Of a DNA stretch of 44,077 nucleotides, positions 1 to 44,077 are shown one piece after another. Numbering within the stretch: the first letter of the stretch is position 1; each line of letters opens with the position of its first letter. A model generated the notes under the pieces. The model had not been told where the DNA came from, made no database searches, and saw only the letters and a list, made by a program, of their open reading frames with translations. The stretch is taken from the sequence record JN984867; one strand, given 5' to 3'. The translations under genes and the position numbers were made by a program. The stretch comes from Shigella phage EP23.

Positions 1-55
1 TATAATCCCCCTTAGATGGCAGGGCCGTCTCCTATGTTGCCGATGGTCGGCGCAT

Positions 56-628
56 ATGAACAAAAGGGCTTATATCATGGCAGAAATCAAAGTTAAGGGC
101 CGACGCGCCAAACTGGACGGACGAGTAGCAGTAACCCCGCGCCGTAAACCAGGCGAGCAAACCGAGCACACCAATCTTGGACCTGAAATCGAGTACGGAA
201 AGCGCCGTAAAGGCGGCAAATGCGGACGCCCTACTGACTACAGATCCGTTTACTGCGATCAGCTTCGCCGCTATTTTGCCGACGCCGACGCCTGGCAGGT
301 CAACTACTCCGATAAAGGCGCTGCGCAAGTAATCCCCCGCAACAAAATGCCAACCTTCGGCCGATTTGCCGCTGAAATCGGCGTGGGCGTAGCTTGCCTG
401 TATCGCTGGGCGCGTGCGCATGAGGAGTTTGCCGAGGCGATGGCGGACGCAATGGAGTTGCAGAAAACCTTCCTGATGGAAGCTGGCGGCGTGACCATCG
501 CGGCGGGCTTCGCTACATTCCTGCTTAAAGCAAACCACGGCGTCCGCGACGATGTACCGCTGGATGACGACGAAGATGATAACGGCGACGTAGTTGTCGA
601 ACCTTCCGGCAAAGGCCAGGGTGAATAA
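56..628 (+). CDS. terminase small subunit (putative, HTH-containing)
   Basis: 190-aa ORF directly upstream of and overlapping (ATGA-type junction at 628) the large terminase; basic N-terminus, acidic C-terminal tail; position-based call. Confidence 0.55.
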   Translation: MNKRAYIMAEIKVKGRRAKLDGRVAVTPRRKPGEQTEHTNLGPEIEYGKRRKGGKCGRPTDYRSVYCDQLRRYFADADAWQVNYSDKGAAQVIPRNKMPTFGRFAAEIGVGVACLYRWARAHEEFAEAMADAMELQKTFLMEAGGVTIAAGFATFLLKANHGVRDDVPLDDDEDDNGDVVVEPSGKGQGE

Positions 629-2013
629 TGCGTAACTATGCGGCAGAACACCGCGCCCTTGAACGAGCGATCGCAAAGCGAAACAGACCTCCGCGCCCGA
701 CACGCGTTGCGCAGGCTGTCCGCCTTTACCAGCCTGATTGCTTGCCGCACCAGGTTGAACTACTGCGCGACACAAAGACTAAAATCCTCGGCCTGTGTTC
801 CGGCTTCGGTGGCGGAAAGTCGTGGGTAGCTGCGCGTAAGGTCATCCAGCTTCTGACACTTAACCCTGGTTATGACGGCATCGTGACCGAACCGACTATT
901 CCACTCCTGGTTAAAATCATGTATCCGGAACTGGAGAAGGCATTCGACGAGGCTGGCTTCCGGTGGAAGTTCAATAAGCAGGATAAGATCTACAATGTGC
1001 TGGTGAAAGGCAAATGGACACGCGTTATCTGTGAATCAATGGAGAACTATACCCGCCTGATCGGGGTCAACGCCGCGTGGATTGTTGCCGATGAATTCGA
1101 CACTACGAAGCAAGACGTCGCGCTGGCGGCATATCACAAATTGCTCGGTCGTCTGCGTGCGGGCTTCGTCCGCCAGTTCGTCATCGTGTCAACGCCTGAA
1201 GGCTACCGGGCGATGTACCAAATTTTCGAGGTGGAGAAAGACAACCAGAAACGCTTGATCCGGGCGAAGACCACGGACAACCACCATTTACCGGCAGACT
1301 TTATCGACACGCTCCGTAGTCAGTACCCAGCTAACCTGATCGACGCGTACCTGAACGGCCTGTTTGTTAACCTTACGTCGGGCGCGGTATACAAGATGTT
1401 CAACCGCGAGGAGAACGCCAGCACCGAAGAAGTGAAGCCGGACGACACGCTGATTATCGGTATGGACTTTAACGTCACGAAGATGGCGGCGGTTGTGTAC
1501 GTCAGACGGCAGCGAGTCACCGAGAACAAGGAGTTCCGCGACGAGATTCACGCGGTGGATGAATTTGTGGACCTGTTTGACACCCCGGCTATGATTGAGG
1601 CGATAGAGGAGCGCTACCCCGATCATTGTGCTGCCGGTCGTGTTGTCGTTTACCCGGATAGCAGCGGCAAATCCCGCAAGACGGTCAACGCGTCGTCGTC
1701 CGATATCGCACAACTGGAAGATGCGGGCTTCGAGGTGGAGTATGACAGCGTTAACCCGCCTGTGAAAGACCGATTGATTGCGATGAATACGATGATGTGC
1801 AACTCGAAGGGCGTGCGCCAGTATTTTGTCAACCTGGATAAATGCCCTACACTAGCGAAATGTCTGGAACAGCAGGTTTACGACCTGAAGAAAGGCGAGC
1901 CGGATAAAACCGCCGGGGTGGACCACATGAACGATGCCGCGGGCTACCCTATTGCGCACTTGTTCCCTGTGATTCGTCCGATCGCAGTTGTTCCAACTGT
2001 AGACTTCTACTAA
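628..2013 (+). CDS. terminase large subunit
   Basis: 461 aa; Walker A-like GLCSGFGGGKS near N-terminus, ATPase plus nuclease-sized protein immediately upstream of portal. Confidence 0.85.
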   Translation: MRNYAAEHRALERAIAKRNRPPRPTRVAQAVRLYQPDCLPHQVELLRDTKTKILGLCSGFGGGKSWVAARKVIQLLTLNPGYDGIVTEPTIPLLVKIMYPELEKAFDEAGFRWKFNKQDKIYNVLVKGKWTRVICESMENYTRLIGVNAAWIVADEFDTTKQDVALAAYHKLLGRLRAGFVRQFVIVSTPEGYRAMYQIFEVEKDNQKRLIRAKTTDNHHLPADFIDTLRSQYPANLIDAYLNGLFVNLTSGAVYKMFNREENASTEEVKPDDTLIIGMDFNVTKMAAVVYVRRQRVTENKEFRDEIHAVDEFVDLFDTPAMIEAIEERYPDHCAAGRVVVYPDSSGKSRKTVNASSSDIAQLEDAGFEVEYDSVNPPVKDRLIAMNTMMCNSKGVRQYFVNLDKCPTLAKCLEQQVYDLKKGEPDKTAGVDHMNDAAGYPIAHLFPVIRPIAVVPTVDFY

Positions 2014-2024
2014 GGAAACCGACC

Positions 2025-3545
2025 ATGACCGTTAACGTTGACAACCAGCACCCACTCTATGCGCGCATCGCGCCAGAGTGGAAAATGATTCGCGATTGTG
2101 TAGCAGGGGAGCGCGCCGTGAAGGCGTGCGGACCATTGTATCTGCCACACCCAGCCAGCGGCGACACCACAGACCCGAAATCGCGTGCGCGCTATAAGGC
2201 ATATAAGCAACGCGCTGTCTTCCTGAACGCCACCGCCCGCACACTGAATGCCTTGTTAGGCGTCGCCTTCGCCAAACCGGTGAGTATGGACCTTTCCGGG
2301 GCAATGGCTGACCTGATCGAAGACGTAGACGGCAGCGGGATGCCCCTGGCGCAACTCCTGCGCGGCGCTATGTCGGAAGTGCTGCAATCGGGCCGCGCAG
2401 GCTTTATGGTGGACTATGACCGCCAGGCGCATTTTGACGAACTGGGTAACGTAGTGCCGCAGACAGCCGCTGAAATGGCGGCACACCGCCCGCTTATCCG
2501 CCTGTATACGGCTGAACAGATCATCAACTGGCGGCAGACCCACGGGGTCGACACGCTAATCGTGCTGAAGGAAACGGACGAAATCAGCACCGAAGACCAG
2601 GACGACTTCGCAAACCACGAGGTGACCATCTGGACCGAGCTTCGCATGATTGACGGCAAGGCACACGCCCGCCGCTGGTTTTACAATGCGGACACGTCAG
2701 AAGTGCAAATGGACTTGCCGCGGGGATTCACCCGAACCGACCTTGTTCCACTGGTGGATGCTGACGGTAACGCGCTTACTCAACTGCCATTTTGCTGGTG
2801 TGGTGCTGTGGACAACAACGCGACGCCGGACGCCGCACCGCTGGCGGATATTGCATCCATCAACATTAAGCACTACAACGCCGAAGCAGACGTCGCCGAG
2901 ATTGCGCACATTGTGGGCCAACCTACACTTATTGCGACCGGTCTTACCCAATCATGGGCTGATAAAAACCTGAAGGGTGGCATCGCACTAGGCGCGACTA
3001 AGGGCGTTATCCTGGGCCAGAACATGGACGCTAAACTGCTTCAGGCTGAGGAGAGAAACCTGTCAGTTGCGCTGTGTGAGCGACGCGAATTGCAAATGGC
3101 TAAACTGGGCGCGGCCCTGGTCGAGAAGGGGACCGCACCTAAGACGGCAACTGAAGCGGCCTACGATGCGCAGACTGATAACAGTATCCTGTCACTGATT
3201 GCCGGTAACGTTGAGAAGGCATTCAACCGTGCGCTGCAAATCGTCAAACTGTTCACTGGCGACACCGCAGATCAACGCGTAACGCTGAATAAGTTCTACA
3301 CCGAAATCACGGTTGACGCACAGCTTATGACCGCGATGATGGCTGGTGTGCAGACCGGTACGGTCCGTCTGGCGGACTTTATCAAGTGGATGATGGCCCA
3401 GGGCGTCATTGATGACTCGCAAACCGTTGAGCAGGTGGAAGACGAATTGCGAAATCAGAATCCATTGCCTCAAATGTCCCCGGATGCGGTAGAATCTACC
3501 GAAGAAGACCCGGACAAGGTAGCGGACAATGGCGAAGACAATTAA
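2025..3545 (+). CDS. portal protein
   Basis: 506 aa ORF following terminase, acidic C-terminal tail, typical size and position. Confidence 0.8.
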   Translation: MTVNVDNQHPLYARIAPEWKMIRDCVAGERAVKACGPLYLPHPASGDTTDPKSRARYKAYKQRAVFLNATARTLNALLGVAFAKPVSMDLSGAMADLIEDVDGSGMPLAQLLRGAMSEVLQSGRAGFMVDYDRQAHFDELGNVVPQTAAEMAAHRPLIRLYTAEQIINWRQTHGVDTLIVLKETDEISTEDQDDFANHEVTIWTELRMIDGKAHARRWFYNADTSEVQMDLPRGFTRTDLVPLVDADGNALTQLPFCWCGAVDNNATPDAAPLADIASINIKHYNAEADVAEIAHIVGQPTLIATGLTQSWADKNLKGGIALGATKGVILGQNMDAKLLQAEERNLSVALCERRELQMAKLGAALVEKGTAPKTATEAAYDAQTDNSILSLIAGNVEKAFNRALQIVKLFTGDTADQRVTLNKFYTEITVDAQLMTAMMAGVQTGTVRLADFIKWMMAQGVIDDSQTVEQVEDELRNQNPLPQMSPDAVESTEEDPDKVADNGEDN

Positions 3546-4632
3546 TCAATATATGGCGGATCGAATGATTCGCCGTCACATATTCACCCAGCGCCTGAGC
3601 AATGACCAGGCGCGGAGGGTGCTGGCTATGTGGGAGAAGTTCCGTCCCTCGTTACTTGGTAAGCTGACCGAGTTACTTGATGGCAAAAAATCCATGAATA
3701 ACAAGGCACTATCCACGCTGTTAACGCAACTCGACAAGACAGTTAAAGCAGAATTGCGCACCGAGTTTAAGGCGTTGGCTGAAAGCCTTCAGGAGTTTGC
3801 CGACACGGAGGCCGATTATCTCGCCGACACATTAACGGCAGCGATCCAGCCGGTGGTCGCTGTACCTGCGATCGAGGTGGTTGGCGTAGTGACCGGTGCG
3901 CAGATCGCAGCGACTGCGATGAAAAACCCGTTCCAGGGAAATACCATGATGCAATGGCCCGATTCATTGTCTGAGTGGACCAGGACGCAGATCGGGAATC
4001 AGGTGCGCGCTGGATTCATCCAGGGTAAGCCGACTATGGAAATTATAGCGGACGTGAGGCGCGCGCTCGGCGGTCGTAGTGCGCAAGCTATCTCAAGCGT
4101 TGTTAAGTCCGCAGTCAACCACTATGCGGCGACAGCCCGCGAATTAATGGTAAAAGCTAATGACGATATTCTCGAAGGTCGCCAATGGTTATCTACATTG
4201 GACACGCATACTTCTCCCATGTGCCAGCTACGCGATCGCCTGTTTTATCCGGTTGATGTTACTCCCGACACCAAAGGAAAGCGCGGCGGGAAAATGGTGG
4301 CTGGGTCACAATATGGCGCTGGTCCGGGAAAGTTGCATTATTGTTGCCGGTCGACGGAGACGTGGAAGGTTAAAGGCATGGAAGATTGGCCCAGTGGTAA
4401 GCGTCCGGCACTGAAGGCTGACGCGGGTCGATTGCTGAGTGAGCAGGTCGACGCGCAGACTGATTTCTTCTCATGGGTGCAGCGCCAGCCGCGCCATATC
4501 CTGGAAGAATTATACGGAGTGCAACGCGCCGACCAGATTATGCGCGGCGTGAAAGTGCCGAAGATGTTCACCGATTCAGGCGAACTAATGACTATTGCGC
4601 AGCTTAAAAACCGGGGGTTATGGCGTGATTAA
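3529..4632 (+). CDS. head morphogenesis / minor head protein (Mu gpF / SPP1 gp7-like)
   Basis: 367 aa ORF overlapping portal 3' end; conserved order terminase-portal-F-like. Confidence 0.7.
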   Translation: MAKTINQYMADRMIRRHIFTQRLSNDQARRVLAMWEKFRPSLLGKLTELLDGKKSMNNKALSTLLTQLDKTVKAELRTEFKALAESLQEFADTEADYLADTLTAAIQPVVAVPAIEVVGVVTGAQIAATAMKNPFQGNTMMQWPDSLSEWTRTQIGNQVRAGFIQGKPTMEIIADVRRALGGRSAQAISSVVKSAVNHYAATARELMVKANDDILEGRQWLSTLDTHTSPMCQLRDRLFYPVDVTPDTKGKRGGKMVAGSQYGAGPGKLHYCCRSTETWKVKGMEDWPSGKRPALKADAGRLLSEQVDAQTDFFSWVQRQPRHILEELYGVQRADQIMRGVKVPKMFTDSGELMTIAQLKNRGLWRD

Positions 4633-4954
4633 ATATGCAGCGATTGGACTGGGTGTCGGTCTGGCGGTAGGATTCTGGCTAGGTGACTCCTATCGCGCTG
4701 GCGTAGTGGCGGAGGCGGCGCAAGAAGCGCAAGCCCAAGCCCAACGGCAGCAAACTAAAGTTGTTGAGCGCTCCGTGCAGGCCGAACAGGCCCGCGACGT
4801 AGAATACCGGACTATCACGAAAGAGGTTGTTAAATATGTTACGCGCCCTAACCGCCCTGATTGTAGTTTTGATGCTGAGCGCGTGCGGATCAAGCAACGT
4901 GCCGTTGATGCCGCTAACGGAGTCGGCGCTGCGACCGCCGTGCAAGTTCGATAG
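4625..4954 (+). CDS. Rz: i-spanin (Rz-like): N-terminal TM helix plus periplasmic coiled coil
   Basis: In-frame GTG at 4625 preceded by GGGGG RBS; IKYAAIGLGVGLAVGFWLG TM segment then Q/A/E-rich helix; overlaps the Rz1-like ORF out of frame. Confidence 0.6.
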   Translation: MIKYAAIGLGVGLAVGFWLGDSYRAGVVAEAAQEAQAQAQRQQTKVVERSVQAEQARDVEYRTITKEVVKYVTRPNRPDCSFDAERVRIKQRAVDAANGVGAATAVQVR

Positions 4955-5066
4955 CCCGTCCGCAGACCCCGACGAGGATTTGATGATTGACGTGAAAAAT
5001 ATGGAATGCGGGGCGAAGCTGAGGGCGCAGGTCCTGGAGTTGCAGCAAATAATTAAGGGGCCGTAA
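4836..5066 (+). CDS. Rz1: o-spanin (Rz1-like outer-membrane lipoprotein)
   Basis: ATG at 4836 after AAGAGG RBS; signal peptide MLRALTALIVVLMLSAC with lipobox L-S-A-C, Pro-rich mature part; begins inside the Rz-like ORF in another frame. Confidence 0.65.
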   Translation: MLRALTALIVVLMLSACGSSNVPLMPLTESALRPPCKFDSPSADPDEDLMIDVKNMECGAKLRAQVLELQQIIKGP

Positions 5067-5077
5067 TGGCCCCTTTT
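5057..5077 (+). terminator. rho-independent terminator after spanin genes
   Basis: GGGGCC-gtaat-GGCCCC hairpin followed by TTTT; Rz1 stop codon lies in the loop. Confidence 0.6.
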
Positions 5078-5079
5078 CG

Positions 5080-5844
5080 TCAGCGCGGAATACCGCAAAT
5101 CTCGTTGAGAGTTTTCACATCCAGCGCCACCGCCGTGGATTTTGGCTTGTCCGGGTATGGTATGAATTGCTCAACTTCAGGCCATGCCTTAATCAGCTTC
5201 TTGTCAGTATTGTGCAGGTCCAGCACACCGGTAACGGTGAGTTTGAACGCATCATACTTCGCGCGTAACTCGCGACGGGCTTTGTCGTTGCGGTCCAGGC
5301 GTTTACAGAAATCATGATCTGCCGGGTAGTCTACGCGACCGCGTGGAAGATATATCGGCAGCGCTTTCCCGTCCTCGTCCACTTCGCACACTGACGCGAG
5401 CATAACCGTCTCGAACCCCGGAACGATATCGCCGAGATCAGGCGCGAGCATATTCATATATTTCTCTTCCCAGTACCCGCGATGTACGCGGTATTGGCGA
5501 CCGTCACCGCTCAAGGACAAGGTGCGAACATTTCCGCCTGCGTTGATTTCGAAAGTGGCGTCGTAAACGCTGCCGATACCCTTCGGACGGTCGGTGTTAT
5601 AACTATACGTCGCCTTGTTGGTGTATACGCTGACGCCGTACATCTGCGACTGGTCATCGAGGATTAACAGGATATGCTCGCGTAGCGCGGCGAATGTGCG
5701 AATGCCGTCCGGCATACAGTCCAGCGTGATTGCGTACGCCAGATCGCGGGAGTCCATCATGATTGATTTGGCTTCGGTTGCGATTTCGTGGTCGCGCAGG
5801 ATGTTAGCCAGGATCTGATTTTTAATGTCTTTCGTCAGTCTCAT
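5080..5844 (-). CDS. hypothetical protein (reverse-strand accessory gene inside structural module)
   Basis: 254 aa ORF, GAGGA RBS before ATG at 5844; no motif recognised. Confidence 0.5.
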   Translation of the reverse strand: MRLTKDIKNQILANILRDHEIATEAKSIMMDSRDLAYAITLDCMPDGIRTFAALREHILLILDDQSQMYGVSVYTNKATYSYNTDRPKGIGSVYDATFEINAGGNVRTLSLSGDGRQYRVHRGYWEEKYMNMLAPDLGDIVPGFETVMLASVCEVDEDGKALPIYLPRGRVDYPADHDFCKRLDRNDKARRELRAKYDAFKLTVTGVLDLHNTDKKLIKAWPEVEQFIPYPDKPKSTAVALDVKTLNEICGIPR

Positions 5845-5925
5845 TTTTGTGTCCTCGTTGTTGGGGCTTTCGCCCCGTTTGGTTTAGTTGAATTTGATGC
5901 CGCCACCAACAGGCCGCTTTGTTCG

Positions 5926-6438
5926 CTACAAACGCATCGGCATGATAACAAGGAAGGCCCCACCTTTGAACGACACACGTGTCGCCTTGTCGACCCCCCG
6001 GAATTCCAGTTTTAAGCTATCAAACTTACGGTCGAACAATTTAGCAATTTTGAAGGCGTCGGATAGGTATGCCCCATTAAACCCGATAGCCTCCACTTTA
6101 GCGCTGGCGAAAGACGAAACTCTACGCCAGTCTGGGAATCGTCCGTCTATGTTCTCTACGGGCAGGGTCCCTATTAATACGTCTTTACTATCAAAGAACG
6201 CTGCGGAGGTGTCGTCAATGTTGCAGTATTCGAATTTAGCAGGTAAGCGGCCTTTAATTGATACTATTTTACTTTCACCTTCGGGAACAACCGCGGACCC
6301 TAAGAACAAACGATGTCCGTCGGAGGCCACAATGAAGCCTTTCTCGTCGAAAAATACACCATTCAGATAGTATCGCACGTCATTAGTTGCGGCGCACATC
6401 ATAGCGGCTTTAAGATCGGCATAGTTAACTTTAATCAT
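5926..6438 (-). CDS. beta sliding clamp (DnaN)-like protein, half-size (about 170 aa)
   Basis: Motifs VRYYLNGVFF, IVASDGHRLF, DGRFPDWRRV, IGFNGAYLSDAF and C-terminal VIMPMRL parallel DnaN domain II-III landmarks (from memory of E. coli DnaN); start taken as second ATG after GAGGA RBS (track ORF extends to 6492). Confidence 0.6.
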   Translation of the reverse strand: MIKVNYADLKAAMMCAATNDVRYYLNGVFFDEKGFIVASDGHRLFLGSAVVPEGESKIVSIKGRLPAKFEYCNIDDTSAAFFDSKDVLIGTLPVENIDGRFPDWRRVSSFASAKVEAIGFNGAYLSDAFKIAKLFDRKFDSLKLEFRGVDKATRVSFKGGAFLVIMPMRL

Positions 6439-6462
6439 TATCATTTCCTCGTTGTTGGTGTG

Positions 6463-6532
6463 CAACCAATATAATGCAACCAACATCTGCAATGCAAGCG
6501 AATTTTGCGATTATTTTTATCGCTGATAATAT
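6463..6532. promoter_or_regulatory. divergent promoter region: leftward TTGCAT-N18-TATATT (clamp-like gene) and rightward TTGCGA-N16-TAATAT (scaffold gene), with two TGCAACCAA motifs
   Basis: Hexamers read directly; shares an extended block (TGCAAG-C/T-GAATTTTGC) with the 24.9 kb promoter. Confidence 0.5.
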
Positions 6533-6586
6533 TAAGGCGTGAAGTCAAGCGGGTGGCCCGCTTTGCCACAATCCCAGGGGGATAGC

Positions 6587-7291
6587 ATGAAACTTACTAA
6601 AGCAGAATATGACGCGTTGCCAGAAGGCATGAAGGCTTTATTTGTTGCCGATGGCGATGGGTATAAATCCACGTTCATGACCGCCGAAGAAGTACAGGCG
6701 GAGATCAAGGGTCTGAAAGACAACAACGCGAAGCTGGTTAGCGAGAAGAAAGCAGAAGCCGAACGTCGCGCCGAAGCCGAGCGCCTTGCGAAAGAGAAAG
6801 AGGAAGCCGCCGCGCGCAAAAATGGTGACCTCGAAGCAATCGACAAATCCTGGAAAGATAAGTTCGCAAAACATGAAGCGGACACATCGGGGAAAATCGA
6901 AGCCTACCGCAAGCAGATCCACGACCTGACCATCGGCAGCGCCGCCAAAGATCTGGCGTCGAAGCTGTTCGGTAAGAACGCCGGAATCATGCAACGTCAC
7001 GTTATGGACCGCCTGACGCTGGAAGACGGCGAAGACGGCAGCTTGAAAGTGCGGGTCTTGCAGGATGGCAAACCGTCCGCGCTGACTATGGAAGAGCTTG
7101 AAAAAGAGTTCCGTAATAACGCCGATTTTGCATCCGTCCTGGCTGGCACGCCAGCAGGCGGCGCTCCTAGCAAACCGACGCAGGTTGTCGAAGATGTGAA
7201 GTCAAAAATCACTATGGGCCACAGCTTCGGTATCACTGACTTAACGAAACAGGCAGGGGATATCATCGCTAAAATGGGCGACGACGAGTAA
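6587..7291 (+). CDS. scaffolding-like protein (coiled-coil, charged)
   Basis: ATG at 6587 after GGGGGA RBS; K/E/A-rich helical sequence immediately upstream of major capsid gene. Confidence 0.5.
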   Translation: MKLTKAEYDALPEGMKALFVADGDGYKSTFMTAEEVQAEIKGLKDNNAKLVSEKKAEAERRAEAERLAKEKEEAAARKNGDLEAIDKSWKDKFAKHEADTSGKIEAYRKQIHDLTIGSAAKDLASKLFGKNAGIMQRHVMDRLTLEDGEDGSLKVRVLQDGKPSALTMEELEKEFRNNADFASVLAGTPAGGAPSKPTQVVEDVKSKITMGHSFGITDLTKQAGDIIAKMGDDE

Positions 7292-7388
7292 GCAGATCGC
7301 CCGCGAAAGCGGGCGATTTTGCGAGCGCGTAAATCTAAGGTAACATTAACGACACTGAGCGAATGCTCACAACTCAAAGGATTCTAAT

Positions 7389-8483
7389 ATGTCTTTAACA
7401 GTGTTCCAGCGTAAACTCGTCACCGCGGTTACGCAAATGATTCCCGATAACCTGAACGTGTTCAACGCTGCCGCTAACGGTGCTGTTGTTCTCGGCACGG
7501 GTGAAGTTCTGAAGGACGTTGTAGAAAAAATGTCCGTAGGCTTGATCGCCAACCTCGTTACCGACCGTAACGCCTACGCCCCTGTCGGTACTCCGGCGAC
7601 CGCAAAAGTGCTGGCGCGTATGCTGACCAACTCGGTTAACCTGTCCGCGAAAGTGGGTCCGGTGGCAATCACTAAGGCCATGATGGCTAAGATCGAAACC
7701 AACGTTAATAGCGTTGCGGCTGAGATTGCGGCACAGGCTACTCAAGCGATTATGCTGCATTACCTCAAAGCGGGTATCGGTGCGGGCAAAGCCGCTATTG
7801 AAAGCAACGCAGCGGCAAACTACACCCAACCTGCGCGCGTTGACGGCGTTGGCGGTCGTACCTTCCCGACCCTGGCAGACTTCCCGCTGGCGGCTTCTAA
7901 GTTCGGCGATCAGGCTGCTTTGATTAAGTCCTGGTTTATGGACGGCGTTACCTGGGCAAACTTCATCGCTTACCAGGCGCTTCCATCTGCCGAGCAGGTA
8001 TTCGCGATCGGCGATCTGCAGGTAATGGGCGATGGCCTGGGCCGCCGTTTCATTATCTCCGATGCCGCTGCCGATGCAATGGGCGCGGGTAAAATGCTGG
8101 GTCTGGTCCCTGGCGCGGTTGCAGTTACCACCAACGGCCTAGATATGCTGGCGCAGGAAAAAGGCGGTAACGAGAACATTGAGCGCTGGTGGCAGGGCGA
8201 GTTCGACTTCAACGTGGCTGTTAAAGGCTATCGTCTGAAGGCGTCCGCTCGTACTCCGGTCGAAGGCGTTCGCTCGTTCAAGCTGTCCGATATCACCGAT
8301 AAGGCCAACTGGGAACTGGACCAGGGCCAGGTAGACAACGCACCGGCAACCGTGCAGGATGTTGGCAGCGATAGCGATACCAAAGGCCGCCGCCGTACGC
8401 AGACAGCGCAGGCAGTGCCTACCCGTAACATCAAGGAAACCGCGGGCGTACTGGTTACGCTGACTGCTACCACCGCGTCGTAA
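7389..8483 (+). CDS. major capsid protein
   Basis: 364 aa, A/G/V-rich, follows scaffold-like gene and is followed by a strong terminator; HK97-fold capsid size range. Confidence 0.75.
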   Translation: MSLTVFQRKLVTAVTQMIPDNLNVFNAAANGAVVLGTGEVLKDVVEKMSVGLIANLVTDRNAYAPVGTPATAKVLARMLTNSVNLSAKVGPVAITKAMMAKIETNVNSVAAEIAAQATQAIMLHYLKAGIGAGKAAIESNAAANYTQPARVDGVGGRTFPTLADFPLAASKFGDQAALIKSWFMDGVTWANFIAYQALPSAEQVFAIGDLQVMGDGLGRRFIISDAAADAMGAGKMLGLVPGAVAVTTNGLDMLAQEKGGNENIERWWQGEFDFNVAVKGYRLKASARTPVEGVRSFKLSDITDKANWELDQGQVDNAPATVQDVGSDSDTKGRRRTQTAQAVPTRNIKETAGVLVTLTATTAS

Positions 8484-8502
8484 CAGGCGCACATCCCAAA
8501 TG

Positions 8503-8527
8503 GGCGGGCTTATGCCCGCCTTTTTTA
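8503..8527 (+). terminator. rho-independent terminator after major capsid gene
   Basis: GGGCGGGC-ttat-GCCCGCC hairpin followed by TTTTTT. Confidence 0.7.
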
Positions 8528-8541
8528 TAGGAGTGAATACA

Positions 8542-9042
8542 ATGTATGGCGACCCGCAAACCTTTGTTGATTATGCCGCAACGCGAGGCGTTGAAGTCAC
8601 GCTGGGCGATGCAACGCGACACCTCACCGTCGTTAATGACTTCCTTAACGGCATCAACTGGATCGGCGAACCCGCAGACCAGACCGGCATCGACGCATGG
8701 CCCCGCCTTAATTACCAGTCGGACGGTAAGCCGGTGCGAGACACGCTCACTGAAGTTTTGGCAGTAGTGCCTGCAGGGCAAATCGTAGACTTCGCATCAA
8801 TCCCCGTTGCCGTTGAGCAAGCCGTTTACAGGTTGGCGATGTTGGTGGCGGACGAGGTTGATATTTCTCCTGTGGGTAGCGGTAAGGAGACTATCCGCGA
8901 AACTGTTGGCCCGATCACGATGGAATATGACCCCGCGACGATTGGTAGCGGTGTCTCGTTCCCGTGGTGGGATGGCTTGCTGGGCCACTGGATTGATTCA
9001 GACGGCAACGCAGCGGGTAATTTTGACGTATTCCGGGGGTGA
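8542..9042 (+). CDS. head-tail connector / adaptor-like protein (putative)
   Basis: ATG at 8542 after AGGAG RBS; position between capsid and tail genes; no specific motif. Confidence 0.4.
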   Translation: MYGDPQTFVDYAATRGVEVTLGDATRHLTVVNDFLNGINWIGEPADQTGIDAWPRLNYQSDGKPVRDTLTEVLAVVPAGQIVDFASIPVAVEQAVYRLAMLVADEVDISPVGSGKETIRETVGPITMEYDPATIGSGVSFPWWDGLLGHWIDSDGNAAGNFDVFRG

Positions 9043-9043
9043 T

Positions 9044-9160
9044 ATGAATCCTGCATTACTGGCGGCTATTATCGCCGCAAATACTAAACGCCAACCAGAA
9101 CCGGAACCAGCGCCAGAACCGGAACCACCGGTACAGGAGGATGATAATGGCGGGCTTTAA
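9044..9160 (+). CDS. small protein with PEPEPAPEPEPP repeat (38 aa)
   Basis: ATG 9044 after GGGGG; short direct nucleotide repeat ccagaaccggaacca x2; below track size cut-off. Confidence 0.3.
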   Translation: MNPALLAAIIAANTKRQPEPEPAPEPEPPVQEDDNGGL

Positions 9161-9500
9161 TTACTCGGGCTTAAAGCGGAAAGTTAATCCGTTGATTAAA
9201 AAGTTTGGCATGACGGCTACGGTGACGCGCCCCGGTACAGTCGACCGCGTAGACGGCGACGAAGTGGTCATCCCTCCGACCTCGTTTAACGTCATCGGAC
9301 TTCGCGAGGAGTACAAGCCAAGCGAGATCGACGGGACGCGTATCGTTGCCGGGGATGTGAAGTTTTTGTGTCAGGCCGTCAAGCAGGTGAAGGTCGGGGA
9401 TTTGGTTAGCCTGAACAATACAGACTACAGGGTTATCAATCCCAACCCCCTGCAACCGGCGGGCCAGACCATGCTGTTTCAACTACAGCTAAGGGGCTAA
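9147..9500 (+). CDS. head-tail joining / head closure protein (putative)
   Basis: 117 aa ORF, CAGGAGG RBS 6 nt upstream; position. Confidence 0.4.
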   Translation: MAGFNYSGLKRKVNPLIKKFGMTATVTRPGTVDRVDGDEVVIPPTSFNVIGLREEYKPSEIDGTRIVAGDVKFLCQAVKQVKVGDLVSLNNTDYRVINPNPLQPAGQTMLFQLQLRG

Positions 9501-9501
9501 C

Positions 9502-10095
9502 GTGGCTGAAGTCTACTCATTCGCCGCCACTATTGCTACATGGGTGGATAAGACGAAGGAGAACAACGATAAGGCGGTGCGGGCGTACGGGATGCAAATA
9601 CTCGGACGCCTTATTGAGATCTCCCCGGTGGGCGACCCTCGCCGGTGGAAGATTAACAAGGCTTATGCAATGGCCCGCCAGCACGCGAACAAGGTTAACG
9701 CCGCACAGCGTCGCAAGAATGGCGGCAAACTGAAGCGCGGGCAGAAGAAGCACGCCAGTGTGCTGGTATCATTCAAGACTAAAAACGGCAACGTCACGTT
9801 CCGCCAGCGCGGCTGGGCCGCGAAGAACTACACCGGGGGGCGCTTCCGGGGTAACTGGCAGGTGACATTTGATCGACCAGCTGTCGGTGCTATTGACCGC
9901 GTTGACAAGGCCGGAACGGCAACATTAGCCGCTGGGCGTGAAGTGCTGGCGCATTACGATTCGAGTGAATACGGGTCGATCTGGTTTACTAACAACGTGC
10001 CATACGCGCAGCGACTTGAGTATGGCTGGAGTAAACAAGCGCCCGCGGGGATTGTTCGCGTCGTAGCGGCAGAAATTAATTCGAAGGTGAAATAA
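9502..10095 (+). CDS. tail completion / neck protein (putative)
   Basis: 197 aa ORF with GTG start after AAGGGG; position. Confidence 0.4.
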   Translation: MAEVYSFAATIATWVDKTKENNDKAVRAYGMQILGRLIEISPVGDPRRWKINKAYAMARQHANKVNAAQRRKNGGKLKRGQKKHASVLVSFKTKNGNVTFRQRGWAAKNYTGGRFRGNWQVTFDRPAVGAIDRVDKAGTATLAAGREVLAHYDSSEYGSIWFTNNVPYAQRLEYGWSKQAPAGIVRVVAAEINSKVK

Positions 10096-10517
10096 TGAGC
10101 AATACCGCAATCCGCAAAGCGCTTAACAGCGTGGTAGAAGAGTTATCGGTAAGCCTGAGCACTAGCCAGCGCCCGATCCAGGTTAACTGGGAGAACGTGA
10201 GCGGCGACCACGCAAACGGCAGCGGTGTCTACCTGGAGCCGTACCTGCTACCGGCCCCGACCCAGTTTGTGGGCTTCCAGCAGAAGGGCCGGATCTATGC
10301 TGGCGTATATCAGGTTGCCGTAGTGTTTCCCGCGGGCACGGGTACACAGTATGCGAGCGAACTGGCGGACGCCATCGCGACGTCGGATAAATGGCAGGCC
10401 GTAAGGATTTCCGGAGCGGCCTTCCAGCTTCAGGACTCGCCTTATACCAGTTCAGTGGTTGAGGACGTTGATCGCGCCCGCATCGTGGTTACAGTCCCCT
10501 ACACCTGTTGCGCCTGA
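10095..10517 (+). CDS. tail terminator-like protein (putative)
   Basis: 140 aa ORF, start overlaps previous stop; position upstream of major tail protein. Confidence 0.4.
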   Translation: MSNTAIRKALNSVVEELSVSLSTSQRPIQVNWENVSGDHANGSGVYLEPYLLPAPTQFVGFQQKGRIYAGVYQVAVVFPAGTGTQYASELADAIATSDKWQAVRISGAAFQLQDSPYTSSVVEDVDRARIVVTVPYTCCA

Positions 10518-10578
10518 TTTGGCGCTATTCTGCGCGTGCTGTATCATTGAACCGTATATCTAAACAGGAGCGTTCATT

Positions 10579-11304
10579 ATGGGTTATCAACTTCCTAACG
10601 GGTCCAGCGTCCAGATTGGGTCCGTACTTGGCACCGGCATCGCTGTTACAGCAGCTACCAACGCCGCCGCGTCGATCTCTGATCTTACGAAAGGTTGCGT
10701 TATCACCTGCGCGGCTTCTCATGGCCTGCAAGTTGGTGACGTGGTTATGTTCACTAAAACCCCGTGGGTCCGTGCGCTGAACCGCGCGTTTATCGTAGGT
10801 AAAGTAGCCGAGAACGCCGTTACGCTGGCGCGCTTCGACACCTCGGACGTCACCAAATATCCTGCCGGTGCTTTTGGGGCGGGAACCCCAGGCGAAGTGG
10901 TGAAAGTGTCGAATTTTATCGACTTCCCGTTTATCACTAACGTTGCCGTGTCGGGTGGTGACCAGCAGACCACTACCTTCCAGCCGTTGCAGGTGAATAC
11001 CGCGATCAGTCTGAACACCACGAAAAACCCGTTGGTACAGACCTACACTTTCACCCACGACGAAGAAGACCCGATCCGCCCGATTCTGGAAGACCTGGAC
11101 GACACACAGAAAACCACTGTGATTAAGTTCACTAACCCGGCAGCGGCAAGCGGCAAAGGTGAAATCCGTATTTACCCGGCTAAGGTGTCTTTCCGCAAGA
11201 TTCCGTCGGCTGAAGTAAACAACGTGGAGACGGTGGAGTCCACCCTCACTATGCAATCCGATATGGTTATTTACCGTAAGGACCTGGTTGAAGCGCGGTC
11301 GTGA
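10579..11304 (+). CDS. major tail (tube) protein
   Basis: 241 aa ORF with strong AGGAG RBS, followed by terminator and tail chaperone gene. Confidence 0.6.
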   Translation: MGYQLPNGSSVQIGSVLGTGIAVTAATNAAASISDLTKGCVITCAASHGLQVGDVVMFTKTPWVRALNRAFIVGKVAENAVTLARFDTSDVTKYPAGAFGAGTPGEVVKVSNFIDFPFITNVAVSGGDQQTTTFQPLQVNTAISLNTTKNPLVQTYTFTHDEEDPIRPILEDLDDTQKTTVIKFTNPAAASGKGEIRIYPAKVSFRKIPSAEVNNVETVESTLTMQSDMVIYRKDLVEARS

Positions 11305-11334
11305 TTTGGTCGCTTAAATAGCGGGTGTTAATAT

Positions 11335-11357
11335 GGGGCCGTACTGGCCCTTTTTTT
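11335..11357 (+). terminator. rho-independent terminator after major tail protein gene
   Basis: GGGCC-gtact-GGCCC hairpin followed by T7. Confidence 0.65.
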
Positions 11358-11373
11358 ATTGGAGAATACTACA

Positions 11374-11736
11374 ATGGCTAAAGCACCACTCTTTACACTT
11401 GACCCTAAGCCGACTTTTAAGCTGCCGATTGAAATCCCGCGCCCAGGCGAAAACGAACCGGGCAAAATGACGTTTACCGTGCGCCACCGTCCGATCGACG
11501 AGTTTTCGCAGACCATGCAGGATACTGAGCGCAAGTTATCGGAATATGACGACAATGACCCGGACGGCTTTAACGTTATGGTCGAGGCCATCATGCACGT
11601 AGCAGAAGGCTGGAATCTGCCGGACGAATTTAACGCGGAGAACGTCCGCCGCCTGGTGGTCAACTATCCGCGCGCGTTCGGCGTGTTCCACACTTCGTAC
11701 TATCTCGAACTGATGGGATTGCGTGAAAAAAACTAA
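11374..11736 (+). CDS. tail assembly chaperone (lambda gpG-like)
   Basis: ATG 11374 after GGAGA; small acidic protein immediately upstream of tape measure gene; ends with slippery A-AAA-AAC. Confidence 0.6.
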   Translation: MAKAPLFTLDPKPTFKLPIEIPRPGENEPGKMTFTVRHRPIDEFSQTMQDTERKLSEYDDNDPDGFNVMVEAIMHVAEGWNLPDEFNAENVRRLVVNYPRAFGVFHTSYYLELMGLREKN

Positions 11737-12050
11737 TTGAGGCGGCGCGACGCTTTTATGGCCCGCCGCCACCCTCCGAAGATTTAGCCGCGAGTTTATG
11801 GGGGGCGACCCCGGAAGATGTTTGCCCCCCGGTTGCACTATGGCCCGACAATGCGAAGGTAGTCGCAGTCTTCACAGATTGCTCCACGCAATGGCGCACC
11901 GGATTCGGTGGTGCATACGGCATTGACTACGGCGTACTGGAATGGCTTTTTAAGATGCACGGCATCGAAAACGCGCAGCGTGCGTTTAAAGATATTAAGC
12001 TAATGGAACGCATTGCGCTGGACGAAATGGCGCGGCATAACCCCGCATAG
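11374..12050 (+). CDS. tail assembly chaperone -1 frameshift fusion product (gpGT-like), predicted
   Basis: Heptamer A AAA AAC at 11727-11733 in the zero frame of the chaperone; the -1 frame is open for 105 codons from 11733 to TAG at 12048-12050 (checked codon by codon). Confidence 0.5.
11727..11733 (+). other. candidate -1 programmed ribosomal frameshift slippery site (A_AAA_AAC)
   Basis: Read directly; conserved position 3 codons before chaperone stop. Confidence 0.5.
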
Positions 12051-12380
12051 CAAATCGGGACAGGCGGGACGTCCCGATTTATCCCGTTCTGTCCCGCACA
12101 TCTAAAAACTGCATATTTACCCACTACGATTGCATAAACTAAAAGCGGGACAGGGGTGCTGTCCCGATCTGTCCCGCCCCTCAAAAGTGAATGGCTATGC
12201 GGTTTTTCTGCATAAAACAAACGGGACAGAAAGCGGGACAGAATGAGGCGGGACAAAGCGGGACAGCACCCCTGTCCCAGTCAGTGCTGCCGCGGGTTTT
12301 GACCGATCGGGACAGGCGGGACAACTCCCAGTCTTTCAGACTAGACGGGGGTCAGCGGCCCCCCTCGTCTGAGACTGAAT
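12040..12380. repeat. iteron-rich non-coding region, copy 1 (GCGGGACA / TGTCCCG direct and inverted repeats, CTGCATAAA motifs, 70-bp shared hairpin-containing block at 12308-12377)
   Basis: At least 10 GGGACA-type half-sites, palindromes CGGGACGTCCCG and GGGACAG-N6-CTGTCCC; block identical to 39263-39332. Confidence 0.8.
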
Positions 12381-12446
12381 AAGGTTTGTTTTAAATTCGC
12401 TGATACAATGACCGACGGCAACTGCATAAAAAAGGGGGACTGCATA

Positions 12447-15089
12447 ATGGCAGATCAGGCAGCGGGCATCACGCTCAAGGCGGACGTCGCGCAAATTAAA
12501 ACGGCTAATACTGTGCTGGACACATTTGCGCAGAAATCCGAGAACACAGAACAGAAAGTAAAGAAATTAAACGACACCCTCGGCAAGTCGAAAAAGGTTA
12601 CTGGCGACGCCGCGGGCGGAATGGAAAAGTTAGCGACTGAATCGCAGCGTGCCGCCGATGGCATGACGAAACAGGAGCGACTCGCCAGCCGATTAGGCAT
12701 GTCGACCAAAAACCTGGGATTCGCATCGCGGAACGCCGCATTCCAGTTACAGGATATTGCGGTGACGCTTGAGATGGGTATGCCGGTGCACCGCGTTATG
12801 CTTCAGCAGTTACCGCAGCTTACTGGGGCGTTTGGCGGACTGGGTAACACGCTGCGATATGTTGCGGGCTTTCTCGGCCCAGTAGGGATCGGCCTTTCAG
12901 CATTAACGGCGACGTTAGGCGTAGGGGTGGCAATTACGACCCGCGCAGAGAACCAGGTGGCGGCGCTTAATAAGACGCTGGCGCTGTCCGGTAATATTTC
13001 AGGCCTCACAGCTAACCAGATCCTTGTGCTGTCCGAGAACGCCGAGCGCATGGGCGGGTCATTTCGCAAGACGCGTGACACAATCCAGGCGCTGGCGGCG
13101 GCGGGTGTGAAAGCGGGTGGTGACTTCGGCGCATTGGCTAAGGTAGTTAATGACTTTGCGAAGGTGTCCAGCCAGCCGATCGAGGATGTGGTAGCGGCGG
13201 TGGCGAAGCTGTCAACAGACCCCGTTGGCGGACTGCGTGCGCTGGCGGATAAGTATCACGTCGTAAACGAAGCGCAGATCCAGCAGGTACAGTCGCTCGT
13301 TGATGCGGGTCGTGAGACAGACGCGGTTGCGTTGGCTAACAAAACAGCCGCTGCGTCGTTCACCAGCATGACCAATGAGATCAAGGCGAACATGGGTACG
13401 CTTGAGCGATCTATGAACGTCGTCACATCGGCAGCCAAATCAATGTGGGACGCCATCCTGGATGTGGGCCGCGCGCAGTCCTCCAATGAGTCCGAGATGA
13501 AAGCGCGCGAATCACTACAGCGCATGACCACGGCTTACTATGCCGAGATGAAAGCGGTAAACGCTGCCGGTGGGGTAATGACTGAAGCGCAGAAAGCACG
13601 TATTAACATGCTTTACAGCGAACTGGTCGCCCAGGAAAAAGTGGTGGCGTCGCTCACCCTGCGTAACCGTGCTGAGCGAGACAACGCCCGCGCCGCAGAC
13701 GAATCCGCAAAGGCGAACGAGGAGGCCAACCGCACCGCCCGCGACCGCGCTGCGTTCGAGAAGGAGTACGCAACTAACGCGAAGAAGCGCGCCGACGAGA
13801 TCGCCCGCCTCAATTTGCTGAATAAGCGCGGCGTTATTGATGAGAAAGAGCTTGCCGAGGCGGTGAAGCAGGTAAACGAGCGTTATAAAGACCCCGCCCC
13901 GAAGAAGGCCGCCGCTGTACGAGTCGATGCCGGTATGAAAATGCTGGAAGTCGCACGGAGCGAACTGGCCCAGCTTCGAGAATCCGGCAAGCAGATCGAA
14001 GCCAACGCGTCTACGCAGACCCGCACGCAACGCGCTCAAGCGGCCTTAAACAAGCTGATCGCCGACAATGAGCAGTTAATCGCGGCGAGCAAAGAAAGGG
14101 CGCTAACGGCAGCAGAGAAGCAGCAGATGGTAGAATTCGGACGCGTGAAGGAAGTGCGCGAGCAGATTGTCGAAGAAGCCAAACTACTGGACGCGAAAGA
14201 GAAGCAGGTTAAGGCGCACGCGCAGATCGACGCCTTCGTTAAGAACCAGAATGCCGAGCTAAAAGCCACCGCGGCGGGCTATGCGCTTTCTACTCGAGAA
14301 GCGGCAAACCTGCGTGAAGAATTGCAGCTAATCGACCGCCTGAAGCGTGTAGGCGCTAACGATACCGATATTGACAAGGCGGTGTCTAAGCTGCGGGAAG
14401 TGCAGGAGGCGCAGACCGGCGCTAACGCCTCGCTATGGGATGGATTCAGTCGCGGGCTTAAGGATAGCGTGGATGAAATGGGTAACGGATATACGCAGAT
14501 GGCGTCGCTCACGAAATTCACGTTCAGCGCTATGCAGGACACAATGAACGAGTTTTTCGAGACGGGCAAGTTGAACGCAAAGGATATGGTTAAATCCATC
14601 CTGAGCGAGTTAATCAAGCTGGCTACCTCGCAGGCGTTCAAGTCTATCGTTAGCGCTTTCGGTGGTGACGGCGGCAAAAACGGATTGTTCGGCGCTATCT
14701 TCTCTGGCCTCACTAAGAATGCGGACGGCGGAGCGTACGCAGGAGGCAATCTCGCGGCCTATTCGGGGAAAGTGGTAAGCCAGCCTACCTTCTTTAGTTA
14801 TGGCGTCCAGGCGTTCGCTAAGGGTGCGGGATTGATGGGCGAGGCTGGACCAGAGGCCATCATGCCACTGAAGCGCGGGCCGGACGGGAAACTGGGCGTT
14901 GCCGCGTCGGGCGCAGGCGGTGGTATGGTCGTGACGACTAACGTTTACACGGGGACTGGTAAAACGGATACCAGTGTCAGCGGGCCGGACCCCCGTACTG
15001 CGCAAGCGTTCGGCAAGCAAATCACCGAGGCGGTGAAGGCCGAGATCGTGAAAGCGACGAAACCGGGTGGTGTACTTTACAAACGATGA
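12447..15089 (+). CDS. tail tape measure protein
   Basis: About 880 aa, long A/Q/K/E-rich helical protein with Gly-rich C-terminal region; ATG 12447 chosen (track ORF starts 12408). Confidence 0.85.
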   Translation: MADQAAGITLKADVAQIKTANTVLDTFAQKSENTEQKVKKLNDTLGKSKKVTGDAAGGMEKLATESQRAADGMTKQERLASRLGMSTKNLGFASRNAAFQLQDIAVTLEMGMPVHRVMLQQLPQLTGAFGGLGNTLRYVAGFLGPVGIGLSALTATLGVGVAITTRAENQVAALNKTLALSGNISGLTANQILVLSENAERMGGSFRKTRDTIQALAAAGVKAGGDFGALAKVVNDFAKVSSQPIEDVVAAVAKLSTDPVGGLRALADKYHVVNEAQIQQVQSLVDAGRETDAVALANKTAAASFTSMTNEIKANMGTLERSMNVVTSAAKSMWDAILDVGRAQSSNESEMKARESLQRMTTAYYAEMKAVNAAGGVMTEAQKARINMLYSELVAQEKVVASLTLRNRAERDNARAADESAKANEEANRTARDRAAFEKEYATNAKKRADEIARLNLLNKRGVIDEKELAEAVKQVNERYKDPAPKKAAAVRVDAGMKMLEVARSELAQLRESGKQIEANASTQTRTQRAQAALNKLIADNEQLIAASKERALTAAEKQQMVEFGRVKEVREQIVEEAKLLDAKEKQVKAHAQIDAFVKNQNAELKATAAGYALSTREAANLREELQLIDRLKRVGANDTDIDKAVSKLREVQEAQTGANASLWDGFSRGLKDSVDEMGNGYTQMASLTKFTFSAMQDTMNEFFETGKLNAKDMVKSILSELIKLATSQAFKSIVSAFGGDGGKNGLFGAIFSGLTKNADGGAYAGGNLAAYSGKVVSQPTFFSYGVQAFAKGAGLMGEAGPEAIMPLKRGPDGKLGVAASGAGGGMVVTTNVYTGTGKTDTSVSGPDPRTAQAFGKQITEAVKAEIVKATKPGGVLYKR

Positions 15090-15096
15090 TAAAATG

Positions 15097-15126
15097 GCCC
15101 TCACATCCATCGTGGGGGCTTTTTTA
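15097..15126 (+). terminator. putative terminator after tape measure gene
   Basis: GCCCTCAC-atccatc-GTGGGGGC hairpin (one G-U pair) then TTTTTT. Confidence 0.45.
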
Positions 15127-15725
15127 TGTCACAAGGTACAATCACATTAACTAAGGGGAGTAAGACCGTTACGGGCGTGGGGACGGCGTTCCTTAGCGAG
15201 ATCGGGAAGGTACGCGTATTCACCCACATCGACGGCAACGACTACACCGGCAAAATTGCAGCATTCAACTCGAATACGGTCATTACACTGAAAGATAACT
15301 GGGCCGGTCCAACGAAATCCGGTGCGGCGTATGAGCTAATCGAAGCACACGACCCGCGATCAAACGAATGGCCCTATTACTGGCACATGCAATTGCAGGG
15401 CGGTGGCGACGTGCAGTTAGCTTTCCGGTCGGAGGAATTGCAATTCGGTAATGGCTACGGGCAGAACATCGCGGACGGCCCGAACGCCGAAACGAAACAG
15501 TTCCCCGTGCAATTCGTCGGGCTGACTACTGACAAATGGTGCGACCCTAAACTGGTTTACAACTTCCTTCGCGGTCACTTCGTAAAACCGTTTGTCGTCA
15601 CAGCACCGGATGGCGAAACAGGTTTATTCGTTGTCGAGCGTTCGAGCTTGTCGTACACGGACAACGGGCACTACACGGCAACGGTATCAGCCACCCTTAA
15701 AACAGCTATTGGATTCGTGAGATGA
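15126..15725 (+). CDS. distal tail protein, lambda gpM-like C-terminal part with N-terminal extension
   Basis: FGNGYGQNIADGPNAETKQFPV resembles lambda gpM core (from memory); N-terminal GTITLTKGSKTVTGVGTAF resembles N-terminus of the fiber ORF at 22032. Confidence 0.5.
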   Translation: MSQGTITLTKGSKTVTGVGTAFLSEIGKVRVFTHIDGNDYTGKIAAFNSNTVITLKDNWAGPTKSGAAYELIEAHDPRSNEWPYYWHMQLQGGGDVQLAFRSEELQFGNGYGQNIADGPNAETKQFPVQFVGLTTDKWCDPKLVYNFLRGHFVKPFVVTAPDGETGLFVVERSSLSYTDNGHYTATVSATLKTAIGFVR

Positions 15726-16510
15726 ATAAACTATATCGTGAGGCGACGCGCTTTGACCCATCGGGTCGCGTTCGCCTGATTCACATTGACGCGCAGGACG
15801 TGGAACCAGGCGACGGTGCGATCGGCGCGGGCCATCACTATTTCCACTATTGCTTTATTCCACACACTGCCGAGGATATTGCTGCCGCCGGTGGGGACGA
15901 GGACAAGCTAAAGCCAAAATCTATCTTCTTCGGCGGGCAGGAGTTCGAATTTTGGCCCTTCGATTTGTCCGGCCTTAACTTCTCCACATCAACGGCAGCA
16001 GAACCGCAGCTAACTATCGTCGATATTGGCGGGGTCATCACCAGGCTATCACTGAATCACGACCAGCTACTGGGCGCGAAGGTTGAAATCATCGACACGT
16101 TCGCGAAGTTCCTGGACAACGGGCCGGATCCAGACCCAACGCAAAAACGTGTCCAGGAGTTTTACATCGACTCACAGGTGGGCCGCAATCCGGGCAAACA
16201 AATCACCTTCGCATTATCCTCGCCCGCGGATATGGAGGGGCAAGTAGTCCCCCGCCGCCAAATCATGAATATGTGCGAGTGGGCGCTCAATGGGAAGTAC
16301 GCCAGCGGGGACGGATGCACCTGGAACCTTGCAAAGCCGGGTATCAAGTATTACGACGAACGCGGTAATGAGGTCATCGCGATGAACATGGACCGATGCG
16401 GCGGCTGTTTGTCAGACTGTTATCTTCGATTTGGGCAAGGGCTTGCGGATCCTAAAGCGGCGGTGCTGGACTTCGGCGGCTTTCCGGGGTCACGATTAAT
16501 TAAGGGGTAG
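15722..16510 (+). CDS. minor tail protein, lambda gpL-like
   Basis: 262 aa; Cys cluster near C-terminus (CEW...C...C..C) compatible with gpL Fe-S region; order M-L-K-I-J. Confidence 0.65.
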   Translation: MNKLYREATRFDPSGRVRLIHIDAQDVEPGDGAIGAGHHYFHYCFIPHTAEDIAAAGGDEDKLKPKSIFFGGQEFEFWPFDLSGLNFSTSTAAEPQLTIVDIGGVITRLSLNHDQLLGAKVEIIDTFAKFLDNGPDPDPTQKRVQEFYIDSQVGRNPGKQITFALSSPADMEGQVVPRRQIMNMCEWALNGKYASGDGCTWNLAKPGIKYYDERGNEVIAMNMDRCGGCLSDCYLRFGQGLADPKAAVLDFGGFPGSRLIKG

Positions 16511-16512
16511 TC

Positions 16513-17253
16513 ATGTTAACGAAAAAGGTTAAAAGCGATATTGCCGCGCACGTTGCGGCATGTCTGCCGGAGGAAGCCTGCGGCCTGGTTGTCATGGTGG
16601 GCCGCAAACAAGTTTTTGTCCCGTGCATGAACGTATTCGAAGACCCGACCGGAGCGCGATCACGTAGAGACGCGTTTACCATTAGTGATATGGCCTGGAT
16701 GGAGGCCGAGGATATGGGCGACGTTGTTCGCGTTGTCCACTCACACCCAGGCCAGCGCGAGCTAACCCCGTCACTTGGCGACGTTAACGGGTGCAACGGC
16801 AGCGGCGTCGTGTGGACCATTACTAATGAGTACGGCGACTTTATCGAGATTGACCCGGAAGACCCGCCGCTGGTAGGCCGCCGATTTGTTCTCGGAATTA
16901 CGGATTGCTATGGCCTCGTAATGGACTGGCACAAAAAGCAGGGCGTGATTCTGCCAGACTTCCGCGTGCCGTACAACTGGTGGGAGACTGGCGAAAACCT
17001 GTATATGGATAACTGGTACGGAGCAGGCTTCAGGGAATGCGAGGAGAATACACCAGGGGCGATGGTCATCATGCAGATTAGCGCGCCGGTGCCAAACCAT
17101 GCGGGGATCTTCCTTCCAGGCAACCAGCTACTACACCATATCTACGGCAGCTTGTCGAGCGTCGTCCCCTTCCGGGCAGGATTTTTCCGCGACAATGTGG
17201 TTAAATGGGTGCGTCATAAAGACTTACCTGGGGATATTACAGAATGGCAATGA
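16513..17253 (+). CDS. tail tip protein, lambda gpK-like (JAMM/MPN plus NlpC/P60-like)
   Basis: HSHPGQRELTPSLGD fits JAMM motif H-x-H-x7-S-x2-D; size and position. Confidence 0.7.
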   Translation: MLTKKVKSDIAAHVAACLPEEACGLVVMVGRKQVFVPCMNVFEDPTGARSRRDAFTISDMAWMEAEDMGDVVRVVHSHPGQRELTPSLGDVNGCNGSGVVWTITNEYGDFIEIDPEDPPLVGRRFVLGITDCYGLVMDWHKKQGVILPDFRVPYNWWETGENLYMDNWYGAGFRECEENTPGAMVIMQISAPVPNHAGIFLPGNQLLHHIYGSLSSVVPFRAGFFRDNVVKWVRHKDLPGDITEWQ

Positions 17254-17861
17254 CCACGTTTAAATTGTACGGCGTCTTAGGGCGTCGTTTTGGTAAAGTG
17301 CACAAGCTGGACTGCTTCACACCAGGCGAAGGCATCACCGGCCTGTGCGTTAAGTTACCTGGCTTACAGGACTTTCTAATGTCGGCCCACCTGGAAAACA
17401 TTATGTTCAAGGTGCGCAAGGGCAATCACACAATGACCGGATACGACGAGTTGGGCGAGTTCCACGGCGACCGCGTAGTGACCATCGCGCCGGTTATGAC
17501 TGGCGCAAAAAGAGGACTGGGTCAGTTGCTGGCAGGCGTAGCAATCGTGGTGGCGTCATTCTACACCGGCGGGCTTGCTACTGCCGCTTTTGGTGCTTCA
17601 GCCGCGACCGCTGCCGCTATTGGCACAGCAACTTTCTCGTTCGGGATGTCAATGGCGCTGGGCGGCGTTATGCAATTGCTGTCGCCACAGCCGAAAGGAT
17701 TGCAGACACGGCAGGACGTGGACAACAAAGCGTCGTATGCGTTCGGCGGACCGGTAAACACGACAGCGCAAGGTACCGCACTTGGTGTATTATGGGGCGA
17801 GCGTGAGATCGGCGGCGCTATTATTTCAGCCGGAATTGTAACCGAGGATTTTAACGAATGA
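17244..17861 (+). CDS. tail assembly protein, lambda gpI-like
   Basis: 205 aa with Gly/Ala-rich hydrophobic C-terminal half; overlaps K-like stop and J-like start. Confidence 0.6.
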   Translation: MAMTTFKLYGVLGRRFGKVHKLDCFTPGEGITGLCVKLPGLQDFLMSAHLENIMFKVRKGNHTMTGYDELGEFHGDRVVTIAPVMTGAKRGLGQLLAGVAIVVASFYTGGLATAAFGASAATAAAIGTATFSFGMSMALGGVMQLLSPQPKGLQTRQDVDNKASYAFGGPVNTTAQGTALGVLWGEREIGGAIISAGIVTEDFNE

Positions 17862-20800
17862 CGATTATCTACGACGTCACGGGCCATAAAGGCGGCGGCG
17901 CAAAACCGCACACCCCACAGGAGACGCCTGACAGCCTGCATTCACTGGCTAAAGCCCGCATCTTGCTAGCACTGGGTGAAGGTGAGTTTGAAGGCATCCC
18001 GACCGACAACGAATTACGGCAGCGCGTTTATTTGGACGGCACGCCGATCCAGAACGCCGACCGATCCGAAAACTTCCCCGGCGCGCGCGTGGAGTTCCGC
18101 CCAGGCACACAGCACCAGGACGTTATTCACGGATTTTCCGCGGTGGAAAGCGAGCAGACAGTGGGTGTAAAACTGGAATACGGCACGCCGTGGGTGCGCC
18201 AGATTAACGACACCAGTTTGGACGCCGTGCGCATTCGAGTCGGTATACCGGCCCTGTACACTAACGAAGATAATGGCGACCTGGTGGGCGGGCGCATCGA
18301 CTATAAAATCGTTGTGTATACGGATAACGCCGATCCGCGCGAGTTCCGCTTCGCTGCCGTTGGAAAAACAATGTCGCTGTACGAGCGCGACCACCGCATC
18401 GAGCTACCGTCTAACGTGAATACCGGCTGGCGCGTGGAGGTGCACCGCTTAACGGCTGATTCCACCTCTGCGAAAGTGGTCAATGATATCCGGGTGCAAT
18501 CCATTACGGAGATTATCGACGCCCGCCTGCGATACCCGCTAACCGCGCTGTTGTTCGTGGAGTTCGACGCTAAGGCTTTCCAGAATATCCCGCGCGTGTC
18601 AATCAAGTGCAAAGGTCGCAAGGTGTTGGTCCCGAACAACTACGACCCGATTAATCACACCTATTCGGGGGACTGGGATGGCACGTTTAAACGCGCATGG
18701 ACGGATAACCCTGCGTGGCACTGGTACGATATTTGTATTACTGAGCGCTTTGGCCTCGGTCGTCGTATCAAACCGCAAATGCTAAACCGATACGCGCTTT
18801 ACCAGGTTGCGCAGCGCTGCGATCAGCTGGTCAGCGACGGCAACGGCGGGCAGGAAATCCGATTTAAGAATGATATGTACATCCAGTCGCAGACCGACGC
18901 CTGGACCGTGCTTAAGGATTTAGCCGCTATCTTTGCCGGTATGACCTGGTGGGGCAATCAGATGTTAAATATCGTCAGTGACCAGCCGGTAGCCGCGGTA
19001 TCGCACACTATCACAAACGCCTCGGTGATTGATGGTCGATTCGACTACGCATCCGGTAGCCAGAAAACCCGGTATTCCACGTTCGCGGTAGCATACGGCA
19101 ACCCGAAGAACCACTACGAAGACGCCATCGCAACGGGCCAGCGCGTCGAACTGGTGCGCCGCCATAAGATTAACCGCCTCGATATTACGGCGATCGGCTG
19201 TACGCGTGAGTCCGAAGCGCAACGCCGCGGGCACTGGGCGCTAATCTCCAACCAGCTTGACCAGCAAGTTAGCTTTAAGGTTGGCATGGAAGGGCTGTTT
19301 TTTATCCCGGGAAGCGTAGTTGCGATCGCGGATACTAATATTTCCGGCGGCTTCGAGACACGCGGCGGACGCCTGTTGTCAGATCCAGGGACGCGTACTG
19401 TGCTGAACACGGACAGCGAAATCACGTTCCGCCCTGGCGATAAATTCTTGGTGCGCACCGATAGCGGGAATGTGGAGACTCGCGAGATTGCCAGCGTCAA
19501 CGGCAACAAGGTTACGCTGAAAACAGCACTGAACGCTGACCCGATTCCCGATCAACCGTTTTGCGTTGATGGCGACGATATCCAGTTGCAGAAGTTCCGC
19601 ATCACCGACCTGGAATATGACGACGCTACCAGCACTTTCTCGGTGCGCGGGATTGAATACAACGACAGCAAATACGATGCCGTTGATAATGGCGCTCGCC
19701 TTGATCCGGGCATCTTCACGCAAGTTCCTGACGGCGTAATGAAGGGGCCGGAGTCGGTAATCATCACCCCGTCGCAGATCTCATCGCAAGGCCAGCTAAT
19801 CACCAACGTGGATATTGTTTTCCCGCCGGTGAAAGATGCCGTTGTGTACGAAATCCAGTGGCGGCGCACCAGCTTGCAGAATATGGAAATCCAGTGGGGT
19901 AACGACTGGGTGAACCTTCCACGCACGGCATCGAACGGCGCGCACATCCCTAACGTGTTCTCCGGCAACTACCAGGCACGCGTCCGCGCGATCGGTATGG
20001 GTGAGATTTCATCCCCGTGGGTGGAGTCCGCCATCACGCCGGTGGAAGGTCGCCTCGGCGGGCTTAACGCGCCGATCATCACCAACGCGATTTCTGGCCT
20101 CCACCAGATTTTGTGGAAGTGGAACCATAATAACGCCGCGACGGATATCTCATACACCGAGCTTGAAGTGCGCAAGACCGGTGAGACGGAATGGAAATTT
20201 CTTACCAACGTCCCATATCCAGGGGCGGAGTATGCACAAACGTCTCTGGAGTTCGGTATCTATCAGCAGTTGCGCGCCCGCGTAGCGGATAAAATCGGCA
20301 ACCTGTCGGACTGGTCGGCCCCGTTTGAAGGGCAGGTAAGTAACAAAGTTGACGAGTACATGAAGGGGCTTGACGATGAGTTCTTGACTTCTGAGGATGG
20401 TAAACGCTTCCAGGAAGCGATCGACACCATGCCGCAAGGCATTTACGAGGCCATGCTCACCGACGCGCAGCAAATGTTCAACGCCCGCGCTGAGTACCAG
20501 GGGATTTATGCGGAAATCAAGGTGGCGTATAACGTGGCAGCAGACGCCCACCAGGCCGTCGCGCAACTGGAGACGTTGATCGGCACGCGCCTTGACGAAG
20601 CTGAAGCGGCGATTCACACGTTGCAGACGGCGCAGAGTACGCAAGAGCAGGCCTTCGCCCGGTATCAGCAGACTGTTGCCGCTAAGTTCTCGGAGCAGGA
20701 AGCCGCTATCCAGCAGGTACAGACGGCAACGGCGGACGTAGCTGGCGCACTGGCGGAGTATAAGACCCAGGTCGCAGCACAGTTTGGGCAGCAGTCTGCC

Positions 20801-21676
20801 GCTATTGAGCAGAAGATGACGTCTTCGTTTAACCACTCCGGTGGTAGCGCCACGTACAGCCTTAAGGCGGGCGTGACGTATAACGGGACTTACTACGATG
20901 CCGGTATGCAGCTTTCCGTCGTGACGTCGGGCAACGCGGTTAAATCACGCATCGCATTCAAGGCGGACCAGTTCTACATCATGCACCCGTCCAACGGCAC
21001 GCTGTCATCGGCGTTTATTGTGGATGGGGGACAGGTGTATATAGACACAGCCCGCATCAAGAACGCGTCCATAAACTTCGCGCAGATCACGGACACGCTG
21101 CGGTCAGATAACTTCGTAGCGGGATCACGCGGGTGGAACCTGCCTAAATCTGGTAATGCGGAGCTTAACAATGTGACAGTCCGCGGCACCGTTTATGCGA
21201 ATGATGGTGAGTTCCGGGGCACGGTTTATGCAAGGGATGGGGTATTTACCGGAACGGTCGAAGCCACCAGTTTTGTCGGTGACGTTGCAAATATGTGTGT
21301 TATCGGTGCGAAAGCAATACCCAACACAGCCAGGAATGGATCAAGGTCGTGGTCGGTGACTTTCAACGACTCATCCAATTCAACAAAACTCAAAGACTTT
21401 GTATTGCTGTTAAGCTACTCACTGGTCGGGTACACCGCAAGCCAGTCAAGCCGCATTGCTATTACCGCCAATATTGGCGGGAAAGTAGTCTCAAGGACTA
21501 TTGAACGAGCGGCAAGCGGAAACGCAATCCATACAACGATTCCTTTAGCTGCGAAAGGTGTAACGGCGGGAAGTGTGACAATTACTGTGAAAGAAGAGTA
21601 TACAAACGTCTACGGCAGCACATTGCACCCGTCTGTAATTTTAATGACTCGTGGGACAGGTAGCTGGTCGCAATAA
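17858..21676 (+). CDS. central tail fiber / host specificity protein, lambda gpJ-like
   Basis: 1272 aa, largest virion ORF, follows I-like gene; C-terminal ~130 aa distinct and Ser/Thr-rich. Confidence 0.85.
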   Translation: MTIIYDVTGHKGGGAKPHTPQETPDSLHSLAKARILLALGEGEFEGIPTDNELRQRVYLDGTPIQNADRSENFPGARVEFRPGTQHQDVIHGFSAVESEQTVGVKLEYGTPWVRQINDTSLDAVRIRVGIPALYTNEDNGDLVGGRIDYKIVVYTDNADPREFRFAAVGKTMSLYERDHRIELPSNVNTGWRVEVHRLTADSTSAKVVNDIRVQSITEIIDARLRYPLTALLFVEFDAKAFQNIPRVSIKCKGRKVLVPNNYDPINHTYSGDWDGTFKRAWTDNPAWHWYDICITERFGLGRRIKPQMLNRYALYQVAQRCDQLVSDGNGGQEIRFKNDMYIQSQTDAWTVLKDLAAIFAGMTWWGNQMLNIVSDQPVAAVSHTITNASVIDGRFDYASGSQKTRYSTFAVAYGNPKNHYEDAIATGQRVELVRRHKINRLDITAIGCTRESEAQRRGHWALISNQLDQQVSFKVGMEGLFFIPGSVVAIADTNISGGFETRGGRLLSDPGTRTVLNTDSEITFRPGDKFLVRTDSGNVETREIASVNGNKVTLKTALNADPIPDQPFCVDGDDIQLQKFRITDLEYDDATSTFSVRGIEYNDSKYDAVDNGARLDPGIFTQVPDGVMKGPESVIITPSQISSQGQLITNVDIVFPPVKDAVVYEIQWRRTSLQNMEIQWGNDWVNLPRTASNGAHIPNVFSGNYQARVRAIGMGEISSPWVESAITPVEGRLGGLNAPIITNAISGLHQILWKWNHNNAATDISYTELEVRKTGETEWKFLTNVPYPGAEYAQTSLEFGIYQQLRARVADKIGNLSDWSAPFEGQVSNKVDEYMKGLDDEFLTSEDGKRFQEAIDTMPQGIYEAMLTDAQQMFNARAEYQGIYAEIKVAYNVAADAHQAVAQLETLIGTRLDEAEAAIHTLQTAQSTQEQAFARYQQTVAAKFSEQEAAIQQVQTATADVAGALAEYKTQVAAQFGQQSAAIEQKMTSSFNHSGGSATYSLKAGVTYNGTYYDAGMQLSVVTSGNAVKSRIAFKADQFYIMHPSNGTLSSAFIVDGGQVYIDTARIKNASINFAQITDTLRSDNFVAGSRGWNLPKSGNAELNNVTVRGTVYANDGEFRGTVYARDGVFTGTVEATSFVGDVANMCVIGAKAIPNTARNGSRSWSVTFNDSSNSTKLKDFVLLLSYSLVGYTASQSSRIAITANIGGKVVSRTIERAASGNAIHTTIPLAAKGVTAGSVTITVKEEYTNVYGSTLHPSVILMTRGTGSWSQ

Positions 21677-21682
21677 GCAAAT

Positions 21683-21709
21683 AGCCCCTCGCTTGAGGGG
21701 CTATCTTTT
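21683..21709. terminator. bidirectional rho-independent terminator between J-like gene and convergent lipoprotein gene
   Basis: AGCCCCTC-gctt-GAGGGGCT hairpin flanked by A/T runs on both sides. Confidence 0.7.
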
Positions 21710-21950
21710 AATAATCAATGACGCAGTTTGATGGGGAACCAATCCTGCGGTGTTCGTGGCTAATCTCCTGGCACCACTGACCGGTATATGGTAGCTTTTC
21801 GGTATCGTAAACCAAAGACCCGTCCTCATGTCGCTCAATAGGCTGAGGTATTACACCGGAATTTGGAACGCCTGTGCTTAAGCCGCTGCCACATGCCGTC
21901 ATCAGAAGGCACGCCGCGGGTATTATCAGATTTTTGATTAAAGTTTTCAT
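21708..21950 (-). CDS. small lipoprotein, candidate receptor-blocking superinfection-exclusion protein (Llp/Cor-like by position)
   Basis: ATG 21950 after AGGAG RBS; signal peptide MKTLIKNLIIPAACLLMTAC with lipobox L-M-T-A-C; 80 aa; sits between J-like and fiber genes on opposite strand. Confidence 0.55.
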   Translation of the reverse strand: MKTLIKNLIIPAACLLMTACGSGLSTGVPNSGVIPQPIERHEDGSLVYDTEKLPYTGQWCQEISHEHRRIGSPSNCVIDY

Positions 21951-22031
21951 GTTATCATCTCCTGTATTGGGTTGAGTTTTAGTATTACACCGCTCAACCA
22001 AGAATGCAACCAATTTTATGAGGATTTAGCT

Positions 22032-23660
22032 ATGGCAGCGGGTACGCTCTCCGTAACGAACAATAGCAAGGCTGTAGTAGGGGTTGGCACAACGTTTACC
22101 GAGTACAAGGCTGGTGACTTCTTATCGCTGGTGGTTGGGCAAGTGCCTTACACCGTGGCGATCGCGTCCATCGAAAGCGCAACCGCGCTCACACTGGTGT
22201 TGCCGTTCGACGGCCCAACGGCGACGGGTCTGGCCTGGGACGGCATCAAACGTGACACCATGTCATTGGCGACGATGGGCGTAACCGTCCAGGCGCAAAA
22301 AGCATTGCGATTGATGATCGCAGATGAGAACAACTGGCGCGCAATCTTCGGAGAAGAAGAGGAAATAACAGTGACGTTACCTAACGGGCAGGTTATGCAG
22401 GGCATGTCATGGGGCTATCTGTCGCAGCTAATGAAGCAGATCGACCCCGTAGAAATGCGCAACCTGCAACAACAGGCCGAGACGGCAAAAAACCAGGCTG
22501 TTACTGCGAAGGGCCAGGCAGAATCAGCGCGCGATGCGGCTAATACAGCAAAAACTGGCGCGGAGAACGCCCGCAACCAGGCCAACACCGCACGTGATCA
22601 GGCCAACACCGCCAAAACAGGCGCAGAATCAGCGCGCGATGCGGCTAATACAGCAAAAACTGGTGCGGAGAACGCCCGCAGCCAGGCGCAAGGGTATCGC
22701 GACGAAGCAGAGCAGTTTAAAAACCAAATCAACCCATCACAGTTCATGCTTAAGTCGCAAAACCTTAGCGACGTAGCGAACAAAGATACGGCGCGGGACA
22801 ATCTGTCACTAGGCCGCACTCAGCGTGCGCAATTTGAGGGGGTTGACCTGTCTAAAAGCGACTGGCCCGGCTTAAGGTTTATTACAACCAGCATGTCACC
22901 AACAGAGGTCGGCTATCGCGTTGTCTTTGAGCATGATTCGAGTGATAACCGCATGGCGCTCTACTGGCGAAATGGCTCAGATGCCAATGGGCAGGCCGCC
23001 GTCCACTTCACCGCGCCTGCCAGCGGGCAGACGCGATTTATTGCATACAAGGAAGAAGTAAACCTTCCAGAAATTACAGGCTGGGGCGTAGCGGCTCCCT
23101 CGCAAGGACCGAGGGCGACGAACGCCACAAACCTTGCGCCGGGGCTTTATTGGGGTACCGTCGCTGACGTCGGCAATCCAATTTCAGGAACACTCGGCAT
23201 GTCGATGCTTCAAACATCAGGATCATCCGCCAATTACCGCTGCCAGTTGGTGTTTCAGGATAGCGCGGGCGGGGCGATGTATCTCCGTTCCAGTAATAGT
23301 AGCGTTTTTGGTAACTACAAGCAGGTAACTACCTCTGCGGTGTCGGATGAGCGCCTGAAAACTGTCCGGGGAAATCTTAATCTAGAAGGTGCGCTGGATA
23401 ACATAAACCGAATGGATTTTAAAATTTTCTCGTTCCTGAGTGATGGGCCGGAACGTAGCTACCGACGCGGCGTTATCTCGCAGCAGATCCGCCAGATTGA
23501 TAAGCAGTACACGAAAGAGATCGGCGGGTACTATCATCTTGATCAGACACCAATGCTACTGGACGCCCTAGCGGCAATTAAAGCATTGCGGGCGCGTGAC
23601 GAGGCTAATAAAGCAGAGATTGCAGAGTTAAAAGCGGCGATTGCAGAATTGAAAAAATAA
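22032..23660 (+). CDS. L-shaped-type tail fiber with internal repeats and C-terminal intramolecular chaperone (peptidase S74-like) domain
   Basis: ATG 22032 after GAGGA; repeated ANTAKTGAENAR units; C-terminus SDERLKTVRGNLNLEG...NRMDFKIFSF resembles S74 autoproteolytic chaperone region. Confidence 0.75.
   Translation: MAAGTLSVTNNSKAVVGVGTTFTEYKAGDFLSLVVGQVPYTVAIASIESATALTLVLPFDGPTATGLAWDGIKRDTMSLATMGVTVQAQKALRLMIADENNWRAIFGEEEEITVTLPNGQVMQGMSWGYLSQLMKQIDPVEMRNLQQQAETAKNQAVTAKGQAESARDAANTAKTGAENARNQANTARDQANTAKTGAESARDAANTAKTGAENARSQAQGYRDEAEQFKNQINPSQFMLKSQNLSDVANKDTARDNLSLGRTQRAQFEGVDLSKSDWPGLRFITTSMSPTEVGYRVVFEHDSSDNRMALYWRNGSDANGQAAVHFTAPASGQTRFIAYKEEVNLPEITGWGVAAPSQGPRATNATNLAPGLYWGTVADVGNPISGTLGMSMLQTSGSSANYRCQLVFQDSAGGAMYLRSSNSSVFGNYKQVTTSAVSDERLKTVRGNLNLEGALDNINRMDFKIFSFLSDGPERSYRRGVISQQIRQIDKQYTKEIGGYYHLDQTPMLLDALAAIKALRARDEANKAEIAELKAAIAELKK
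22519..22686 (+). repeat. two near-identical ~64-bp direct repeats (period 104 bp) inside the fiber gene
   Basis: gcagaatcagcgcgcgatgcggctaatacagcaaaaactgg(c/t)gcggagaacgcccgca(a/g)ccaggc at 22519 and 22623. Confidence 0.85.
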
Positions 23661-23665
23661 AAGAG

Positions 23666-23687
23666 GGGGCCACACGGCCCCTTTTTT
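23666..23687. terminator. bidirectional rho-independent terminator after fiber gene
   Basis: GGGGCC-acac-GGCCCC hairpin, T6 downstream and A-run upstream. Confidence 0.7.
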
Positions 23688-24261
23688 AGTTTGAGTTTTC
23701 CCAGTCCATTTTGCGCCGCACCAGCGGGCTTTCGTAATATTCCTTCCCCTCCACTTCCAACAAGGGCCAATCGTTCACAATCACGTAGGGTTCCGCAATG
23801 TCCTCAATTACGCCGTGCGCGCTGTGCTGCCCGAATGACACACCAACCAGGATAACACCGGCAACTCGACGTGTGAGGTACTCGTGCGCGCAACGTGCCT
23901 CAACCAGTCCGCGACGGATGCCGCTGGTGGCTTTCACCTCGTAGGTCCAAACGGCATCGATCATGTGCTCACGGTAGTCGGGGCCGGATTTAACCTTGCG
24001 CTTACCGACCATAATAATATCGCCGCGGTCGATGGTGTTGGCGCTAAACAGGCCAGTACGCATTAGCAAGCCTTGCGGTATGCAACTACGCCCGCCTGCC
24101 TGCCCCTCAAGGTACATGCCCGCAAACATCTCGCCAAGCACACCGACGAGACGGCTTTGTTTGCACGCGTCTGACTTTAAACGCCATTGATCAAACTCGA
24201 TGCTTGCTAACATTGCCGCCAGGTGGAATTGTTTACCGGTTATTTCAAATTCTCCGAACAT
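23686..24261 (-). CDS. hypothetical protein
   Basis: 191 aa ORF, GGGGGA RBS before ATG 24261; last gene of leftward early operon. Confidence 0.45.
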   Translation of the reverse strand: MFGEFEITGKQFHLAAMLASIEFDQWRLKSDACKQSRLVGVLGEMFAGMYLEGQAGGRSCIPQGLLMRTGLFSANTIDRGDIIMVGKRKVKSGPDYREHMIDAVWTYEVKATSGIRRGLVEARCAHEYLTRRVAGVILVGVSFGQHSAHGVIEDIAEPYVIVNDWPLLEVEGKEYYESPLVRRKMDWENSN

Positions 24262-24303
24262 TGTGAATCCCCCATTGCTGCGGGCCGAAGCCCGCGATTA
24301 GTG

Positions 24304-24858
24304 TTATTTCAGTGCGCTACGCACCAGTGTTTTTTCCATGTTGCGGAAGTCTTCCGGCGTCATGCAGATTTTCGGTCCGTCTTCGCCGGTGAGCACGACC
24401 ATAGGCTGGGCGTCCTGATCTGCGATGCCAAAATCGCCGGCCTTAACAGTCTTGCCGAACGAGGCTACCGTGTCCTCCGCAACGCGAATTGCGCTGTTAT
24501 ACGCATTAATCTCACCGTCCAGGCGCACGGACAGGCCTTTGAGGCTTTCAAACTGTTCTGCCGTTGTATCGATCTGAATCTCGTCATGCACGGTCATGTA
24601 AGACTCGCCCAGCAGGGAGGCATACGCCACCAGATCCACGATGTTATCTTCCTGGTGCTTACGGTGCTGGCGCACCAGCTTCAGGCAGATTAGGAAGGTC
24701 CAGGCTTCTTGCTCTGTCAAGTCGCGACCGGTAAGCGCGTTAAACACGGCAGCGATTTGTTTAGCGCTGCGTTCTTCTTTCGCGTTGTCATAGCCGTTTT
24801 CTTTCCCGCGCTGTTCCATAGTGGTGGCGGCGTTTTTGCAGTATTCGTATGCTTTCAC
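24304..24858 (-). CDS. hypothetical protein
   Basis: 184 aa ORF, apparent GTG start at 24858; downstream of promoter with palindromic operator. Confidence 0.45.
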   Translation of the reverse strand: MKAYEYCKNAATTMEQRGKENGYDNAKEERSAKQIAAVFNALTGRDLTEQEAWTFLICLKLVRQHRKHQEDNIVDLVAYASLLGESYMTVHDEIQIDTTAEQFESLKGLSVRLDGEINAYNSAIRVAEDTVASFGKTVKAGDFGIADQDAQPMVVLTGEDGPKICMTPEDFRNMEKTLVRSALK

Positions 24859-24904
24859 AGTATTACCCTTTTAGCGAGGGGGCTGTATTGCCCCCGACAC
24901 GTTT

Positions 24905-24947
24905 ACTATAGTGCAACCAACCTATTGGTTGCAAGTGAATTTTGCAA
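24905..24947 (-). promoter_or_regulatory. leftward promoter TTGCAA-N18-TATAGT overlapping perfect inverted repeat TGCAACCAA-ccta-TTGGTTGCA (24912-24933)
   Basis: Hexamers and palindrome read directly on minus strand. Confidence 0.55.
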
Positions 24948-25392
24948 CGTTTATTGCGTAAATTTTCGGGACCAAATCACCACACGCCCGACGAATTGCC
25001 GCGATGTTCTTCGGGCAGTCCTCAATGATGACCAGTTCCGACACGTCCGCATAGCAGACCATTTTGAACACGGCGCACGCCTTAAACTCAGGCGGCGGGG
25101 TGTCGTCCAGCATGTGGCGCATAAACAACCGGCCTACTGGGAAGACCTCCAATTGCTCGGCGGTGGTGTCCCAACATTCTCGCTGCCGGTTTGTCAGATA
25201 CGCGATCTCGAAGCCTTGCTCTTTATACATGCGCAGCAGCGGCAGCATATCCATGTTCAGGTCTTCGCGGACGTGCGCTTTGTGCCACTTCGCCCAAAAG
25301 GTGGATTTCGTTTTTATCCCCGGCACCAGGTCGGCGCGCGCATCGCTTGATCCATTAATAACGCCATCCAGATCACAAATCAGTAATTTCAT
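24922..25392 (-). CDS. HAD-superfamily phosphatase (putative nucleotidase / 3'-phosphatase)
   Basis: N-terminal LLICDLDGVI matches HAD motif I (DxDG); 156 aa; GAGGA RBS. Confidence 0.55.
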   Translation of the reverse strand: MKLLICDLDGVINGSSDARADLVPGIKTKSTFWAKWHKAHVREDLNMDMLPLLRMYKEQGFEIAYLTNRQRECWDTTAEQLEVFPVGRLFMRHMLDDTPPPEFKACAVFKMVCYADVSELVIIEDCPKNIAAIRRACGDLVPKIYAINVAKFTCNQ

Positions 25393-25613
25393 TTCAATTC
25401 CTCAATCAAATTTGCACGAACAGTACGGGCGGAAAACGTGTCACACACAAGATGACAGCGGGCAGTCATTACAAGCCAGCCAGTAAGGTCCATGCCCAGG
25501 AGGTGTTCTGGCCGTGACACGCGACGCACTTTGTTCTCCCTCGGGTTGATTTGGTAGCGTTTAACAATTTCGTCCACGACGCGCATACTGCGATCAACGA
25601 TTAAGATATTCAC
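25389..25613 (-). CDS. hypothetical small protein
   Basis: 74 aa ORF overlapping neighbours by a few nt; apparent GTG start. Confidence 0.3.
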   Translation of the reverse strand: MNILIVDRSMRVVDEIVKRYQINPRENKVRRVSRPEHLLGMDLTGWLVMTARCHLVCDTFSARTVRANLIEELK

Positions 25614-26079
25614 GTAGTTCTCCCTCGCTCATTATTTCAATTTGTGCGCTGCCGGTGGGCGGCGCTTCGTCGAAGATTATCAATTGCTGGCACTTGTTAT
25701 TGCTCGGCCCGACTTCACCAGTTACAGCGTGAATAAATCGGATACGCCAGTCCAGAAGAATTATCAGGTTTGCAGTCTTCCGGGCCAGCTTCGCCCACTT
25801 AGTCGACGTGTCCTGATTCAGTAGCATGACGGTCCGGCGTCCGTGCGCTGCGCACTTGACCCACGGCAGCGGATCGGAATACGGCGGGTTGCACCACTTC
25901 CACCCTTTCAACTCTGACCAGTCCACCTCAAGCGCGCTGTGCTCTGCCGTGAAGTAACGCGGTAGAAGGTGGTTGGCATCGCTCGCCGCCATATCGTAAC
26001 GGAATCGGTACTTCCGGCGCAGCGGTTTAAATAAAGCTGGCGGCGTGCGCCAGCTATCTTTTTGCTCACTCTTCTGCAT
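25594..26079 (-). CDS. DNA N6-adenine methyltransferase (phage Dam-like, orphan)
   Basis: WRTPPALFKPL...DMAASDANHLLPRYFT...WCNPPYSD: NPPY catalytic motif and Dam-type N-terminus; 161 aa. Confidence 0.7.
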   Translation of the reverse strand: MQKSEQKDSWRTPPALFKPLRRKYRFRYDMAASDANHLLPRYFTAEHSALEVDWSELKGWKWCNPPYSDPLPWVKCAAHGRRTVMLLNQDTSTKWAKLARKTANLIILLDWRIRFIHAVTGEVGPSNNKCQQLIIFDEAPPTGSAQIEIMSEGELREYLNR

Positions 26080-26524
26080 GATCTGGATCTATCGCGTACA
26101 GGGCAATTTTCTTATTACTGTTTAGAACGCGTTGCACGCGCTTTGATTCCTCGGTGCCGAGTGGTCGGCAGTCGGAGTAGTAAGACCCGTTCCCCCGCCA
26201 CGCAACCAGCACCAGGTCTTTCCGGTCAATCTTAGACTGGCGGCCCTTCGGACGCACGTACTCCTCGGCCCGTTTGCAATGCTCACGCAGACCATCGGCA
26301 GTGATGCGGTTTAGTGCAACGCTGGTGGTGTATCCGGTGCGCTGCATAATCCCCATCAATTTGAAAAGCAGTTCGAAGCGCTCCTCTAGCTCCTGGCGCA
26401 CTTTCTTCTCTCCTTCATATAGCGCCTGGTTGGTGTCCACCAACGCGTTAGCCCGTTCGGCCTGTTCGCGGGCTTCGAGGCATTGCGCGGCCCAGTAATC
26501 TTTTTCTTCTTGTAAAATTCTCAT
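26066..26524 (-). CDS. hypothetical protein
   Basis: ATG 26524 (MRILQEEK) after GGAGA RBS; track ORF extends upstream to 26599. Confidence 0.45.
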   Translation of the reverse strand: MRILQEEKDYWAAQCLEAREQAERANALVDTNQALYEGEKKVRQELEERFELLFKLMGIMQRTGYTTSVALNRITADGLREHCKRAEEYVRPKGRQSKIDRKDLVLVAWRGNGSYYSDCRPLGTEESKRVQRVLNSNKKIALYAIDPDHAEE

Positions 26525-26565
26525 CGTGTTGTCTCCAGGTATTAAAAAGGGCGTCCAACCGGACA

Positions 26566-26610
26566 CCCTCAATATAATGCAACCAATATGCTTATGCAAC
26601 CAATTTACGC
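26566..26610 (-). promoter_or_regulatory. leftward promoter region with two TTGGTTGCA motifs (TTGCAT-N17-TATATT)
   Basis: Read on minus strand: ttggttgcataagcatattggttgcattatatt. Confidence 0.5.
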
Positions 26611-26922
26611 ATAAAAATTTGGGTCGCGCGCAACGTCTACCAAGTAAAGGTTACTAATGCGGTTGCCGTAGTGGCCAGGTGTGCGCTGACGGCACACTAC
26701 GGCATAGCCTGGAGGTATTGTATTGCCAGTCTCGATAATCCACGCCACGCGTGCGCCAGACAGCGTCTTGCCGTTGCACTCGATACGAGTACCGCCATCA
26801 GTAGTATTGAGGTTGCCAATCTTGCAGCCGGTGGATTTCAGACGGATGACTCCGGTTTTGCTGTCGTAGGTGAATAGCTGGTTAGTCATTGCGACCGAAA
26901 AATCGATTGGTTCGAATGTCAT
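26605..26922 (-). CDS. HNH-endonuclease-like protein with apparently substituted catalytic residues
   Basis: LFTYDSKTGVIRLK...GKTLSGARVAW...GNRISNLYLV follows the phage HNH_3-type pattern, but the expected His/Asp positions read A and C-R. Confidence 0.45.
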   Translation of the reverse strand: MTFEPIDFSVAMTNQLFTYDSKTGVIRLKSTGCKIGNLNTTDGGTRIECNGKTLSGARVAWIIETGNTIPPGYAVVCRQRTPGHYGNRISNLYLVDVARDPNFYA

Positions 26923-26923
26923 T

Positions 26924-28351
26924 TTAAATTTTCCTCGTTTTCTTAGCTTTCATGTATTCCATCAAGTCGTCCTGGATATCTCGCCTACTGTCGCGACGCT
27001 CGGCGACCAATTCGTCCAGTGTCCCGCGAGCCTGGATAATGTAGACGAATACTGGTCGAGGGTGTCCGGCTTGCATCTGGCGAACCGGCCCGATACGTTC
27101 AACGATCTGCGAAAAGTGCTCAAAGTTCCAGGTATCGGAGAAGATTGCCAGGTGATGTCCGCCGTCCTGCAAGTTAAGGCCGTGGCCTGCCGATGCCGGG
27201 TGTGCAAACATGATGGGGATCTCGCCCCTGTTCCACGCTTCCATATCCTTATTGCCCTGCTTACCCTTACCCAACGCGACGCCGTGCGGAAATTTCTTCT
27301 TAAGACGTGCCAGATCATGCTTGTACTGATACGCAACGAGCAACGGCGCGCCGTTCAACTCCTCCACGATACTTTCCAGCGCGTCCAGCTTCGCGTCGTG
27401 AATCTTCACCCACTCGTCGGTCCGTTCGCCGTCTTCGTCCACCTTATACACAGCGCCGGATGCAAGCTGAAGGCACTTAATTGTCTTCGCCGCGGCGTTC
27501 GCCGCTTCCACTGTTCCGCTTTCCAGTTCGGCAAATAGCTCGCTTTCAAACTGGTCATAAATCTTGCGGGCTTTCTTCGGCAGGTCCACAACAACCGGCG
27601 TATAGATTGGCTTGTCACACCCGAAGTATTCAGCCGCATCAACGGTTAGCGACACGTCGGACAGTCGTTGTTGTATTTCTTTCTCGGAGTTCTTAAGCGG
27701 GGCGTGCTGCATCGTGAAGCTGCCAGGCTTAACAGGCTTGCTAATAAACCAGCGGTCCGTGAACGCCTTATAGCTACTGCCGAGACGTTCGCCGCCGTCG
27801 ACAAACCACGTCTGACCCCATAGGTCTTTCAGCCCGTTCGGTGCGGGTGTGCCAGTCAGGTTAATCCAGCGCTTGACGTGCTTATGTGCGATCGCTGCCA
27901 GCGCACGGGCGCGCTTACTTCCCTGCTTGCTTCTATAGCCTTTCAGCTTAGTGGATTCATCGGCAACCACGACCGTAAAGGGCCACTCGTCGCCGCAATA
28001 CTCAACAAGCCACTCAACTACATCATAGTTAATACAAACCACGTTAGCGTCGCTCTCAAGCGCAGCGATGCGGTCCTTCTCTGGCCCAGTGCCGTCTACT
28101 ACCAGCAAGGCTGGGAAGCGCCATTTCTCCTGTTCCGGGGGCCATGTACCGGACGCAACGCGCAGCGGGGCCAGCACCAGTACGCGGTCATCCTGGTTGG
28201 ACAGGATGCCAGTCTGGAACATTTTATTCAGCGCCCACATGGTCGCGCCGGTTTTACCCGACCCCATTGTCGCCCATATATTGCATCGCTTATGCTTGAG
28301 GATGAACGCGGTTATCAACTTCTGATATTCGCGACGTCGGAAACGTGCCAT
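26924..28351 (-). CDS. SNF2/DEAD-like superfamily-2 helicase
   Basis: Walker A MGSGKTGAT, DExx-like VVADESTK; start taken at ATG 28351 (MARFRRR), track ORF runs to 28441. Confidence 0.7.
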   Translation of the reverse strand: MARFRRREYQKLITAFILKHKRCNIWATMGSGKTGATMWALNKMFQTGILSNQDDRVLVLAPLRVASGTWPPEQEKWRFPALLVVDGTGPEKDRIAALESDANVVCINYDVVEWLVEYCGDEWPFTVVVADESTKLKGYRSKQGSKRARALAAIAHKHVKRWINLTGTPAPNGLKDLWGQTWFVDGGERLGSSYKAFTDRWFISKPVKPGSFTMQHAPLKNSEKEIQQRLSDVSLTVDAAEYFGCDKPIYTPVVVDLPKKARKIYDQFESELFAELESGTVEAANAAAKTIKCLQLASGAVYKVDEDGERTDEWVKIHDAKLDALESIVEELNGAPLLVAYQYKHDLARLKKKFPHGVALGKGKQGNKDMEAWNRGEIPIMFAHPASAGHGLNLQDGGHHLAIFSDTWNFEHFSQIVERIGPVRQMQAGHPRPVFVYIIQARGTLDELVAERRDSRRDIQDDLMEYMKAKKTRKI

Positions 28352-28355
28352 TTCT

Positions 28356-28589
28356 TTATTCCGCCTTTTTCCAGACTTCAGTTTCACTATCCCAGTTCCT
28401 CTTTGTGGCGTCGTAGTTGGTGGCGTGTCCGACGTGGACACCGGTAGCCCGGAAGCTCTTAAATTTTTGCCAGCACACCGTCAACGGCAGTGGGTAATTT
28501 AGGCCCGCGATAAACCACACGCGATCGCCTGGTTTACATTCGCCCAGCTTGGTGAGTCGGTAATGTTCTTTCATCGTCATGTCTCCCAA
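28356..28589 (-). CDS. hypothetical protein
   Basis: 77 aa ORF. Confidence 0.35.
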   Translation of the reverse strand: MGDMTMKEHYRLTKLGECKPGDRVWFIAGLNYPLPLTVCWQKFKSFRATGVHVGHATNYDATKRNWDSETEVWKKAE

Positions 28590-28617
28590 AAATGGCGGGA
28601 CAAGCCCGCCGTATTAA

Positions 28618-28791
28618 TTATTTTTGTTCTGCACGGTAGCGGCGCTGCCGTTCGCGCTCTTTCTTATTGCGGCACGATTTGCACTCTGCCCGATACCCGT
28701 CTGGACTGCGCGCAGTCTTACCGGTGTATTTGTGGAACTGGGATAGCGGCTTTACACAGCCGCAATTACTACAACGTTTTTCTTCAATCAT
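28618..28791 (-). CDS. small zinc-ribbon protein (CxxC...CxxC)
   Basis: MIEEKRCSNCGCVKPLSQF...YRAECKSCRNKKERERQRR; start at internal ATG 28791. Confidence 0.4.
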   Translation of the reverse strand: MIEEKRCSNCGCVKPLSQFHKYTGKTARSPDGYRAECKSCRNKKERERQRRYRAEQK

Positions 28792-28831
28792 CTCTAAAAT
28801 CCTCGATATGGCTAACCGGCACACTATACCG

Positions 28832-29110
28832 CTATGCGACCAATTCAGCAACCAATAAATCGCAGTCGGATATGTTGTCGATAACGCGAACGTCAGCACC
28901 GCGGCGGGCCATTCGCTCATGTTCACGTACCTGGTGCGGCTTCGGTTTTCCTCCGGGGCGCTTCACTTCGACGAACACTATTTTGCCGTTGATGATAATA
29001 ATCAGGTCGGGCGCACCTGCGCGCCCCTCCCATGCCAGTTTTCGGCAGAATCCGCCAACATCTTTCACCCGTCTCATCAGGTGGCTTTGAATCTTGCCTT
29101 CTGGTGTCAT
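28832..29110 (-). CDS. VRR-NUC domain nuclease (PD-(D/E)XK)
   Basis: GAPDLIIIINGKIVFVEVKRPGGK core; start ATG 29110 overlapping polymerase stop. Confidence 0.55.
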   Translation of the reverse strand: MTPEGKIQSHLMRRVKDVGGFCRKLAWEGRAGAPDLIIIINGKIVFVEVKRPGGKPKPHQVREHERMARRGADVRVIDNISDCDLLVAELVA

Positions 29111-32100
29111 TACTTGCGGTAGCGATACATGCAATCGCCCTCTGCGGCAAGTGGGAAGCCTTTCGCCCAAACCGGCAGGTCGCACATCAGCGCGCACAAC
29201 TCCTCGGTTGTGTAGTCGTCGGTATCCGGCACTTCGGTTATCAGCTCATCGTGTACGGAAAGTACGATCTCATACCCCGCAGCTTCAACGCCAGGCATGG
29301 ACCATGCGAGAATATCGCGGCACAACGCCTGTACGATGTTTTCCGTCAGTTTGCCGCCGTAGGTATACTGGAATCCCCACTGGCGCGTCGTCTGATTCTC
29401 GCCCTGATATTTAATGCGTGTGCTGGTGCGCTTCTTGCCGGTGTCTTCGTCGATCTCGGTCGTGACAGACAGCGCGATGCCAGGGTAGCTCATGATGCGC
29501 CCTGACGGCAACTCAATTTTAAGCCACCACCCCGCCGCGTTCGGGTCGTCGCGCTCCTCGTCGAAGGTCGGGTCATGCTTCGCCTTCGTTCGAACAATTT
29601 TGAGCGCTTTCCTGCCATCCGGGCGAACGTTCGCGCCAGCCCAGTACGCTTTGCCCGGATTGCGGATCGCGCAGAGCACCGCGTCCTCCAGTTCGGCCCA
29701 AAAGGCTACCGTCATCGGGTGAGACTCACGCCACATACGTTTGATCGCGTCACACGTCAGCCACACGTTTTTCGGCAGTATGTAAGTTGGGCGCTCGTCT
29801 TTCTTGCCAGGCTTCGGCGGGCGCTTCTCCTCGTTAATGCGAGCGTACTCATAACCCCGCTTCGCCGCCGCCCAAATGTGATCCGGGAATGTGCCCTTCA
29901 TGACGTCAGCCATAGTGTAAAGGTCGAGGCCCAGGTTTTTAGCGAACTGCAAGAACGCCGCGACGCCGCCACCATAGCCCAGGCCAAGCTCGCAGTTATG
30001 CGCCACCAGAAAACCAGACTTAGACGCAATAAGGAACCGGTTTCCGTCTTCCACATCAATCAGGTCGTAAACCGGCTCGCAATAGGTTAACTTCCCGTTC
30101 CAGTTCAGCAATGCGGGTAAGGGCTTCATCGTACTTTCTCTGAAGCTCGGGCACGCTGCGCCGGTTACGGCAGTTTTCCGAACGGCTGACAAACCGAAGG
30201 TTTCCAGGCTCATAGTCGCCGTCTGTATCGATCCTGTCCATTTCGAAGTCTGGCTTATCCCAGCCGTCCAGCGTTTGAACGTAGAGAAGAAACGACCTTT
30301 TATCTCTCTTCCATTCGTCACATACGGCAATCCCACGACCGCCGTAGTTTTTATACCCTTTGGCGCGGGGGTTTGTCGTTCGTGATATTGCCGCTGACAG
30401 CCGGTTGAGTAGCCGCGTTCTGTGCGCATCGTCTGGCATTGCGTCATCGTAGCAAAAATACTGTTTACGATACCGCTTTGTCGCTTCAATTGCGCAGAGG
30501 TTGCATTGGGATGTTTTACCCCTTCGGACGTTGTCATACCCGACGCGTCCTGGCATCGCTCCGCAATCACATTGGGCCAGCAGTTGTCTGTGACCCTGTC
30601 GTTTTGGTAATTCGCGCAGGATAACCAGGCGTCCATACCTCTCGCCAGGGCGCGGACCATCGTGCACCTGTCTGAAACGAGTTGCCTTGCCTCCTTCCAT
30701 GAATGCGTCAAGATTTTGTGGTCTTCTGTCATCAAGACCCCGTCCACGTCTATCACTGGTTTCCACCCCATAAGGTGCGCGCCTTTTGTACTCACCCATT
30801 TTTCGCCGTTCCATACTTTATCCGTTGATGTTACGGCCATAATATCCTTGAACCCGCCATTGGTCAATACTTGGGTATGGCGGTGCAAGCAAGCCTTACC
30901 GATCTGGCGTAAGTCCTTGCGGTTGGCTTTAATGTAATCCGGGTCAAGGCCGAACATCTTACCGGCAGTCTCGCAATAGATATCGCGACCGGCCTTAAAG
31001 ACCATTAACGCTGTTTTCTCGCCAGCGATCCAGGCAAGTCCACGCCCTTCCACATTGGAGTAGTCCGCTACGACAAACTTCTTGCCCTTCGCCGGAATAA
31101 TGCACCCGCGAACGGTCGAGGCCGTTAGCTTCGATATGTCATACGCCCAGTGTGCGGTCCCGCGTAACAGGGAGTTGATGCCGTTGGTGAGCATGTGCGA
31201 CCGGACCCAAAACGAGACGTCGCTTTCACCCTCGCGGCGTTTAATCTTCCCTTCGTGGTCGTCGCTGTACTCGCCACGCGCCAGGTTTTGAGGCTGGAAG
31301 CCTTTGCCCGCCCAGCGCAGCGTGCGCTTTGCGCCGCCATACTGAAGACACCCACGGCGGCGACCATCTGCGGATAAGCCGTTAACTAGCGGATTGTACT
31401 TAGTCGATGCCGTTGATGACGCCCCGAGGCGCATTTCGATAAGCGCTTTGCCTTCGTCGGGGAAGTCCGGGTCTTCAAGCAGGTCGTTAAGCGTGGATTT
31501 CTGCGCGTTGTGGATCGTGAACGCCGGGGCGATATCACGCAGGATTGGCAGGAAGTCATTGCCTGTCAGCTTACCGCCAAATCGCTCCCAGGCTTCTTCC
31601 TTCAATTCTTCCTTATGCGCCTGCACCGCTTTGATCGCGGCGTTCGCCAGGTCAACGTCGACGTAGAAGCCGCGGTCGTTAATCAACTGGTCGATGAGCA
31701 GGATTTCATCTTCCTTAGGCGAGTTTCCCCAGTCCGGTATGCGCCAGTAGACTTCACGCATTGCGATAATATCCAGCGCGGCATAGCGCAGAAATTTGGC
31801 CCATTCTTCCGGGTGAGTCTCGCGAGTGTAGCGGCGGATTTTGTAGGTCTTAGGGGTAGGCTTACAGAATCGGTTAATCAGCGCCTTGCCTGCCTTATCC
31901 TTCGCGTGCTCTGCGTCAACGCCCAGAACCTGGCACTGCATATCGAGGCTACCGGGCAGCGCGTGGCGAAAGGCCATAATCATAGTGTCTTCGATCTGGC
32001 TTACCGGCAGGTCAATACCCCACTTCTCGCGGATAACCAGGCGGTCAAACAGGAGGCCGTTAGCCATCACTATTTTAGCCTTCTTGCGGGATACCCGGCG

Positions 32101-32298
32101 GAGCGCCTTGCGCAGTTCACGCGGCATTGTGGGGGATTCAGTGGCATCCCATGTCTGCACGCGGCCCTCGTCTATGGCGTAGGTGCAAATCATAATCTCT
32201 GTGGTTGGGTGCTCCGCGTAGGCGTACGCCCCAACTTTCTTCAGGTCCACCCCGCTAAATGTCTCGGTGTCGAGAAACAGGCGTTCGAAGTCTTTCAT
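29110..32298 (-). CDS. family A DNA polymerase with 3'-5' exonuclease domain, interrupted by an intein in motif B
   Basis: Exo motif FLDTETFSG, motif A ADYSNVEGR, motif C LSVHDEL; motif B split as RQIGKA / intein / CELGLGYGG. Confidence 0.9.
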   Translation of the reverse strand: MKDFERLFLDTETFSGVDLKKVGAYAYAEHPTTEIMICTYAIDEGRVQTWDATESPTMPRELRKALRRVSRKKAKIVMANGLLFDRLVIREKWGIDLPVSQIEDTMIMAFRHALPGSLDMQCQVLGVDAEHAKDKAGKALINRFCKPTPKTYKIRRYTRETHPEEWAKFLRYAALDIIAMREVYWRIPDWGNSPKEDEILLIDQLINDRGFYVDVDLANAAIKAVQAHKEELKEEAWERFGGKLTGNDFLPILRDIAPAFTIHNAQKSTLNDLLEDPDFPDEGKALIEMRLGASSTASTKYNPLVNGLSADGRRRGCLQYGGAKRTLRWAGKGFQPQNLARGEYSDDHEGKIKRREGESDVSFWVRSHMLTNGINSLLRGTAHWAYDISKLTASTVRGCIIPAKGKKFVVADYSNVEGRGLAWIAGEKTALMVFKAGRDIYCETAGKMFGLDPDYIKANRKDLRQIGKACLHRHTQVLTNGGFKDIMAVTSTDKVWNGEKWVSTKGAHLMGWKPVIDVDGVLMTEDHKILTHSWKEARQLVSDRCTMVRALARGMDAWLSCANYQNDRVTDNCWPNVIAERCQDASGMTTSEGVKHPNATSAQLKRQSGIVNSIFATMTQCQTMRTERGYSTGCQRQYHERQTPAPKGIKTTAVVGLPYVTNGREIKGRFFSTFKRWTAGISQTSKWTGSIQTATMSLETFGLSAVRKTAVTGAACPSFRESTMKPLPALLNWNGKLTYCEPVYDLIDVEDGNRFLIASKSGFLVAHNCELGLGYGGGVAAFLQFAKNLGLDLYTMADVMKGTFPDHIWAAAKRGYEYARINEEKRPPKPGKKDERPTYILPKNVWLTCDAIKRMWRESHPMTVAFWAELEDAVLCAIRNPGKAYWAGANVRPDGRKALKIVRTKAKHDPTFDEERDDPNAAGWWLKIELPSGRIMSYPGIALSVTTEIDEDTGKKRTSTRIKYQGENQTTRQWGFQYTYGGKLTENIVQALCRDILAWSMPGVEAAGYEIVLSVHDELITEVPDTDDYTTEELCALMCDLPVWAKGFPLAAEGDCMYRYRK
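29995..30891 (-). mobile_element. intein (299 aa) in DNA polymerase motif B
   Basis: Insert starts with Cys (codon 30889-30891), ends ...LVAHN followed by Cys (+1); Hint-like blocks CLHRHTQVLTNGG, TEDHKIL, VYDLIDVEDGNRFLIASKSGFLVAHN; excision restores R-x3-K-x3-LG-x2-YG. Confidence 0.8.
30056..30814 (-). CDS. HNH homing endonuclease encoded in an alternative frame inside the intein
   Basis: YGRLVIL...CDCG...RGKTSQCNLC and GYKNYGGRGIAVCDEW...DRIDTDGDYEPGNLRFVSRSENCRNR match phage HNH/His-Me finger proteins; frame differs from polymerase (30814 mod 3 = 1 vs 32298 mod 3 = 0); true start may be an internal Met (~30700). Confidence 0.7.
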   Translation of the reverse strand: MERRKMGEYKRRAPYGVETSDRRGRGLDDRRPQNLDAFMEGGKATRFRQVHDGPRPGERYGRLVILRELPKRQGHRQLLAQCDCGAMPGRVGYDNVRRGKTSQCNLCAIEATKRYRKQYFCYDDAMPDDAHRTRLLNRLSAAISRTTNPRAKGYKNYGGRGIAVCDEWKRDKRSFLLYVQTLDGWDKPDFEMDRIDTDGDYEPGNLRFVSRSENCRNRRSVPELQRKYDEALTRIAELEREVNLLRAGLRPD

Positions 32299-32465
32299 TG
32301 CTTTATCCTCACTACGGCGTCAGCGCTGCCGATCATGGAGAAGATGCCGTCGGACAGGGCGATCTCTTCGCCGTTGTTGCGAATCTCGGCAACTGTGAAA
32401 TATTCCCCCAGTAGCTTGGACCATACTTGCATTCCGACTTTTACTTCGCTGGCTTTAATACGCAT
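32295..32465 (-). CDS. small protein (56 aa) translationally coupled to DNA polymerase
   Basis: ATG 32465 after AGGA; stop TGA overlaps polymerase ATG (ATGA); translated by hand, not in ORF track (below size cut-off). Confidence 0.35.
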   Translation of the reverse strand: MRIKASEVKVGMQVWSKLLGEYFTVAEIRNNGEEIALSDGIFSMIGSADAVVRIKQ

Positions 32466-32523
32466 TTTTCATTGTCCTGTTAAAAAGCCCGCATTAAGCG
32501 GGCTTGAATAGTGGGCTTTGCCC

Positions 32524-33198
32524 TTAACGGCGGCGACGTTTACGTGGCGCTTCGTCTTCGTCGTCGTCTTCGTCATCGTCATCACGACGTTTTGACTTTT
32601 TGGACTTACGCGGGCTTTCATCTTCGTCATCGTCGCCCAGGTCTTCGTCGGAACATGAAGACCCGCCACCGCCGAAGGCTTCGCCGTCATCACGGAAGCG
32701 CATACCCAGCAGACCACAGCCTAAGCCTTTGCCGTTGGTATTGTTCCAGGCCCAAATATCTAAGGAAACGTTGCAATAGCAACCGGAATAGATTTCCTTC
32801 CCTTCGATTTCGTCGCCGTCGATGGTCAGACCCTGCTCCGTCTGCTTCTCGCCTTCGGAAGTCTGGATGATCGGCTGTTTGAACGATTTGGCGTTGATGT
32901 ACAACATGCCTTCGAATTCTTCGGTTACTTCGTCGCGCTCGTCACCGTCGCGAACTGCGCATTCCTTAGAATCCTGGGCGTAGTGGCGGTCCATCCACTT
33001 ATCAGCATTCTTCTCGGATTTCAGCTTGTCGGTTAGCACTGCGCGCGCTGCCGCTTCCACTTTGTCCACCTGCGGATCTTCTTTATCAAGAAGAATCACT
33101 GCACGGTATGCCGGTTTTTGTCCATCCTGTTTAGGGGTATCACGTTCCCAAATTTTAAGGAAACATACGCGCACATTTTTCAGGTTGACTTTAGCCAT
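32524..33198 (-). CDS. ssDNA-binding-like protein (DUF2815-like, putative) with poly-acidic/basic C-terminal tail
   Basis: ATG 33198 after GAGGA; C-terminus DEDLGDDDEDESPRKSKKSKRRDDDDEDDDEDEAPRKRRRR; adjacent to Cas4-like nuclease and polymerase. Confidence 0.45.
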   Translation of the reverse strand: MAKVNLKNVRVCFLKIWERDTPKQDGQKPAYRAVILLDKEDPQVDKVEAAARAVLTDKLKSEKNADKWMDRHYAQDSKECAVRDGDERDEVTEEFEGMLYINAKSFKQPIIQTSEGEKQTEQGLTIDGDEIEGKEIYSGCYCNVSLDIWAWNNTNGKGLGCGLLGMRFRDDGEAFGGGGSSCSDEDLGDDDEDESPRKSKKSKRRDDDDEDDDEDEAPRKRRRR

Positions 33199-33254
33199 TT
33201 TCCAATTCCTCATTTTCACATGTATCGGGGTTATTGGAAGCCACCCCGTTCGGC

Positions 33255-33285
33255 TTGGTTGCTAATTTACTTGGTTGCGCCTGAG
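33255..33285 (-). promoter_or_regulatory. pair of TTGGTTGC motifs 18 bp apart upstream of SSB-like gene
   Basis: cttggttgctaatttacttggttgcg read directly. Confidence 0.35.
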
Positions 33286-33288
33286 CGG

Positions 33289-33531
33289 TCAAGCATTTTC
33301 ATTAAAAAGATTTCGGGTAACGTAGTTGGTCGCGTTCTCGATCCAGCTTAACGGCGGGCGGTTGATGTTCTTCTCCACCCAATCGACGGCAGCTTCGCTA
33401 TAGCCGTCATCCAGCCAGCGGGTCGGATGTCTAATCATCCATGCCACCATTAACACGCCTTGCACACAATGCAGGATAAAGCCCAGCGCGCCGATAACAA
33501 ACATCAATAAGATTGCGAATACTTTATTCAT
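33289..33531 (-). CDS. small membrane protein
   Basis: 80 aa, hydrophobic segment AILLMFVIGALGFILHCVQGVLMVAWMI. Confidence 0.4.
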   Translation of the reverse strand: MNKVFAILLMFVIGALGFILHCVQGVLMVAWMIRHPTRWLDDGYSEAAVDWVEKNINRPPLSWIENATNYVTRNLFNENA

Positions 33532-34954
33532 TGCTTAAGTCCTCGTCAGTAGCTACAGACCACGCAGGGCGCGGGTCGTCGATGGGTGCTAATACCGGTT
33601 TAGCTGGTGCGCGCGTGATTTTATCACACAGCTTCGCCCATACTTTCGGCTTCTCGTCCTTCAATACCTTCTCGGCATCAGTAGGGCTGAGTAATGTTTC
33701 TTTGTACATCACATCGCGCTTGATCCGGGCCTTCGTGAAGATTTCAATCACTTCGCTTTCGTCCGCCCACTTGCGAATCCCTTCCTTACCTGCAACCATC
33801 TTGAGGCCCAGCGATTCGCCGTCGCCCGCCATCACAGCCTTGAATACCGCGGACTCGATAGCCTTGATGTGCTGGCGCATTGCGTCCAGGCCTTCATAAG
33901 CCTTGCGCAGTTCCGCGGCGGTCATAGCGCCGGGGGCCGCTTCTTTCTTGCCACGCTTCGCACGTCGTGCCGCTTTGCGGGCTTCGCGGGCCATATTGCG
34001 GTCGTGATTGGCGCATTCTTCCTCTGTCGCAATACTCACGTCGTCGCCCAGGTCTTCGTCTGTTGCCGTTGGTGGGGTCATCGTGCCGATTGCAGCCTTA
34101 GCGCGGGCGCTACACTGATCCGCAAATCTGCACCACTGACACGCATCAACGCTCGGTCGGAAGTCGGCGCGGGTGAGTCCCTTTTTTCCGCGGGAGTACG
34201 CTTCCAGGGCGGCGATAGCACGCTTGGACGCAAACTTAGCGAATATCTCCAGGGCTTCTACCGAAATATCCCACTCCGACGCCCCGCCGCAATACGGCTG
34301 GAAGATAACAAGGCGCACGGTTGTAATGTCGTACATAGTTTTCAGCTTGCGCAGCAAGCCCAGCGCATACAACATAAGCTGTTTGTTTTCTTTCGCCTCG
34401 ACCTTATGCCGCCCCGTCTTCAGGTCGCCAACAATCAGCATGTACGTGCCGTCGGTCTTCTTCATGACCATGACCATATCGGCAGTACCGAACGTCTTAA
34501 CCCGGTTGCCGTCGATCTCGAAGCCTGAGTGAAGGACGCGGGTCAGATCGGCGCGCATCTCAAGCTGAACAAACTCCGCCACTTCGAGGAGCGGTCGCCA
34601 GTGGTCGATGTACGCGTCGCACTGTTTCACCATGTCGTCGTTGACCAGTACGCCGCCTTTCGGTGCTTTCGGGTGGGCCTTTACCGGCCCCTTACCTTCG
34701 TTCTCTACGTAGCACCCTTTGTACGTCTTAGCGGTTATCAGCTTCTCCCCGGCAATGATGCGGTTTAGCACCACTTCAGATACGGTGTGCATACTCGTAC
34801 CGTTAATCGCCGCTTGCCCGGATTCGTTCGGGATATCTTTTTCCACCACCAGGGCGGCGGGACACCCCATCCATTTTTTAGCACCGGATGGGCCAAGTAA
34901 TGAGTGTTCCGTATTACTACCGGATTGCGTTTTACGTTTTGGTTTAATCGCCAT
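33524..34954 (-). CDS. PD-(D/E)XK exonuclease, Cas4/RecB-like with C-terminal Cys cluster (DUF2800-like)
   Basis: IVGDLKTGRHKVEAKENKQLMLYALGL (D-x-K, QxxxY) and DACQWCRFADQCS cysteine motif; 476 aa. Confidence 0.6.
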   Translation of the reverse strand: MAIKPKRKTQSGSNTEHSLLGPSGAKKWMGCPAALVVEKDIPNESGQAAINGTSMHTVSEVVLNRIIAGEKLITAKTYKGCYVENEGKGPVKAHPKAPKGGVLVNDDMVKQCDAYIDHWRPLLEVAEFVQLEMRADLTRVLHSGFEIDGNRVKTFGTADMVMVMKKTDGTYMLIVGDLKTGRHKVEAKENKQLMLYALGLLRKLKTMYDITTVRLVIFQPYCGGASEWDISVEALEIFAKFASKRAIAALEAYSRGKKGLTRADFRPSVDACQWCRFADQCSARAKAAIGTMTPPTATDEDLGDDVSIATEEECANHDRNMAREARKAARRAKRGKKEAAPGAMTAAELRKAYEGLDAMRQHIKAIESAVFKAVMAGDGESLGLKMVAGKEGIRKWADESEVIEIFTKARIKRDVMYKETLLSPTDAEKVLKDEKPKVWAKLCDKITRAPAKPVLAPIDDPRPAWSVATDEDLSNE

Positions 34955-35133
34955 TATTCCACCCGTGTAAACTGGACAATTACATATTTCACATTCGCCA
35001 AGCCCGCTTTTTCGACACGGCTGCGCACTTCATGCTGCGCATCGGTCCAGCACATCGAGGCGTCCTTGTTAACAACAAGAAAAGAGAAATGGTCGTTTAA
35101 TTCGTGGCAAGTTGCCAGCACGAAAAATTTCAT
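34954..35133 (-). CDS. small protein (59 aa), translationally coupled
   Basis: ATG 35133, stop TAA overlapping nuclease ATG (TAATG); hand-translated. Confidence 0.3.
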   Translation of the reverse strand: MKFFVLATCHELNDHFSFLVVNKDASMCWTDAQHEVRSRVEKAGLANVKYVIVQFTRVE

Positions 35134-35384
35134 TATTTTGTCTCCCAGCGGTCAATTGTTTTTGCTTCGGATGCAACGGCGAAGCGAACATATTCCAGAT
35201 TGGAGTCAGCCCAAATATAAAAATCGGGGTTAGTAAAGGTGGTGCGCTTAATTTGCGCGGGGGTGTTGCGGCGTTTATCTATTACGGCAACGCGGGATTG
35301 AAAGCTGCCGATGCGTTCGAATAGCCAATAGTACGGGCGCTGGTCGCGGGAATCCACCGCCTCGATTAGCGTGAATCGTGCCAT
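35133..35384 (-). CDS. hypothetical protein
   Basis: 83 aa ORF with GAGGA RBS. Confidence 0.4.
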   Translation of the reverse strand: MARFTLIEAVDSRDQRPYYWLFERIGSFQSRVAVIDKRRNTPAQIKRTTFTNPDFYIWADSNLEYVRFAVASEAKTIDRWETK

Positions 35385-35396
35385 TGTCTCGTCCTC

Positions 35397-35424
35397 TAAA
35401 AAGAGGCCCGCTAATATGCGGGCC
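35397..35424 (-). terminator. intra-operon terminator / attenuator
   Basis: On minus strand GGCCCGC-atatta-GCGGGCC hairpin followed by CUUUUU. Confidence 0.45.
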
Positions 35425-35426
35425 GG

Positions 35427-35552
35427 ATAATATTAATCTTCACCGCCGAGTTGTTTATAAACCTCGTCCGGGTCGTCGCCTCTTTCTTCGCAGAAGGCGG
35501 TGAATGCCGCCCAATTTTCTGCTATGAAATCGAGCATGATTCTCATTTCATA
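35427..35552 (-). CDS. small acidic protein (41 aa)
   Basis: ATG 35552; hand-translated MDYEMRIMLDFIAENWAAFTAFCEERGDDPDEVYKQLGGED. Confidence 0.25.
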
Positions 35553-35562
35553 GTCCATGATA

Positions 35563-36081
35563 TTAATCTTCCAGTTCGAAATAAGTTTCGACGATTTCTT
35601 TTAGCTCTTTGTGGAAGTCTTCGACGTCGTCATCTTCCAGCTTAGCGATTGATTTGATCTCGAACGATTCCAGAAGGTCGTCGAATTCGTCGTTCGCATC
35701 GTCGTCATCGCCACCGGCGATAATCGCGGCATACTGTTTGATTTCGTCGCGCATCTCCGCCAGCGGATCGGCATCTTTCTTACCTTTGCCTTTCGCCGGT
35801 GCTTTCTTAGACTTAGCCGGTTTTTCGTCTTCGGCATCGGCATCGTCGTCGTCATCTTCTACGACTTCTTTTTTGGCCTTACCTTTCGCCGGTGCTTTTT
35901 TGGTTTTCGCCGGGGCTTCGTCTTCAGCGTCGTCATCTTCTACGACTTCTTTTTTGGCCTTAGACGGCTTCTTGTCTTCCTGTTTACCAACGGCAGCGCC
36001 AACGGTTTCATAATGCTTAGCGATGATTTCCAGTGCTACTACGCCGCGAGTGATCAGGTTTACGATTTGCTCAAACATGGT
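35563..36081 (-). CDS. highly charged repeat protein (alternating poly-acidic and KKAPAKGK blocks), first gene of leftward early operon
   Basis: Start ATG 36081 (MFEQIVNL); internal ~70-bp tandem DNA repeat near 35780-35960; track ORF extends to 36306 through the leader. Confidence 0.5.
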   Translation of the reverse strand, partial: TMFEQIVNLITRGVVALEIIAKHYETVGAAVGKQEDKKPSKAKKEVVEDDDAEDEAPAKTKKAPAKGKAKKEVVEDDDDDADAEDEKPAKSKKAPAKGKGKKDADPLAEMRDEIKQYAAIIAGGDDDDANDEFDDLLESFEIKSIAKLEDDDVEDFHKELKEIVETYFELED

Positions 36082-36274
36082 ATATCTCCGATTGGTTAAG
36101 TTTAGGTGTCGACCATTAACTTCGTCGGTGGCCTTAACATAGTGCCAGGTTACGCGTTCTCCCGTTCGGGTAGTGGACCTGGTTATATAATCACGGTTGG
36201 GAATCCTGACACTTCGATCCGGCCCCTGCGTTGCCCCTCTCCAGTTTGCGTCCTGCATCCTGTCGACGAGGTGA

Positions 36275-36303
36275 ATATTAGATTGGTTGCAGAAGGGAGT
36301 CAA
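36275..36303 (-). promoter_or_regulatory. leftward promoter TTGACT-N17-TAATAT with TGCAACCAA in the spacer
   Basis: Read on minus strand: TTGACTcccttctgcaaccaatcTAATAT; ~190-nt leader before ATG 36081. Confidence 0.55.
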
Positions 36304-36313
36304 CAACTAATTT

Positions 36314-36350
36314 AAAAAAAAAAAGCGCCGAAGCAAAATGCGACGGCGCT
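36314..36350 (-). terminator. strong rho-independent terminator on minus strand in divergent intergenic region
   Basis: AGCGCCG...CGGCGCT hairpin followed (minus strand) by ~11 U. Confidence 0.65.
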
Positions 36351-36372
36351 AACCAATAAGAGACAATGAGAC
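36314..36372 (-). ncRNA. candidate ~55-nt small RNA (promoter TTGAAA-N16-TAATAA to terminator)
   Basis: Minus-strand promoter-like hexamers at ~36380-36407 immediately upstream of the terminator; no coding potential. Confidence 0.25.
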
Positions 36373-36420
36373 GGGAGTATTATTACACGCGTGCGCGCCC
36401 GTTTCAATATCCCAAAGGAG

Positions 36421-36449
36421 TTGACACCCTGCGGTTTTAGGTGTAGTTT
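36421..36449 (+). promoter_or_regulatory. rightward promoter TTGACA-N17-TAGTTT
   Basis: Consensus -35 read directly upstream of gene at 36481. Confidence 0.55.
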
Positions 36450-36480
36450 CATTGGTCATTAACCAACCGGAGACAGAATA

Positions 36481-36810
36481 ATGAATATCAACGACGCAAT
36501 CGAAATGCTAACGAAGACTGTCTGCAGTGAGACTAGCCGGTCCTGGGCGTATACCGATGCCGTGGGGGCGGTGCTATTTGAAATCGAACGTCTGCGACTT
36601 ACCGAAAAAGAATTGCGCGCGAAGCTGGAATTACTCAACGGTACGGCAGCCAGCAAGCTGCAAAAGCACAATGAAGAAATGGAAGAATACAAAAAACAGG
36701 TTATCCGTTTGCGCGCCGAGGGAAAATCCTGGGCGATGATCGCTGAGTTGACAGGAATTAATCAGAGCACCGTGCGCTCCTGGGTACGCAATAACAAAAC
36801 TTCGAAGTAA
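36481..36810 (+). CDS. HTH DNA-binding protein (putative transcriptional regulator)
   Basis: C-terminal KSWAMIAELTGINQSTVRSWVRN helix-turn-helix; GGAGA RBS; first rightward gene. Confidence 0.5.
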   Translation: MNINDAIEMLTKTVCSETSRSWAYTDAVGAVLFEIERLRLTEKELRAKLELLNGTAASKLQKHNEEMEEYKKQVIRLRAEGKSWAMIAELTGINQSTVRSWVRNNKTSK

Positions 36811-36820
36811 GGCAACGGCA

Positions 36821-39085
36821 ATGAGCTTAATTAAATTCGCTGTAACACGACCCGCTAAAAAAGGCGAAAAAGCCAGGGCGGAAAACTTCCAGATGACCAC
36901 CGATGAATTTTTCGAATTTATCAATGACGCGAAAGAAATATCATCGGTGCATATCAACAAGACCGAGGATAAAGCGGAGTATGCGCGCCGCAAGCGTAAG
37001 GCCGATGGCATCGTAGCGTATACCAGTGACGGCTTACGCCGCAAGACCAGCGCGGTGGACCGCTCGATCCTGTTCTTTGATATTGACCGCACCGACACTC
37101 GCACCTTACGCCGCTGCCGTAAGGCGTTCATTGACGCGGGTCTGGAACACGTATTCCACACAACCACCGGCGACCGCCACCCGCTTAAAGGCGGCACGCG
37201 TTGCGCTCGCTTCCTGGTACTCACTGATAAGCCGGTCCCGGCTGAAGACCTGGGCCGTGTCCAGTATGCGCTATTACATCAACTTGGTCTGTCGGATGTG
37301 GACTTCGACGATTGCACGAAAGACACAAACCGCCTGATGTACCTGCCGCACCAGCAATCGGTTATTAAGTGCCACTACGGCAAACGTGCCCGCGTCCGTC
37401 GTCTGCTTCGCCTGGCGGATACGCTTGGCGTGGAGAAGGAAGAAGTACGCCGCGAGCTTACCCAGGGCGACGACGCAGTGGCGGACGGGATTCTGGACTG
37501 GTGCTTCCAGGCAGGATTTGAGGAGTTATCTTCCGGTCGCGGTTATGAAGTGCCATGCCCGAACGAACATCTGCACAGCGGCGAAGGGTCGACGGCTATC
37601 ATGGTCAAGGATGGCGAGATCCGTTTCAAGTGTATGCACACAGGCAACGAGTGTTGCTCTGAGCTAAATAGACACCAGCACCTGGCGCTACGTCTTATCG
37701 GGATACCGGACCACCTGAACGTCGAGCCGCACAACATGTCGCGTAAGCAAATCGCCGCCATCCTGCCAGGTCTGGACGACGAGGAAGTCGAATCCTTATA
37801 TGATCATATTGTTGATGCAGTTGGCGACGGCGAAGAATACGGCGTGTGCACCGATGCGGATCTGGATAACGAGCCGGTCGCACTATTCAGTAAGCACGAC
37901 CCGATCATCGAAGGCCTGGTCAACTTCAAATCGACCTGGTACATGGCTGGCGAGTCGAACATCGGTAAATCGTTCTACGTGCTGGGCCAAATGGGCGCGG
38001 TTGCCGCGGGGATTCCGTTCGGCGGTGCGAAGGTCGTCCAGTCTCATTGCTTCTATTTCGACGCGGAAGGTGGCGAAGCCTCCAACCAGCGTAAGGAAGC
38101 ATTGCAGATCAAATATGAGCACGACCTGGACAAGCTGCACATTATTGACCTGCAATCACGCGGCTGGGATATCACCAGCAAATCAGGCTTGCGTGAAGTT
38201 ATCAGCTTCATCAACCGCACCGCTAACGGCGAGCCGGTTGGCCTGGTGGCGTTCGACTCACTCAACCAGACTGTTGCGCTGCGGTCCGCCGATGCAAAAC
38301 CGTTCGACGAGAACAACGCCAGCGATATGGGCGAAGTGGTCAAAGCGCTGAAGGCCATTGCGGAAAATACAGGCGGCAGTGCGGGCGTCATCCACCACCC
38401 GGCGAAAGGTGCAAACGGCCGCAGATCTCCCCGTGGGTCCGGCGCGCTGCATGGTGCTGTCGATTCTGCGTTCTTCCTGGAGCAACCGGACGACAACCAG
38501 CCAGGTCAATTGAACCTGTATCACGAAAAGGCACGTAACGGCATCAAGCAAGCGCCGCGCGGCTTCGTCCTGCTCAAGTGCAAGGTTAAGGTGGATCTCC
38601 GCAAGTCCGAAGCGTTCGAAGCCCACCAGTCCACCAGCACCGGGCCAGACTTCGGCGATGTGGTTGCCGGTTGGGACGTCAAACCAATTGCGTCCACCCC
38701 GCGCGACGAGACTCTATACCTCGTACCGGTAGCCCTGGCACCGTTCGCGATAGAACAGGCGAAGGCGGCGGGCAAAGCCGCAGTTAAGGAAGAGAACACC
38801 GCCGGTCCGCGCAACGAAAAAGAGAAAGTGCTTTATGCGGCCCTGGAAAAACTGATGGCAGATAACCCTGACCATACTGGATTCAGTAAATCGGCAATTG
38901 TACGCCAGGCGGGACTCGCTAAGGGTGGCACTTCGACGAAGGCAATCGACGATATGGTCGAGCGCGGCGTGATTGGTTTCTATACAGACCCGCACACCGG
39001 GGCCATATATGGGTCGTCGAATTTAGTCATCAAATCGGAGATCCCCATAACGCTTTCGGCGACCGATGACGACCTGAAAGACTAA
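36821..39085 (+). CDS. DNA primase-helicase (prim-pol-like N-terminus plus RecA/DnaB-like ATPase)
   Basis: SILFFDIDRTD acidic motif, Cys/His cluster CPNEHLHSGEG...CMHTGNECC, Walker A GESNIGKSFYVLGQ; 754 aa. Confidence 0.75.
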   Translation: MSLIKFAVTRPAKKGEKARAENFQMTTDEFFEFINDAKEISSVHINKTEDKAEYARRKRKADGIVAYTSDGLRRKTSAVDRSILFFDIDRTDTRTLRRCRKAFIDAGLEHVFHTTTGDRHPLKGGTRCARFLVLTDKPVPAEDLGRVQYALLHQLGLSDVDFDDCTKDTNRLMYLPHQQSVIKCHYGKRARVRRLLRLADTLGVEKEEVRRELTQGDDAVADGILDWCFQAGFEELSSGRGYEVPCPNEHLHSGEGSTAIMVKDGEIRFKCMHTGNECCSELNRHQHLALRLIGIPDHLNVEPHNMSRKQIAAILPGLDDEEVESLYDHIVDAVGDGEEYGVCTDADLDNEPVALFSKHDPIIEGLVNFKSTWYMAGESNIGKSFYVLGQMGAVAAGIPFGGAKVVQSHCFYFDAEGGEASNQRKEALQIKYEHDLDKLHIIDLQSRGWDITSKSGLREVISFINRTANGEPVGLVAFDSLNQTVALRSADAKPFDENNASDMGEVVKALKAIAENTGGSAGVIHHPAKGANGRRSPRGSGALHGAVDSAFFLEQPDDNQPGQLNLYHEKARNGIKQAPRGFVLLKCKVKVDLRKSEAFEAHQSTSTGPDFGDVVAGWDVKPIASTPRDETLYLVPVALAPFAIEQAKAAGKAAVKEENTAGPRNEKEKVLYAALEKLMADNPDHTGFSKSAIVRQAGLAKGGTSTKAIDDMVERGVIGFYTDPHTGAIYGSSNLVIKSEIPITLSATDDDLKD

Positions 39086-39169
39086 ATCCTATTTTGAGTG
39101 TTTTTAGCTGGTCGCATTGGTTGCCGTGCAGTATAAATATAGTGAATAGTTATGCAATAAAACTGCATA

Positions 39170-39335
39170 AAGTAAGCGGGACAAAAAGCGGGACAAACTT
39201 GGGGCGGGACAAAGCGGGACAGCACCCCCGTCCCGCCCCGGATGACGCGGCCTGGAGAGGAGCGGGACAGGCGGGACAACTCCCAGTCTTTCAGACTAGA
39301 CGGGGGTCAGCGGCCCCCCTCGTCTGAGACTGCAT
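39170..39335. repeat. iteron-rich non-coding region, copy 2 (GCGGGACA repeats, CTGCATAAA motifs, 70-bp block 39263-39332 identical to 12308-12377); candidate origin
   Basis: Direct read; lies just downstream of primase-helicase gene. Confidence 0.8.
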
Positions 39336-39484
39336 AAAATCCGGGATTGCAAAATACACGGCAGCACATTGGAAATCGCGGTCGTCGATGAACTGGGCAA
39401 CCAATGCGAGTTGCAGAATGTGGTGTGAAAAATGCAGTTTGCAGTCACAGCTGATAGCGATCAACTTTTTCATGCGCATGATTA

Positions 39485-39535
39485 ATATTGGTTGCATTCA
39501 TGCCAGCACCCTGCTAGATTGGTTGCACACCAACA
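39485..39535 (+). promoter_or_regulatory. rightward promoter region with two TTGGTTGCA motifs
   Basis: attaatattggttgcattc...agattggttgcacacc upstream of gene at 39549. Confidence 0.4.
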
Positions 39536-39548
39536 TGAGGGCTGAACA

Positions 39549-39875
39549 ATGAAAGCGATTATCTGGAATTACGCAATGGCTATGGCGAAGGCACAAGAAG
39601 CGGCGGAGTTCGCCGGGGAGGGGGCGGAAGCAGTAGAGAGACTATCGGCAGCGTGGTCCGTTGTTCGCGTCACGCAGCAGGCCATCGCCTGTATGCTTGA
39701 GCGCCGCTTCGACACGATGGCGGAGATCCAGCCGTTGGCGAACGCTATCCAGGACTACGCGCTTGCATTTGCCCGTGAACGCCTGGCGTATCGCTTCGGG
39801 ATCGGAGAGACGGCAGTGACAAACGTTGCCCGGATTAAAGCCCAGCGTGAGCTATTCGCCCAGCTTGCGAAATAA
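39549..39875 (+). CDS. hypothetical protein
   Basis: 108 aa ORF. Confidence 0.4.
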   Translation: MKAIIWNYAMAMAKAQEAAEFAGEGAEAVERLSAAWSVVRVTQQAIACMLERRFDTMAEIQPLANAIQDYALAFARERLAYRFGIGETAVTNVARIKAQRELFAQLAK

Positions 39876-39884
39876 GAGGCCAAA

Positions 39885-40154
39885 ATGACCCGTAGACGCG
39901 CAAAACAGCTTTCGTGGCATATCCCCCTGCATTGCATACGAATATGGGCTAAGAATGCGAATGCGGGGGACTCTGTGTACTGGTGCTATCGCGACGACGT
40001 TAAGCCGTTGACGCAGACTCGCTACTTGCACCAGTTCGCCGCGCAACATGATTTCTATGTGCGGACCTCCTTGCAACCAATGGGGATCCGTATTACATTA
40101 CGCCGGAAGCCCGCAGTCGAGCGGGTAGGCAAACACTGGAGACTGAGCAAATGA
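39885..40154 (+). CDS. hypothetical protein
   Basis: 89 aa ORF. Confidence 0.4.
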   Translation: MTRRRAKQLSWHIPLHCIRIWAKNANAGDSVYWCYRDDVKPLTQTRYLHQFAAQHDFYVRTSLQPMGIRITLRRKPAVERVGKHWRLSK

Positions 40155-40693
40155 AATTACTATTCCGCCGAAAATCAGATGGCCGCATTCTTAAGCCAAT
40201 ACAGACCCTTGACACCCATGTGCGACTTCACCACGCCGCAAGCGATCGTGTCTGGTGGGCGAATAAGGCAAAGCTGCCGGAGAAATACGAAATCCTCACG
40301 CATGATATTGAGCGCGGCGATGTGCTGCGTGATATTCGCGACGGGCAATTGTGGGTCGTTGAGCACACCAGCCAGCACGGCTTGCGTATGCAAACCCGCA
40401 AGGGCGGAGTAGTGGGTAACATACAGAGGGTTATGACGTACTTCGGGCTAATCCACTACGAGCGCGTGGGGCGCAAATACTGCCTGCGCAACCGCCAGCC
40501 TCATGAGCGCGCAACCTACGACTCCCACCAGGTGCAAGCGAAGATGGGCCGCGCCGTACACCAAATCGTCAATCGCTTTGATGCCGTGACGAACGCACAA
40601 CGCCATGCGCAGGAATACGGTGTTGGATTCATCCAGGTGGAACGAGACGGCAGCATGAAAGCCATCGACCCGCGCTCGGTGATTCTGAAATGA
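40151..40693 (+). CDS. hypothetical protein
   Basis: 180 aa ORF overlapping previous stop. Confidence 0.45.
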   Translation: MKLLFRRKSDGRILKPIQTLDTHVRLHHAASDRVWWANKAKLPEKYEILTHDIERGDVLRDIRDGQLWVVEHTSQHGLRMQTRKGGVVGNIQRVMTYFGLIHYERVGRKYCLRNRQPHERATYDSHQVQAKMGRAVHQIVNRFDAVTNAQRHAQEYGVGFIQVERDGSMKAIDPRSVILK

Positions 40694-40900
40694 GTGCGAC
40701 GATCCGTGATATGCTTCAGCACAACCGCTTTGAAATAGGCGGTCGGGTATTTCGAAATTACTTCGTGGCGCGTGCATGGGCGCGCCATATTGGCAAACCG
40801 GAAGGGGAAATTCGATGCTATACGTCTTCGCGGTAGTATGTGGCGGTAGTCTGGCGGCCCTGGTGCTGTTGGCGTCGGTTATTAGTCTGGTTAAATACCT

Positions 40901-41200
40901 ATGGGGCAGATTATGATTCATGATGTGATTTATTGGTTTGGTATGGCCAGCATGTTATGCCTGGTTACGGGAGTGCTGGGCGCAATATGGGTATTCCTGG
41001 TATGGCCTGCGGTGGAAGCTGCCAGCATTACCCGGATGACATTCGAGATCTACAAGCGCCGTGGAATAACGGAGCACCCGACCAGGCTTCGGATGTGGTG
41101 GCTGTGGTATCGGGATATGATAGGCGGTCGAACATTCGAAGCCGTCCGCTCATCCGGGTGGGAGTGGAAAGCCGTCGGCAAGTGGTCCGTTTTCGATTAA
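40901..41200 (+). CDS. small membrane protein
   Basis: 99 aa, hydrophobic N-terminus WFGMASMLCLVTGVLGAIWVFLVW. Confidence 0.4.
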   Translation: MGQIMIHDVIYWFGMASMLCLVTGVLGAIWVFLVWPAVEAASITRMTFEIYKRRGITEHPTRLRMWWLWYRDMIGGRTFEAVRSSGWEWKAVGKWSVFD

Positions 41201-41217
41201 TTATGCAAGCGTGATAT

Positions 41218-41253
41218 AGTCCCAGTGAGCTAAAACTTACTGGGACTTTTTTA
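41218..41253 (+). terminator. rho-independent terminator just upstream of holin gene
   Basis: AGTCCCAGT...ACTGGGACT hairpin followed by TTTTTT. Confidence 0.6.
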
Positions 41254-41543
41254 TGGATAAGCTAAACGAGTGGCTATTCGCCCTGGCATGTCTGGCGGGT
41301 GGCTTCGTAGGCGCACGCATTCATGGTGAGGCTACGAAGGGGCCACTAAACTTCGTTTTGTATGTTGTAGTTGGCTTCTTGTGTGCCATATTTGGCGCAC
41401 CGGCTATTGCCGAGTGGGCTGGTTTGTCGGGTGAGCGCACTGTCGCCGGTTTAGGCTTCGTAACCGCAATCTTCTGGATGCCAATCGCCGACCGGATCAG
41501 GGAGACTATTGCGTCGTTCCGACTTCCGGGGGGCGCAAAATGA
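41253..41543 (+). CDS. holin (putative, multi-TM)
   Basis: 96 aa, several hydrophobic helices, directly upstream of lysozyme. Confidence 0.55.
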   Translation: MDKLNEWLFALACLAGGFVGARIHGEATKGPLNFVLYVVVGFLCAIFGAPAIAEWAGLSGERTVAGLGFVTAIFWMPIADRIRETIASFRLPGGAK

Positions 41544-41785
41544 TTATCTCCGTCCTGTTGTTTGTTATCATCGGGGCTTCGTCCCTGTTTAACGTGTATG
41601 CGCCGTCCGTCCGGGATGGCATTTTCGGTCGGGTGCTGTATCTGTTAACGGCAATGGTCTGTATTATCGGATTGCTGCAAACAGGAGACGTATCTGATAC
41701 CACATGGACCGCGTTAATCTGGCTGTTTGCATTGCGCACCCTGCGTAATGCTGTTTTGAATGGGGTAAAACATGCGATTCAGTGA
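41540..41785 (+). CDS. second small membrane protein (holin/antiholin-like)
   Basis: 81 aa, two hydrophobic segments; overlaps holin stop and endolysin start. Confidence 0.45.
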   Translation: MIISVLLFVIIGASSLFNVYAPSVRDGIFGRVLYLLTAMVCIIGLLQTGDVSDTTWTALIWLFALRTLRNAVLNGVKHAIQ

Positions 41786-42263
41786 TAACGGTCTACGATT
41801 TACGGCAGCCTGGGAGGCTTTCAGCCCGGTGCCGTATTTCGCGACCAAGAAAGAGCAGGCCCGCGGCCTGTACACCTGGGGTTATGGTCATACCGGCACT
41901 AATCCGCCTCGAAGCATTACCCGCGAGGAAGCGCTGGCACTGCTCAAGCGCGATGTGGCGTATGCTGAGGACTGGGTTAACAAATACGCACATCCGAGCA
42001 TTAACCAGGCGCAATTCGACGCGCTGGTGGACCTGGTAATCAACGCCGGTCCTGGTCCGATCGTACCGGATGACGTCGCGAATGATTTCGATGATGCGGT
42101 ACGGTTGGGCGACTGGGCGAAGGTCCGTGCTACGCTGCCGCAGTTCCGCAAGCAAGGCGGCGAAGTGCTTAAGGGTCTGGTACGCCGTGCAATCGGCAGA
42201 CAGGCGTTGTTTGATGGTAAGCAGTGGGACGTTGCCGAACGAATCGGTCGTAACGCTGCATAA
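41772..42263 (+). CDS. endolysin, lysozyme-like
   Basis: 163 aa; TWGYGHTG and overall pattern of phage lysozyme family; position after holins. Confidence 0.7.
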   Translation: MRFSDNGLRFTAAWEAFSPVPYFATKKEQARGLYTWGYGHTGTNPPRSITREEALALLKRDVAYAEDWVNKYAHPSINQAQFDALVDLVINAGPGPIVPDDVANDFDDAVRLGDWAKVRATLPQFRKQGGEVLKGLVRRAIGRQALFDGKQWDVAERIGRNAA

Positions 42264-42280
42264 TACGAGGTAACACAGTA

Positions 42281-42446
42281 TGTTAAAAAGCATTCTTGAT
42301 CATAATGCGGACGCGCTTGCCGCACTGGCTAAAACCGAAGACCCAGGCGCACGCGCTATCATAGCGGACTCTATCAACCACGCTGGGGTCTTCGATGCGA
42401 AGCTGCCAAGCCCACCACCGCAGGAGGAATCTGGTCCTGCAGCGTA
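42281..42446 (+). CDS. small hypothetical protein (55 aa)
   Basis: ATG after GAGG; hand-translated; below track cut-off. Confidence 0.3.
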
Positions 42447-42454
42447 AACAATCA

Positions 42455-42479
42455 AGCCCGGAATTAACCGGGCTTTTTA
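42455..42479 (+). terminator. rho-independent terminator after lysis genes
   Basis: AGCCCGG-aattaa-CCGGGCT hairpin followed by TTTTT. Confidence 0.65.
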
Positions 42480-42483
42480 TTGC

Positions 42484-42513
42484 TTGACTTGCAACCAACA
42501 TAGACTCTATACT
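42484..42513 (+). promoter_or_regulatory. promoter TTGACT-N18-TATACT with TGCAACCAA in spacer
   Basis: Read directly; followed by 26-codon micro-ORF (42543-42623) and gene at 42685. Confidence 0.55.
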
Positions 42514-42684
42514 GCGACCAATCAACGAGAGGAGTAATCAAGATGGCACGTAAAGATATTTGGGTATTAGCGATCTGGACCACCACGGCTTTTATCGACA
42601 TGGTTATTTGCGAATTGATATAGCCCGCCGCCATACGGACCGTGGTATATTGTCCGCGGTCCACTAATCAGGAATTAATTAAAT

Positions 42685-43827
42685 ATGCACCCGCAAACTA
42701 AAATTACCGATGAGCAATTGATCGCAGAAATTCAGGAAGGGACTACAGTTAAAGAGATTGCGAAGAAGTACGGCATCGCACTTCGAAATGTCTATATGCG
42801 CAAAGCCCGCCTGTCTAAAAAGGGGATTGGTCACGGCAATGATGCAGTGATCCGTAAGCGCGTTGCCGATGGTTTTGGGGTTAAGCGCGTATCGGCCCTG
42901 GTGCGCGGCAATGGCGAAGAGGTCATGTCGTGGGTCATCACTGAGCAGGACAAAGAGCGCCAACTCGAAGCTATGCGCGCTGTTGTCGATGGTATGAACA
43001 GCGAAATCACACCGGCAGCGCCAGTAAAAGCCCCGCCAGTCCCAGTCCAGGCACTCGACTTGCTCAACCTGTACACCGTGTCAGACTTTCACCTGGGAAT
43101 GCTGGCATGGGGTGAGGAGACTGGCGAAGACTGGGATATGGCGATTGCTGAAGACCTGTTCTACCGCTGGTTTGTCGAAGCCTTCGCCCGCGCACCGGAC
43201 GCAGGAACTGCCGTTATCAATATCCTCGGGGATATGGCCCACTTTGATAGCCTTGATGCCGTCACACCGGCAAGCGGTCACGTACTGGACGCCGACACAC
43301 GATACCAGAAGTTGGTCCGCTATATGATTCGCATGGTGCGCAACGTGGTAGACCTGGCGCTGCAAAAACACCACAAAGTAAAACTGCTAATCGTCCAGGG
43401 TAATCATGACGAATCTGGTATGATTTGGCTTGCTGAGATGTTCAATACCTTGTATGAGAACGAGCCGCGCGTCGATGTGGACACGTCACCGGACGTCTAC
43501 AAAATGGTGCAGCACGGTAAGACTACGCTATTTTTCCACCACGGGCACAAAGCGCGATTCGATGTTATCGAGCAGGTTATGATCGCTAAATTCAGACAGG
43601 CGTTCGGGGCGAGCGAATACAGCTACGCGCACGTAGGCCATTTGCACCACCAGAAGATTGTTGAATCCCGCAACATGATTGTCGAACAGCACAGGACGCT
43701 CGCAGCGAAAGACGCCTACGCCAGTCGTGGCGGCTGGATGAGCGGTCGCAGCGCAAACGTCATCACCTATAGCGCCAACTACGGAGAAGTAGCGCGCTTA
43801 ACCATTAGCCCGGAAATGTTGAAATGA
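42685..43827 (+). CDS. N-terminal HTH fused to calcineurin-like metallophosphoesterase
   Basis: HTH-like TTVKEIAKKYGIALRNVYMRKARL; phosphoesterase motifs VSDFHLG, ILGDMAHFD, VQGNHDE, FHHGHK, HVGHLHH. Confidence 0.6.
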   Translation: MHPQTKITDEQLIAEIQEGTTVKEIAKKYGIALRNVYMRKARLSKKGIGHGNDAVIRKRVADGFGVKRVSALVRGNGEEVMSWVITEQDKERQLEAMRAVVDGMNSEITPAAPVKAPPVPVQALDLLNLYTVSDFHLGMLAWGEETGEDWDMAIAEDLFYRWFVEAFARAPDAGTAVINILGDMAHFDSLDAVTPASGHVLDADTRYQKLVRYMIRMVRNVVDLALQKHHKVKLLIVQGNHDESGMIWLAEMFNTLYENEPRVDVDTSPDVYKMVQHGKTTLFFHHGHKARFDVIEQVMIAKFRQAFGASEYSYAHVGHLHHQKIVESRNMIVEQHRTLAAKDAYASRGGWMSGRSANVITYSANYGEVARLTISPEMLK

Positions 43828-44036
43828 TCAGACAAGTATTCATGAGCACGCAGGCCGCACGCCTGAAAGAACTACGCAAACAACTGGAAGGATTGCGCCG
43901 ATTCGAACGAACGGCAGCGGCAGTCGGTATGTCGATGGATGAGCGAATCGAGATACTGTCGCAAATACGCTACACAGAGGGCGCTATACGCGAAGTACAA
44001 AGCATGTCAACCCGATACTACGGGCGCGACGTTTAA
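43824..44036 (+). CDS. hypothetical protein
   Basis: 70 aa ORF overlapping previous stop. Confidence 0.4.
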   Translation: MIRQVFMSTQAARLKELRKQLEGLRRFERTAAAVGMSMDERIEILSQIRYTEGAIREVQSMSTRYYGRDV

Positions 44037-44077
44037 ACCGCATAGCCTGCCGATTTGGTGGGCTTTTTTGTGCCTGT

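Follow-up and report, generated by a model that had tools for sequence, protein, structure and literature searches.

The genome of Shigella phage EP23 carries, at nucleotides 4,625 to 5,066, two overlapping genes whose products, with a probability of about 0.9, form a two-component spanin belonging to the overlapped 'Jersey' family, expressed, acting and having evolved as proposed below; the genes lie 6.4 kb away from those of the holin and endolysin. The window, 44,077 bp, covers the complete genome of a Dhillonvirus, an E. coli siphophage of the HK578/SSL-2009a-like type. The identification holds because the two products combine an N-terminal transmembrane helix, a lipobox with a sorting residue, a +1 overlap, conserved cysteines, PHROG matches and homology to the Jersey proteins. 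Transmembrane segments were called by Kyte-Doolittle hydropathy using 17 residues and lipoproteins by regular expression, the latter among all ORFs of 40 amino acids or more in the six frames of the complete window. Codon-position variation and the locus alignment were based on 15 related sequences, and conservation of the lipobox and of the o-spanin cysteines on 14 Dhillonvirus loci. The features of the spanin locus are the following.

3529-4632, plus strand: head morphogenesis gene (SPP1 gp7/Mu F-like), taken from the ORF list; phrog_241, 9e-117.
4613-4617, plus strand: Shine-Dalgarno-like GGGGG of the i-spanin gene, 7 nt 5' of its GTG, conserved in the relatives of the 15-sequence alignment.
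4625-4954, plus strand: i-spanin gene, GTG start, 109 amino acids, with an N-terminal transmembrane domain, a charged periplasmic domain and one cysteine (C80).
4634-4684, plus strand: i-spanin transmembrane codons, amino acids 4-20, YAAIGLGVGLAVGFWLG, with a Kyte-Doolittle 17-residue maximum of 1.66.
4821-4826, plus strand: o-spanin Shine-Dalgarno sequence AAGAGG, within the i-spanin gene and 9 nt 5' of the ATG at 4836, invariant in the 15 sequences.
4836-5066, plus strand: o-spanin gene, ATG start, encoding a lipoprotein precursor of 76 amino acids, 60 when mature.
4875-4886, plus strand: o-spanin lipobox LSAC, amino acids 14-17, with Cys17 predicted to be lipidated; MLRALTALIVVLMLSAC followed by GSS.

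The i-spanin gene, beginning with its GTG, overlaps the last 8 nucleotides of the head morphogenesis gene, whose stop codon occupies nucleotides 4630-4632 (GTGATTAA). This start is supported by the related locus L017, which has an in-frame TAA seven codons 5' of the GTG; the alternative start TTG at 4595 was rejected, the codon being absent in L017 and the in-frame TAA intervening. Hydropathy detected a single hydrophobic segment (amino acids 1-20), as in a type II membrane protein. This segment is Gly-rich and of modest hydropathy (1.66), and it is conserved and more hydrophobic in the relatives (AAIGLVIGLAVGFWLG). The remainder of the protein is highly charged, with D, E, K or R at 26 of 86 residues, and Cys80 is conserved across relatives. 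A single-sequence AF2 model, which is of low confidence (mean pLDDT 57.8), has helices at residues 11-72 and 84-97 and a linker at 73-83 that carries the cysteine, a layout with which the helix prediction published for this i-spanin subfamily agrees (PMC6139136), and the periplasmic domain is probably helical.

The o-spanin gene is read in the +1 frame relative to the i-spanin gene and the two overlap by 119 nucleotides. A TTG at 4827 was discarded as its start, as the Shine-Dalgarno sequence would abut it while the ATG at 4836 has a 9-nucleotide spacing. The glycine at position +2 of Cys17 predicts sorting to the outer membrane. A lipobox with its cysteine (LSAC, MSAC or LTAC) is found in all 14 Dhillonvirus loci, and so are the two cysteines of the mature protein, Cys36 and Cys59; two conserved cysteines have been noted for Jersey-family o-spanins (PMC6139136). 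Together with Cys80 of the i-spanin, these residues would be available for intermolecular disulfide bonds, as expected of a spanin pair. The original prediction of Rz/Rz1-like overlapping spanin genes reaching into the 3' end of the head morphogenesis gene was therefore borne out, with the transmembrane helix and the lipoprotein signal both detected by hydropathy and regular expression, the +1 overlap, the 8-nucleotide overlap at the i-spanin start and matches to PHROGs 2536 and 5672.

As six-frame lists often contain short overlapping ORFs, the frame at 4836-5066 might be open by chance, leaving only the i-spanin-like gene as real. This is effectively refuted by conservation, by the codon-position pattern and by similarity to Jersey gp10, and has a negligible likelihood. 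The ORF, its ATG, the AAGAGG and the lipobox are intact in 15 of 15 sequences. Variable sites at codon positions 1, 2 and 3 number 23, 11 and 44 in the part that is i-spanin only and 12, 5 and 22 in the part that is o-spanin only, so that variation in the latter peaks at the third position of the o-spanin frame; in the overlap it falls at both third positions (16 and 16) as compared with 6 at the position that is second in the i-spanin and first in the o-spanin frame. This pattern in the aligned sequences shows that both frames are under purifying selection and vary as genuine coding sequence does. With Jersey gp10 the product shares 47% identity (E 1e-21). Furthermore, lipoprotein signals are rare in the window: other than the spanin ORF, counted with both candidate starts, the stringent scan left only one unrelated lipoprotein in the tail module, and a genome with just two such ORFs makes the finding at this locus more than chance. 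An 84-amino acid ORF (4160-4414) located out of frame inside the head morphogenesis gene had been flagged by a first version of the lipobox expression. It was rejected, since it has neither a proper signal peptide nor an n-region with positive charge and failed the stricter scan, and its conservation is due to the host gene.

The family to which the pair belongs was recognized through PHROGs and through Jersey. The i-spanin matches phrog_2536 (2.8e-35) and the o-spanin phrog_5672 (4.1e-26), both of which are "Rz-like spanin" families, as well as phrog_1267 (1.5e-11); the i-spanin is 43% identical to Jersey gp09 (E 5e-16). Kongari et al. (2018, PMC6139136) list HK578, SSL-2009a, JL1 and EP23 itself as Jersey family members for both spanin subunits; at the DNA level the window shares 95% identity with SSL-2009a in the spanin region, and in RefSeq the SSL-2009a genes at identical coordinates (gp05/gp06) are annotated as spanins. 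Pfam gave no match at E≤0.1 for either spanin, including PF03245 and Rz1, or for either holin; only PHROGs recognized them. BLASTP against lambda Rz and Rz1 showed no similarity (E 13 and 11, respectively). Membership in the lambda Rz/Rz1 sequence family was rejected on these two grounds and on the architecture, which is overlapped and not embedded. No published genetic test of any Jersey-family spanin was found in the literature, and the assignment of function is based on sequence signals and family membership.

The holin and endolysin genes had been placed at 41.2 to 42.3 kb, and they were indeed found there as a compact cassette.

41253-41543, plus strand: holin-like gene 1, 96 amino acids, three hydrophobic segments; phrog_2359, 8.5e-32.
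41540-41785, plus strand: holin-like gene 2, the holin/antiholin partner, 81 amino acids, two hydrophobic segments; phrog_2508, 1.9e-27.
41772-42263, plus strand: endolysin, a soluble lysozyme with no N-terminal hydrophobic or transmembrane segment; PF00959, 9e-21; phrog_7.

The ends of the window join, as at least 48 phage records with different permutations contain the junction sequence unbroken, so that on the circular map 44077-42263+4624 = 6438 nucleotides separate the i-spanin start from the stop codon of the endolysin gene. Six genes occupy this interval: the exonuclease gene, a 70-amino acid ORF, terS, terL, portal and head morphogenesis. The predicted separation of about 6 kb with terminase and portal genes in between thus stands, and the lysis genes do not form a single contiguous holin-endolysin-spanin cassette. 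The ORFs adjoining the endolysin gene have neither a transmembrane domain nor a lipobox, and neither a canonical spanin pair nor a u-spanin is found there. The ORF 3' of the endolysin gene is acidic and has no cationic amphipathic character, and neither a further spanin candidate nor an alternative outer-membrane disruptor was found in the genome. A u-spanin of the T1 gp11 type was not found elsewhere in the window either, as the sole other ORF with a lipoprotein signal (21708-21950, minus strand, phrog_12984) lacks a C-terminal hydrophobic segment.

The location of the two genes inside the head module and away from the lysis genes, along with a family assignment made from sequence and the lack of Pfam matches and of similarity to lambda Rz/Rz1, could suggest that they encode other envelope proteins, such as superinfection exclusion, injection-related or head-assembly-associated factors, and that outer-membrane disruption is spanin-independent. 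We consider this very unlikely. The combination of a transmembrane protein with a lipoprotein in the +1 frame is the signature of spanins, and the periplasmic cysteines are conserved as in other spanin families. Members of PHROGs 2536 and 5672 directly follow holin, holin and endolysin genes in another phage contig (L020, described below), and in locus L022 a more distant relative of the i-spanin is also endolysin-linked. Besides, this genome would have no other outer-membrane disruptor, its other lipoprotein lacking the C-terminal transmembrane domain.

The organization of transcription was deduced from promoters and terminators called by match to consensus.

5055-5075, strand unassigned: GC-rich hairpin after the o-spanin gene, AAGGGGCC-GTAAT-GGCCCCTT, flanked by T-runs on either side; -19.4 kcal/mol.
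42454-42475, strand unassigned: terminator-like bidirectional hairpin after the lysis cassette, whose motif recurs in 11 of 17 related loci.
42484-42513: promoter-like TTGACT-18-TATACT, a consensus match downstream of the 42454-42475 hairpin.
44044-44064, plus strand: terminator-like hairpin followed by T6, preceding the genome junction.
44075-44077 continuing into 1-6: consensus extended -10 sequence TGTTATAAT, spanning the junction about 50 nucleotides before terS.

The stop codon of the o-spanin gene sits in the loop of the 5055-5075 hairpin, which is conserved across the 15-sequence alignment, where the pair at the base of the stem has undergone one compensatory change, from A-T to G-C. 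This structure is probably a bidirectional intrinsic terminator closing both the packaging/head/spanin unit and a convergent minus-strand unit. The lysis cassette and the exonuclease and packaging units are set apart from one another by terminator-like hairpins, and TGTTATAAT is a putative promoter for the unit in which the spanins come last. An extended -10-like sequence, TGATATAGT, followed by a conserved hairpin and T-run, lies directly before the holin ATG (41209-41252).

This last element resembles lambda pR'-tR', and it raises the question of whether all genes from the holin to the spanins belong to one lambda-like late transcript, with antitermination or leaky termination allowing read-through of the three intervening hairpins. 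In that case the 'split' would amount to no more than spanins displaced to the distal end of a common operon. All the genes lie on the plus strand and are contiguous across the junction, and their order is that of the lambda late genes with the spanins moved downstream; the homologous pair in L020 is found in the order holin-holin-endolysin-spanins-terS. On the other hand, three conserved and strong terminator-like hairpins (at 42454-42475, at 44044-44064 and before the holin gene) would have to be passed, two of them are followed by good promoter-like sites (TTGACT-18-TATACT and TGTTATAAT), and no antiterminator-like protein is recognizable among the small ORFs 5' of the holin gene, all of which fall in PHROGs of unknown function. 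A single transcript is therefore unlikely. The specific version in which the lysis, exonuclease and packaging/head/spanin units form one antitermination-controlled operon, with 41209-41252 as an attenuator of the pR'-tR' type, is also unlikely. If it were true, an unrecognized factor of the phage would enable RNA polymerase to pass the three hairpins and reach the terminator after the o-spanin gene, the spanins would be the deliberate last cistrons of a transcript running from lysis to morphogenesis, and the coupling to the head gene would tie the capacity for outer-membrane disruption to head production.

In the arrangement that we favor, the spanin pair would be the last two cistrons of a unit comprising terS, terL, portal, head morphogenesis and i-spanin/o-spanin, which would run from the extended -10 promoter at the junction to the 5055-5075 hairpin. 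The sequence motifs further suggest that translation of the i-spanin is coupled to that of the head morphogenesis gene through the 8-nucleotide overlap, and that the o-spanin is translated from its own Shine-Dalgarno sequence within the i-spanin gene. By analogy with lambda Rz/Rz1, the i- and o-spanin would be joined by their C-termini into a complex spanning the periplasm, and this complex would build up harmlessly late in infection, restrained by the intact peptidoglycan mesh. Upon triggering of the holin, the endolysin (41772-42263) would destroy the murein, and the complexes thus released would complete lysis by fusing the inner membrane with the outer. The timing would be set by the holin alone, the spanins being passive while the wall is present. 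Since spanins are inactive until the endolysin acts, late expression would suffice and linkage to the holin-endolysin cassette would not be required. The split layout would be a stable, ancestral arrangement in Dhillonvirus and Guernseyvirinae.

Related phages share this layout. In Jersey the spanins, which belong to the same PHROGs and likewise overlap in the +1 frame, lie at 7.5-8.0 kb after the head morphogenesis gene and the holin-holin-endolysin genes at 41.2-42.2 kb, but its i-spanin has 128 amino acids as opposed to 109 in the Dhillonvirus subfamily. SSL-2009a also has a remote holin-holin-endolysin cassette, and in phage Schulenberg the holin/antiholin and endolysin genes have been described as 'genetically separate' from overlapping spanins (PMC6763661). 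For K1ind2 (ORF5/6) the likeness established concerns the spanin slot, with the pair placed after a head gene of the SPP1 gp7 family. What follows the spanins differs: in Dhillonvirus it is the terminator together with an Nmad5/clamp-like module in convergent orientation, and in Jersey and K1ind2 the genes for scaffold and capsid come directly next.

Unlinked lysis genes have their classical precedent in T4, in which the spanin genes PseT.3/PseT.2 are distant from the holin (t) and endolysin (e) genes (PMC6139136). T4 likewise has a two-component spanin unlinked to holin and endolysin, but its pair is of the 'separated', non-overlapping type and belongs to another sequence family, and its holin and endolysin genes are unlinked to each other whereas those of EP23 form a compact cassette. 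With lambda Rz/Rz1 the pair would share the mechanism and the topologies, a type II inner-membrane protein and an outer-membrane lipoprotein in the +1 frame, and on the circular maps of both phages the terminase genes come just after the lysis cassette. In contrast to the embedded Rz1 of lambda, the EP23 pair is overlapped and located 6.4 kb downstream of the endolysin gene, behind the portal and head morphogenesis genes. L020 (IMG/VR contig UViG_3300011800_000008) has an overlapped pair of the same PHROGs (2536/5672) with 38% and 36% identity, but there the spanins directly follow holin, holin and endolysin genes, the endolysin being of another family (phrog_181), and precede terS. Because this pair is linked to the endolysin gene, the spanin family appears as a movable module for which endolysin linkage is optional.

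The observation and its interpretation are thus correct but already known, having been annotated and published for this phage group, and the layout is consequently ordinary and unremarkable for the clade. In many GenBank records of the clade one or both spanin genes are still named 'hypothetical protein', and the overlapping o-spanin gene is missing from some. The value of the finding lies more in annotation than in discovery: in Dhillonvirus and Guernseyvirinae the spanins are to be sought behind the head morphogenesis gene and not beside the endolysin gene. The arrangement illustrates the accepted view that spanins need late expression only while the holin sets the timing of lysis, and L020, when compared with it, shows that this spanin module is found both linked and unlinked to an endolysin gene.

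The sequence of nucleotides 4625-5066 supports a predicted two-component spanin pair, located apart from the holin and endolysin genes. The relevant features are listed below.

Genes and signals of the packaging, spanin and lysis regions
56-628: terS, coordinates as in NC_012223
628-2013: terL, coordinates as in NC_012223
2025-3545: portal, coordinates as in NC_012223
3529-4632: head morphogenesis, coordinates as in NC_012223
4625 (GTG) to 4954: i-spanin candidate, 109 aa
4836 (ATG) to 5066: o-spanin candidate, +1 frame relative to i-spanin, 76 aa
5055-5075: GC-rich hairpin 3' of o-spanin, T-runs on both strands, o-spanin stop in the loop
41218-41247: conserved terminator-like hairpin just 5' of holin
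41253-41543: holin-like gene 1, PHROG 2359
41540-41785: holin-like gene 2, PHROG 2508
41772-42263: endolysin, soluble lysozyme-type, PF00959
42454-42475: conserved terminator-like hairpin 3' of the lysis cassette
42484-42513: promoter-like TTGACT-18-TATACT, consensus match, after the preceding hairpin
44044-44064: conserved terminator-like hairpin 5' of terS, followed by T6
Window end/start junction: perfect extended -10 TGTTATAAT, consensus match, about 50 nt 5' of terS

The i-spanin GTG, preceded by GGGGG 7 nt upstream, lies within the motif GTGATTAA and as a consequence the gene shares 8 nt, stop codon included, with head morphogenesis; the sequence suggests that the two genes may be translationally coupled. 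A longer version starting at TTG-4595 was discarded because the most divergent locus, L017, has an in-frame TAA seven codons 5' of the GTG. The protein has a single hydrophobic segment, at the N-terminus (YAAIGLGVGLAVGFWLG), after which comes an 86-residue domain that is strongly charged and contains a single Cys. Its single-sequence, low-confidence AlphaFold2 model shows a long helix, a Cys-bearing linker and a second helix, in agreement with the published description of the Jersey 'EP23 to SO-1' subfamily. The o-spanin ATG is located 9 nt 3' of AAGAGG, and the two genes overlap by 119 nt. The o-spanin N-terminus is a lipoprotein signal, MLRALTALIVVLMLSAC followed by GSS, with the lipobox LSAC and a Gly at +2 that predicts sorting to the outer membrane; the mature protein would consist of 60 residues, including 7 Pro and two further Cys.

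Profile searches placed i-spanin in the PHROG 'Rz-like spanin' family 2536 (2.8e-35) and o-spanin in families 5672 (4.1e-26) and 1267 (1.5e-11). The proteins showed 43% (E 5e-16) and 47% (E 1e-21) identity to gp09 and gp10 of Salmonella phage Jersey, respectively, and tblastn matches to i-spanin were found in about 670 phage records. No Pfam model matched either protein, no similarity to lambda Rz/Rz1 was found for either, and a literature search found no genetic test of function for this family. The original observation of two genes overlapping each other and the 3' end of the head-morphogenesis gene is confirmed in all its details, and the hydrophobic segment, lipobox, family assignments and Jersey homology support their reading as spanin genes.

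Both reading frames were examined in an alignment of the window with the same region of 14 Dhillonvirus contigs (15 sequences). Variable sites at codon positions 1/2/3 numbered 23/11/44 for the i-frame in the i-only part and 12/5/22 for the o-frame in the o-only part. Within the overlap, variation fell mostly at sites that are third positions in either frame (16 and 16) while the i2/o1 position was almost invariant (6/40 variable), a pattern typical of two genuine genes that overlap. Every aligned sequence keeps the o-spanin ATG, Shine-Dalgarno, lipobox, Cys36 and Cys59 and, for i-spanin, the GTG context and Cys80. When all six frames of the complete genome were scanned for lipoprotein-signal ORFs of at least 40 aa, only o-spanin and one unrelated tail-module lipoprotein emerged. 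The latter (80 aa, 21708-21950, minus strand, signal MKTLIKNLIIPAACLLMTAC, phrog_12984 'lipoprotein') lies antisense in the interval that separates the central tail fibre gene (17858-21676) from another tail fibre gene (21972-23660). It was rejected as a unimolecular spanin since it lacks a C-terminal TMD; judging by where it is encoded, it may block a receptor and exclude superinfecting phages in the manner of T5 Llp / T1 Cor.

The two holin-like genes and the endolysin gene form a compact cassette, and lie at 41.2-42.3 kb as had been proposed. Over the window junction, 6438 nt separate the endolysin stop from the i-spanin start, close to the roughly 6 kb anticipated; this interval includes a 55-aa ORF, a DNA-repair exonuclease, a 70-aa ORF, terS, terL, portal and head morphogenesis. 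No rival spanin was found beside the endolysin or elsewhere in the genome; the ORF 3' of the endolysin is acidic and has neither TMD nor lipobox. This 55-aa ORF (42280-42447, phrog_11068) is replaced in SSL-2009a by a 134-aa 'structural protein with Ig domain', and the distance from endolysin to the 42454-type hairpin in relatives is about 200 or 440 nt, indicating a variable slot. Two small membrane-protein ORFs lie at 40776-41200, directly 5' of the pre-holin hairpin: one of 46 aa with one TMD and one of 99 aa (phrog_2531) with two hydrophobic segments, the latter kept beside the holins in L041 and partially matched 3' of the endolysin in L040, both loci of relatives. They may take part in lysis, as antiholin or lysis regulator, or be membrane proteins of other function.

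The end-to-start join of the window is unbroken sequence in at least 48 phage records with other permutations; therefore the window is a complete genome and the circular map is legitimate. Positions 3500-5900 of the window share 94-96.5% identity with about 135 full-length records of Dhillonvirus, the HK578/SSL-2009a-like E. coli siphophages (about 44-45 kb), and the left-end gene coordinates match those of RefSeq NC_012223 (SSL-2009a) base for base. A near-identical genome is filed as 'Acinetobacter phage NJ01', probably a host mislabel or contaminant.

The hairpin at 5055-5075 is kept in 15/15 sequences, where the base of its stem shows a compensatory A-T to G-C change, and the minus-strand genes at 5080-6492 converge on it. 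This two-gene module, which separates the spanins from the scaffold gene, encodes an Nmad5 protein ('nucleotide modification associated domain 5', PF18757, 2e-58); its other product weakly matches the DNA pol III beta-clamp and is labelled 'RusA-like' by PHROGs (phrog_3007). The sequence directly 3' of this hairpin varies among Dhillonvirus loci (L009, L012, L015), L017 lacks the clamp-like gene, and Jersey and K1ind2, unlike the window, lack the module in this slot. The junction extended -10 is the likely promoter of the packaging/head/spanin unit, of which the signals suggest the spanins to be the final cistrons, transcribed apart from holin and endolysin; a lambda-like antiterminated late operon from holin to spanins is very improbable. 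An extended -10-like TGATATAGT (within 41209-41255) directly precedes the 12-bp pre-holin hairpin (about -24 kcal/mol with flanks) and its T6. The holin ATG abuts the T-run, and the sole Shine-Dalgarno-like sequence, GGGA, is within the hairpin's 3' arm. Fourteen Dhillonvirus loci keep both hairpin and T-run; a compensatory C/G insertion occurs in L041, and in L040 a hairpin of different sequence occupies the same place. The structure could terminate the upstream operon, act as a leader attenuator or slow translation of holin.

By analogy with lambda, the i- and o-subunits would bridge the periplasm, the murein mesh would keep the bridge inactive until holin triggering frees the endolysin, and the complexes would then drive fusion of the inner with the outer membrane. 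Since the holin sets the timing, the spanin genes would only have to be expressed late and would not have to be linked to the cassette.

The split layout is already known. In the SSL-2009a RefSeq record both genes are annotated 'Rz-like spanin' at the same coordinates, with holins and endolysin at 41.9-42.9 kb, and BASEL and other records name them i-spanin and o-spanin. Many GenBank records of the clade call one or both 'hypothetical protein', 'Phage protein', 'signal peptide-containing protein' or even 'transcriptional regulator'. Kongari et al. 2018 included HK578, SSL-2009a, JL1, EP23 and SO-1 in the 27-member 'Jersey' overlapped i-/o-spanin families, describing a short 'EP23 to SO-1' subfamily and two conserved o-spanin cysteines (PMC6139136). 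Jersey shares the layout: its spanins follow head morphogenesis at 7.5-8.0 kb and its holin-holin-endolysin genes lie at 41.2-42.2 kb. K1ind2 carries the pair ('putative spanin; overlapping gene') in the same slot, after an SPP1 gp7-family head gene. T4 pseT.3/pseT.2 are the textbook spanins unlinked from t and e (PMC6139136), and lysis cassettes are described as likewise absent from Campylobacter phages in another report (PMC7692668). The IMG/VR contig UViG_3300011800_000008 has a canonical cassette (1221-2957): holin, holin, GH19-type endolysin and overlapped i/o-spanin of the same PHROGs, then terS. Another metagenomic viral contig (L022, 1007-2944) has endolysin, a small membrane protein, an opposite-strand HNH endonuclease and then a more distant, endolysin-linked i-spanin relative, whose candidate embedded lipoprotein ORF matched no PHROG. 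These endolysin-linked relatives indicate that the spanin pair behaves as a movable module, and its head-module position is a clade-specific, stable alternative to the cassette position.

Follow-up and report, generated by a model that had tools for sequence, protein, structure and literature searches.

The window analysed here, the whole 44,077-nucleotide stretch recorded as Shigella phage EP23 (JN984867), is a complete Dhillonvirus genome. Two minus-strand genes, at 5926-6438 and 5080-5844, lie in it, flanked by the head-morphogenesis/spanin genes on one side and the scaffold gene on the other. All other genes from position 56 to ~23.6 kb are on the plus strand, as an earlier note on this DNA had described when it reported a minus-strand pair within a rightward gene block; both reading frames are found where that note had placed them. 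The gene at 5926-6438 encodes a 170-aa mini β-clamp, predicted to comprise domain II of DnaN plus a half-domain and to keep the pocket that binds clamp-binding motifs (CBMs). Its product begins MIKVNY, from an ATG 7 nt downstream of a GAGGA. All four motifs that had been read as DnaN landmarks (VRYYLNGVFF, ASDGHRL, DGRFPDWRRV and VIMPMRL) are present in it, and with 170 aa, where E. coli DnaN has 366, it is about half length, as had been claimed. The gene at 5080-5844 encodes a 254-aa Nmad5-domain protein (phrog_1965).

Several short elements delimit and separate the two genes. A G+C-rich hairpin at 5055-5075 (8 pairs, 6 of them G-C), noted earlier as a terminator at 5057-5077, separates the convergent ends of the o-spanin gene (plus strand, ending at 5066) and the Nmad5 gene (minus strand, ending at 5080). 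Its T-run is on the plus strand and it is likely a bidirectional terminator, of a class in the terminator-like scan that shows no enrichment over shuffles. The 81-nt spacer between the genes holds a GGGGC(GAAA)GCCCC hairpin (5862-5877), seen in the sequence and in the hairpin scan; as the minus strand lacks a U-tract there, transcription is likely to continue into Nmad5. The divergent intergenic region between the mini-clamp (minus) and scaffold (plus) genes (6439-6538, GC 0.443) is shared with SD276, SSL-2009a, WF5505 and SO-1 from 6444/6453 onward, and contains TGCAACCAA(T/C)AT twice, at 6461-6486. Of the divergent promoter region proposed here, the gene layout stands but the promoter itself does not emerge from a sigma-70 consensus scan, which gave 3 sites against 2.8 expected, no more than chance; its presence is deduced from gene geometry. 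The two translation-initiation leaders are copies of one 24-nt direct repeat (CCAACAACGAGGA...ATG; repeat search, 83% identity), copy 1 preceding Nmad5 (5841-5864, minus strand) and copy 2 the mini-clamp (6435-6458, minus strand). Within the window the 12-mer CAACAACGAGGA is confined to these two sites (expected 0.25). The Nmad5 leader is a plausible cassette junction, judging by the cassette boundaries in the comparison with WF5505, which fall there.

The mini-clamp gene occupies a variable slot, as a cassette of lower GC that moves independently. Low GC and the break points of pairwise blastn alignments define a mosaic segment at 5908-6452, and the closest relatives, SD276 and SSL-2009a, carry an unrelated 110-122-aa ORF at this site (annotation of L001 and L007), the break points marking a precise exchange of one for the other. 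The gene is present in ~14 of ~157 Dhillonvirus records. Its GC of 0.470, against 0.544 for the window, falls in the 1st percentile of same-size windows (z -2.5), while the Nmad5 gene, at 0.536, is ordinary; the AT-richer island seen by eye is thus real for the clamp cassette and its intergenic region but not for Nmad5. Is the cassette a moron? SO-1 gp7 is annotated as a 'possible moron', and of the features expected of one, polymorphism and break points are seen, the terminator hairpin is present, deviant GC is limited to the clamp cassette and the promoter scan is at chance. The idea of a moron-like unit is supported as far as an accessory cassette goes, by low GC, patchy distribution and precise exchange; a pure moron finds no such support, since elsewhere the gene belongs to PolA replication modules.

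The co-directional neighbour, in which by-eye reading had reached its limit and found no motif, matches the Pfam family Nmad5 (PF18757) over its full length (198.2 bits, cut-off 27, E 2.2e-58; residues 1-253 on positions 1-206 of 206). A K216E/K296E mutation in a Dhillonvirus Nmad5 escapes Tmn defence (PMC11846954); the product of 5080-5844 has Lys216, the wild-type state. An AF2 model of this protein (pLDDT 73.9) gave no informative match in a fold search, and neither protein matched PADLOC-DB at E <= 0.1. The mini-clamp and Nmad5 are separate, independently assorting cassettes. In a profile search of 80 IMG/VR loci only 2 had Nmad5 at most 8 kb from the mini-clamp, the two genes occur in four arrangements in nature, and SO-1 and L092 have no Nmad5, which rules out an obligate operon and dissolves the two-gene unit first proposed. 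In Salmonella prophages a SIR2_2 protein alternates with Nmad5 in the Nmad5 slot.

The product of 5926-6438 belongs to a large, long-annotated phage family of truncated β-clamp homologues. There are at least 422 relatives in IMG/VR, with ORF lengths of 157-280 aa, and at least 542 representatives (50% identity clusters, E <= 1e-30), the best 150 of which are all 170-271 aa long and match end to end. The match to phrog_3007 (E 4.9e-55) places residues 1-170 on profile positions 2-186 of 190, and query coverage reaches at least 80% in 243 of 247 phage records. The window protein is 90.6% identical to SO-1 gp7 and 86.5% identical to the WF5505 and CHD5UKE2 proteins; its identity to E. coli DnaN is only ~20-30%, which speaks against a recent capture of host dnaN. 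The family spans phages of Salmonella, E. coli, Klebsiella, Vibrio and Pseudomonas as well as marine phages, and is nearly universal in Guernseyvirinae-like phages. The dN/dS of the mini-clamp gene (0.21-0.26) indicates purifying selection, at four times the value of core genes. This value and the uniformly short relatives rule out a pseudogene fragment of a longer clamp gene, the alternative on which the earlier note would have given way. The phrog_3007 label 'RusA-like Holliday junction resolvase' does not apply either: the fold is that of a clamp, and no RusA profile matched in Pfam (E <= 1) or NCBIfam (E <= 0.1). Shorter forms were recorded in 2011 for 5 of 12 phage polIII-β homologues (Kazlauskas & Venclovas, PMC3201878), so the window gene joins an already recognised sort of protein. 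That remark on their existence is all that the literature searched contains on short phage clamps, with no functional study found.

Profile and structure comparisons agree on the fold. In a phmmer search of the PDB, residues 10-143 align with β 140-282 (E 5e-8) and the C-terminus with β 311-366, and the family HMM matches E. coli DnaN with an E of 7e-30, which upholds the DnaN similarity proposed from the letters. The AF2 model is a confident, compact monomer (pLDDT 94.7, pTM 0.90) with two long helices and ~11 strands; its best Foldseek matches are all DnaN, and their ~259 alignment columns imply a gap of ~90 residues. The protein has the clamp fold of β-α-β-β-β repeats. As modelled, it is DnaN domain II without the second channel-lining helix, plus one β-α-β-β-β half-domain that bears the IGFNxxY and MPMRL elements from the end of domain III. 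Domain I is missing, as are ~60-90 residues of domain III, and alignments begin at β ~131-140. PF02767 matches residues 13-58 only, with 20.3 bits (cut-off 27), TIGR00663 scores 23.5 bits (cut-off 137.65), and PF00712 and PF02768 do not match the 170-aa protein. With PF02767 and TIGR00663 both below their curated cut-offs, a full bacterial DnaN (three ~120-aa domains, ~366 aa) is ruled out.

A two-domain clamp that trimerises like PCNA or gp45 had been suggested, and this the model contradicts. Each subunit of a two-domain trimeric clamp (PCNA, T4 gp45, E. coli β*) has 4 helices and 16 strands in ~230-260 aa, against the 2 helices and ~11 strands seen here; on the model, this secondary-structure content and the alignments rule out two full domains and a PCNA-like trimer. 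Three copies would amount to 4.5 domains, so a six-domain ring cannot close. To the canonical dimer interface, domain I contributes I78 and F106 and domain III contributes I272 and L273; a canonical head-to-tail dimer is impossible because the two domain I residues are missing. The domain III side is ambiguous, as β 259-273 offers an alternative alignment for the C-terminal helix of the family. The mini-clamp probably forms no canonical ring around DNA.

What appears to have been kept is the docking pocket. In E. coli β it consists of subsite I (R152, L155, T172, G174, H175, R176, L177, P242, R246, V247, V360 and M362) and subsite II (N320, Y323, V344, M362, P363, M364 and R365) (PMC11139829). 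Compared by sequence alone and with V344 unmapped, the window protein is identical to E. coli β at 16 of 17 mapped positions, the exception being T172, aligned with Ser39. The family's near-invariant residues are, by alignment, those that line the CBM pocket of E. coli β. Conservation is 0.89 at pocket positions and 0.41 at others among 47 family sequences (p 2.6e-9), and 0.85 against 0.37 among 141 independent representatives at 50% identity (p 1.9e-9), a contrast that is partly built in because the pocket residues are the most conserved of DnaN and homologue detection rewards those motifs. Strong conservation of a peptide-binding pocket is consistent with the clamp mimic or competitor envisaged in the earlier note. 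Y23/Y24, which correspond to β Y153/Y154, are likewise invariant in the family. In β these two tyrosines touch DNA and the clamp loader. A search for canonical CBMs covered 58 non-overlapping window ORFs, the two ends of PolA and, in the surroundings of 80 mini-clamp loci, the C-termini of 1427 ORFs, and turned up none that was convincing. The sole CBM-like matches are the internal QLNLY of the primase-helicase and QVELL of the terminase, probably by chance.

The mini-clamp keeps company with replication genes. In other phages, both it and Nmad5 lie in replication modules of the DUF2800 nuclease / Enc34-type SSB / PolA kind. Among 79 loci, the mini-clamp has a primase-helicase as neighbour in 25, PolA in 11 and the DUF2800 nuclease in 6, and in Salmonella prophages it opens the early operon, ahead of nuclease, SSB, Nmad5 and PolA. 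The window phage has a module of this type, encoding its own PolA, SSB, nuclease, helicase and primase-helicase; no clamp loader is encoded among its genes. The same replication module occurs without a mini-clamp in about 90% of Dhillonviruses.

What would a phage gain from a clamp reduced to its pocket? The favoured reading, put forward tentatively, is a decoy for host clamp partners. The mini-clamp would act via its pocket, docking peptides of the Q-φ-x-L-F type off the ring. As a free pocket module expressed from its own promoter, it could titrate host proteins that dock on β2: the δ wrench of the clamp loader, Pol III α/ε, Hda, MutS/L and translesion polymerases. Host clamp-dependent replication and repair would be damped, leaving the phage's clamp-independent PolA replisome to copy phage DNA. 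A host ligand is favoured because a host-type pocket is fixed across phages of many host groups, because the phage ORFs, PolA termini and neighbouring C-termini gave no canonical CBM, because the phage has a replisome of its own, and because δ binds monomeric β ~50 times more tightly than the dimer (PMC11139829). Against the decoy, the genomic context suits a constructive role in the replisome equally well, near-universality in Guernseyvirinae-like phages is unusual for a dispensable host-takeover gene, phage proteins may have internal or non-canonical CBMs, and Y23/Y24 are invariant as well. A bolder claim, that the short phage polIII-β family is a new functional class of free-standing docking-pocket decoys that would trap the δ wrench or other host CBM proteins, or cap host β monomers, and would in either way shut down clamp-dependent replication and repair in the host during the run of a clamp-independent phage PolA replisome, is possible but doubtful.

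The main rival to the decoy reading is that the mini-clamp is an accessory of the phage replisome, a non-ring processivity or adaptor factor comparable to UL42 in the DUF2800 / Enc34-SSB / PolA machinery. It would bind DNA or a phage protein, while the pocket would hold the phage polymerase or primase-helicase or bring in a CBM protein of the host, for instance Pol I or ligase. Such a role, which is possible though on balance improbable, draws on the replication-gene neighbours in many unrelated phages, on the first place in the early operon of Salmonella prophages and on the presence of the same module in the window. The window protein is also basic, with a pI of 8.83 against 5.25 for E. coli β, and a raised pI is a mark of non-ring, DNA-binding clamp homologues (Kazlauskas & Venclovas, PMC3201878); however, the family median is only 6.5, with a wide spread, and domain II of the window protein retains a single channel-facing helix instead of two. 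It also tells against an accessory that most Dhillonviruses have the module without the mini-clamp, that the PolA termini and other phage ORFs gave no CBM, and that dN/dS is four times that of core genes. The variable slot, the cassette behaviour with a presumed promoter of its own and the alternative cargo could instead suggest an anti-defence or counter-sensing function, in which the mini-clamp blunts an immune system that uses or senses clamp processes or CBM effectors, perhaps together with the Tmn-tied Nmad5. Nmad5 point mutants do escape Tmn and the Nmad5 slot does alternate with SIR2_2, but neither protein has a PADLOC match, the mini-clamp is generally unlinked to Nmad5 and found mostly in replication modules, and the Tmn paper (PMC11846954) is silent on any clamp, so that this proposal is unlikely.

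Two further proposals are weaker still. A true ring clamp could be built from four 1.5-domain subunits (4 x 1.5 = 6), with half-domains paired across a dyad, loaded by the host clamp loader and serving a polymerase. Clamp domains have pseudo-twofold symmetry, which makes such pairing conceivable, an unpaired half-domain should expose a hydrophobic face, and β*, made of domains II and III, reportedly is trimeric. Yet AF2 gives a confident compact monomer, domain I and the second helix of domain II are gone, the pockets would sit on both faces, unlike in any known clamp, and the phage encodes no clamp loader, all of which makes a ring highly improbable. A decaying remnant, a captured and functionless piece of host dnaN, would account for a truncated copy of a host gene with lower GC that is dispensable within the genus. 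It is scarcely credible, and the size of the family, its constant length and the purifying selection on it effectively refute it. The ORF is intact, with an unchanged architecture, in hundreds of diverged relatives, and the pocket residues are invariant.

Replication and repair in bacteria have their central docking hub in the β clamp, which is also an antibiotic target. A widespread phage family that has pared the clamp to little more than its docking pocket resembles a natural experiment on an off-ring pocket. If the decoy reading is true, this would be the first virus to disable the clamp hub through mimicry of its binding site and not by binding the hub, and it would offer a new route to host shut-off and a scaffold to study or inhibit clamp-partner contacts. 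A replisome accessory, if that is what the protein is, would reveal how 40-50 kb PolA phages that have no clamp loader achieve processivity or enlist host factors. The label 'DNA polymerase III beta subunit' and the wrong label 'RusA-like resolvase' are not to be taken to mean a functional sliding clamp. Of relevance to phage-therapy engineering is the adjacent Nmad5 gene, which is the Tmn-escape locus.

Among known systems, the Nmad5 of PhiSMA8 and PhiSMS22 is the gene of 5080-5844, of 254 aa, with K216 and beside the scaffold gene, at 3-13% sequence divergence. The short phrog_3007 homologues, annotated 'DNA polymerase III beta subunit' in Dhillonvirus, Jerseyvirus, Kagunavirus and Skatevirus and including gp7 of Sodalis phage SO-1, constitute the window gene's family. 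The short forms of PMC3201878 are said to span the second and third domains, whereas model and alignments give the mini-clamp only ~1.5 domains. Relative to bacterial β DnaN (E. coli β; PDB 2POL, 1MMI), it has no domain I, its domain II is short of the second helix, and about half of domain III is gone. Like E. coli β*, it is truncated at the N-terminus and starts near the beginning of domain II. The β* protein, an internal-start product of dnaN attributed to Skaliter, Paz-Elizur and Livneh in 1996, comprises domains II and III and reportedly works as a trimeric ring; with two complete domains it differs from the mini-clamp, which has too few elements for such a ring. The herpesvirus factors UL42, UL44, BMRF1 and PF-8 have two full domains of PCNA lineage and strongly basic DNA-binding faces, in contrast to the mini-clamp family, which is β-derived and variable in pI. 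N4 gp8 reportedly acts against δ. The decoy reading would predict the same outcome as for gp8 and for Twort Gp168 (with the β clamp, PDB 7EVP), namely disturbance of clamp-dependent host replication. Gp168 and gp8 are unrelated small binders of β or δ, whereas the mini-clamp would mimic the docking site of β itself.

The minus-strand gene at 5926-6438 encodes a 170-aa protein, here the mini-clamp, which the earlier note had likened to DnaN, the E. coli sliding clamp (beta, 366 aa). Sequence search, family profile and Foldseek all bear out this likeness, leading in every case to beta clamps. In a sequence search of solved structures, residues 10-143 match E. coli beta 140-282 (E 5e-8) and the last 60 residues align to beta 311-366. 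A 47-member family profile matches E. coli DnaN across beta 138-294 (E 7e-30), and its C-terminal third also matches 311-366. It falls far short of the curated whole-clamp models, scoring 23.5 bits against a cut-off of 137.65 for TIGR00663 and 20.3 against 27 for PF02767. The AlphaFold2 model, run with the 47-member alignment, is compact and confident (pLDDT 94.7, pTM 0.90), and its best Foldseek matches are bacterial beta clamps without exception (E about 2e-8), in alignments of ~259 columns that imply a gap of ~90 residues for the 170-residue query.

The secondary structure of the model and the alignments revise the two-domain clamp proposed earlier to one of about 1.5 domains. Residues 2-48 are modelled as a strand, a helix and three strands, residues 57-97 as four strands with no helix in between, followed by the FPDWRRV linker, and residues 122-165 as one helix and then three strands. 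The predicted architecture amounts to beta domain II minus its second channel-facing helix plus a single beta-alpha-beta-beta-beta half-domain, which bears IGFNxxY and the terminal MPMRL, both from the second half of domain III. With domain I missing, the count comes to about 1.5. The domain I dimer-interface residues I78 and F106 have no counterpart, and the domain III side of the interface is ambiguous, as an alternative alignment places the C-terminal helix of the family on the one bearing I272/L273.

What has been kept is the pocket for clamp-binding motifs (CBM, of the Q-phi-x-L-F type). In E. coli beta, subsite I comprises R152, L155, T172, G174, H175, R176, L177, P242, R246, V247, V360 and M362, and subsite II H175, N320, Y323, V344, M362, P363, M364 and R365 (PMC11139829). 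Mapped via alignments, 16 of 17 pocket residues are identical in the mini-clamp (R22, L25, G41, H42, R43, L44, P102, R106, V107, N121, Y124, V164, M166, P167, M168 and R169), and the counterpart of beta T172 is Ser39. Mean conservation in the 47-sequence alignment is 0.89 in the pocket vs 0.41 at all other positions (Mann-Whitney p 2.6e-9), and 0.85 vs 0.37 (p 1.9e-9) in 141 further representatives mutually at most 50% identical, a contrast to be read in the light of pocket residues being the best conserved of DnaN generally and favoured by homologue detection. The pocket positions form the family's conserved core.

Could so short a clamp be a truncated fragment of a longer clamp gene? Its relatives are short too. 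By tblastn the mini-clamp is found in 247 phage records, many of them labelled 'DNA polymerase III beta subunit', and query coverage reaches 80% or more in 243 of them. In IMG/VR there are at least 422 relatives, and across 79 IMG/VR loci the ORF measures 157-280 aa, with a sole exception of 381 aa. When 1.84 billion representatives were searched exhaustively with a profile, 542 proteins reached E <= 1e-30; the top 150 are all 170-271 aa and matched from residue 1 to the end. dN/dS is 0.21 and 0.26 against the orthologues of WF5505 and Sodalis phage SO-1, compared with 0.05-0.06 for adjoining structural genes and 0.07-0.13 for the neighbouring Nmad5 gene. Selection is purifying and somewhat relaxed, as usual for accessory genes, and the large, uniformly short family together with this dN/dS rules out a pseudogene or debris. 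The corresponding PHROG family, phrog_3007, is named 'RusA-like Holliday junction resolvase', a label supported by no profile, nor by the fold. It appears to be a misannotation that spread, and has been carried into RefSeq phage annotations (e.g. NC_054651.1, NC_071150.1 and NC_054642.1).

The window phage is a Dhillonvirus-type E. coli siphophage; the complete contig IMGVR_UViG_2597490041_000001 matches all 44,077 nt at 100%. Gene order is as in SSL-2009a: terminase, portal, MuF-like head morphogenesis protein, i-/o-spanin pair, the minus-strand island, scaffold, major capsid protein and tail genes, all structural genes flanking the island being on the plus strand. Between 4600 and 7300, identity with the relatives SD276, YD-2008.s and SSL-2009a is 95-96%, one replaced segment excepted. 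The overlapping spanin genes (4595-4954 and 4827-5066, +) directly adjoin the island in the head-gene region, some 36 kb away from those for holin and endolysin. A lipobox, LSAC, is present in the o-spanin, and Kagunavirus fFiEco03 has a spanin at the equivalent position. Farther along lies a replication module of DUF2800 PD-(D/E)XK nuclease, Enc34-type SSB, family-A DNA polymerase, SNF2 helicase and primase-helicase. The polymerase ORF (29110-32298, -; 1062 aa) contains an insert of 299-300 aa (aa 470-769; window about 29995-30891) missing from the PolA of SSL-2009a (763 aa) and of a Salmonella prophage (688 aa). This intein-like insert interrupts a conserved polymerase motif, and its edges, GKA/CLHRH...LVAHN/CELGLGYGGG, form an intein signature (Cys1 ... 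His-Asn/Cys+1); Pfam reports no intein domain in the ORF at E <= 1e-3.

Both island ORFs lie exactly where the earlier note placed them. The mini-clamp starts with ATG at 6438, 7 nt 3' of GAGGA, and the 254-aa Nmad5 gene (5080-5844, -) starts at 5844 behind a nearly identical leader. Where the earlier note put a terminator at the island's end, a G+C-rich hairpin lies at 5055-5075 (8 pairs, 6 G-C) between convergent gene ends. Going by gene geometry, the promoters must be within the divergent region 6439-6538; a sigma-70 consensus scan of that interval does no better than chance (3 sites vs 2.8 expected). The impression of an AT-rich island holds for the clamp cassette (5908-6452) only: the clamp gene has a GC of 0.470 (1st percentile of same-size windows, z -2.5), Nmad5 one of 0.536 vs 0.544 for the genome. 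The divergent intergenic region, at 0.443, is kept in relatives regardless of the cargo gene after it, and its direct repeats TGCAACCAATAT and TGCAACCAACAT, 14 nt apart at 6461-6486, may be an operator or promoter element. A second hairpin, GGGGC-GAAA-GCCCC (5862-5877), lies in the 81-nt spacer separating the island genes; with a T-run on the plus strand only, it might terminate antisense transcripts and not that of the island.

The two genes had been regarded as one unit. They are no fixed pair, and their pairing here is incidental: arrangements vary, and a profile for Nmad5 finds it <8 kb from the mini-clamp in only 2 of 80 IMG/VR loci. Pairwise comparison shows the clamp cassette standing in place of an unrelated 110-122-aa ORF in SD276 and SSL-2009a. 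SO-1 is collinear with the window from 5918 on, without Nmad5; WF5505 has the two cassettes in reverse order; one metagenomic contig (L093) has the window's order and another (L092) a clamp-only form. Among about 157 Dhillonvirus records, about 14 have the mini-clamp and about 144 Nmad5. A 24-nt direct repeat (5841-5864 and 6435-6458; 83% identity) spans the RBS and start codon of both genes, and its 12-mer core CAACAACGAGGA occurs in the window at these two sites only (expected 0.25). This repeat is a plausible junction for cassette shuffling, and the coincidence of cassette break points with it suggests recombination at the shared leader. The alternative 110-122-aa cargo (SD276 copy at 2786-3154, -, of locus L001) has no family in Pfam, NCBIfam or PADLOC; the one match, to Cas7f/Csy3, is not significant (E 0.02-0.09).

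The partner, earlier described as without recognisable motif, has a full-length Pfam Nmad5 match (PF18757, E 2.2e-58) and is the Dhillonvirus gene of Yamashita et al. 2025 (PMC11846954). There, one substitution, K216E (K296E in a longer annotated version), is enough for the phage to evade the defence system Tmn; deletion is tolerated, yet without Tmn escape, and the gene is toxic to clone (PMC11846954). The window has the wild-type Lys216. A medium-confidence structure model (pLDDT 73.9) gave no informative match in a fold search.

Elsewhere the mini-clamp travels in other company. In Jerseyvirus SE1 and Kagunavirus fFiEco03 it occurs alone in the same slot, on the opposite strand, with the MuF-like gene on one side and the scaffold/capsid genes on the other, and in Skatevirus it adjoins the coat protein gene. 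Its commonest neighbours in environmental phages are primase-helicase (25 loci), a likely terminase pair (16 and 25), family-A polymerase (11) and DUF2800 nuclease (6); of the two terminase clusters, one matched Terminase_6C weakly and the other nothing in Pfam. In Salmonella prophages it comes first after a CI-like repressor, at the head of an early operon continuing with HNH endonuclease, DUF2800 nuclease, Enc34-type SSB, an Nmad5 or SIR2_2 protein, and PolA. The slot just upstream of PolA in these otherwise identical operons holds either Nmad5 (212 aa; L090 and L091, 12120-12758) or a 493-aa SIR2_2-domain protein (L089, 12181-13662), so Nmad5 behaves like exchangeable cargo there too. These neighbours mark the mini-clamp and, separately, Nmad5 as recurrent accessories of one type of PolA replication module, which the window also has; in Dhillonvirus and relatives both have come to be placed in the head-gene region.

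What might such a protein do? The phage has a polymerase of its own, and its accessory cassette encodes a clamp-fold protein in which the docking pocket survives and domain I, part of domain III and (in this clade) a channel helix are gone. Such a protein would lack a canonical ring and would act through docking Q-phi-x-L-F type peptides. The tentatively favoured reading, held at somewhat under even chances, is a decoy for host clamp partners, because the pocket stays host-type in phages from many host groups, there is little conservation outside it, the mini-clamp is dispensable within the genus, and no canonical CBM was found in the window phage's proteins, the PolA termini or the C-termini of 1427 neighbouring ORFs. 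Clamp-loader delta has an about 50-fold higher affinity for monomeric beta than for the dimer (PMC11139829), so that a pocket module in monomeric form could make an efficient trap. Somewhat less likely is the main rival, in which the mini-clamp is a constructive, UL42-like replisome accessory of the phage; the genomic context fits it, as does the basic character of the mini-clamp (pI 8.83 vs 5.25 for E. coli beta), although the family median pI is 6.5. An unconventional tetrameric ring and a role in anti-defence are given smaller chances, and the reading as a remnant without function is effectively excluded by the family's uniform length and purifying selection. What emerges is a clear hypothesis on a central replication hub, cheap and testable.

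Annotation of the gene itself goes back years, its homologue SO-1 gp7 being entered as 'putative DNA polymerase III beta subunit; possible moron gene product', and the family as such is no new discovery; the literature searched contained no functional study of a short phage clamp. To this the present analysis adds the very large size of the family, the incidental pairing with Nmad5 in the window, a predicted architecture of about 1.5 domains, and the placing of the selective constraint on the docking pocket.

Follow-up and report, generated by a model that had tools for sequence, protein, structure and literature searches.

The sequence of Shigella phage EP23 indicates that its tail assembly chaperone is very probably extended into a 225-aa fusion protein, made at low frequency, through a -1 programmed ribosomal frameshift like that of lambda G/GT. 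The window analysed here is the whole stretch of 44,077 nucleotides in record JN984867, and its layout, the coding status of both frames involved, their conservation and the potential of the RNA to form structure are direct observations. A candidate shift at this point had been proposed in an earlier note made from the bare sequence, and its statements about the sequence were all borne out.

EP23 belongs to Dhillonvirus, the HK578-like coliphages. In sequence comparison, many genomes of this group share 90-94% identity with the 1.15-kb stretch around the site, and no match to the stretch around the chaperone locus was detected in complete E. coli genomes, so that it is not part of a resident prophage in that collection. 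According to Pfam and PHROG profiles, the tail module around the chaperone pair is of the lambda-like siphovirus type, and its genes and intervening elements are ordered as follows.

10579-11304, plus strand: major tail (tube) protein gene, the upstream neighbour that fixes synteny (Pfam Phage_tail_3, E=2.3e-33; phrog_584, major tail protein)
11335-11357, plus strand: terminator-like hairpin with a T7 run, downstream of the tail tube gene and ahead of the chaperone gene (consensus scan)
11374-11736, plus strand: tail assembly chaperone ORF (G), 120 aa (Pfam Phage_TAC_4, E=1.4e-23, full length)
11733-12050, plus strand: -1 frame extension without a start codon (T), 105 codons plus TAG at 12048-12050 (translation; Pfam DUF1799, E=6.1e-21)
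12051-12407: gap of 357 bp, from the T stop to the ATG of the tape measure gene
12408-15089, plus strand: tape measure protein gene, the downstream neighbour (Pfam TMP_2, E=1.6e-42; Tape_meas_lam_C, E=4.7e-14)

Homologues of lambda M and L come after the tape measure gene. The two ORFs are thus flanked by the genes for the major tail protein and the tape measure protein, which is the position expected of the G/GT class and agrees with the gpG/gpGT-like arrangement upstream of the tape measure gene described in the earlier note. The terminator-like hairpin ahead of G is likely to lower transcription of the chaperone and tape measure genes.

G starts at ATG 11374, with GGAG at 11361-11364, nine bases upstream, and ends in CGT GAA AAA AAC TAA (protein end ...GLREKN), in line with the REKN-stop terminus read previously. 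It scores 83.9 bits against Pfam Phage_TAC_4 (PF08748; cut-off 21.1), with residues 1-120 placed on profile positions 1-124, and a CDS of identical length (363 nt) is annotated in its GenBank relatives. Tail assembly chaperones have been assigned a "spiral" fold (Pell et al. 2013, as cited in PMC5313236). An AlphaFold2 model of G, built from an alignment of only three sequences, reached a pLDDT of 67, and neither Foldseek with this model against the PDB (E<=0.001) nor phmmer with G against PDB sequences gave a match. A protein search with the fused G-T sequence retrieved only three proteins, too few for a profile; they confirmed the conserved ...GLREKN end and showed a KKLIEAARR junction.

The elements that delimit the shift are found at the very end of G.

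11724-11726, plus strand: TGA of the -1 frame, bounding on its upstream side the interval in which a shift could occur (three-frame translation)
11727-11733, plus strand: slippery heptamer A_AAA_AAC in zero-frame register X_XXY_YYZ (sequence; invariant in 88 distinct loci)
11734-11736, plus strand: zero-frame stop TAA, adjoining the heptamer on its 3' side (all 88 loci have TAA or TGA)

The last codons of G, GAA (11725-11727), AAA (11728-11730) and AAC (11731-11733), place the heptamer in slippery phase. Its zero-frame position was correctly given in the earlier note; the heptamer begins in the third codon before the stop and directly abuts it. Since the -1 frame is closed by the TGA on one side and the zero frame by the G stop on the other, the two ORFs can be joined only by a shift within 11727-11733, which is exactly the heptamer, and the overlap of the two ORFs is 7 nt in the Dhillonvirus loci. 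The predicted GT fusion consists of 11374-11733 joined to 11733-12050, with C11733 read twice.

The heptamer alone is not beyond chance, given that AAAAAAC occurs three times on the plus strand of the window against about two expected by our own estimate from base composition. Genes followed by a long open -1 frame are likewise common in this compact genome, where many genes have the next gene in their -1 frame, and the length of the open -1 frame was dropped as a statistic because for this reason it does not discriminate. What is beyond chance is the combination of an in-register heptamer that fills the 7-nt interval, a Pfam domain in an ORF devoid of a start codon, and invariance in 88 relatives. 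As neither the heptamer nor the long -1 frame stands out by itself, the argument rests on this combination of features and on the comparative data.

As previously reported, the -1 frame is open from 11733 for 105 codons. T matches Pfam DUF1799 (PF08809) with 74.9 bits (cut-off 26), its residues 23-99 aligning to profile positions 1-80, and in a single PHROG profile of 213 positions (17368) the first half corresponds to G and the second to T. The T frame has its first ATG, GTG or TTG only at codon 75 (11955), within the DUF1799 domain. This explains why the program-made ORF list holds no ORF of at least 40 aa in this frame, an absence that the earlier note had rightly attributed to the missing start. 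Among 21 distinct Dhillonvirus sequences, variable sites in T are distributed over codon positions 1, 2 and 3 of the -1 frame as 23/10/71, a pattern of purifying selection on a protein translated in that frame; judged by these sequence data, both G and T are coding. It could be argued that the -1 ORF is a decaying remnant or a coincidental layout with no product, given that no experimental product is known and that many annotators omit the T ORF. This is extremely improbable and is, on the comparative sequence evidence, effectively refuted by the codon-position pattern and by an ORF that remains intact in 88 distinct loci down to low protein identity (about 35%), besides the DUF1799 match (E=6e-21).

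Alternatively, T could be a small protein of its own, of approximately 11.5 kDa, whose translation initiates at ATT 11736 or depends on termination-reinitiation where UAAUU overlaps. The GenBank record of HK578 does draw this CDS (HK578_016) from the base equivalent to 11736 (ATT), and further records annotate fragments of T with internal starts. Nevertheless, 11736 is not preceded by a Shine-Dalgarno sequence, the ATT is not kept (relatives carry ATA, ATC, AAA or other triplets as their second T codon), and the first conventional start codon lies deep within DUF1799, leaving separate initiation quite improbable. The lambda RefSeq record also draws T from the shift site, even though lambda T is made only as GT (PMC5009743), so the ATT start in HK578 is probably a convention.

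To evaluate conservation, loci were gathered from IMG/VR and GenBank, giving 88 distinct G-T loci, all of which carry the motif. Both the slippery site and the -1 ORF, whose alignment with relatives the earlier note had suggested as a check, are kept throughout: in 88 of these 88 motif-carrying loci AAAAAAC is followed at once by a stop (TGA in 48, TAA in 40), and in all 88 the -1 ORF is open over 101-107 codons, so that none shows the -1-frame stop codons that would have spoken against the proposal. The set includes the T1-like Shfl1, Tlsvirus Devorator, Warwickvirus ityhuna and Veterinaerplatzvirus 12210III, T1-like Drexlerviridae being among them, as well as the induced Cronobacter prophage phiES15. 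Identity in T is 43-48% for the 66 IMG/VR loci of the set and falls to about 27-46% across the conserved loci, while the proteins of IMG/VR viral contigs resembling phiES15 are about 35-45% identical. In all 88 loci T begins with CTA or CTG and never with CTC or CTT, which means that a zero-frame TAA or TGA is kept while the identity of the stop switches.

The same loci bear on whether the polymerase rather than the ribosome slips. By adding one A on the A7 run (11726-11732), RNA polymerase would generate an A8 mRNA encoding ...REKK-LIEAARR..., almost identical to the G-T fusion expected from frameshifting, and slippage on homopolymers does serve gene expression in bacteria and IS elements (PMC5009743). 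Among the A-runs of the window, the seven-A homopolymer at the slip site is exceeded in length only by an A11 run. However, runs used for programmed transcriptional slippage are typically nine or longer, and the A-run has only six residues in four related loci (seven in the other 84), always phased as A_AAA_AAC, so that the common denominator of the loci is the phased heptamer and not the length of the run. Moreover, the Rogunavirus AHS24 has only GCA_AAG at the homologous point, and a conserved hairpin at 7-nt spacing together with an adjacent stop are signals for the ribosome, not for the polymerase. Transcriptional slippage is therefore improbable, and ribosomal frameshifting remains our preferred reading.

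Two relatives deviate at the slip site. Escherichia phage AHS24 (KF771238.1; about 660-690) reads GCA_AAG GTC TAA and has no A-run; an A_AAG tetramer, the most shift-prone tetramer in E. coli (PMC4066793), is separated from the stop by a single codon and leads into the same -1 ORF (KRAVYLQY...), making this a natural variant of the signal within the family. In Escherichia phage 2725-N35 (MN840485.1; 770-830) the run is A5 and not A6, the chaperone ORF is 13 codons longer and T is in the +1 frame. A true +1 arrangement was considered and rejected, since the close relative vB_EcoS-12210III has a normal A_AAA_AAC TAA with six A's; judging from this comparison, the A5 is most likely a homopolymer sequencing error or a recent indel.

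Downstream of the heptamer, a further element was identified.

11741-11770, plus strand: candidate stimulatory stem-loop with arms GGCGGCG (11741-11747) and CGCCGCC (11764-11770), separated from the heptamer by a 7-nt spacer (11734-11740)

This 30-nt hairpin has a predicted dG of -15.6 kcal/mol, which ranks first among the 647 30-nt windows of G-T (mean -5.1, sd 2.9; z=-3.6) and within the top 0.28% of the whole window by stability. A 74-nt fold starting at the heptamer was not better than shuffled sequences (z=-0.85), and only a comparison of the 30-nt hairpin with local windows reveals the signal. In Dhillonvirus, only one of 12 third-codon positions varies over the slip site and hairpin (the first T codons), against 70 of 93 beyond it (Fisher P=1e-5), and the last four codons of G are likewise frozen. 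Because no other feature overlaps the frozen stretch, constraint at the RNA level is the simplest reading.

The pairing was also followed across all clades in a gap-free alignment of 43 distinct sequences. RNAalifold alone recovered from this alignment only the 3-bp inner stem, and since it gave no more than these three pairs the longer helix had to be specified by hand and its pairs counted. Columns 15-18 and 41-44, which form the outer helix, pair in 92% of the cells, and two of the four pairs show two-sided changes, as swaps of U-A with C-G or G-C between clades, and C-G to G-C swaps between clades are also seen in the inner 3-bp helix. Pairing of the whole named structure is 84%, compared with 21-47% when the partners are slid by 1-3 columns, figures that reflect few between-clade events and a structure derived from the same sequences. 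The locus thus has a structure at a 7-nt spacer, within the 5-9 nt past the heptamer at which a stimulator is expected, with compensatory changes from few independent events. As for an upstream stimulator, the only Shine-Dalgarno-like candidate is GGGA, 8 nt upstream of the heptamer (-4.0 kcal/mol with the anti-Shine-Dalgarno sequence); its GGG is a conserved Gly codon, and the element appears too weak to be convincing. The Rfam search matched no frameshift-element family and gave only sub-threshold miRNA-like matches, which arise from the long inverted repeat at 12147-12278.

From these features we infer the slip itself, its efficiency, the contributions of hairpin and stop, and a function in assembly. 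Most ribosomes would read G to the TAA and release the 120-aa chaperone, while a minority would slip one base back on A_AAA_AAC, tRNA-Lys moving from AAA to AAA and tRNA-Asn from AAC to AAA. These ribosomes would resume at CUA from 11733 and translate 105 more codons (...REKN-LIEAARR...), giving the 225-aa product that carries DUF1799, with a mass roughly estimated from its length at about 25 kDa against 13.6 kDa for the chaperone. The GC-rich hairpin probably aids the slip, and the stop codon adjoining the heptamer may also do so. If lambda is a guide, the N-terminal part common to both products would bind the tape measure protein, whereas recruitment of the tail tube protein would fall to the rare C-terminal domain. 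In E. coli, A_AAA_AAC is proven as a -1 site by its use in IS1, but it shifts poorly there because tRNA-Asn re-pairs non-cognately on AAA (PMC4066793); for the same reason the yield of GT in EP23 could be very low. The GT:G ratio in lambda is about 1:30 (PMC5009743), and the low efficiency of A_AAA_AAC fits such a low ratio.

A more speculative extension of this mechanism is that heptamer, obligatory adjacent stop and 7-nt hairpin form a fixed three-part cassette in which the stop is functional and no mere by-product of the overlap, a pause during slow termination letting the P- and E-site tRNAs slip. Dhillonvirus, T1-like Drexlerviridae and phiES15-like enterobacterial siphoviruses may all have such a cassette in unchanged form. 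We hold this idea only tentatively and consider it rather doubtful, although the invariable CTA or CTG as first T codon, with switching of the stop identity, does support a functional stop.

The best-known counterpart is the -1 frameshift of lambda gpG/gpGT (Levin, Hendrix & Casjens 1993; Xu, Hendrix & Duda 2004; as reviewed in PMC5009743). In both phages the major tail and tape measure genes enclose a pair of overlapping ORFs, of which the second is in the -1 frame and lacks a start codon, a heptanucleotide slip site is located near the end of the first ORF, and a minor fusion product is expected in EP23 as well. The lambda heptamer is G_GGA_AAG, whereas that of EP23 is A_AAA_AAC, and in EP23 the stop directly abuts the heptamer and a strong hairpin comes next. 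Besides, in lambda T overlaps H, while in EP23 a repeat-rich gap separates T from the tape measure gene. BLASTP detected no similarity to lambda gpG (G: E=4.4) or gpT (T: E=0.27); as far as sequence can tell, the EP23 pair is an analogue of lambda G/T by position and not a member of the lambda sequence family, its own families being Phage_TAC_4 and DUF1799.

Closer in its signal is gp12/gp13 of Acinetobacter phage vB_AbaS_Loki, which has the same heptamer and the same stop adjacency but belongs to another host and lineage, and for which there is a prediction only, with no downstream structure reported (PMC5313236). An identical heptamer in the same host is found in IS1 insA-insB' (Escoubas et al. 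1991, as cited in PMC4066793), where, according to that source, the low-efficiency shift is proven and the fusion protein is needed in small amounts; IS1 has no established stimulator there (PMC4066793), whereas EP23 has the conserved hairpin 7 nt downstream, and the protein and its biology are unrelated. E. coli dnaX also combines an A-rich heptamer, A_AAA_AAG, with a downstream stem-loop, but its AAG end allows cognate re-pairing and high efficiency, whereas the last codon in EP23 is AAC. dnaX also uses an upstream Shine-Dalgarno-like element, where EP23 has only the weak GGGA. Finally, the dnaX shift shortens its product (PMC4066793), while that of EP23 would lengthen it.

The gap between T and the tape measure gene contains nine exact and three one-mismatch copies of CGGGACAG, in both orientations, and a 32-nt inverted repeat (12147-12178 / 12247-12278). 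All remaining exact copies of CGGGACAG in the 44-kb window sit in a second cluster at 39177-39279 (region 39177-39296), which shares a longer block, roughly CGGGACAGGCGGGACAACTCCCAGTCTTTCA, with 12308-12338 and has TGCATAAA motifs nearby. The position of the array is conserved in Dhillonvirus relatives and the array is absent from distant groups; from its sequence it could be a regulator-binding or a promoter/terminator array. Right after the T stop, at 12052-12084, there is a hairpin (AAATCGGGAC/GTCCCGATTT) which is annotated as a rho-independent terminator in HK578 and was not called by our consensus terminator scan. With a terminator annotated after T, the tape measure gene may belong to another transcription unit than the chaperone pair, in contrast to lambda, where T overlaps H. 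Elsewhere, in a seemingly intergenic region (36314-36350), the A11 run, which is the longest homopolymer in the window, immediately precedes a GC-rich hairpin (GCGCCG...CGGCGC), and from its sequence this element looks like a minus-strand or bidirectional terminator.

None of the 15 GenBank/RefSeq records of relatives inspected across families, seven of them Dhillonvirus, joins the two ORFs; T is absent, cut to an internal GTG or ATG, started at ATT, or called "tail length tape measure protein". A search of the literature on Dhillonvirus/HK578 or T1-like phages and frameshifting, and on DUF1799, retrieved no description of an EP23-type site, nor was protein or reporter evidence found there for the fusion in EP23 or any relative. 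Taking these sequence comparisons together, the EP23 chaperone pair is almost certainly an ordinary, unannotated member of a textbook class, with a tidy and deeply conserved heptamer-stop-hairpin signal.

The understanding of tail assembly is unchanged by this finding, and its main value lies in annotation, since the 225-aa GT protein is missing from protein databases for Dhillonvirus, a genus of which more than 150 members have been sequenced and which serves in studies of defence systems and therapy. With regard to recoding, the point is a modest one: a heptamer that is a poor shifter in E. coli has been kept invariant, with an adjacent stop and a hairpin, in at least three phage lineages, and the locus offers a clean natural setting in which to ask what determines a low and fixed G:GT ratio.

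Follow-up and report, generated by a model that had tools for sequence, protein, structure and literature searches.

Two non-coding gaps of a phage genome, one within the tail operon and the other directly after the gene of a primase-helicase, contain copies of the same array of short repeats (iterons) with adjoining AT-rich DNA and a hairpin. Judged from the comparisons among related phages described below, this element is a conserved, duplicated protein-binding module. We assign a probability of about one half to the reading that each copy is a replication-initiation module, the two copies forming a bipartite or double iteron-type origin. In the Dhillonvirus and HK578 literature on origins, iterons and termini, we found no description of the element or of a replication origin.

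Genome setting of the two copies

The stretch of DNA analysed here (the window) is 44,077 bp long and comprises the entire genome of a Dhillonvirus, an HK578-like siphophage of E. coli. Structural genes occupy 56-23660 on the plus strand, with the terminase genes at 56-2013, and are followed on the minus strand by a T7-like replication set (23686-36306) comprising a family A polymerase, a gp2.5-like SSB, an exonuclease and a helicase. A second plus-strand block starts at 36481 and encodes a 109-aa HTH protein, the 754-aa primase-helicase, small genes, lysis genes and an exonuclease. The tail region matched 157 phage records at 80-96% identity; the non-coding stretch alone matched the same 157 records, nearly all of them at two places each.

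Copy 1 lies between the tail chaperone and tape measure genes. Within the chaperone gene, the heptamer A AAA AAC at 11727-11733 is a -1 slippery site; the -1 frame T part of the chaperone (the DUF1799 part) stops at 12050, and the tape measure gene begins with the ATG at 12447. The whole intervening gap (12051-12446) is conserved in 16 aligned Dhillonviruses and in relatives is crossed by non-triplet 1-nt indels, which, together with the two gene boundaries, bears out the claim of a preliminary description of this DNA that the iteron and hairpin element is non-coding. Copy 2 occupies the gap 39086-39548, which begins directly after the primase-helicase stop at 39085 and has the early primase-helicase operon on one side and the lysis and structural genes on the other. 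GenBank records label the region "terminator" or "repeat_region", or give it spurious ORFs. Cumulative GC skew, which the preliminary description had proposed as a means of locating an origin, does not serve that end here, as it tracks gene orientation and singles out neither copy.

Anatomy of the duplicated module

The heptamer CGGGACA occurs 22 times in the window, compared with 6.06 +/- 2.04 times in dinucleotide shuffles, whose maximum was 10 (0 of 100 shuffles reached 22). Seventeen of the 22 fall in the two non-coding gaps 12051-12446 and 39086-39548, 11 of them at 12056-12323 in copy 1 and six at 39177-39278 in copy 2. With the looser core GGGAC[AG], the counts rise to 14 for copy 1 and 7 for copy 2; iteron spacings are 9-16 bp. 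This clustering and duplication of CGGGACA is far above chance.

Self-comparison matched 12305-12382 to 39260-39337 at 97% identity, which contains the 70-bp block (12308-12377 and 39263-39332) already reported as identical in both copies, and 12244-12278 to 39200-39234 at 94%; the copies are thus similar beyond chance. Their homology, previously put at about 130 bp, in fact covers a shared unit of ~197 bp (12186-12382 versus 39141-39337), with ~80% identity in the iteron part. The copies lie 26,955 bp apart, and the arc between them the other way round measures 17.0 kb.

The shared unit opens with the box GTGAAT(A/G)G(T/C)TATGC in AT-rich DNA, followed by CTGCATAAA and then by four iterons in direct orientation plus one inverted; ~30 bp of spacer DNA separate these from a pair of adjacent iterons, after which comes a 50-nt imperfect palindrome. 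In copy 1 the unit starts within an AT-rich core (12181-12221, plus strand) that holds the box as GTGAATGGCTATGC (12187-12200) and CTGCATAAA (12208-12216). The plus-strand iterons that follow (12222-12279) comprise direct CGGGACA at 12222, 12234, 12249 and 12259 and an inverted CTGTCCC ending at 12278; the adjacent pair at 12308 and 12317 (12308-12323, plus strand) abuts the hairpin, whose palindrome spans 12328-12377. The corresponding elements of copy 2, likewise on the plus strand, are an AT-rich core (39130-39171) with the box GTGAATAGTTATGC (39142-39155) and CTGCATAAA (39163-39171), iterons at 39177-39235 (direct CGGGACA at 39177, 39189, 39205 and 39215, then inverted CGTCCCGC) and the adjacent pair at 39263-39278. 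The copy 2 palindrome, at 39283-39332, is identical to that of copy 1.

Upstream of the shared unit, copy 1 continues into an additional half that includes iterons of opposite orientation. Its left iteron cluster (12056-12096) consists of CGGGACA on the plus strand at 12056, the palindrome CGGGACGTCCCG at 12065-12076 and CGGGACA on the minus strand at 12090, and is followed by an AT-rich stretch (12097-12145) containing CTGCATATT at 12109 and TTGCATAAA at 12130. The segment 12145-12180, with three iterons (+,-,-), is the left arm of an internal inverted repeat of 32-36 nt and is 94% complementary to 12247-12278; inverted iteron blocks flank the AT-rich core. The palindrome first written with a 6-nt spacer has one of 5 nt, GGGACAG-N5-CTGTCCC. 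The 40-bp segment 12100-12139 of copy 1 is 68% AT, at the 98.7th percentile of the genome, and 39130-39169 of copy 2 is 78% AT; the most AT-rich 40-bp segment of the entire genome starts at 39135, adjoining the copy 2 iterons.

Folded as DNA, the hairpin at 12328-12377 has a computed energy of -13.2 kcal/mol on the plus strand (z -3.4) and -13.7 on the minus strand (z -3.6). In 21 hairpin variants, 93-95% of cells pair, versus at most 56% in slid controls, and across lineages the stems are invariant and the loop is variable. Compensatory change is confined to two pairs, so that the structure is backed by conserved complementarity rather than by compensation. The hairpin is followed directly on its 3' side by AATAAGG in copy 1 and CATAAAA in copy 2. 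Because a T-run is absent, it is not a classical (rho-independent) terminator, and a terminator scan of its plus strand was empty.

Several short motifs surround the modules. An extended -10 promoter-like element, TGaTACAAT, read from the sequence at 12401-12409 (plus strand), is invariant in the 16 Dhillonviruses; its predicted start (12415-12417) falls on ACGGCAAC (12415-12422, plus strand), a copy of a polar octamer located 38 nt 3' of the copy 1 hairpin. A simple sigma-70 scan, which requires a -35 hexamer, found nothing at 12401-12409. The octamer ACGGCAGC (39358-39365, plus strand) lies 26 nt 3' of the copy 2 hairpin, and one octamer occurs 25-40 nt 3' of each hairpin in every lineage read. 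Throughout the window ACGGCA(A/G)C is found 45 times against 4.6 expected (34 on the plus strand, 11 on the minus strand), about once per kb, in all reading phases and in intergenic DNA; its plus-strand bias persists where genes lie on the other strand, both in the window and in phage STP-1. The copy 2 module is bracketed by the motif ATTGGTTGCC at 39116-39125 (plus strand) and an inverted ATTGGTTGC motif at 39397-39405 (minus strand), which closes it. ATTGGTTGC marks the -35 of a sigma-70-like promoter class.

Conservation within Dhillonvirus

Alignment of 16 copy 1 regions reveals invariant iteron cores, TGCATAAA boxes, hairpin stems and downstream TGaTACAAT, together with variable inter-iteron spacers and a variable hairpin loop. 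Invariant cores separated by freely changing spacers support the view that the repeats behave as protein-binding sites. Among the eight genomes with both copies, the iteron parts of copy 1 and copy 2 are 0.77-0.82 identical within the same genome and 0.77 identical between genomes, and each copy is 0.86 identical to its own counterpart in other genomes. Since the two copies are about as unlike within a genome as between genomes, the comparison points to an old duplication in which both copies are kept by selection, and not to recent conversion. Concerted evolution of the copies was considered and rejected: it is absent in the iteron part, and in this genome the identical 70 bp do not extend beyond the hairpin block.

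Replacement of the iteron motif in distant relatives

To look beyond the genus, primase-helicase homologues at 44-68% identity were taken together with their flanking DNA. In six of the seven relative lineages read there, an array with a motif of that lineage follows the primase-helicase stop immediately; in Kagunavirus XY2, none does. Arrays right after the stop are present in the window, in STP-1 and in the lineages L045-L048, L093, L095 and L096. STP-1 (Guernseyvirinae) displays the same layout after the gene, built from GGGGAGA. At this position L045 retains CGGGACA and the hairpin, L046 uses GGTGCCA and has a palindrome, GGTGCCAgcaccatTGGCACC, that mirrors GGGACAgcacccctGTCCC, L047 uses GCGGCCAAC and L048 uses GCTGCCAAC.

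Arrays are likewise present between the chaperone and tape measure genes of lineages in which chaperone identity is down to 57-65%. The repeat there is CGGGAC(A/G) in L064, L065 and L079, GTGTGCCAAA in L066 and GTGTGGCA in L094, the last two retaining a Dhillon-type hairpin. No array was found in the tail operon of STP-1, which makes the site beside the primase-helicase gene the older one.

Where both gaps of a genome were read, the word of that lineage is common to both and nearly absent elsewhere in the 21-kb locus. CGGGACR occupies both gaps in L079/L080, and CTCGCAA/TTGCGAG arrays do so in L096; the two gaps contain five and one of the six locus copies of GCTGCCAA in L093, and four and one of the seven locus copies of GCAGCCAA in L095. 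At least eight iteron types have been placed on this one architecture, including GGTGCCA, GTGTGCCAAA, GTGTGGCA, GGGGAGA, GCTGCCAAC and CTCGCAA. Three distant lineages, together with those that have CGGGACR, supply the evidence for a joint switch within the same genome; one copy was read in each of the GTGCCA and GTGTGGCA lineages, which were not found in IMG/VR.

A fixed grammar, a replaceable word and the joint switching of both loci argue for sites of one co-evolving trans-acting protein, and we infer that a single protein reads both loci. Such a pattern of motif switching is hard to reconcile with an RNA element. The hairpin, in turn, is unchanged in the iteron-swapped L066 and L094, which suggests that the two elements have separate readers: that of the iterons varies, whereas that of the hairpin is conserved. 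Two copies 27 kb apart had struck the preliminary description as unusual. The two copies are real, but across the lineages compared they are a conserved trait of a wide clade and not an oddity of one genome.

Candidate reader proteins

The 754-aa primase-helicase (36821-39085, plus strand) combines an AEP primase, a Zn motif, a RepA-like SF4 helicase (AAA_25) and a predicted C-terminal winged helix, and is the most plausible candidate trans factor for the iterons. Using a modelled structure, the best solved-structure match of the AEP primase fold was 6zp9, the cyanophage S-2L PrimPol (E 3.4e-5). The helicase part matches AAA_25 (RepA-like) at 6e-19, with the RSF1010 RepA structure 1g8y reaching E 0.46 only, and no match to P4 alpha was found among solved structures. 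The winged helix (residues ~664-738) is modelled with a pLDDT of 83-90 and matches the winged helices of MarR, H1 and RIOK2 with prob 0.9-1.0. The best conserved part of the protein is the Zn-finger region.

Sliding-window identity identified no segment of the primase-helicase that clearly tracks iteron type. The recognition helix of the winged helix does not follow iteron type either, its sequence in L045 (CGGGACA) being closer to that in L046 (GGTGCCA) than to that in the window. The one stretch in which the window and L045 fall together is residues ~101-180 of the primase core, and there the grouping is weak. The neighbouring small proteins gave no signal tracking iteron type, and a separate RepC-like iteron-binding initiator was not found among the scanned neighbour proteins.

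The 109-aa HTH protein (HTH109; Sigma70_r4_2 / HTH_23; 36481-36810, plus strand) shares an operon with the primase-helicase and had been put forward as a binder of the array. The HTH sequence, GKSWAMIAEiTGINvSTVRSWVRN, does not differ between the window, L045 and L046, although L046 has the iteron GGTGCCA. Because the HTH stays the same while the iteron differs, HTH109 is excluded as the specificity determinant, and the original suggestion becomes unlikely. HTH109 more likely reads the conserved ATTGGTTGC promoter motif.

A binder shared with IMG/VR contigs that carry GCGGGACA arrays beside primase/helicase genes (L009, L011, L013/L035, L024, L025) was also considered and discarded. Within this set only the L024 helicase core is homologous, and a common C-terminal domain is absent; the octamer is common to these unrelated contigs because it was used as the search pattern. 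An IMG/VR search with the GTGTGGCA pattern likewise returned 12 unrelated arrays. From these unrelated IMG/VR arrays it follows only that arrays of this sort are frequent as origin-like features. A plasmid with this replicon was not substantiated either, as the sole full-length match is a 44-kb record with a 34% identical protein, taken as a misfiled phage genome.

A putative replication-initiation module

Our reading of each copy as an initiation module draws on the adjacency of the primase-helicase gene, the AT-rich DNA, the iteron grammar, the enzyme domains and the precedents discussed below. Three features expected of an iteron origin, namely a repeat cluster with inverted copies, adjacent AT-rich DNA and lineage-specific iterons, are all present. 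A further one, a position beside a replication protein gene, is found for copy 2, whereas copy 1 adjoins no replication gene.

With respect to mechanism, we infer binding, melting, priming and the identity of the iteron reader as follows. A phage initiator, most plausibly the primase-helicase acting through its winged helix or another domain, would bind the CGGGACA iterons co-operatively and melt the adjoining AT-rich box, at which the RepA-like hexameric helicase would be loaded. Unwinding could then allow the invariant 50-nt palindrome to extrude as a hairpin on either strand, and the extruded hairpin may provide the start signal for the AEP primase in the manner of an IncQ ssi site. Copy 2, beside the primase-helicase gene, would represent the ancestral origin, and copy 1, in the tail operon, an old second site for the same reader, functioning either as a second origin or as a cis-acting helper like P4 crr.

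A more elaborate version would have the lineage-variable iterons load the fused AEP-primase/SF4-helicase and the invariant hairpin prime both strands, from two same-orientation cassettes whose separations round the circular map are 17 and 27 kb, with ACGGCA(A/G)C as the programmed lagging-strand start site of the primase. We consider this scheme unlikely.

Alternative functions

The preliminary description had named replication origins, partition sites and multimeric regulator binding sites as the typical uses of such arrays. An assignment of this general kind is upheld by the invariant cores and the motif switching, and among its options the origin is best supported and the partition site is not, for the reason given below.

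Control of transcription is the strongest of the alternatives, and we regard it as doubtful. The arrays would be sites for a lineage-specific late-gene regulator, the hairpin would block or process read-through and a promoter would follow, such that copy 2 marks the early/late boundary and the tape measure and distal tail genes have their transcription reset at copy 1. The location of copy 2, separating the early primase-helicase operon from the lysis and structural genes, fits this proposal, as does that of copy 1, which stands mid late operon and is followed by the invariant TGaTACAAT. Equivalent -10 elements occur at this place in other lineages (TAAACT in L079, TGcTACAAT in L066), and the 3' arm of the hairpin occupies the expected -35 position of the copy 1 promoter. 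No matching -10 follows the copy 2 hairpin, however, the copy 2 promoter lying 150 bp further on. Although the HK578 and WF5505 annotations mark a terminator in the gap, the hairpin has neither a T-run nor a hit in the plus-strand terminator scan. The sole nearby HTH regulator, moreover, keeps an invariant HTH while the iteron changes. An array of six to 14 sites that face both ways and adjoin the genome's most AT-rich DNA has the grammar of an origin rather than of an activator, and STP-1 retains the array after its primase-helicase gene but has none in the tail operon. Under the replication-initiation reading, the extended -10 after copy 1 and the position of copy 2 at the early/late boundary suggest that the modules may also shape late transcription.

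Some other DNA transaction appears improbable, whether packaging recognition (pac, small terminase repeats), a recombination hot spot or partition-like anchoring. Small-terminase and centromere sites are indeed also built of arrayed short repeats, which co-evolve with the protein that binds them, and several public records and contigs start or end within copy 1. These record ends nevertheless correspond to assembly breaks at the 70-78-bp exact repeat, and the relatives' contigs P0134 and P0135 (17.4-17.7 kb) are near in length to the 17.0-kb inter-copy arc. The conserved position is beside the replication gene, not the terminase genes (56-2013), and we know of no headful genome that sets a precedent for two pac sites. 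Nor is there support for a partition site: a scan of 24 different window proteins (PHROGs and/or Pfam) gave no ParA/ParB-like match.

A structured non-coding RNA transcribed from both loci, for example a protein sponge with GGGACA loops and a stable terminal hairpin, is the least probable and would be a very surprising outcome: the repeats of the shared unit all point one way, the unit ends in a strong hairpin, the RNA fold of 12186-12400 has a z of -2.4 and GGA-containing repeats recall CsrB-type sponges, yet Rfam 15 gave 0 matches at gathering score in the whole window (only far sub-threshold generic or miRNA-like hairpin matches), no promoter was found upstream of the unit, the copy 1 iterons lie in both orientations, the hairpin has no U-tract and the motif is replaced wholesale, including by the GGA-free GTGTGCCAAA and CTCGCAA, with the arrangement retained.

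Implications

Dhillonviruses are among the most often isolated coliphages, and the 157 matching records include BASEL and Sorek-lab model phages. For these phages, a two-site replication-initiation module would offer defined targets for working out how replication begins in a T7-like replisome that contains an AEP-primase/RepA-helicase fusion, and the at least eight iteron types on one scaffold provide natural specificity swaps with which to find the reader domain. The module is also a candidate source of the origin hairpins that the Lamassu and OLD defence systems are proposed to sense. HK578 escapers of OLD map to this primase-helicase operon (bioRxiv 10.64898/2026.07.10.737580). At a practical level, the exact repeat explains the recurrent assembly breaks in the genus.

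Comparison with known systems

The SaPI pri-rep-ori and lambdoid O/ori systems resemble the module described here in that the origin adjoins the initiator gene or is contained in it, and iterons flank AT-rich DNA. In both, iteron sequence and initiator specificity differ between related elements. Unlike the Dhillonvirus module, they have a single origin per element, employ different protein families and possess no conserved palindrome.

Besides its origin (ori), satellite phage P4 has a second, distal repeat site, crr. As in the window, two clusters of the same short repeat, each with direct and inverted repeats, lie kilobases apart on one small replicon that encodes one multifunctional primase-helicase with a C-terminal winged helix, a domain that is predicted in the present case. 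P4 alpha binds its origin repeats through the winged helix (PMC4234260). In contrast, alpha unites a Toprim primase with an SF3 helicase, whereas the protein studied here joins an AEP primase to a RepA-like SF4 helicase. Thus the P4-type arrangement of two distant sites with the same repeat is found in the window and homology to alpha is not; no sequence homology to P4 was detected, and P4 is without a conserved long palindrome.

The Sulfolobus plasmid pRN1 has an operon of a small DNA-binding protein and an AEP primase-helicase with a winged helix, a gene order recalling that of HTH109 and the primase-helicase. Its origin is a long stem-loop just downstream of the primase-helicase gene orf904 and still works when moved (PMC4234260). 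As an archaeal plasmid with an SF3 helicase, no iterons and a single copy of the element, pRN1 differs from the phage in other respects.

RSF1010 (IncQ) relies on iterons, the RepA helicase and a primase that specifically recognises ssi stem-loops (PMC4234260). No separate initiator like RepC was found among the scanned neighbour proteins of the Dhillonvirus, where primase and helicase are fused and the closest solved primase fold is that of the cyanophage S-2L PrimPol, not RepB'. The phage module furthermore has one imperfect palindrome in place of the two ssi sites (ssiA/ssiB) and is present twice. With these differences, the RSF1010 oriV shares with the module an order of elements in which iterons stand beside AT-rich DNA and are followed by hairpin-forming sequence, which in the phage may be usable on both strands; the phage helicase is a candidate member of the RepA family (Pfam AAA_25).

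Strand-polar and promoter-like motifs

Across the whole window there are 45 copies of the octamer ACGGCA(A/G)C against an expectation of 4.6, with 34 on the plus strand and 11 on the minus strand. It is found in intergenic DNA as well as in all three reading phases, and because the plus-strand bias also holds where the genes lie on the minus strand, the octamer tracks the DNA strand and not transcription. One copy stands directly 3' of each hairpin, the 50-nt imperfect palindrome, at 12415-12422 in copy 1 (the gap between the tail chaperone and tape measure genes) and at 39358-39365 in copy 2 (after the primase-helicase gene). The octamer is likewise enriched in phages Gluttony, LM40P1, STP-1 and XY2, and it could serve as a primase start signal or as a Chi-like polarity signal.

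A second motif, ATTGGTTGC, is present in 12 exact copies in the window, and in 27 when up to one mismatch is allowed (11.7 expected). Its copies fall mainly in pairs, with sites at 6462-6484, 24913-24932, 26579-26604, 28836-28856, 36282, 39116, 39397, 39487-39526 and 42491-42522. ATTGGTTGC provides a TTGCAT -35 element, followed at a distance of 17-18 nt by a TATATT, TATAGT or TAGATT hexamer, so the motif appears to mark a class of phage promoters; its candidate reader may be the HTH protein resembling sigma-70 region 4 (36481-36810).

Coding features of the genome

The tail assembly chaperone gene has a -1 slippery heptamer, A AAA AAC (11727-11733), near its 3' end, and the shifted frame encodes the DUF1799 T part (11736-12050), which several GenBank records annotate as a separate ORF. 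The DNA polymerase ORF (29110-32298, minus strand) encodes 1062 aa versus 763 aa in Gluttony; its Pol A matches are interrupted at residues 487-858 by a PHROG endonuclease match, and the extra segment resembles an inserted intein or homing endonuclease. The tail fibre gene contains 65-nt tandem repeats that keep the reading frame (22518-22687). Repeats of 90 nt (35769-35951) lie in the gene that opens the leftward operon and encodes an acidic/basic repeat protein.

The repeat loci in public records and in other viruses

Several GenBank records and metagenome contigs, including L057 and L067, start or end in the interior of copy 1; these ends are probably assembly breaks at the exact repeat of 70-78 bp and not physical genome ends. 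Contigs of 17.4-17.7 kb are similar in length to the arc of 17.0 kb that separates copy 1 from copy 2. The gap between the chaperone and the iteron array is a hot spot for gene additions in related lineages, which have acquired one or two short genes (57-126 aa) on the reverse strand at this place, after the T part and before the array (L064:2174-2554, L065:2174-2922, L066:2162-2335 and L094:13616-13789).

In L045, a relative of EP23, copy 2 is followed by a (CACG)n tract (L045:5590-5615). In unrelated viral contigs, inverted blocks of GCGGGACA triplets that adjoin primase or helicase genes flank long alternating purine-pyrimidine tracts of CG/CA repeats (L009:6435-6720, L011:5224-5460, L013:4360-4800 and L025:4887-5000).

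Follow-up and report, generated by a model that had tools for sequence, protein, structure and literature searches.

In Shigella phage EP23, the C-terminal end of the J-like tail-tip protein and the lipoprotein gene facing it probably form one swappable host-recognition module, which would bind the maltoporin LamB and then disable it in infected cells. The window analyzed here is the whole stretch of 44,077 nucleotides (JN984867), in which a sequence-only reading had pointed to region 21290-21960. It belongs to a Dhillonvirus; over 25 kb its nucleotide sequence is about 93% identical to those of HH3 and further Dhillonviruses.

Features of the J/lipoprotein region of phage EP23 (positions in the window; RBD, receptor-binding domain; RBS, ribosome-binding site)
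Feature	Position	Strand	Basis
J-like central tail fibre / tail tip gene, 1272 aa	17858..21676	+	ORF list, Pfam, phrog_31
Left recombination boundary, J aa ~1092-1111	21131..21188	+	blastn breakpoints, GC fall
Short-repeat neck (VRGTVYANDGEFRGTVYARDGVFTGTVEATSFVGDVA) before the RBD	21189..21289	+	aligns with lambda J
J C-terminal RBD, aa 1145-1272, predicted LamB-specific	21290..21673	+	homology, fold match, composition
GC-rich hairpin, probable bidirectional intrinsic terminator	21681..21704	.	terminator scan, folding energy
80-aa lipoprotein gene, predicted LamB-directed superinfection-exclusion protein	21708..21950	-	phrog_12984, Lpp010 homology
Lipoprotein stop codon	21708-21710	-	
Predicted mature lipoprotein, 61 aa, 6.7 kDa, pI 5.05	21711-21893	-	computed
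Predicted lipid-modified Cys20 of lipoprotein	21891-21893	-	invariant in 17/17 homologues
Lipoprotein signal peptide, aa 1-19	21894-21950	-	lipobox LMTAC
Right boundary and conserved slot	21937..22031	-	MKTLI first 5 codons, RBS AGGAGA, 81-nt intergenic region
Lateral tail fibre gene, divergent from lipoprotein gene	22032..23660	+	phrog_1980; Peptidase_S74 chaperone domain aa 438-490

The C-terminal domain of the J-like protein

The J-like protein matches phrog_31 ("central tail fiber J") and the Pfam families FNIII-A_GpJ, Phage-tail_3 and Phage_Tail_Tip (aa 982-1118). A solved chain of Dhillonvirus type, 23gd_D (1148 aa), is nearly identical to its residues 982-1083. Similarity to lambda J (phmmer; lambda J residues 860-1006) extends through a junction with the motif GTVEA..F[VI]GD[VI]A, which is kept in all RBD classes. 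The start 21290 that had been proposed from the sequence is codon 1145, the first residue after this junction (FVGDVA in EP23), and coincides with the start of the RBD. For this domain the AF2 model shows an all-beta fold with block-mean pLDDT values of 72-96. Its best PDB matches in Foldseek are the lambda gpJ entries 8xck and 8xcj (E 6.5e-7, probability 1.00), of which 8xcj is lambda gpJ in complex with LamB. The homology through the junction and the fold match agree with the earlier proposal of a separate receptor-binding domain in the last ~130 codons. As judged from homology and the model, the last ~128 residues are a lambda-J-like beta-sandwich RBD of the "fused" terminal-receptor module type. 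All elements of a lambda GpJ-type protein were found, namely the GpJ domain set, the neck, the [VI]GD[VI] junction and the C-terminal beta-sandwich RBD, and they stand in the same order as in the lambda gpJ-LamB structures (8xcj, 8xck, 8iyk), in which the Phage_Tail_Tip domain, repeat neck and junction are followed by a beta-sandwich RBD of ~130 aa. The receptor of the two proteins is probably the same, but past the junction the RBD sequences are not alignable and the TM-score is ~0.45. A lambdoid-phage lipoprotein that excludes lambda has not been reported (PMC11893012).

The last ~130 codons of the J-like gene had been described as compositionally distinct, Ser/Thr-rich and AT-richer, and the computed local values confirm such a break. 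The GC content is 0.472 in region 21290-21960, compared to 0.544 in the whole window and 0.565 in the J-like gene upstream of 21137. Only 1.6% of the segments of the same size have a GC content as low. At third codon positions the GC content is 0.47-0.48 for J aa 1094-1272 versus 0.69 for aa 1-1093, whereas the first two positions are nearly equal (0.49 versus 0.50). Since the break lies mainly at third positions, it is not a by-product of the amino-acid content. Serine and threonine together make up 25.6% of the last 129 residues versus 14.7% of the whole protein, a value that is reached by only 0.3% of the 129-residue segments along J.

The convergent lipoprotein and its family

The stop codons of the J-like gene and the convergent lipoprotein gene are separated by a gap of 31 nt, which is filled by a strong hairpin with a stem of 10-12 bp, where the sequence-only reading had placed a bidirectional terminator. 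Folding was computed for each strand and gave -18.4 and -20.7 kcal/mol (z about -5). An A-rich tract precedes the hairpin and a T-rich tract follows it. Bidirectional termination is plausible here, since the terminator consensus scan flagged only the + strand and the minus-sense tail of the hairpin (UUUGCUUAUU) is an interrupted U-tract. The related loci examined all have a hairpin at this place, but their stems differ in sequence.

The lipoprotein gene is preceded by an AGGAGA ribosome-binding site (21958-21963) 7 nt upstream of its start. The encoded N-terminus, MKTLIKNLIIPAACLLMTAC, continues with GSG, and the clean signal peptide and lipobox noted earlier were both recovered. In the PHROG collection the only match of the protein is phrog_12984 ("lipoprotein"; E 1.2e-39, profile positions 4-77 of 77). 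The dN/dS values of 0.09-0.17 (versus HH3 and PNS1) were calculated for this gene. Apart from the lipobox cysteine, the motifs PNSGV, TEKLP.TGQW and GSPSNC are invariant in the homologues. Of the further cysteines one is invariant in the 17 homologues and another nearly so (C60, 16 of 17); C60 and C76 are predicted to form a disulfide. The family motifs PNSGV, TEKLP.TGQWC.E and GSPSNC are all present in the EP23 protein. The residue at position +2 is Gly here and G, A, S or T in the homologues. As Asp was found at this position in none of them, sorting to the outer membrane is predicted.

Further family members were sought with a word-indexed search, which gave 16 clusters, and with a HMMER profile run against all of 1.84 billion representatives, of which 3 scored E < 1e-10. 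No member was found in the GTDB genome contig scan, and the wider family searches brought up neither remote relatives nor any connection with Cor, Llp or Rtp45. Neither NCBIfam nor Pfam (E <= 0.1) gave a match. With the poor AF2 model of the lipoprotein as query (pLDDT 63), a Foldseek search of the PDB returned only noise with E > 5. Consensus scans for a promoter of the gene gave nothing convincing; one weak promoter-like site (TTGGTT-18-TGTAAT) is located upstream at 22013-21984.

Exchange of the module between phages

At the left boundary, the blastn matches run up to 21131 for JLBYU37 (FhuA type) and up to 21188 for Oekolampad (LptD type), and the GC content falls from here onward. Most Dhillonvirus megablast matches to the query 20700-22100 stop at query positions 432-489. 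Homology to Oekolampad and JLBYU37 picks up again at 21937. In an alignment of this slot, the upstream region and the first 15 nt of the gene are near-identical in four of four phages and divergent beyond. The slot is common to sibling Dhillonviruses which bear other exclusion lipoproteins: between the same breakpoints they have either an LptD-type module with an Rtp45-family lipoprotein or an FhuA-type module with a Cor lipoprotein. Dhillonviruses appear to keep one expression slot for three unrelated families of exclusion lipoproteins, with the crossover inside the signal peptide.

The module also occurs in Seuratvirus, Nonagvirus, the mEpimmI temperate phages and one Drexlerviridae phage. 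Wherever both genes were present (43 of 43 loci), they are convergent and 33-45 bp apart, and a hairpin was found in the gap of every distinct locus examined. The J bodies of these four other lineages are only 29-39% identical to that of EP23 (120 residues compared). In the Seuratvirus copies the RBD is 68-72% and the lipoprotein core 77-79% identical, whereas the adjacent J body shows only 33-34% identity. A single HSP of 649 nt with Bas21 covers RBD, hairpin and lipoprotein. The idea that the pair is an exchangeable cassette is supported by its recurrence in four other lineages and by its replacement through LptD- or FhuA-type modules in sibling phages. In the proposed course, the segment from ~21131/21188 to 21936, with the end of J, the terminator common to both genes and the body of the lipoprotein gene, would travel between lineages as one piece by recombination, and the incoming module would land in a slot from which the lipoprotein gene takes its upstream region, its ribosome-binding site and its first five codons. 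We infer a transfer from lower-GC phages such as Queuovirinae (~44.5% GC).

Co-variation of the two genes had been suggested as a check on the pairing. The two genes always co-occur, but co-variation of their sequences is weak: the Mantel correlation of the lipoprotein with the RBD class is r 0.38, compared to r 0.68 with the phage backbone. Lipoproteins of one backbone share 93% identity even when the RBD classes beside them differ, and near-identical lipoproteins adjoin RBD classes that share less than 26% identity. This fits a protein whose target is the receptor and not the RBD.

Predicted receptor use and superinfection exclusion

Based on homology, the receptor of EP23 is most likely LamB, because the RBD is 71% identical to the same domain of Bas21 GottfriedDienst (E 2e-64); identity to the domains of Bas23 and Bas24 is 68-72%. 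LamB is the terminal receptor of Bas21-24 (Maffei et al. 2021, S5 table, PMC8594841), and distal GpJ domains have been tied to LamB specificity (10.64898/2026.04.02.716166). The phages mEp010, 013, 044 and 554 are LamB-dependent as well (PMC11893012), so that all carriers of the lipoprotein family with receptor data need LamB. For HH3, PNS1, Maverick and CS16 no receptor data were found in the supplement of the 2026 receptor-screen preprint. The EP23 lipoprotein is a homologue of mEp010_116 (gp116/Lpp010; 53% identity, E 7e-31). Lpp010 expressed from a plasmid excluded mEp010, mEp044, mEp554 and lambda (PMC11893012). The family of the lipoprotein, earlier only a candidate exclusion gene, thus includes by homology a member with the predicted phenotype on expression.

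Judged from these comparisons, the module is of a kind already described, and its lipoprotein is an analogue of Llp, Cor and Rtp45, to which no sequence relationship was found. The closest lipoprotein with a tested function is Lpp010, a type-C Lpp of the mEpimmI phages (Negrete-Mendez et al. 2025, PMC11893012), which is 71% identical from PNSG to the end and has the same motifs and cysteines. Its gene is likewise convergent, 36-37 bp from the J stop codon with a hairpin between, and an RBD is fused to the C-terminus of J. However, mEp010 is a temperate siphovirus of 54 kb and EP23 a virulent Dhillonvirus of 44 kb, the mEp010 RBD is of another class (20% identical), and the N-terminal part of the mature lipoprotein reads AVDKEAALHNL instead of GSGLSTGV. 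The same RBD class, lipoprotein and layout are present in the LamB-type "bona fide RBP locus" of Queuovirinae (Bas21 GottfriedDienst, Bas23 WildeMaa, Bas24 SeppeHuegi; CAjan, Seurat), whose LamB dependence was shown experimentally (PMC8594841). This locus is collinear with EP23 at the nucleotide level (71% over 649 nt), and its records annotate the lipoprotein only as hypothetical. Unlike EP23, these phages have a genome of 56-60 kb with 7-deazaguanine modification and a J body of 33-34% identity (120 residues).

The Rtp45-type protein of Oekolampad (bas18_0026) shares the genomic slot, upstream region and first five codons with the EP23 lipoprotein. Proteins of this type are also small lipoproteins (~6 kDa) with an internal disulfide that are dedicated to the terminal receptor of the phage encoding them (Dunbar et al. 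2025, PMC12685063). They belong, however, to an unrelated sequence family (PF24052, phrog_4281) and the receptor is LptD; the receptor-binding protein is a separate protein of 321 aa, encoded in the same direction as the lipoprotein, and not a fused J domain. For the EP23 lipoprotein, Pfam gave no match at E <= 0.1 and the Rtp45 chain 9rps_D none at E <= 10, whereas the control bas18_0026 matched PF24052 at 1.8e-21 and 9rps_D at 2e-8. T5 Llp and Cor (phi80, N15, T1-like phages, JLBYU37_19) follow the same logic of a small outer-membrane lipoprotein that is encoded beside the gene of the receptor-binding protein and inactivates the receptor; in JLBYU37, Cor occupies the same Dhillonvirus slot. 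The likeness to Llp and Cor drawn in the sequence-only reading holds as a functional analogy. It does not extend to a detectable sequence relationship or to the target, which is FhuA, a plugged TonB-dependent transporter, instead of the likely LamB. The Cor profile phrog_1119 was not matched at E <= 0.1 (positive control JLBYU37_19, E 3e-26), and BLASTP against JLBYU37_19 gave E 0.21 for the whole proteins and nothing for the mature parts alone. For Llp, neither a PDB sequence match (E <= 10) nor a Foldseek match was obtained, with a query model of pLDDT 63 and an Llp chain that was only assumed to be part of the PDB set.

It is unlikely that the lipoprotein excludes after adsorption by blocking tail-tip opening, periplasmic DNA passage or entry through the inner membrane. 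The functional data would allow for it, as Lpp010 was assayed only by plaque spotting, which did not separate an adsorption block from later ones, and the LamB-dependent mEp013 escaped Lpp010 (PMC11893012). The closer correlation of the lipoprotein with the backbone than with the RBD class would also fit. However, presence of the family tracks the receptor type and not the backbone, since siblings of FhuA or LptD type bear Cor- or Rtp45-type lipoproteins, and Lpp010 excludes lambda too, an unrelated phage that shares only LamB. The absence of Asp at +2 in all homologues predicts outer-membrane sorting, and both analogues with solved complexes, Llp and Rtp45, bind the receptor. We consider it very unlikely that the EP23 module recognises another outer-membrane protein after divergence of its RBD from the LamB-proven Seuratvirus domains. 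The RBD differs from that of Bas21, the nearest LamB-proven relative, at 29% of residues, but far more divergent RBDs (20-26% identity; Bas22, mEp010, 013, 044, 554) still use LamB. Furthermore, LamB-dependent phages have lipoproteins whose core shares 71-81% identity with that of EP23, and in the BASEL follow-up paper some Dhillonviruses are already marked as LamB-type by colour.

A role of the lipoprotein that is unrelated to receptor use is hardly credible, although small phage lipoproteins include Rz1 and Bor and public records label the gene only as "hypothetical protein" or "lipoprotein". An Rz1-type o-spanin of lysis was rejected, because phrog_12984 is the only PHROG match and a separate Rz1-like spanin gene is present at 4836-5066 (phrog_5672, E 4e-26). 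A Bor-like host-fitness gene was rejected, as Pfam gave no match to Bor or any other family. A tail assembly chaperone was rejected as well, since the lipoprotein is exported and assembly is cytoplasmic. The demonstrated exclusion phenotype of the homologue Lpp010 and the strict linkage of the gene to the 3' end of J in five lineages also argue against such roles.

LamB is a trimeric porin without a plug. The mechanisms of Llp and Rtp45 are therefore not obviously transferable: Llp acts on FhuA, a plugged barrel, by allostery (summarised in PMC12685063), and Rtp45 wedges against LptD and displaces its loops. In the preferred reading of a LamB-directed module, the 6.7-kDa lipoprotein would be exported and lipidated, would probably end up on the periplasmic side of the outer membrane, and would make LamB unusable for phages that require it. 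Its outer-membrane location and direct binding to LamB are what we infer. Such a shut-off of LamB would prevent superinfection and spare the loss of progeny on infected cells and debris. Only tentatively, we propose that the family may inactivate the plug-less LamB from the periplasm in a way different from Llp and Rtp45, together with a Dhillonvirus slot that takes three unrelated lipoprotein families by crossover in the signal peptide. For example, the lipoprotein might enter or distort the LamB barrel so that the extracellular loops shift. If true, this could also stop maltodextrin uptake and would account for allele-specific escape, for instance by mEp013.

The comparison links the LamB-type GpJ locus that the BASEL papers describe in small virulent siphoviruses with the tested Lpp010 of the temperate mEpimmI phages, two bodies of literature between which no mutual citation on this link was found. 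The module would allow prediction of the terminal receptor, LamB, and of the cross-exclusion group from sequence only. This would be of use for the design of phage cocktails and for retargeting by a swap of ~800 bp (21131-21936).

Gene arrangement and composition at the 3' end of the J-like gene

The window comprises a nearly complete Dhillonvirus genome, whose first 25 kb show ~93% identity to Escherichia phage HH3 and 91-93% to many other Dhillonviruses. The J-like gene and the small lipoprotein gene converge on a hairpin with energies of -18.4 and -20.7 kcal/mol on the two strands (z ~ -5). The lipoprotein begins with MKTLIKNLIIPAACLLMTAC, followed by GSG, and its ORF is preceded by an AGGAGA ribosome-binding site at a distance of 7 nt. 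It has no match in Pfam or NCBIfam. The gene is under purifying selection, since its dN/dS is 0.09-0.17 compared with HH3 and PNS1. In the PNS1 records (MK138527, NC_073063) it is unannotated, and in Maverick (LR990702) its annotated start is internal (195 nt), so that part of the signal peptide would be lost.

Coordinates of the convergent gene pair, its neighbour and the secreted proteins found at the corresponding position in two other phages
Feature	Position	Strand	Description
J-like central tail fibre gene	17858-21676	+	1272 aa; Pfam FNIII-A_GpJ, Phage-tail_3, Phage_Tail_Tip
Hairpin between J and lipoprotein stop codons	21681-21704		10-12 bp stem, GC-rich, inside 31-nt gap
Lipoprotein gene	21708-21950	-	80 aa; phrog_12984 'lipoprotein', E 1.2e-39
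Lateral tail fibre gene	22032-23660		Divergent from lipoprotein gene
GS166 secreted protein	L052:2053-2322	-	Unannotated 89-aa ORF; Salmonella Tlsvirus vB_GS166
PD328 secreted protein	L053:2037-2315	-	92 aa, Gly-rich, phrog_2243; Nonagvirus PD328

The Pfam Phage_Tail_Tip match in the J-like protein stops at aa 1118. Residues ~997-1155 align to lambda J 860-1006 (phmmer), across the repeat neck as far as '...KIVGDI', the junction ahead of the LamB-binding domain in lambda J. An AF2 model of aa 1100-1272 (overall pLDDT 79) shows an all-beta C-terminal domain with block means of 72-96; among PDB structures it comes closest to the lambda central tail fibre, in its closed (8xck) and LamB-bound (8xcj) states (E 6.5e-7 and 1e-6; probability 1.00; TM ~0.45). 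On this alignment and structure match, the J tail is a lambda-J-type receptor-binding domain (RBD). The codon at 21290, where the sequence-only reading had placed the start of this part, directly follows the conserved FVGDVA junction and is therefore the true RBD start. Up to ~residue 1083, the J-like protein is near-identical to a chain of known structure, 23gd_D ('J-like tail tip protein gp24', 1148 aa); the alignment stops at residue 1120 and the chain itself ends at 1148.

The same reading had described the J tail by eye as Ser/Thr-rich and AT-richer, and both impressions hold on calculation. Ser and Thr make up 25.6% of the last 129 residues compared to 14.7% overall, which equals or exceeds 99.7% of windows along J. 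The GC content of 21290-21960 is 0.472 versus 0.565 in the rest of J and 0.544 in the window, and just 1.6% of windows of that size reach so low a value. GC3 falls to 0.47-0.48 from 0.69 in the rest of J, while GC12 is nearly flat (0.49 versus 0.50). The drop is thus mainly at third codon positions, which indicates a foreign origin and not a bias in amino acids. A low-GC donor of the Seuratvirus kind (genome GC ~44.5%) would explain this break. Two further troughs, ~5750-6670 (0.447) and ~36250-36970 (0.462), are as deep or deeper in 671-nt windows and may be further acquired segments.

Distribution of the module and its slot in Dhillonviruses

The lipoprotein was found by tblastn in 42 phage records, including Seuratvirus and Nonagvirus (CAjan, Seurat, 9g and Bas21-24 of the BASEL collection), the temperate mEpimmI phages mEp010, 013, 044 and 554, and MagusPhagus, Cronobacter CSP1, Salmonella STP-SP5 and Enterobacter AS5 (Drexlerviridae). 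IMG/VR added 31 loci. In all 43 loci holding both genes, the lipoprotein gene is convergent on the J stop with a gap of 33-45 bp, and a hairpin is present in each of the distinct gaps examined, the stems varying by lineage. Compared with the Seuratvirus copies, the RBD is 68-72% and the lipoprotein core 77-79% identical, whereas the 120 J residues compared 5' of the RBD show only 33-34% identity. A single 649-nt HSP (71%) with Bas21 covers RBD, hairpin and lipoprotein. The lipoprotein family is very small: clustering at 90% identity leaves 16 clusters from 5.8 billion proteins, a search of 1.84 billion representatives gave three relatives with E < 1e-10, and no member was found in GTDB genome contigs.

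Several IMG/VR copies deviate. In two variants (L029, L031) the lipobox Cys is missing and the signal peptide is of the ordinary kind (..NAFA/NTNE), in two others (L027, L028) Arg replaces the last conserved Cys, and one (L032) is frameshifted. The Dhillonvirus-like contig L030 (IMGVR_UViG_3300045988_050407, 44 kb), with a J neck 81% identical to that of the window, holds a further RBD class ending in ...TVTIARGTGSFA and a divergent lipoprotein (60% core identity, without the PNSG motif). The J proteins of GS166 and PD328 show ~34-36% identity to the J tail, and at the convergent position both phages encode, in place of the lipoprotein, a small secreted protein whose signal peptide is of the SPase I type. 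These two proteins may act as exclusion factors directed at other receptors.

Of 153 matching phage records, only 6 keep region 20700-22100 whole (HH3, Maverick (2x), CS16 and PNS1 (2x)); the remaining Dhillonviruses match only up to ~21131-21188. Homology ends at 21188 compared to Oekolampad (LptD-dependent) and at 21131 compared to JLBYU37 (FhuA-dependent), and restarts for both at 21937, within the lipoprotein gene. Between the same boundaries, Oekolampad carries a separate 321-aa RBP and bas18_0026, an Rtp45-family exclusion lipoprotein (PF24052, phrog_4281), and JLBYU37 two small genes and a Cor-family lipoprotein (phrog_1119). The 81-nt upstream region, the RBS and codons 1-5 (MKTLI) are common to the three lipoprotein genes; beyond codon 5, that of the window parts from the other two. 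Because these elements are shared while the modules differ, recombination in this genus places unrelated receptor and exclusion modules in one fixed slot. The proposal of an exchangeable cassette is thereby supported. Oekolampad bas18_0026 (L049:5100-5321) and JLBYU37_19 (L050:5112-5330) have the identical signal peptide MKTLIMICAVLLSGC and diverge right after the lipobox Cys; the recombination junction of these unrelated mature proteins is therefore the processing site.

The lateral tail fibre gene makes up a second swap module, whose breakpoints fall near 22463-22479 and 23625. HH3, Oekolampad and JLBYU37 match it at nucleotide level over its first ~150 codons only; for HH3 and Oekolampad, homology restarts at 23625. 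Within the divergent middle lies a Peptidase_S74 intramolecular chaperone domain (aa 438-490).

Receptor, lipoprotein family and RBD classes

By tblastn, the window lipoprotein matches mEp010_116 (53% identity, E 7e-31), which is the type-C lipoprotein Lpp010, and its sequence places it in the phrog_12984/type-C Lpp family. Expressed from a plasmid, Lpp010 excludes mEp010, mEp044, mEp554 and, unexpectedly, lambda, but not mEp013; all four mEp phages fail on a lamB knockout (Negrete-Mendez et al., 2025, PMC11893012). LamB is also the terminal receptor of Bas21, Bas22, Bas23 and Bas24 (Maffei et al., 2021, PMC8594841), and a BASEL follow-up paper already coloured some Dhillonviruses LamB-type. 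A 2026 preprint tied distal GpJ domains to LamB and noted co-localised accessory proteins (10.64898/2026.04.02.716166). LamB is thus the likely receptor of the window module.

Membership in the Cor, Rtp45 (PF24052), Bor or Rz1 spanin families was ruled out by family comparisons, and a fold-level comparison with T5 Llp is not informative because the lipoprotein model is poor. The observation of a receptor-binding end paired with a lipoprotein is confirmed, and its interpretation as a host-range and exclusion pair is supported with two corrections: LamB is the likely receptor, and Llp and Cor, to which the lipoprotein had been likened, share the kind of role but are analogues only. A second lipoprotein, MLRALTALIVVLMLSAC..., at 4836-5066 (+) is an Rz1-like o-spanin (phrog_5672, E 4e-26); its gene overlaps ORF 4595-4954, probably the gene of its i-spanin partner.

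At least three main RBD classes occur among the loci: that of the window (ending ...ILMTRGTGSWS), that of Bas22, 9g, mEp010, 013, 044 and 554 (ending ...SPT[IV]IVS[HR]GSGSF) and that of MagusPhagus. Single loci such as L030 and AS5 hold further variants. The first two classes share <26% identity. The expected co-variation of J C-terminus and lipoprotein was found only in part: the genes always co-occur, but the lipoprotein sequence follows the backbone (Mantel r 0.68) more than the RBD class (r 0.38). Within one backbone, lipoprotein identity is 96% for the same and 93% for different RBD classes. The RBD recombines independently of the lipoprotein although both genes always co-occur.

Proposed mechanism and implications

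In the most likely mechanism, the fused RBD would bind LamB. After export and attachment of lipid to Cys20 in infected cells, the lipoprotein would move on to the outer membrane. Under the Lol sorting rule, this destination is predicted because the lipoprotein has Gly at +2 and no homologue has Asp there. Cys60 and Cys76 probably form a disulfide, as both are conserved. The lipoprotein would then make LamB unusable, leading to superinfection exclusion and sparing progeny from debris. LamB has no plug and no lateral gate, and the structural solution must therefore differ from Llp-FhuA and Rtp45-LptD. By analogy to these pairs (PMC12685063), the lipoprotein may act from the periplasm, bind LamB directly and block adsorption.

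This kind of module has been described and a homologue has been tested. New here is that the lipoprotein found in virulent phages of Dhillonvirus and Queuovirinae is explicitly connected with Lpp010, the mEpimmI protein that has been tested. The breakpoints are resolved to a few tens of bases, with the one on the right falling in the signal peptide, and a single conserved slot hosts three unrelated exclusion-lipoprotein families. Evidence of a lipoprotein uncoupled from RBD class is also new; both well-sampled classes use LamB and Lpp010 excludes lambda too, which together is the pattern expected if the target is the receptor and not the RBD.

Follow-up and report, generated by a model that had tools for sequence, protein, structure and literature searches.

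The lateral tail fibre of Shigella phage EP23: a heptad-repeat shaft, an exchanged tip and a predicted self-cleaving S74-type chaperone

The stretch of DNA analysed here (the window) comprises 44,077 nt of Shigella phage EP23 (sequence record JN984867). By nucleotide comparison, it is the genome of a Dhillonvirus (HK578-like siphophage); the Dhillonvirus phages HH3, SD276 and PC2 are 91-93% identical to it in nucleotide sequence, with 90-93% coverage. The gene at 22032-23660 encodes an ordinary lateral tail fibre of an HK578-like E. coli phage, and the kinds of features found in it are all known. The gene is preceded by a minus-strand gene for a Cor-like lipoprotein, whose homologues carry the annotation Cor or superinfection exclusion, and is followed by a convergent minus-strand gene (23686-24261). 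The hairpin terminator common to the fibre gene and the convergent gene combines a 12-bp stem and a downstream T-run on the plus strand with a matching site on the minus strand. The gene order gpJ, Cor lipoprotein, fibre and convergent gene is the same in phages BEK2-2, EC115, Over9000, TheodorHerzl and StarDew; the synteny of the fibre also holds in a contig from SRR14473614. The features of the locus are as follows:

17858-21676, plus strand: gpJ-like central tail fibre, 1272 aa (Pfam Phage_Tail_Tip, FNIII-A_GpJ and Phage-tail_3; phrog_31)
21708-21950, minus strand: Cor-like lipoprotein, 80 aa from its ATG, between gpJ and the fibre gene (phrog_12984 'lipoprotein', 2e-39)
22020-22024, plus strand: Shine-Dalgarno sequence GAGGA, 7 nt 5′ of the fibre ATG (read in the sequence)
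22032-23660, plus strand: lateral tail fibre gene, 542 aa and a TAA stop (ORF list, phrog_1980, starts annotated in relatives)
22032-22475, plus strand: conserved N-terminal domain, residues 1-148, presumed virion-attachment anchor
22476-22727, plus strand: array of 12 heptads AxxA(K/R)xx, residues 149-232, predicted coiled-coil shaft
22518-22582, plus strand: copy 1 of a near-identical DNA repeat, heptads 3-5 (AESARDA, ANTAKTG, AENARNQ)
22623-22687, plus strand: copy 2 of the near-identical DNA repeat, heptads 8-10 (AESARDA, ANTAKTG, AENARSQ)
22728-22817, plus strand: linker with the fibre motif QNLSDVANKDTARDNLSLG, residues 233-262
22796-23336, plus strand: putative receptor-binding tip cassette, residues ~256-435, apparently exchanged as a module
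23343-23657, plus strand: intramolecular chaperone, Peptidase_S74, residues 438-542, 11.9 kDa (Pfam, PDB profile, Foldseek)
23343-23360, plus strand: SDERLK with the predicted catalytic Ser438 (TCG, 23343-23345) and Lys443 (AAA, 23358-23360)
23544-23654, plus strand: long C-terminal helix of the chaperone, residues 505-541 (AlphaFold2, pLDDT 80-85)
23610-23655, plus strand: 21-nt tandem repeat, 2.1 copies, encoding KAEIAELKAAIAELKK inside the C-terminal helix (Tandem Repeats Finder)
23660-23687, both strands: hairpin terminator common to the fibre gene and the convergent minus-strand gene

A match of the protein to phrog_1980 'tail fiber protein' (E-value 7e-120) and its locus, which is the lateral tail fibre position in 100+ Dhillonvirus genomes, both bear out the original prediction of a fibre gene. 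That prediction placed the gene from 22519, whereas its start is the ATG at 22032, with GAGGA 7 nt upstream. A mechanically called fibre ORF opens at TTG 21972, which is an unlikely start; relatives are annotated from the MAAGTLSV start, as at 22032. The 5′ part of the gene matches 109 phage records at 82-91% nucleotide identity. The protein of relative P0001 is 94% identical and is also 542 aa long; the best full-length identity to the fibre of an isolated phage is about 61%. The fibre of phage RuthEpting is a direct homologue of the EP23 fibre.

Residues 1-148 are nearly invariant in 39 homologues, and residues 1-73 show a weak match to PDB 23gd_B. This N-terminal domain is presumed, by analogy, to be the virion-attachment anchor; the assignment follows from the BASEL paper, according to which only the far N-terminus of such fibres is conserved (PMC8594841). 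In the AlphaFold2 monomer model (mean pLDDT 52), the anchor and the tip are poorly predicted (pLDDT 52-54), the confident parts being the shaft and residues 440-542 only.

The shaft is built of heptads in which position 1 is Ala in 12 of 12 and position 5 is Lys or Arg in 12 of 12; position 4 is Ala in 10 of 12, the remaining two having Tyr and Phe. Residues 139-232 are modelled by AlphaFold2 as a helix (pLDDT 70-90), and the region has a weak match to Alanine_zipper. The heptad pattern and the model point to residues 149-232 as a predicted α-helical coiled-coil shaft about 12.4 nm long. The motif QNLSDVANKDTARDNLSLG of the linker that follows resembles repeated motifs of the short tail fibre PDB 9zd7.

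Within the shaft, two copies of a 65-nt DNA repeat are identical at 63 of 65 positions (97%); their starts are 105 nt, or five heptads, apart. The original prediction had described tandem, near-identical repeats of about 64 bp at 22519 and 22623. The repeats are present and near-identical, but the first starts at 22518, 1 nt off, and the copies are not head-to-tail, since they occupy heptads 3-5 and 8-10 of the 12-heptad array. Being interspersed among heptads, they are not called as an array by Tandem Repeats Finder. The peptide encoded by each copy is AESARDAANTAKTGAENAR(N/S)Q; the unit ANTAKTGAENAR quoted at first lies within it. Terminator-like hairpins on the minus strand within both copies were judged to be a by-product of the repeated sequence.

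The number of heptads varies among relatives, with 3, 5, 7, 10, 11, 12, 13, 14 or 15 being found: 12 in the window, 3 in TheodorHerzl, 7 in Over9000, 14 in EC115 and 15 in most others. In 99 of 100 homologues with 3-15 heptads, the length of the segment is an exact multiple of seven residues. At the junction of an exact 105-nt deletion, the shaft of Over9000 carries a hybrid H2/H7 heptad; a hybrid H1/H10 heptad lies at the 189-nt deletion of TheodorHerzl, and the 105-nt tandem duplication of EC115 includes a chimeric copy. These hybrid heptads mark in-register deletions and duplications, including those of the exact 105-nt unit. The repeats had been proposed as recombination substrates that can change fibre length, with copy number in relatives as the suggested check; the variation from 3 to 15 heptads, almost always in whole heptads, and the hybrid junctions agree with this proposal, the length variation being documented between phages. 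A literature search found no specific account of heptad-number variation in such fibres. The phage also encodes a Gp2.5-like annealing protein and nucleases, which were counted in favour of recombination.

Nucleotide homology to relatives ends at 22795, inside the linker, and is regained at 23337, two codons ahead of Ser438; from 22795 to 23337, no nucleotide homology to BEK2-2, EC115, Over9000, TheodorHerzl or StarDew was found. The tip, as judged from these abrupt boundaries, is a cassette swapped as a module. It is also rare: a tblastn search of 50,697 phage records gave no match to the cassette, and an exhaustive HMMER search found only eight matching clusters in 1.84 billion representatives. 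The tip of P0001 is about 90% identical to that of the window. A fold search with the AlphaFold2 model of the tip (pLDDT ~54) gave no significant match; matches to the N-termini of depolymerases and of T7 gp17, obtained with a profile of aligned tip proteins against the PDB, came from unrelated N-terminal parts of those aligned proteins and were set aside as uninformative on the tip. By analogy, the tip most likely binds O-antigen or another surface glycan. Because it is absent from sequenced isolates, its glycan specificity may be new.

The C-terminal part of the fibre matches Peptidase_S74 (PF13884) with 29.6 bits (gathering cut-off 22, E-value 8.8e-7), over residues 438-490 only; among the matches listed, most of 120 homologues have a precomputed PF13884 match. 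Neither 39 aligned full-length homologues nor 20 diverse C-termini show any change at S438, D439 or K443, and G480 is likewise invariant among the aligned homologues. Searches of the PDB using phmmer with the whole protein or the last 110 aa give weak matches only, and a profile of C-termini is needed. The profile built from the 20 C-termini matches solved intramolecular chaperones, the best being 8hqz_d (1.9e-20), followed by 6f45 (9e-15), MYRF 7dc3 (1.8e-11), GA-1 3gud (5e-7) and T5 pb1 4uw8 (2.7e-3). The chaperone region of the AlphaFold2 model has a pLDDT of 70-85; a Foldseek search against the PDB matches it to chains A-C of 7dc3 (E-values of 1.2e-4 to 3.6e-4, probability 1.0, TM-score normalised to the target 0.60-0.65), the next match being endoNF 3gw6 (E-value 0.055). 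In the PDB profile search, the helical segment 505-541 matches trimeric GCN4-type coiled coils. The domain is without the long hairpin insertion found in many relatives.

The attribution of residues 438-542 to S74-type intramolecular chaperones is supported by both the sequence comparisons and the model. A resemblance of the C-terminus to S74 had been noted originally, with a profile search proposed as a check, and it stands: the Pfam score is above the cut-off, the Ser, Asp and Lys residues are invariant, and the predicted fold is like that of the MYRF ICA. The motif SDERLKTVRGNLNLEG named in that context is real, S438 being encoded at 23343-23345, 105 residues from the C-terminus. By analogy, the scissile bond is predicted to be V437/S438, and cleavage would convert the 58.6-kDa chain into parts of 46.7 and 11.9 kDa. 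The released chaperone chain of GA-1, 3gud_A, opens at the aligned SDERHK. Cleavage of T5 pb1 uses Ser1264 and Lys1269, and the serine departs with the chaperone (PMC4690869); the Ser/Lys dyad of the chaperone family has been described (PMC3742443). Residues R403 and R419 of the EP23 fibre are invariant in the 10-member tip subfamily and are not alignable across all Dhillonvirus tips; they lie 35 and 19 residues from Ser438, compared with 14 for Arg1250 of T5 pb1, which a neighbouring chain contributes to complete the oxyanion hole.

An S74-like domain might also be kept in the mature fibre, serving as a non-cleaving trimerisation or cap domain. Retention would suit a domain that is shorter than the characterised ones, in which a T5-type active-site arginine cannot be placed with confidence and for which the precomputed Pfam match of the closest relative is flagged as weak. 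Such a role is nevertheless unlikely, since the pattern Ser-Asp-x3-Lys, invariant in all aligned homologues, is hard to explain without catalysis. Moreover, the uncleaved form of T5 pb1 has its receptor-binding tip masked and cannot block adsorption (PMC4690869), so retention would probably inactivate the fibre; self-cleavage is the preferred reading.

As for the DNA repeat, it could in principle have arisen only through the same peptide being selected at two places in the shaft, with no recent recombination and no role in shaft length. The whole array is indeed made of similar heptads, and the shared protein pattern alone accounts for the 63% identity of a third in-register segment. The codons, however, argue strongly against this: where the two copies have the same amino acid, 19 of 20 codon pairs are identical, whereas resampling from the codon usage of the gene itself predicts a mean of 7.5, and none of 200,000 simulations reaches 19. 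An internal control is provided by another ANTAKTG heptad, the third (residue 191), in which different codons spell the same peptide (15-16 of 21 nt identical). The two copies differ at 2 of 63 nt in the window, at 7 of 63 in the 94%-identical relative and at 10-11 of 63 in BEK2-2 and StarDew, and the copies from BEK2-2 and StarDew cluster according to position, those of the window according to lineage; the recombinant junctions of the relatives add to this. Protein constraint as the cause of the repeat is refuted by the codon test, and selection for the peptide alone is highly improbable. An artefact of assembly, in the form of a mis-joined or collapsed repeat, is more improbable still. Although repeats can be mis-assembled, this one (65 nt with a 105-nt period) is shorter than typical reads, and both the reading frame and the heptad register are intact; the independent SRR14473614 contig (92% nucleotide identity) has the same 12-heptad layout and 542 aa. 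The artefact was therefore rejected. Since 19 of 20 codon pairs are identical when 7.5 would be expected, the comparison of the two copies shows, at the level of DNA, a recent duplication or gene conversion beyond protein constraint.

The fibres of other Dhillonvirus phages (RuthEpting Bas85 Gp29, TheodorHerzl Bas14 gp27, HK578 and BEK2-2) occupy the orthologous position after gpJ and a Cor-like lipoprotein. They have in common with the EP23 fibre the anchor (82-91% nucleotide identity), the Ala-rich heptad shaft, the linker motif and the chaperone (~85% nucleotide identity), and differ from it in the tip cassette and the number of heptads. RuthEpting Gp29 is described as a combination of a coiled coil, a T5-like tip and an IMC (PMC11990801); the architecture of coiled coil, tip and chaperone is thus already published for Dhillonvirus fibres. 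The T5-like tip fold is a feature of RuthEpting, whereas the model of the EP23 tip gave no fold match. Dhillonvirus lateral fibres serve to cross the O-antigen layer (PMC11990801, PMC8594841, PMC12309495). For relatives, the literature points to O-antigen or a different surface glycan as a facultative primary receptor (PMC8594841, PMC11990801); the EP23 tip itself is without a characterised homologue.

The fibre is also comparable to T5 pb1 and T5-like lateral tail fibres (4UW7, 4UW8 and 8HQZ) as a siphophage side fibre with a C-terminal Ser/Lys chaperone. T5 pb1 binds O-antigen, is dispensable on rough hosts and undergoes autocleavage immediately before the serine. It is a 1396-aa protein whose 133-aa chaperone bears long hairpin 'tentacles', whereas the EP23 fibre has 542 aa and a 105-aa chaperone with only a short hairpin. 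The K1F endosialidase endoNF (3GW6) and the GA-1 neck appendage (3GUD) share with the EP23 fibre the Ser...Lys motif, the C-terminal site of the domain, the terminal coiled-coil helix and the logic of chaperoning followed by release, which is predicted for EP23; in these proteins, however, the domain follows a triple β-helix or a tailspike stalk and not a fibre tip, and the direct sequence similarity of endoNF 3GW6 to the EP23 chaperone is weak (E-value 0.2). In structure, the model comes closest to the MYRF ICA (7DC3), which also scores strongly in the profile search and has the same Ser/Lys dyad, although MYRF is a eukaryotic membrane-bound transcription factor with no tie to host recognition. 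The number of collagen-like repeats in the antireceptors of Streptococcus thermophilus phages, and that of the shaft repeats of adenoviruses, varies by recombination; with in-frame repeated DNA in a fibre shaft, whole units can be lost or gained and the fold kept. Those shafts are made of Gly-X-Y or β-spiral repeats, whereas the EP23 shaft has a 21-nt α-helical heptad with a five-heptad super-unit.

It is very likely that the EP23 protein is a homotrimeric, self-cleaving lateral tail fibre with an anchor, a coiled-coil shaft, a linker, a rare tip and an S74 chaperone, and that its repeats recombine. According to the proposed mechanism, three chains would presumably assemble into a fibre of five modules: anchor, shaft of ~12 nm, linker motif, tip and chaperone. 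The chaperone would nucleate trimeric folding of the tip, as in T5 pb1 and endoNF; Ser438, activated by Lys443, would then cut the V437/S438 bond, freeing the 11.9-kDa fragment and leaving a mature 46.7-kDa fibre with its tip unmasked. The 65-nt repeats are products of recent gene conversion or duplication of a five-heptad (105-nt) unit. Unequal recombination or replication slippage between the copies may add or remove whole heptads, in steps of ~5 nm, and the coiled coil would remain unbroken by such changes because the repeats are in frame and in heptad register. We infer that length variation is ongoing in this phage. A more far-reaching proposal is that the 105-nt unit is a contingency-like module that tunes fibre length: with the copies kept nearly identical by gene conversion, the population would continually shed variants differing by ~5 nm, among which selection would favour those suited to the depth of the host O-antigen or capsule in front of the porin receptor. 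This is unlikely; if it were true, shaft length, together with the rare tip, would constitute a second, rapidly evolvable axis of host range.

The practical value of the analysis of this recombining, probably self-cleaving fibre lies in correct annotation and in hints for engineering, while the understanding of fibre biology is unchanged. The predicted cleavage site defines the mature protein for proteomics and structural work as residues 1-437. For the retargeting of Dhillonvirus phages, the module limits would be the anchor and shaft up to 22795, the tip at 22796-23336 and the chaperone from 23337; these limits are natural recombination points for fibre engineering. The tip may be directed at a glycan outside the range of the coliphages characterised to date, and the series of relatives with 3 to 15 heptads offers a clean natural example of in-register length change in a coiled coil.

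The first 25 kb of the window matches the genomes of Dhillonvirus (HK578-like) E. coli siphophages HH3, SD276, PC2, StarDew and Over9000 with 91–93% nucleotide identity over 90–93% of the length. The fibre protein, 542 aa long, corresponds to phrog_1980 'tail fiber protein' (E = 7e-120); its gene lies where BASEL phages have the gene annotated 'lateral tail fiber protein' and is directly homologous to the fibre gene of phage RuthEpting. The features around it are:

22032–23660, + strand: fibre ORF, with an ATG start and GAGGA 7 nt 5′ of the ATG
17858–21676, + strand: gpJ-like central fibre with Pfam domains Phage_Tail_Tip, FNIII-A_GpJ and Phage-tail_3, upstream of the fibre gene
upstream of the fibre gene, − strand: Cor-like lipoprotein, phrog_12984
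23660–23687: hairpin terminator downstream of the fibre gene, common to the convergent gene

An alternative TTG start at 21972, taken from a mechanical ORF list, is disfavoured, since GAGGA precedes ATG 22032 and the relatives all begin with MAAGTLSV. There is a weak similarity between the start of the anchor (residues 1–73; 22032–22250, + strand) and the N-terminal part of PDB 23gd_B, 'Distal tail protein gp20' (E = 3e-4), as well as phrog_9922 'minor tail protein', which hints at a tail-attachment module in common with these proteins. Only the Cor-like lipoprotein gene lies between the gpJ-like and fibre genes in the window, compared with two or three small genes in relatives.

The two near-identical repeats of the original prediction are real, with coordinates and description slightly corrected. 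A repeat search placed the 65-nt copies at 22518–22582 and 22623–22687, identical at 63/65 positions and 105 nt apart. According to the codon layout, they are heptads 3–5 and 8–10 of an array of 12 consecutive AxxA(K/R)xx heptads (22476–22727), in which Ala occupies position 1 in 12/12 units and position 4 in 10/12, and Lys/Arg occupies position 5 in 12/12. Tandem Repeats Finder did not call the pair because the copies are interspersed in the array and not placed head to tail. The explanation that the copies are alike as a result of encoding the same peptide is ruled out by codon choice: 19 of the 20 same-residue codon pairs agree, where the codon usage of the gene predicts 7.5, and none of 200,000 codon resamplings reached 19. 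The third ANTAKTG heptad uses codons different from those in the copies. Codon identity, heptad layout and the repeat search thus confirm the repeat observation. On the − strand, each copy also contains a terminator-like hairpin (22680–22664 and 22575–22559; GCGGAGAACGCCCGC with a T-run after it), which is most likely a side effect of the repetition.

An AlphaFold2 model built on a 39-sequence alignment, poor as a whole (mean pLDDT 52), contains a single long helix at residues 139–232 (pLDDT 70–90). At 0.148 nm per residue, the shaft of 84 residues is estimated to span about 12.4 nm and the unit of 35 residues about 5.2 nm. The shaft segment was measured in 103 homologues whose flanking anchors could be recognised: in 99 it is 21, 35, 49, 70, 77, 84, 91, 98 or 105 residues long (3 to 15 heptads); the other four comprise one 99-residue segment and three unrelated long outliers. 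These outliers aside, a non-integer shaft occurs in this set only in phage EC115, where one eight-residue unit, AETAKKTG (residues ~150–157; EC115 1501–3459), forms a +1 'stutter' at a recombination junction.

The origin of the length variants was read from the DNA of five relatives. In Over9000 (7 heptads), exactly 105 nt are missing, and heptad 2 is a hybrid of heptads 2 and 7 of the 12-heptad form; in TheodorHerzl (3 heptads), heptads 1 and 10 are joined into a hybrid that marks a 189-nt deletion. In EC115 the 105-nt unit is duplicated in tandem almost perfectly, and the first copy is a chimera of both copy types. In a 63-nt difference matrix, the copies of BEK2-2 and StarDew differ at 10–11 sites and group by position, indicating an old duplication. 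The copies differ at two sites in the window and at seven in the SRR14473614 contig, its closest relative (94% aa identity); the grouping of copies by lineage seen here is the signature of gene conversion or re-duplication. Comparative evidence, namely the hybrid-heptad junctions, the grouping of copies and the heptad-number series across relatives, therefore supports the proposal that recombination between the repeats changes the length of the fibre. The phage also encodes recombination functions, including PD-(D/E)XK and other exonucleases, which could promote events at short repeats such as these:

32524–33219, − strand: Gp2.5-like / Enc34-type ssDNA-binding and annealing protein
33524–34954, − strand: DUF2800 / PD-(D/E)XK exonuclease

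The predicted likeness of the C-terminus to the S74 chaperone was borne out. Pfam Peptidase_S74 is found at residues 438–490 (29.6 bits; gathering cut-off 22), and S438, D439, K443 and G480 are invariant both in 20 C-termini of less than 85% mutual identity and in 39 full-length homologues. A profile built from the 20 C-termini matched solved intramolecular chaperones in the PDB: 8hqz_d (T5-like L-shaped fibre, 1.9e-20), 6f45 (deposited under the title 'Long tail fiber distal subunit', 9e-15), the MYRF ICA domain 7dc3 (1.8e-11), 8jov, 3gud (GA-1 neck appendage chaperone, 5e-7; the chain starts at the aligned SDERHK), T5 pb1 4uw8 (2.7e-3) and, weakly, endoNF 3gw6. Foldseek ranked the MYRF ICA domain first for the predicted model (E = 1.2e-4, probability 1.0, target TM 0.60–0.65), followed by 3gw6.

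The active site of such domains is a Ser/Lys dyad (PMC3742443). In T5 pb1, Lys1269 activates Ser1264 and Arg1250 forms the oxyanion hole; since this Arg comes from the neighbouring chain, cleavage is limited to the correctly folded trimer. The Ser departs with the chaperone, and uncleaved protein is unable to compete for receptor binding (PMC4690869). Cleavage in the fibre of the window is predicted, by analogy, at the V437/S438 bond, which would split the 58.6-kDa precursor into 46.7 and 11.9 kDa. No equivalent of Arg1250 was assigned: R403 and R419 show no variation within the tip subfamily, but they are spaced differently from Arg1250 in T5. The compact 105-aa chaperone of the window lacks the insertion of 10–30 residues that many relatives carry after the GxIAQ strand, ahead of the last helix. 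Its extreme C-terminus, KAEIAEL/KAAIAEL, is encoded by a 21-nt repeat of 2.1 units (23610–23655, + strand); relatives have one or two such heptads more or fewer, so the chaperone coiled coil also varies by whole heptads.

In blastn comparisons with five relatives, homology covers 21937–22795, breaks completely and resumes at 23337, two codons before that of Ser438, extending across the chaperone and the downstream gene. Therefore, 22796–23336 is a swapped module between the NLSDVANKDTARDNL motif and the predicted cleavage site. The exception is StarDew, with a different C-terminal domain and homology resuming only at 23666. The cassette was found only in the SRR14473614 contig (92% nt identity); tblastn gave no match in 50,697 phage records. 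A word-indexed protein search with the tip alone (22794–23342) gave no match despite the presence of the ~90%-identical homologue P0001 in the database, and its short-query negatives are therefore not trustworthy. When 1.84 billion representatives were searched exhaustively with HMMER, only eight clusters matched. Seven were scanned against Pfam: Peptidase_S74 directly follows the tip in six, five above the gathering score and one (P0121) just under it, and Phage_tail_C_2 takes its place in the seventh. Structure prediction with a fold search established no fold for the tip. Lateral fibres of Dhillonvirus have a role in crossing the O-antigen layer (PMC8594841, PMC11990801), and by analogy the tip may bind glycans.

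The gpJ-like protein (1272 aa) is about 120–130 aa longer than its EC115 or TheodorHerzl counterpart. Its last 158 aa (21200–21673) have counterparts of 86–95% identity in just a small number of Dhillonvirus phages (Maverick, PNS1) and are about 71% identical to Seuratvirus gpJ (Seurat, CAjan, slur01, Skure); this part resembles a receptor-binding module that has been fused to gpJ and exchanged across genera. A 1062-aa ORF (29110–32298, − strand) has DNA polymerase matches to phrog_17 (5–470), phrog_7766 (846–1062) and Pfam DNA_pol_A (393–469), split by a phrog_93 'endonuclease' segment (487–858); an intein or a homing endonuclease inserted in frame may account for it.

A literature search found no paper on heptad-number series in such fibres. 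Fibre shafts are, however, well known to gain and lose repeats in register. It is improbable that the length of the shaft serves as a host-range variable that is actively maintained and switches rapidly. RuthEpting Gp29 has been reported as a coiled coil with a T5-like tip and an intramolecular chaperone (PMC11990801), and intramolecular autocatalytic chaperones were noted for the JLBYU60 fibre (PMC12309495); the fibre architecture has therefore already been described. Specific to the fibre of EP23 are its tip allele and the particularly homogenised repeat pair.
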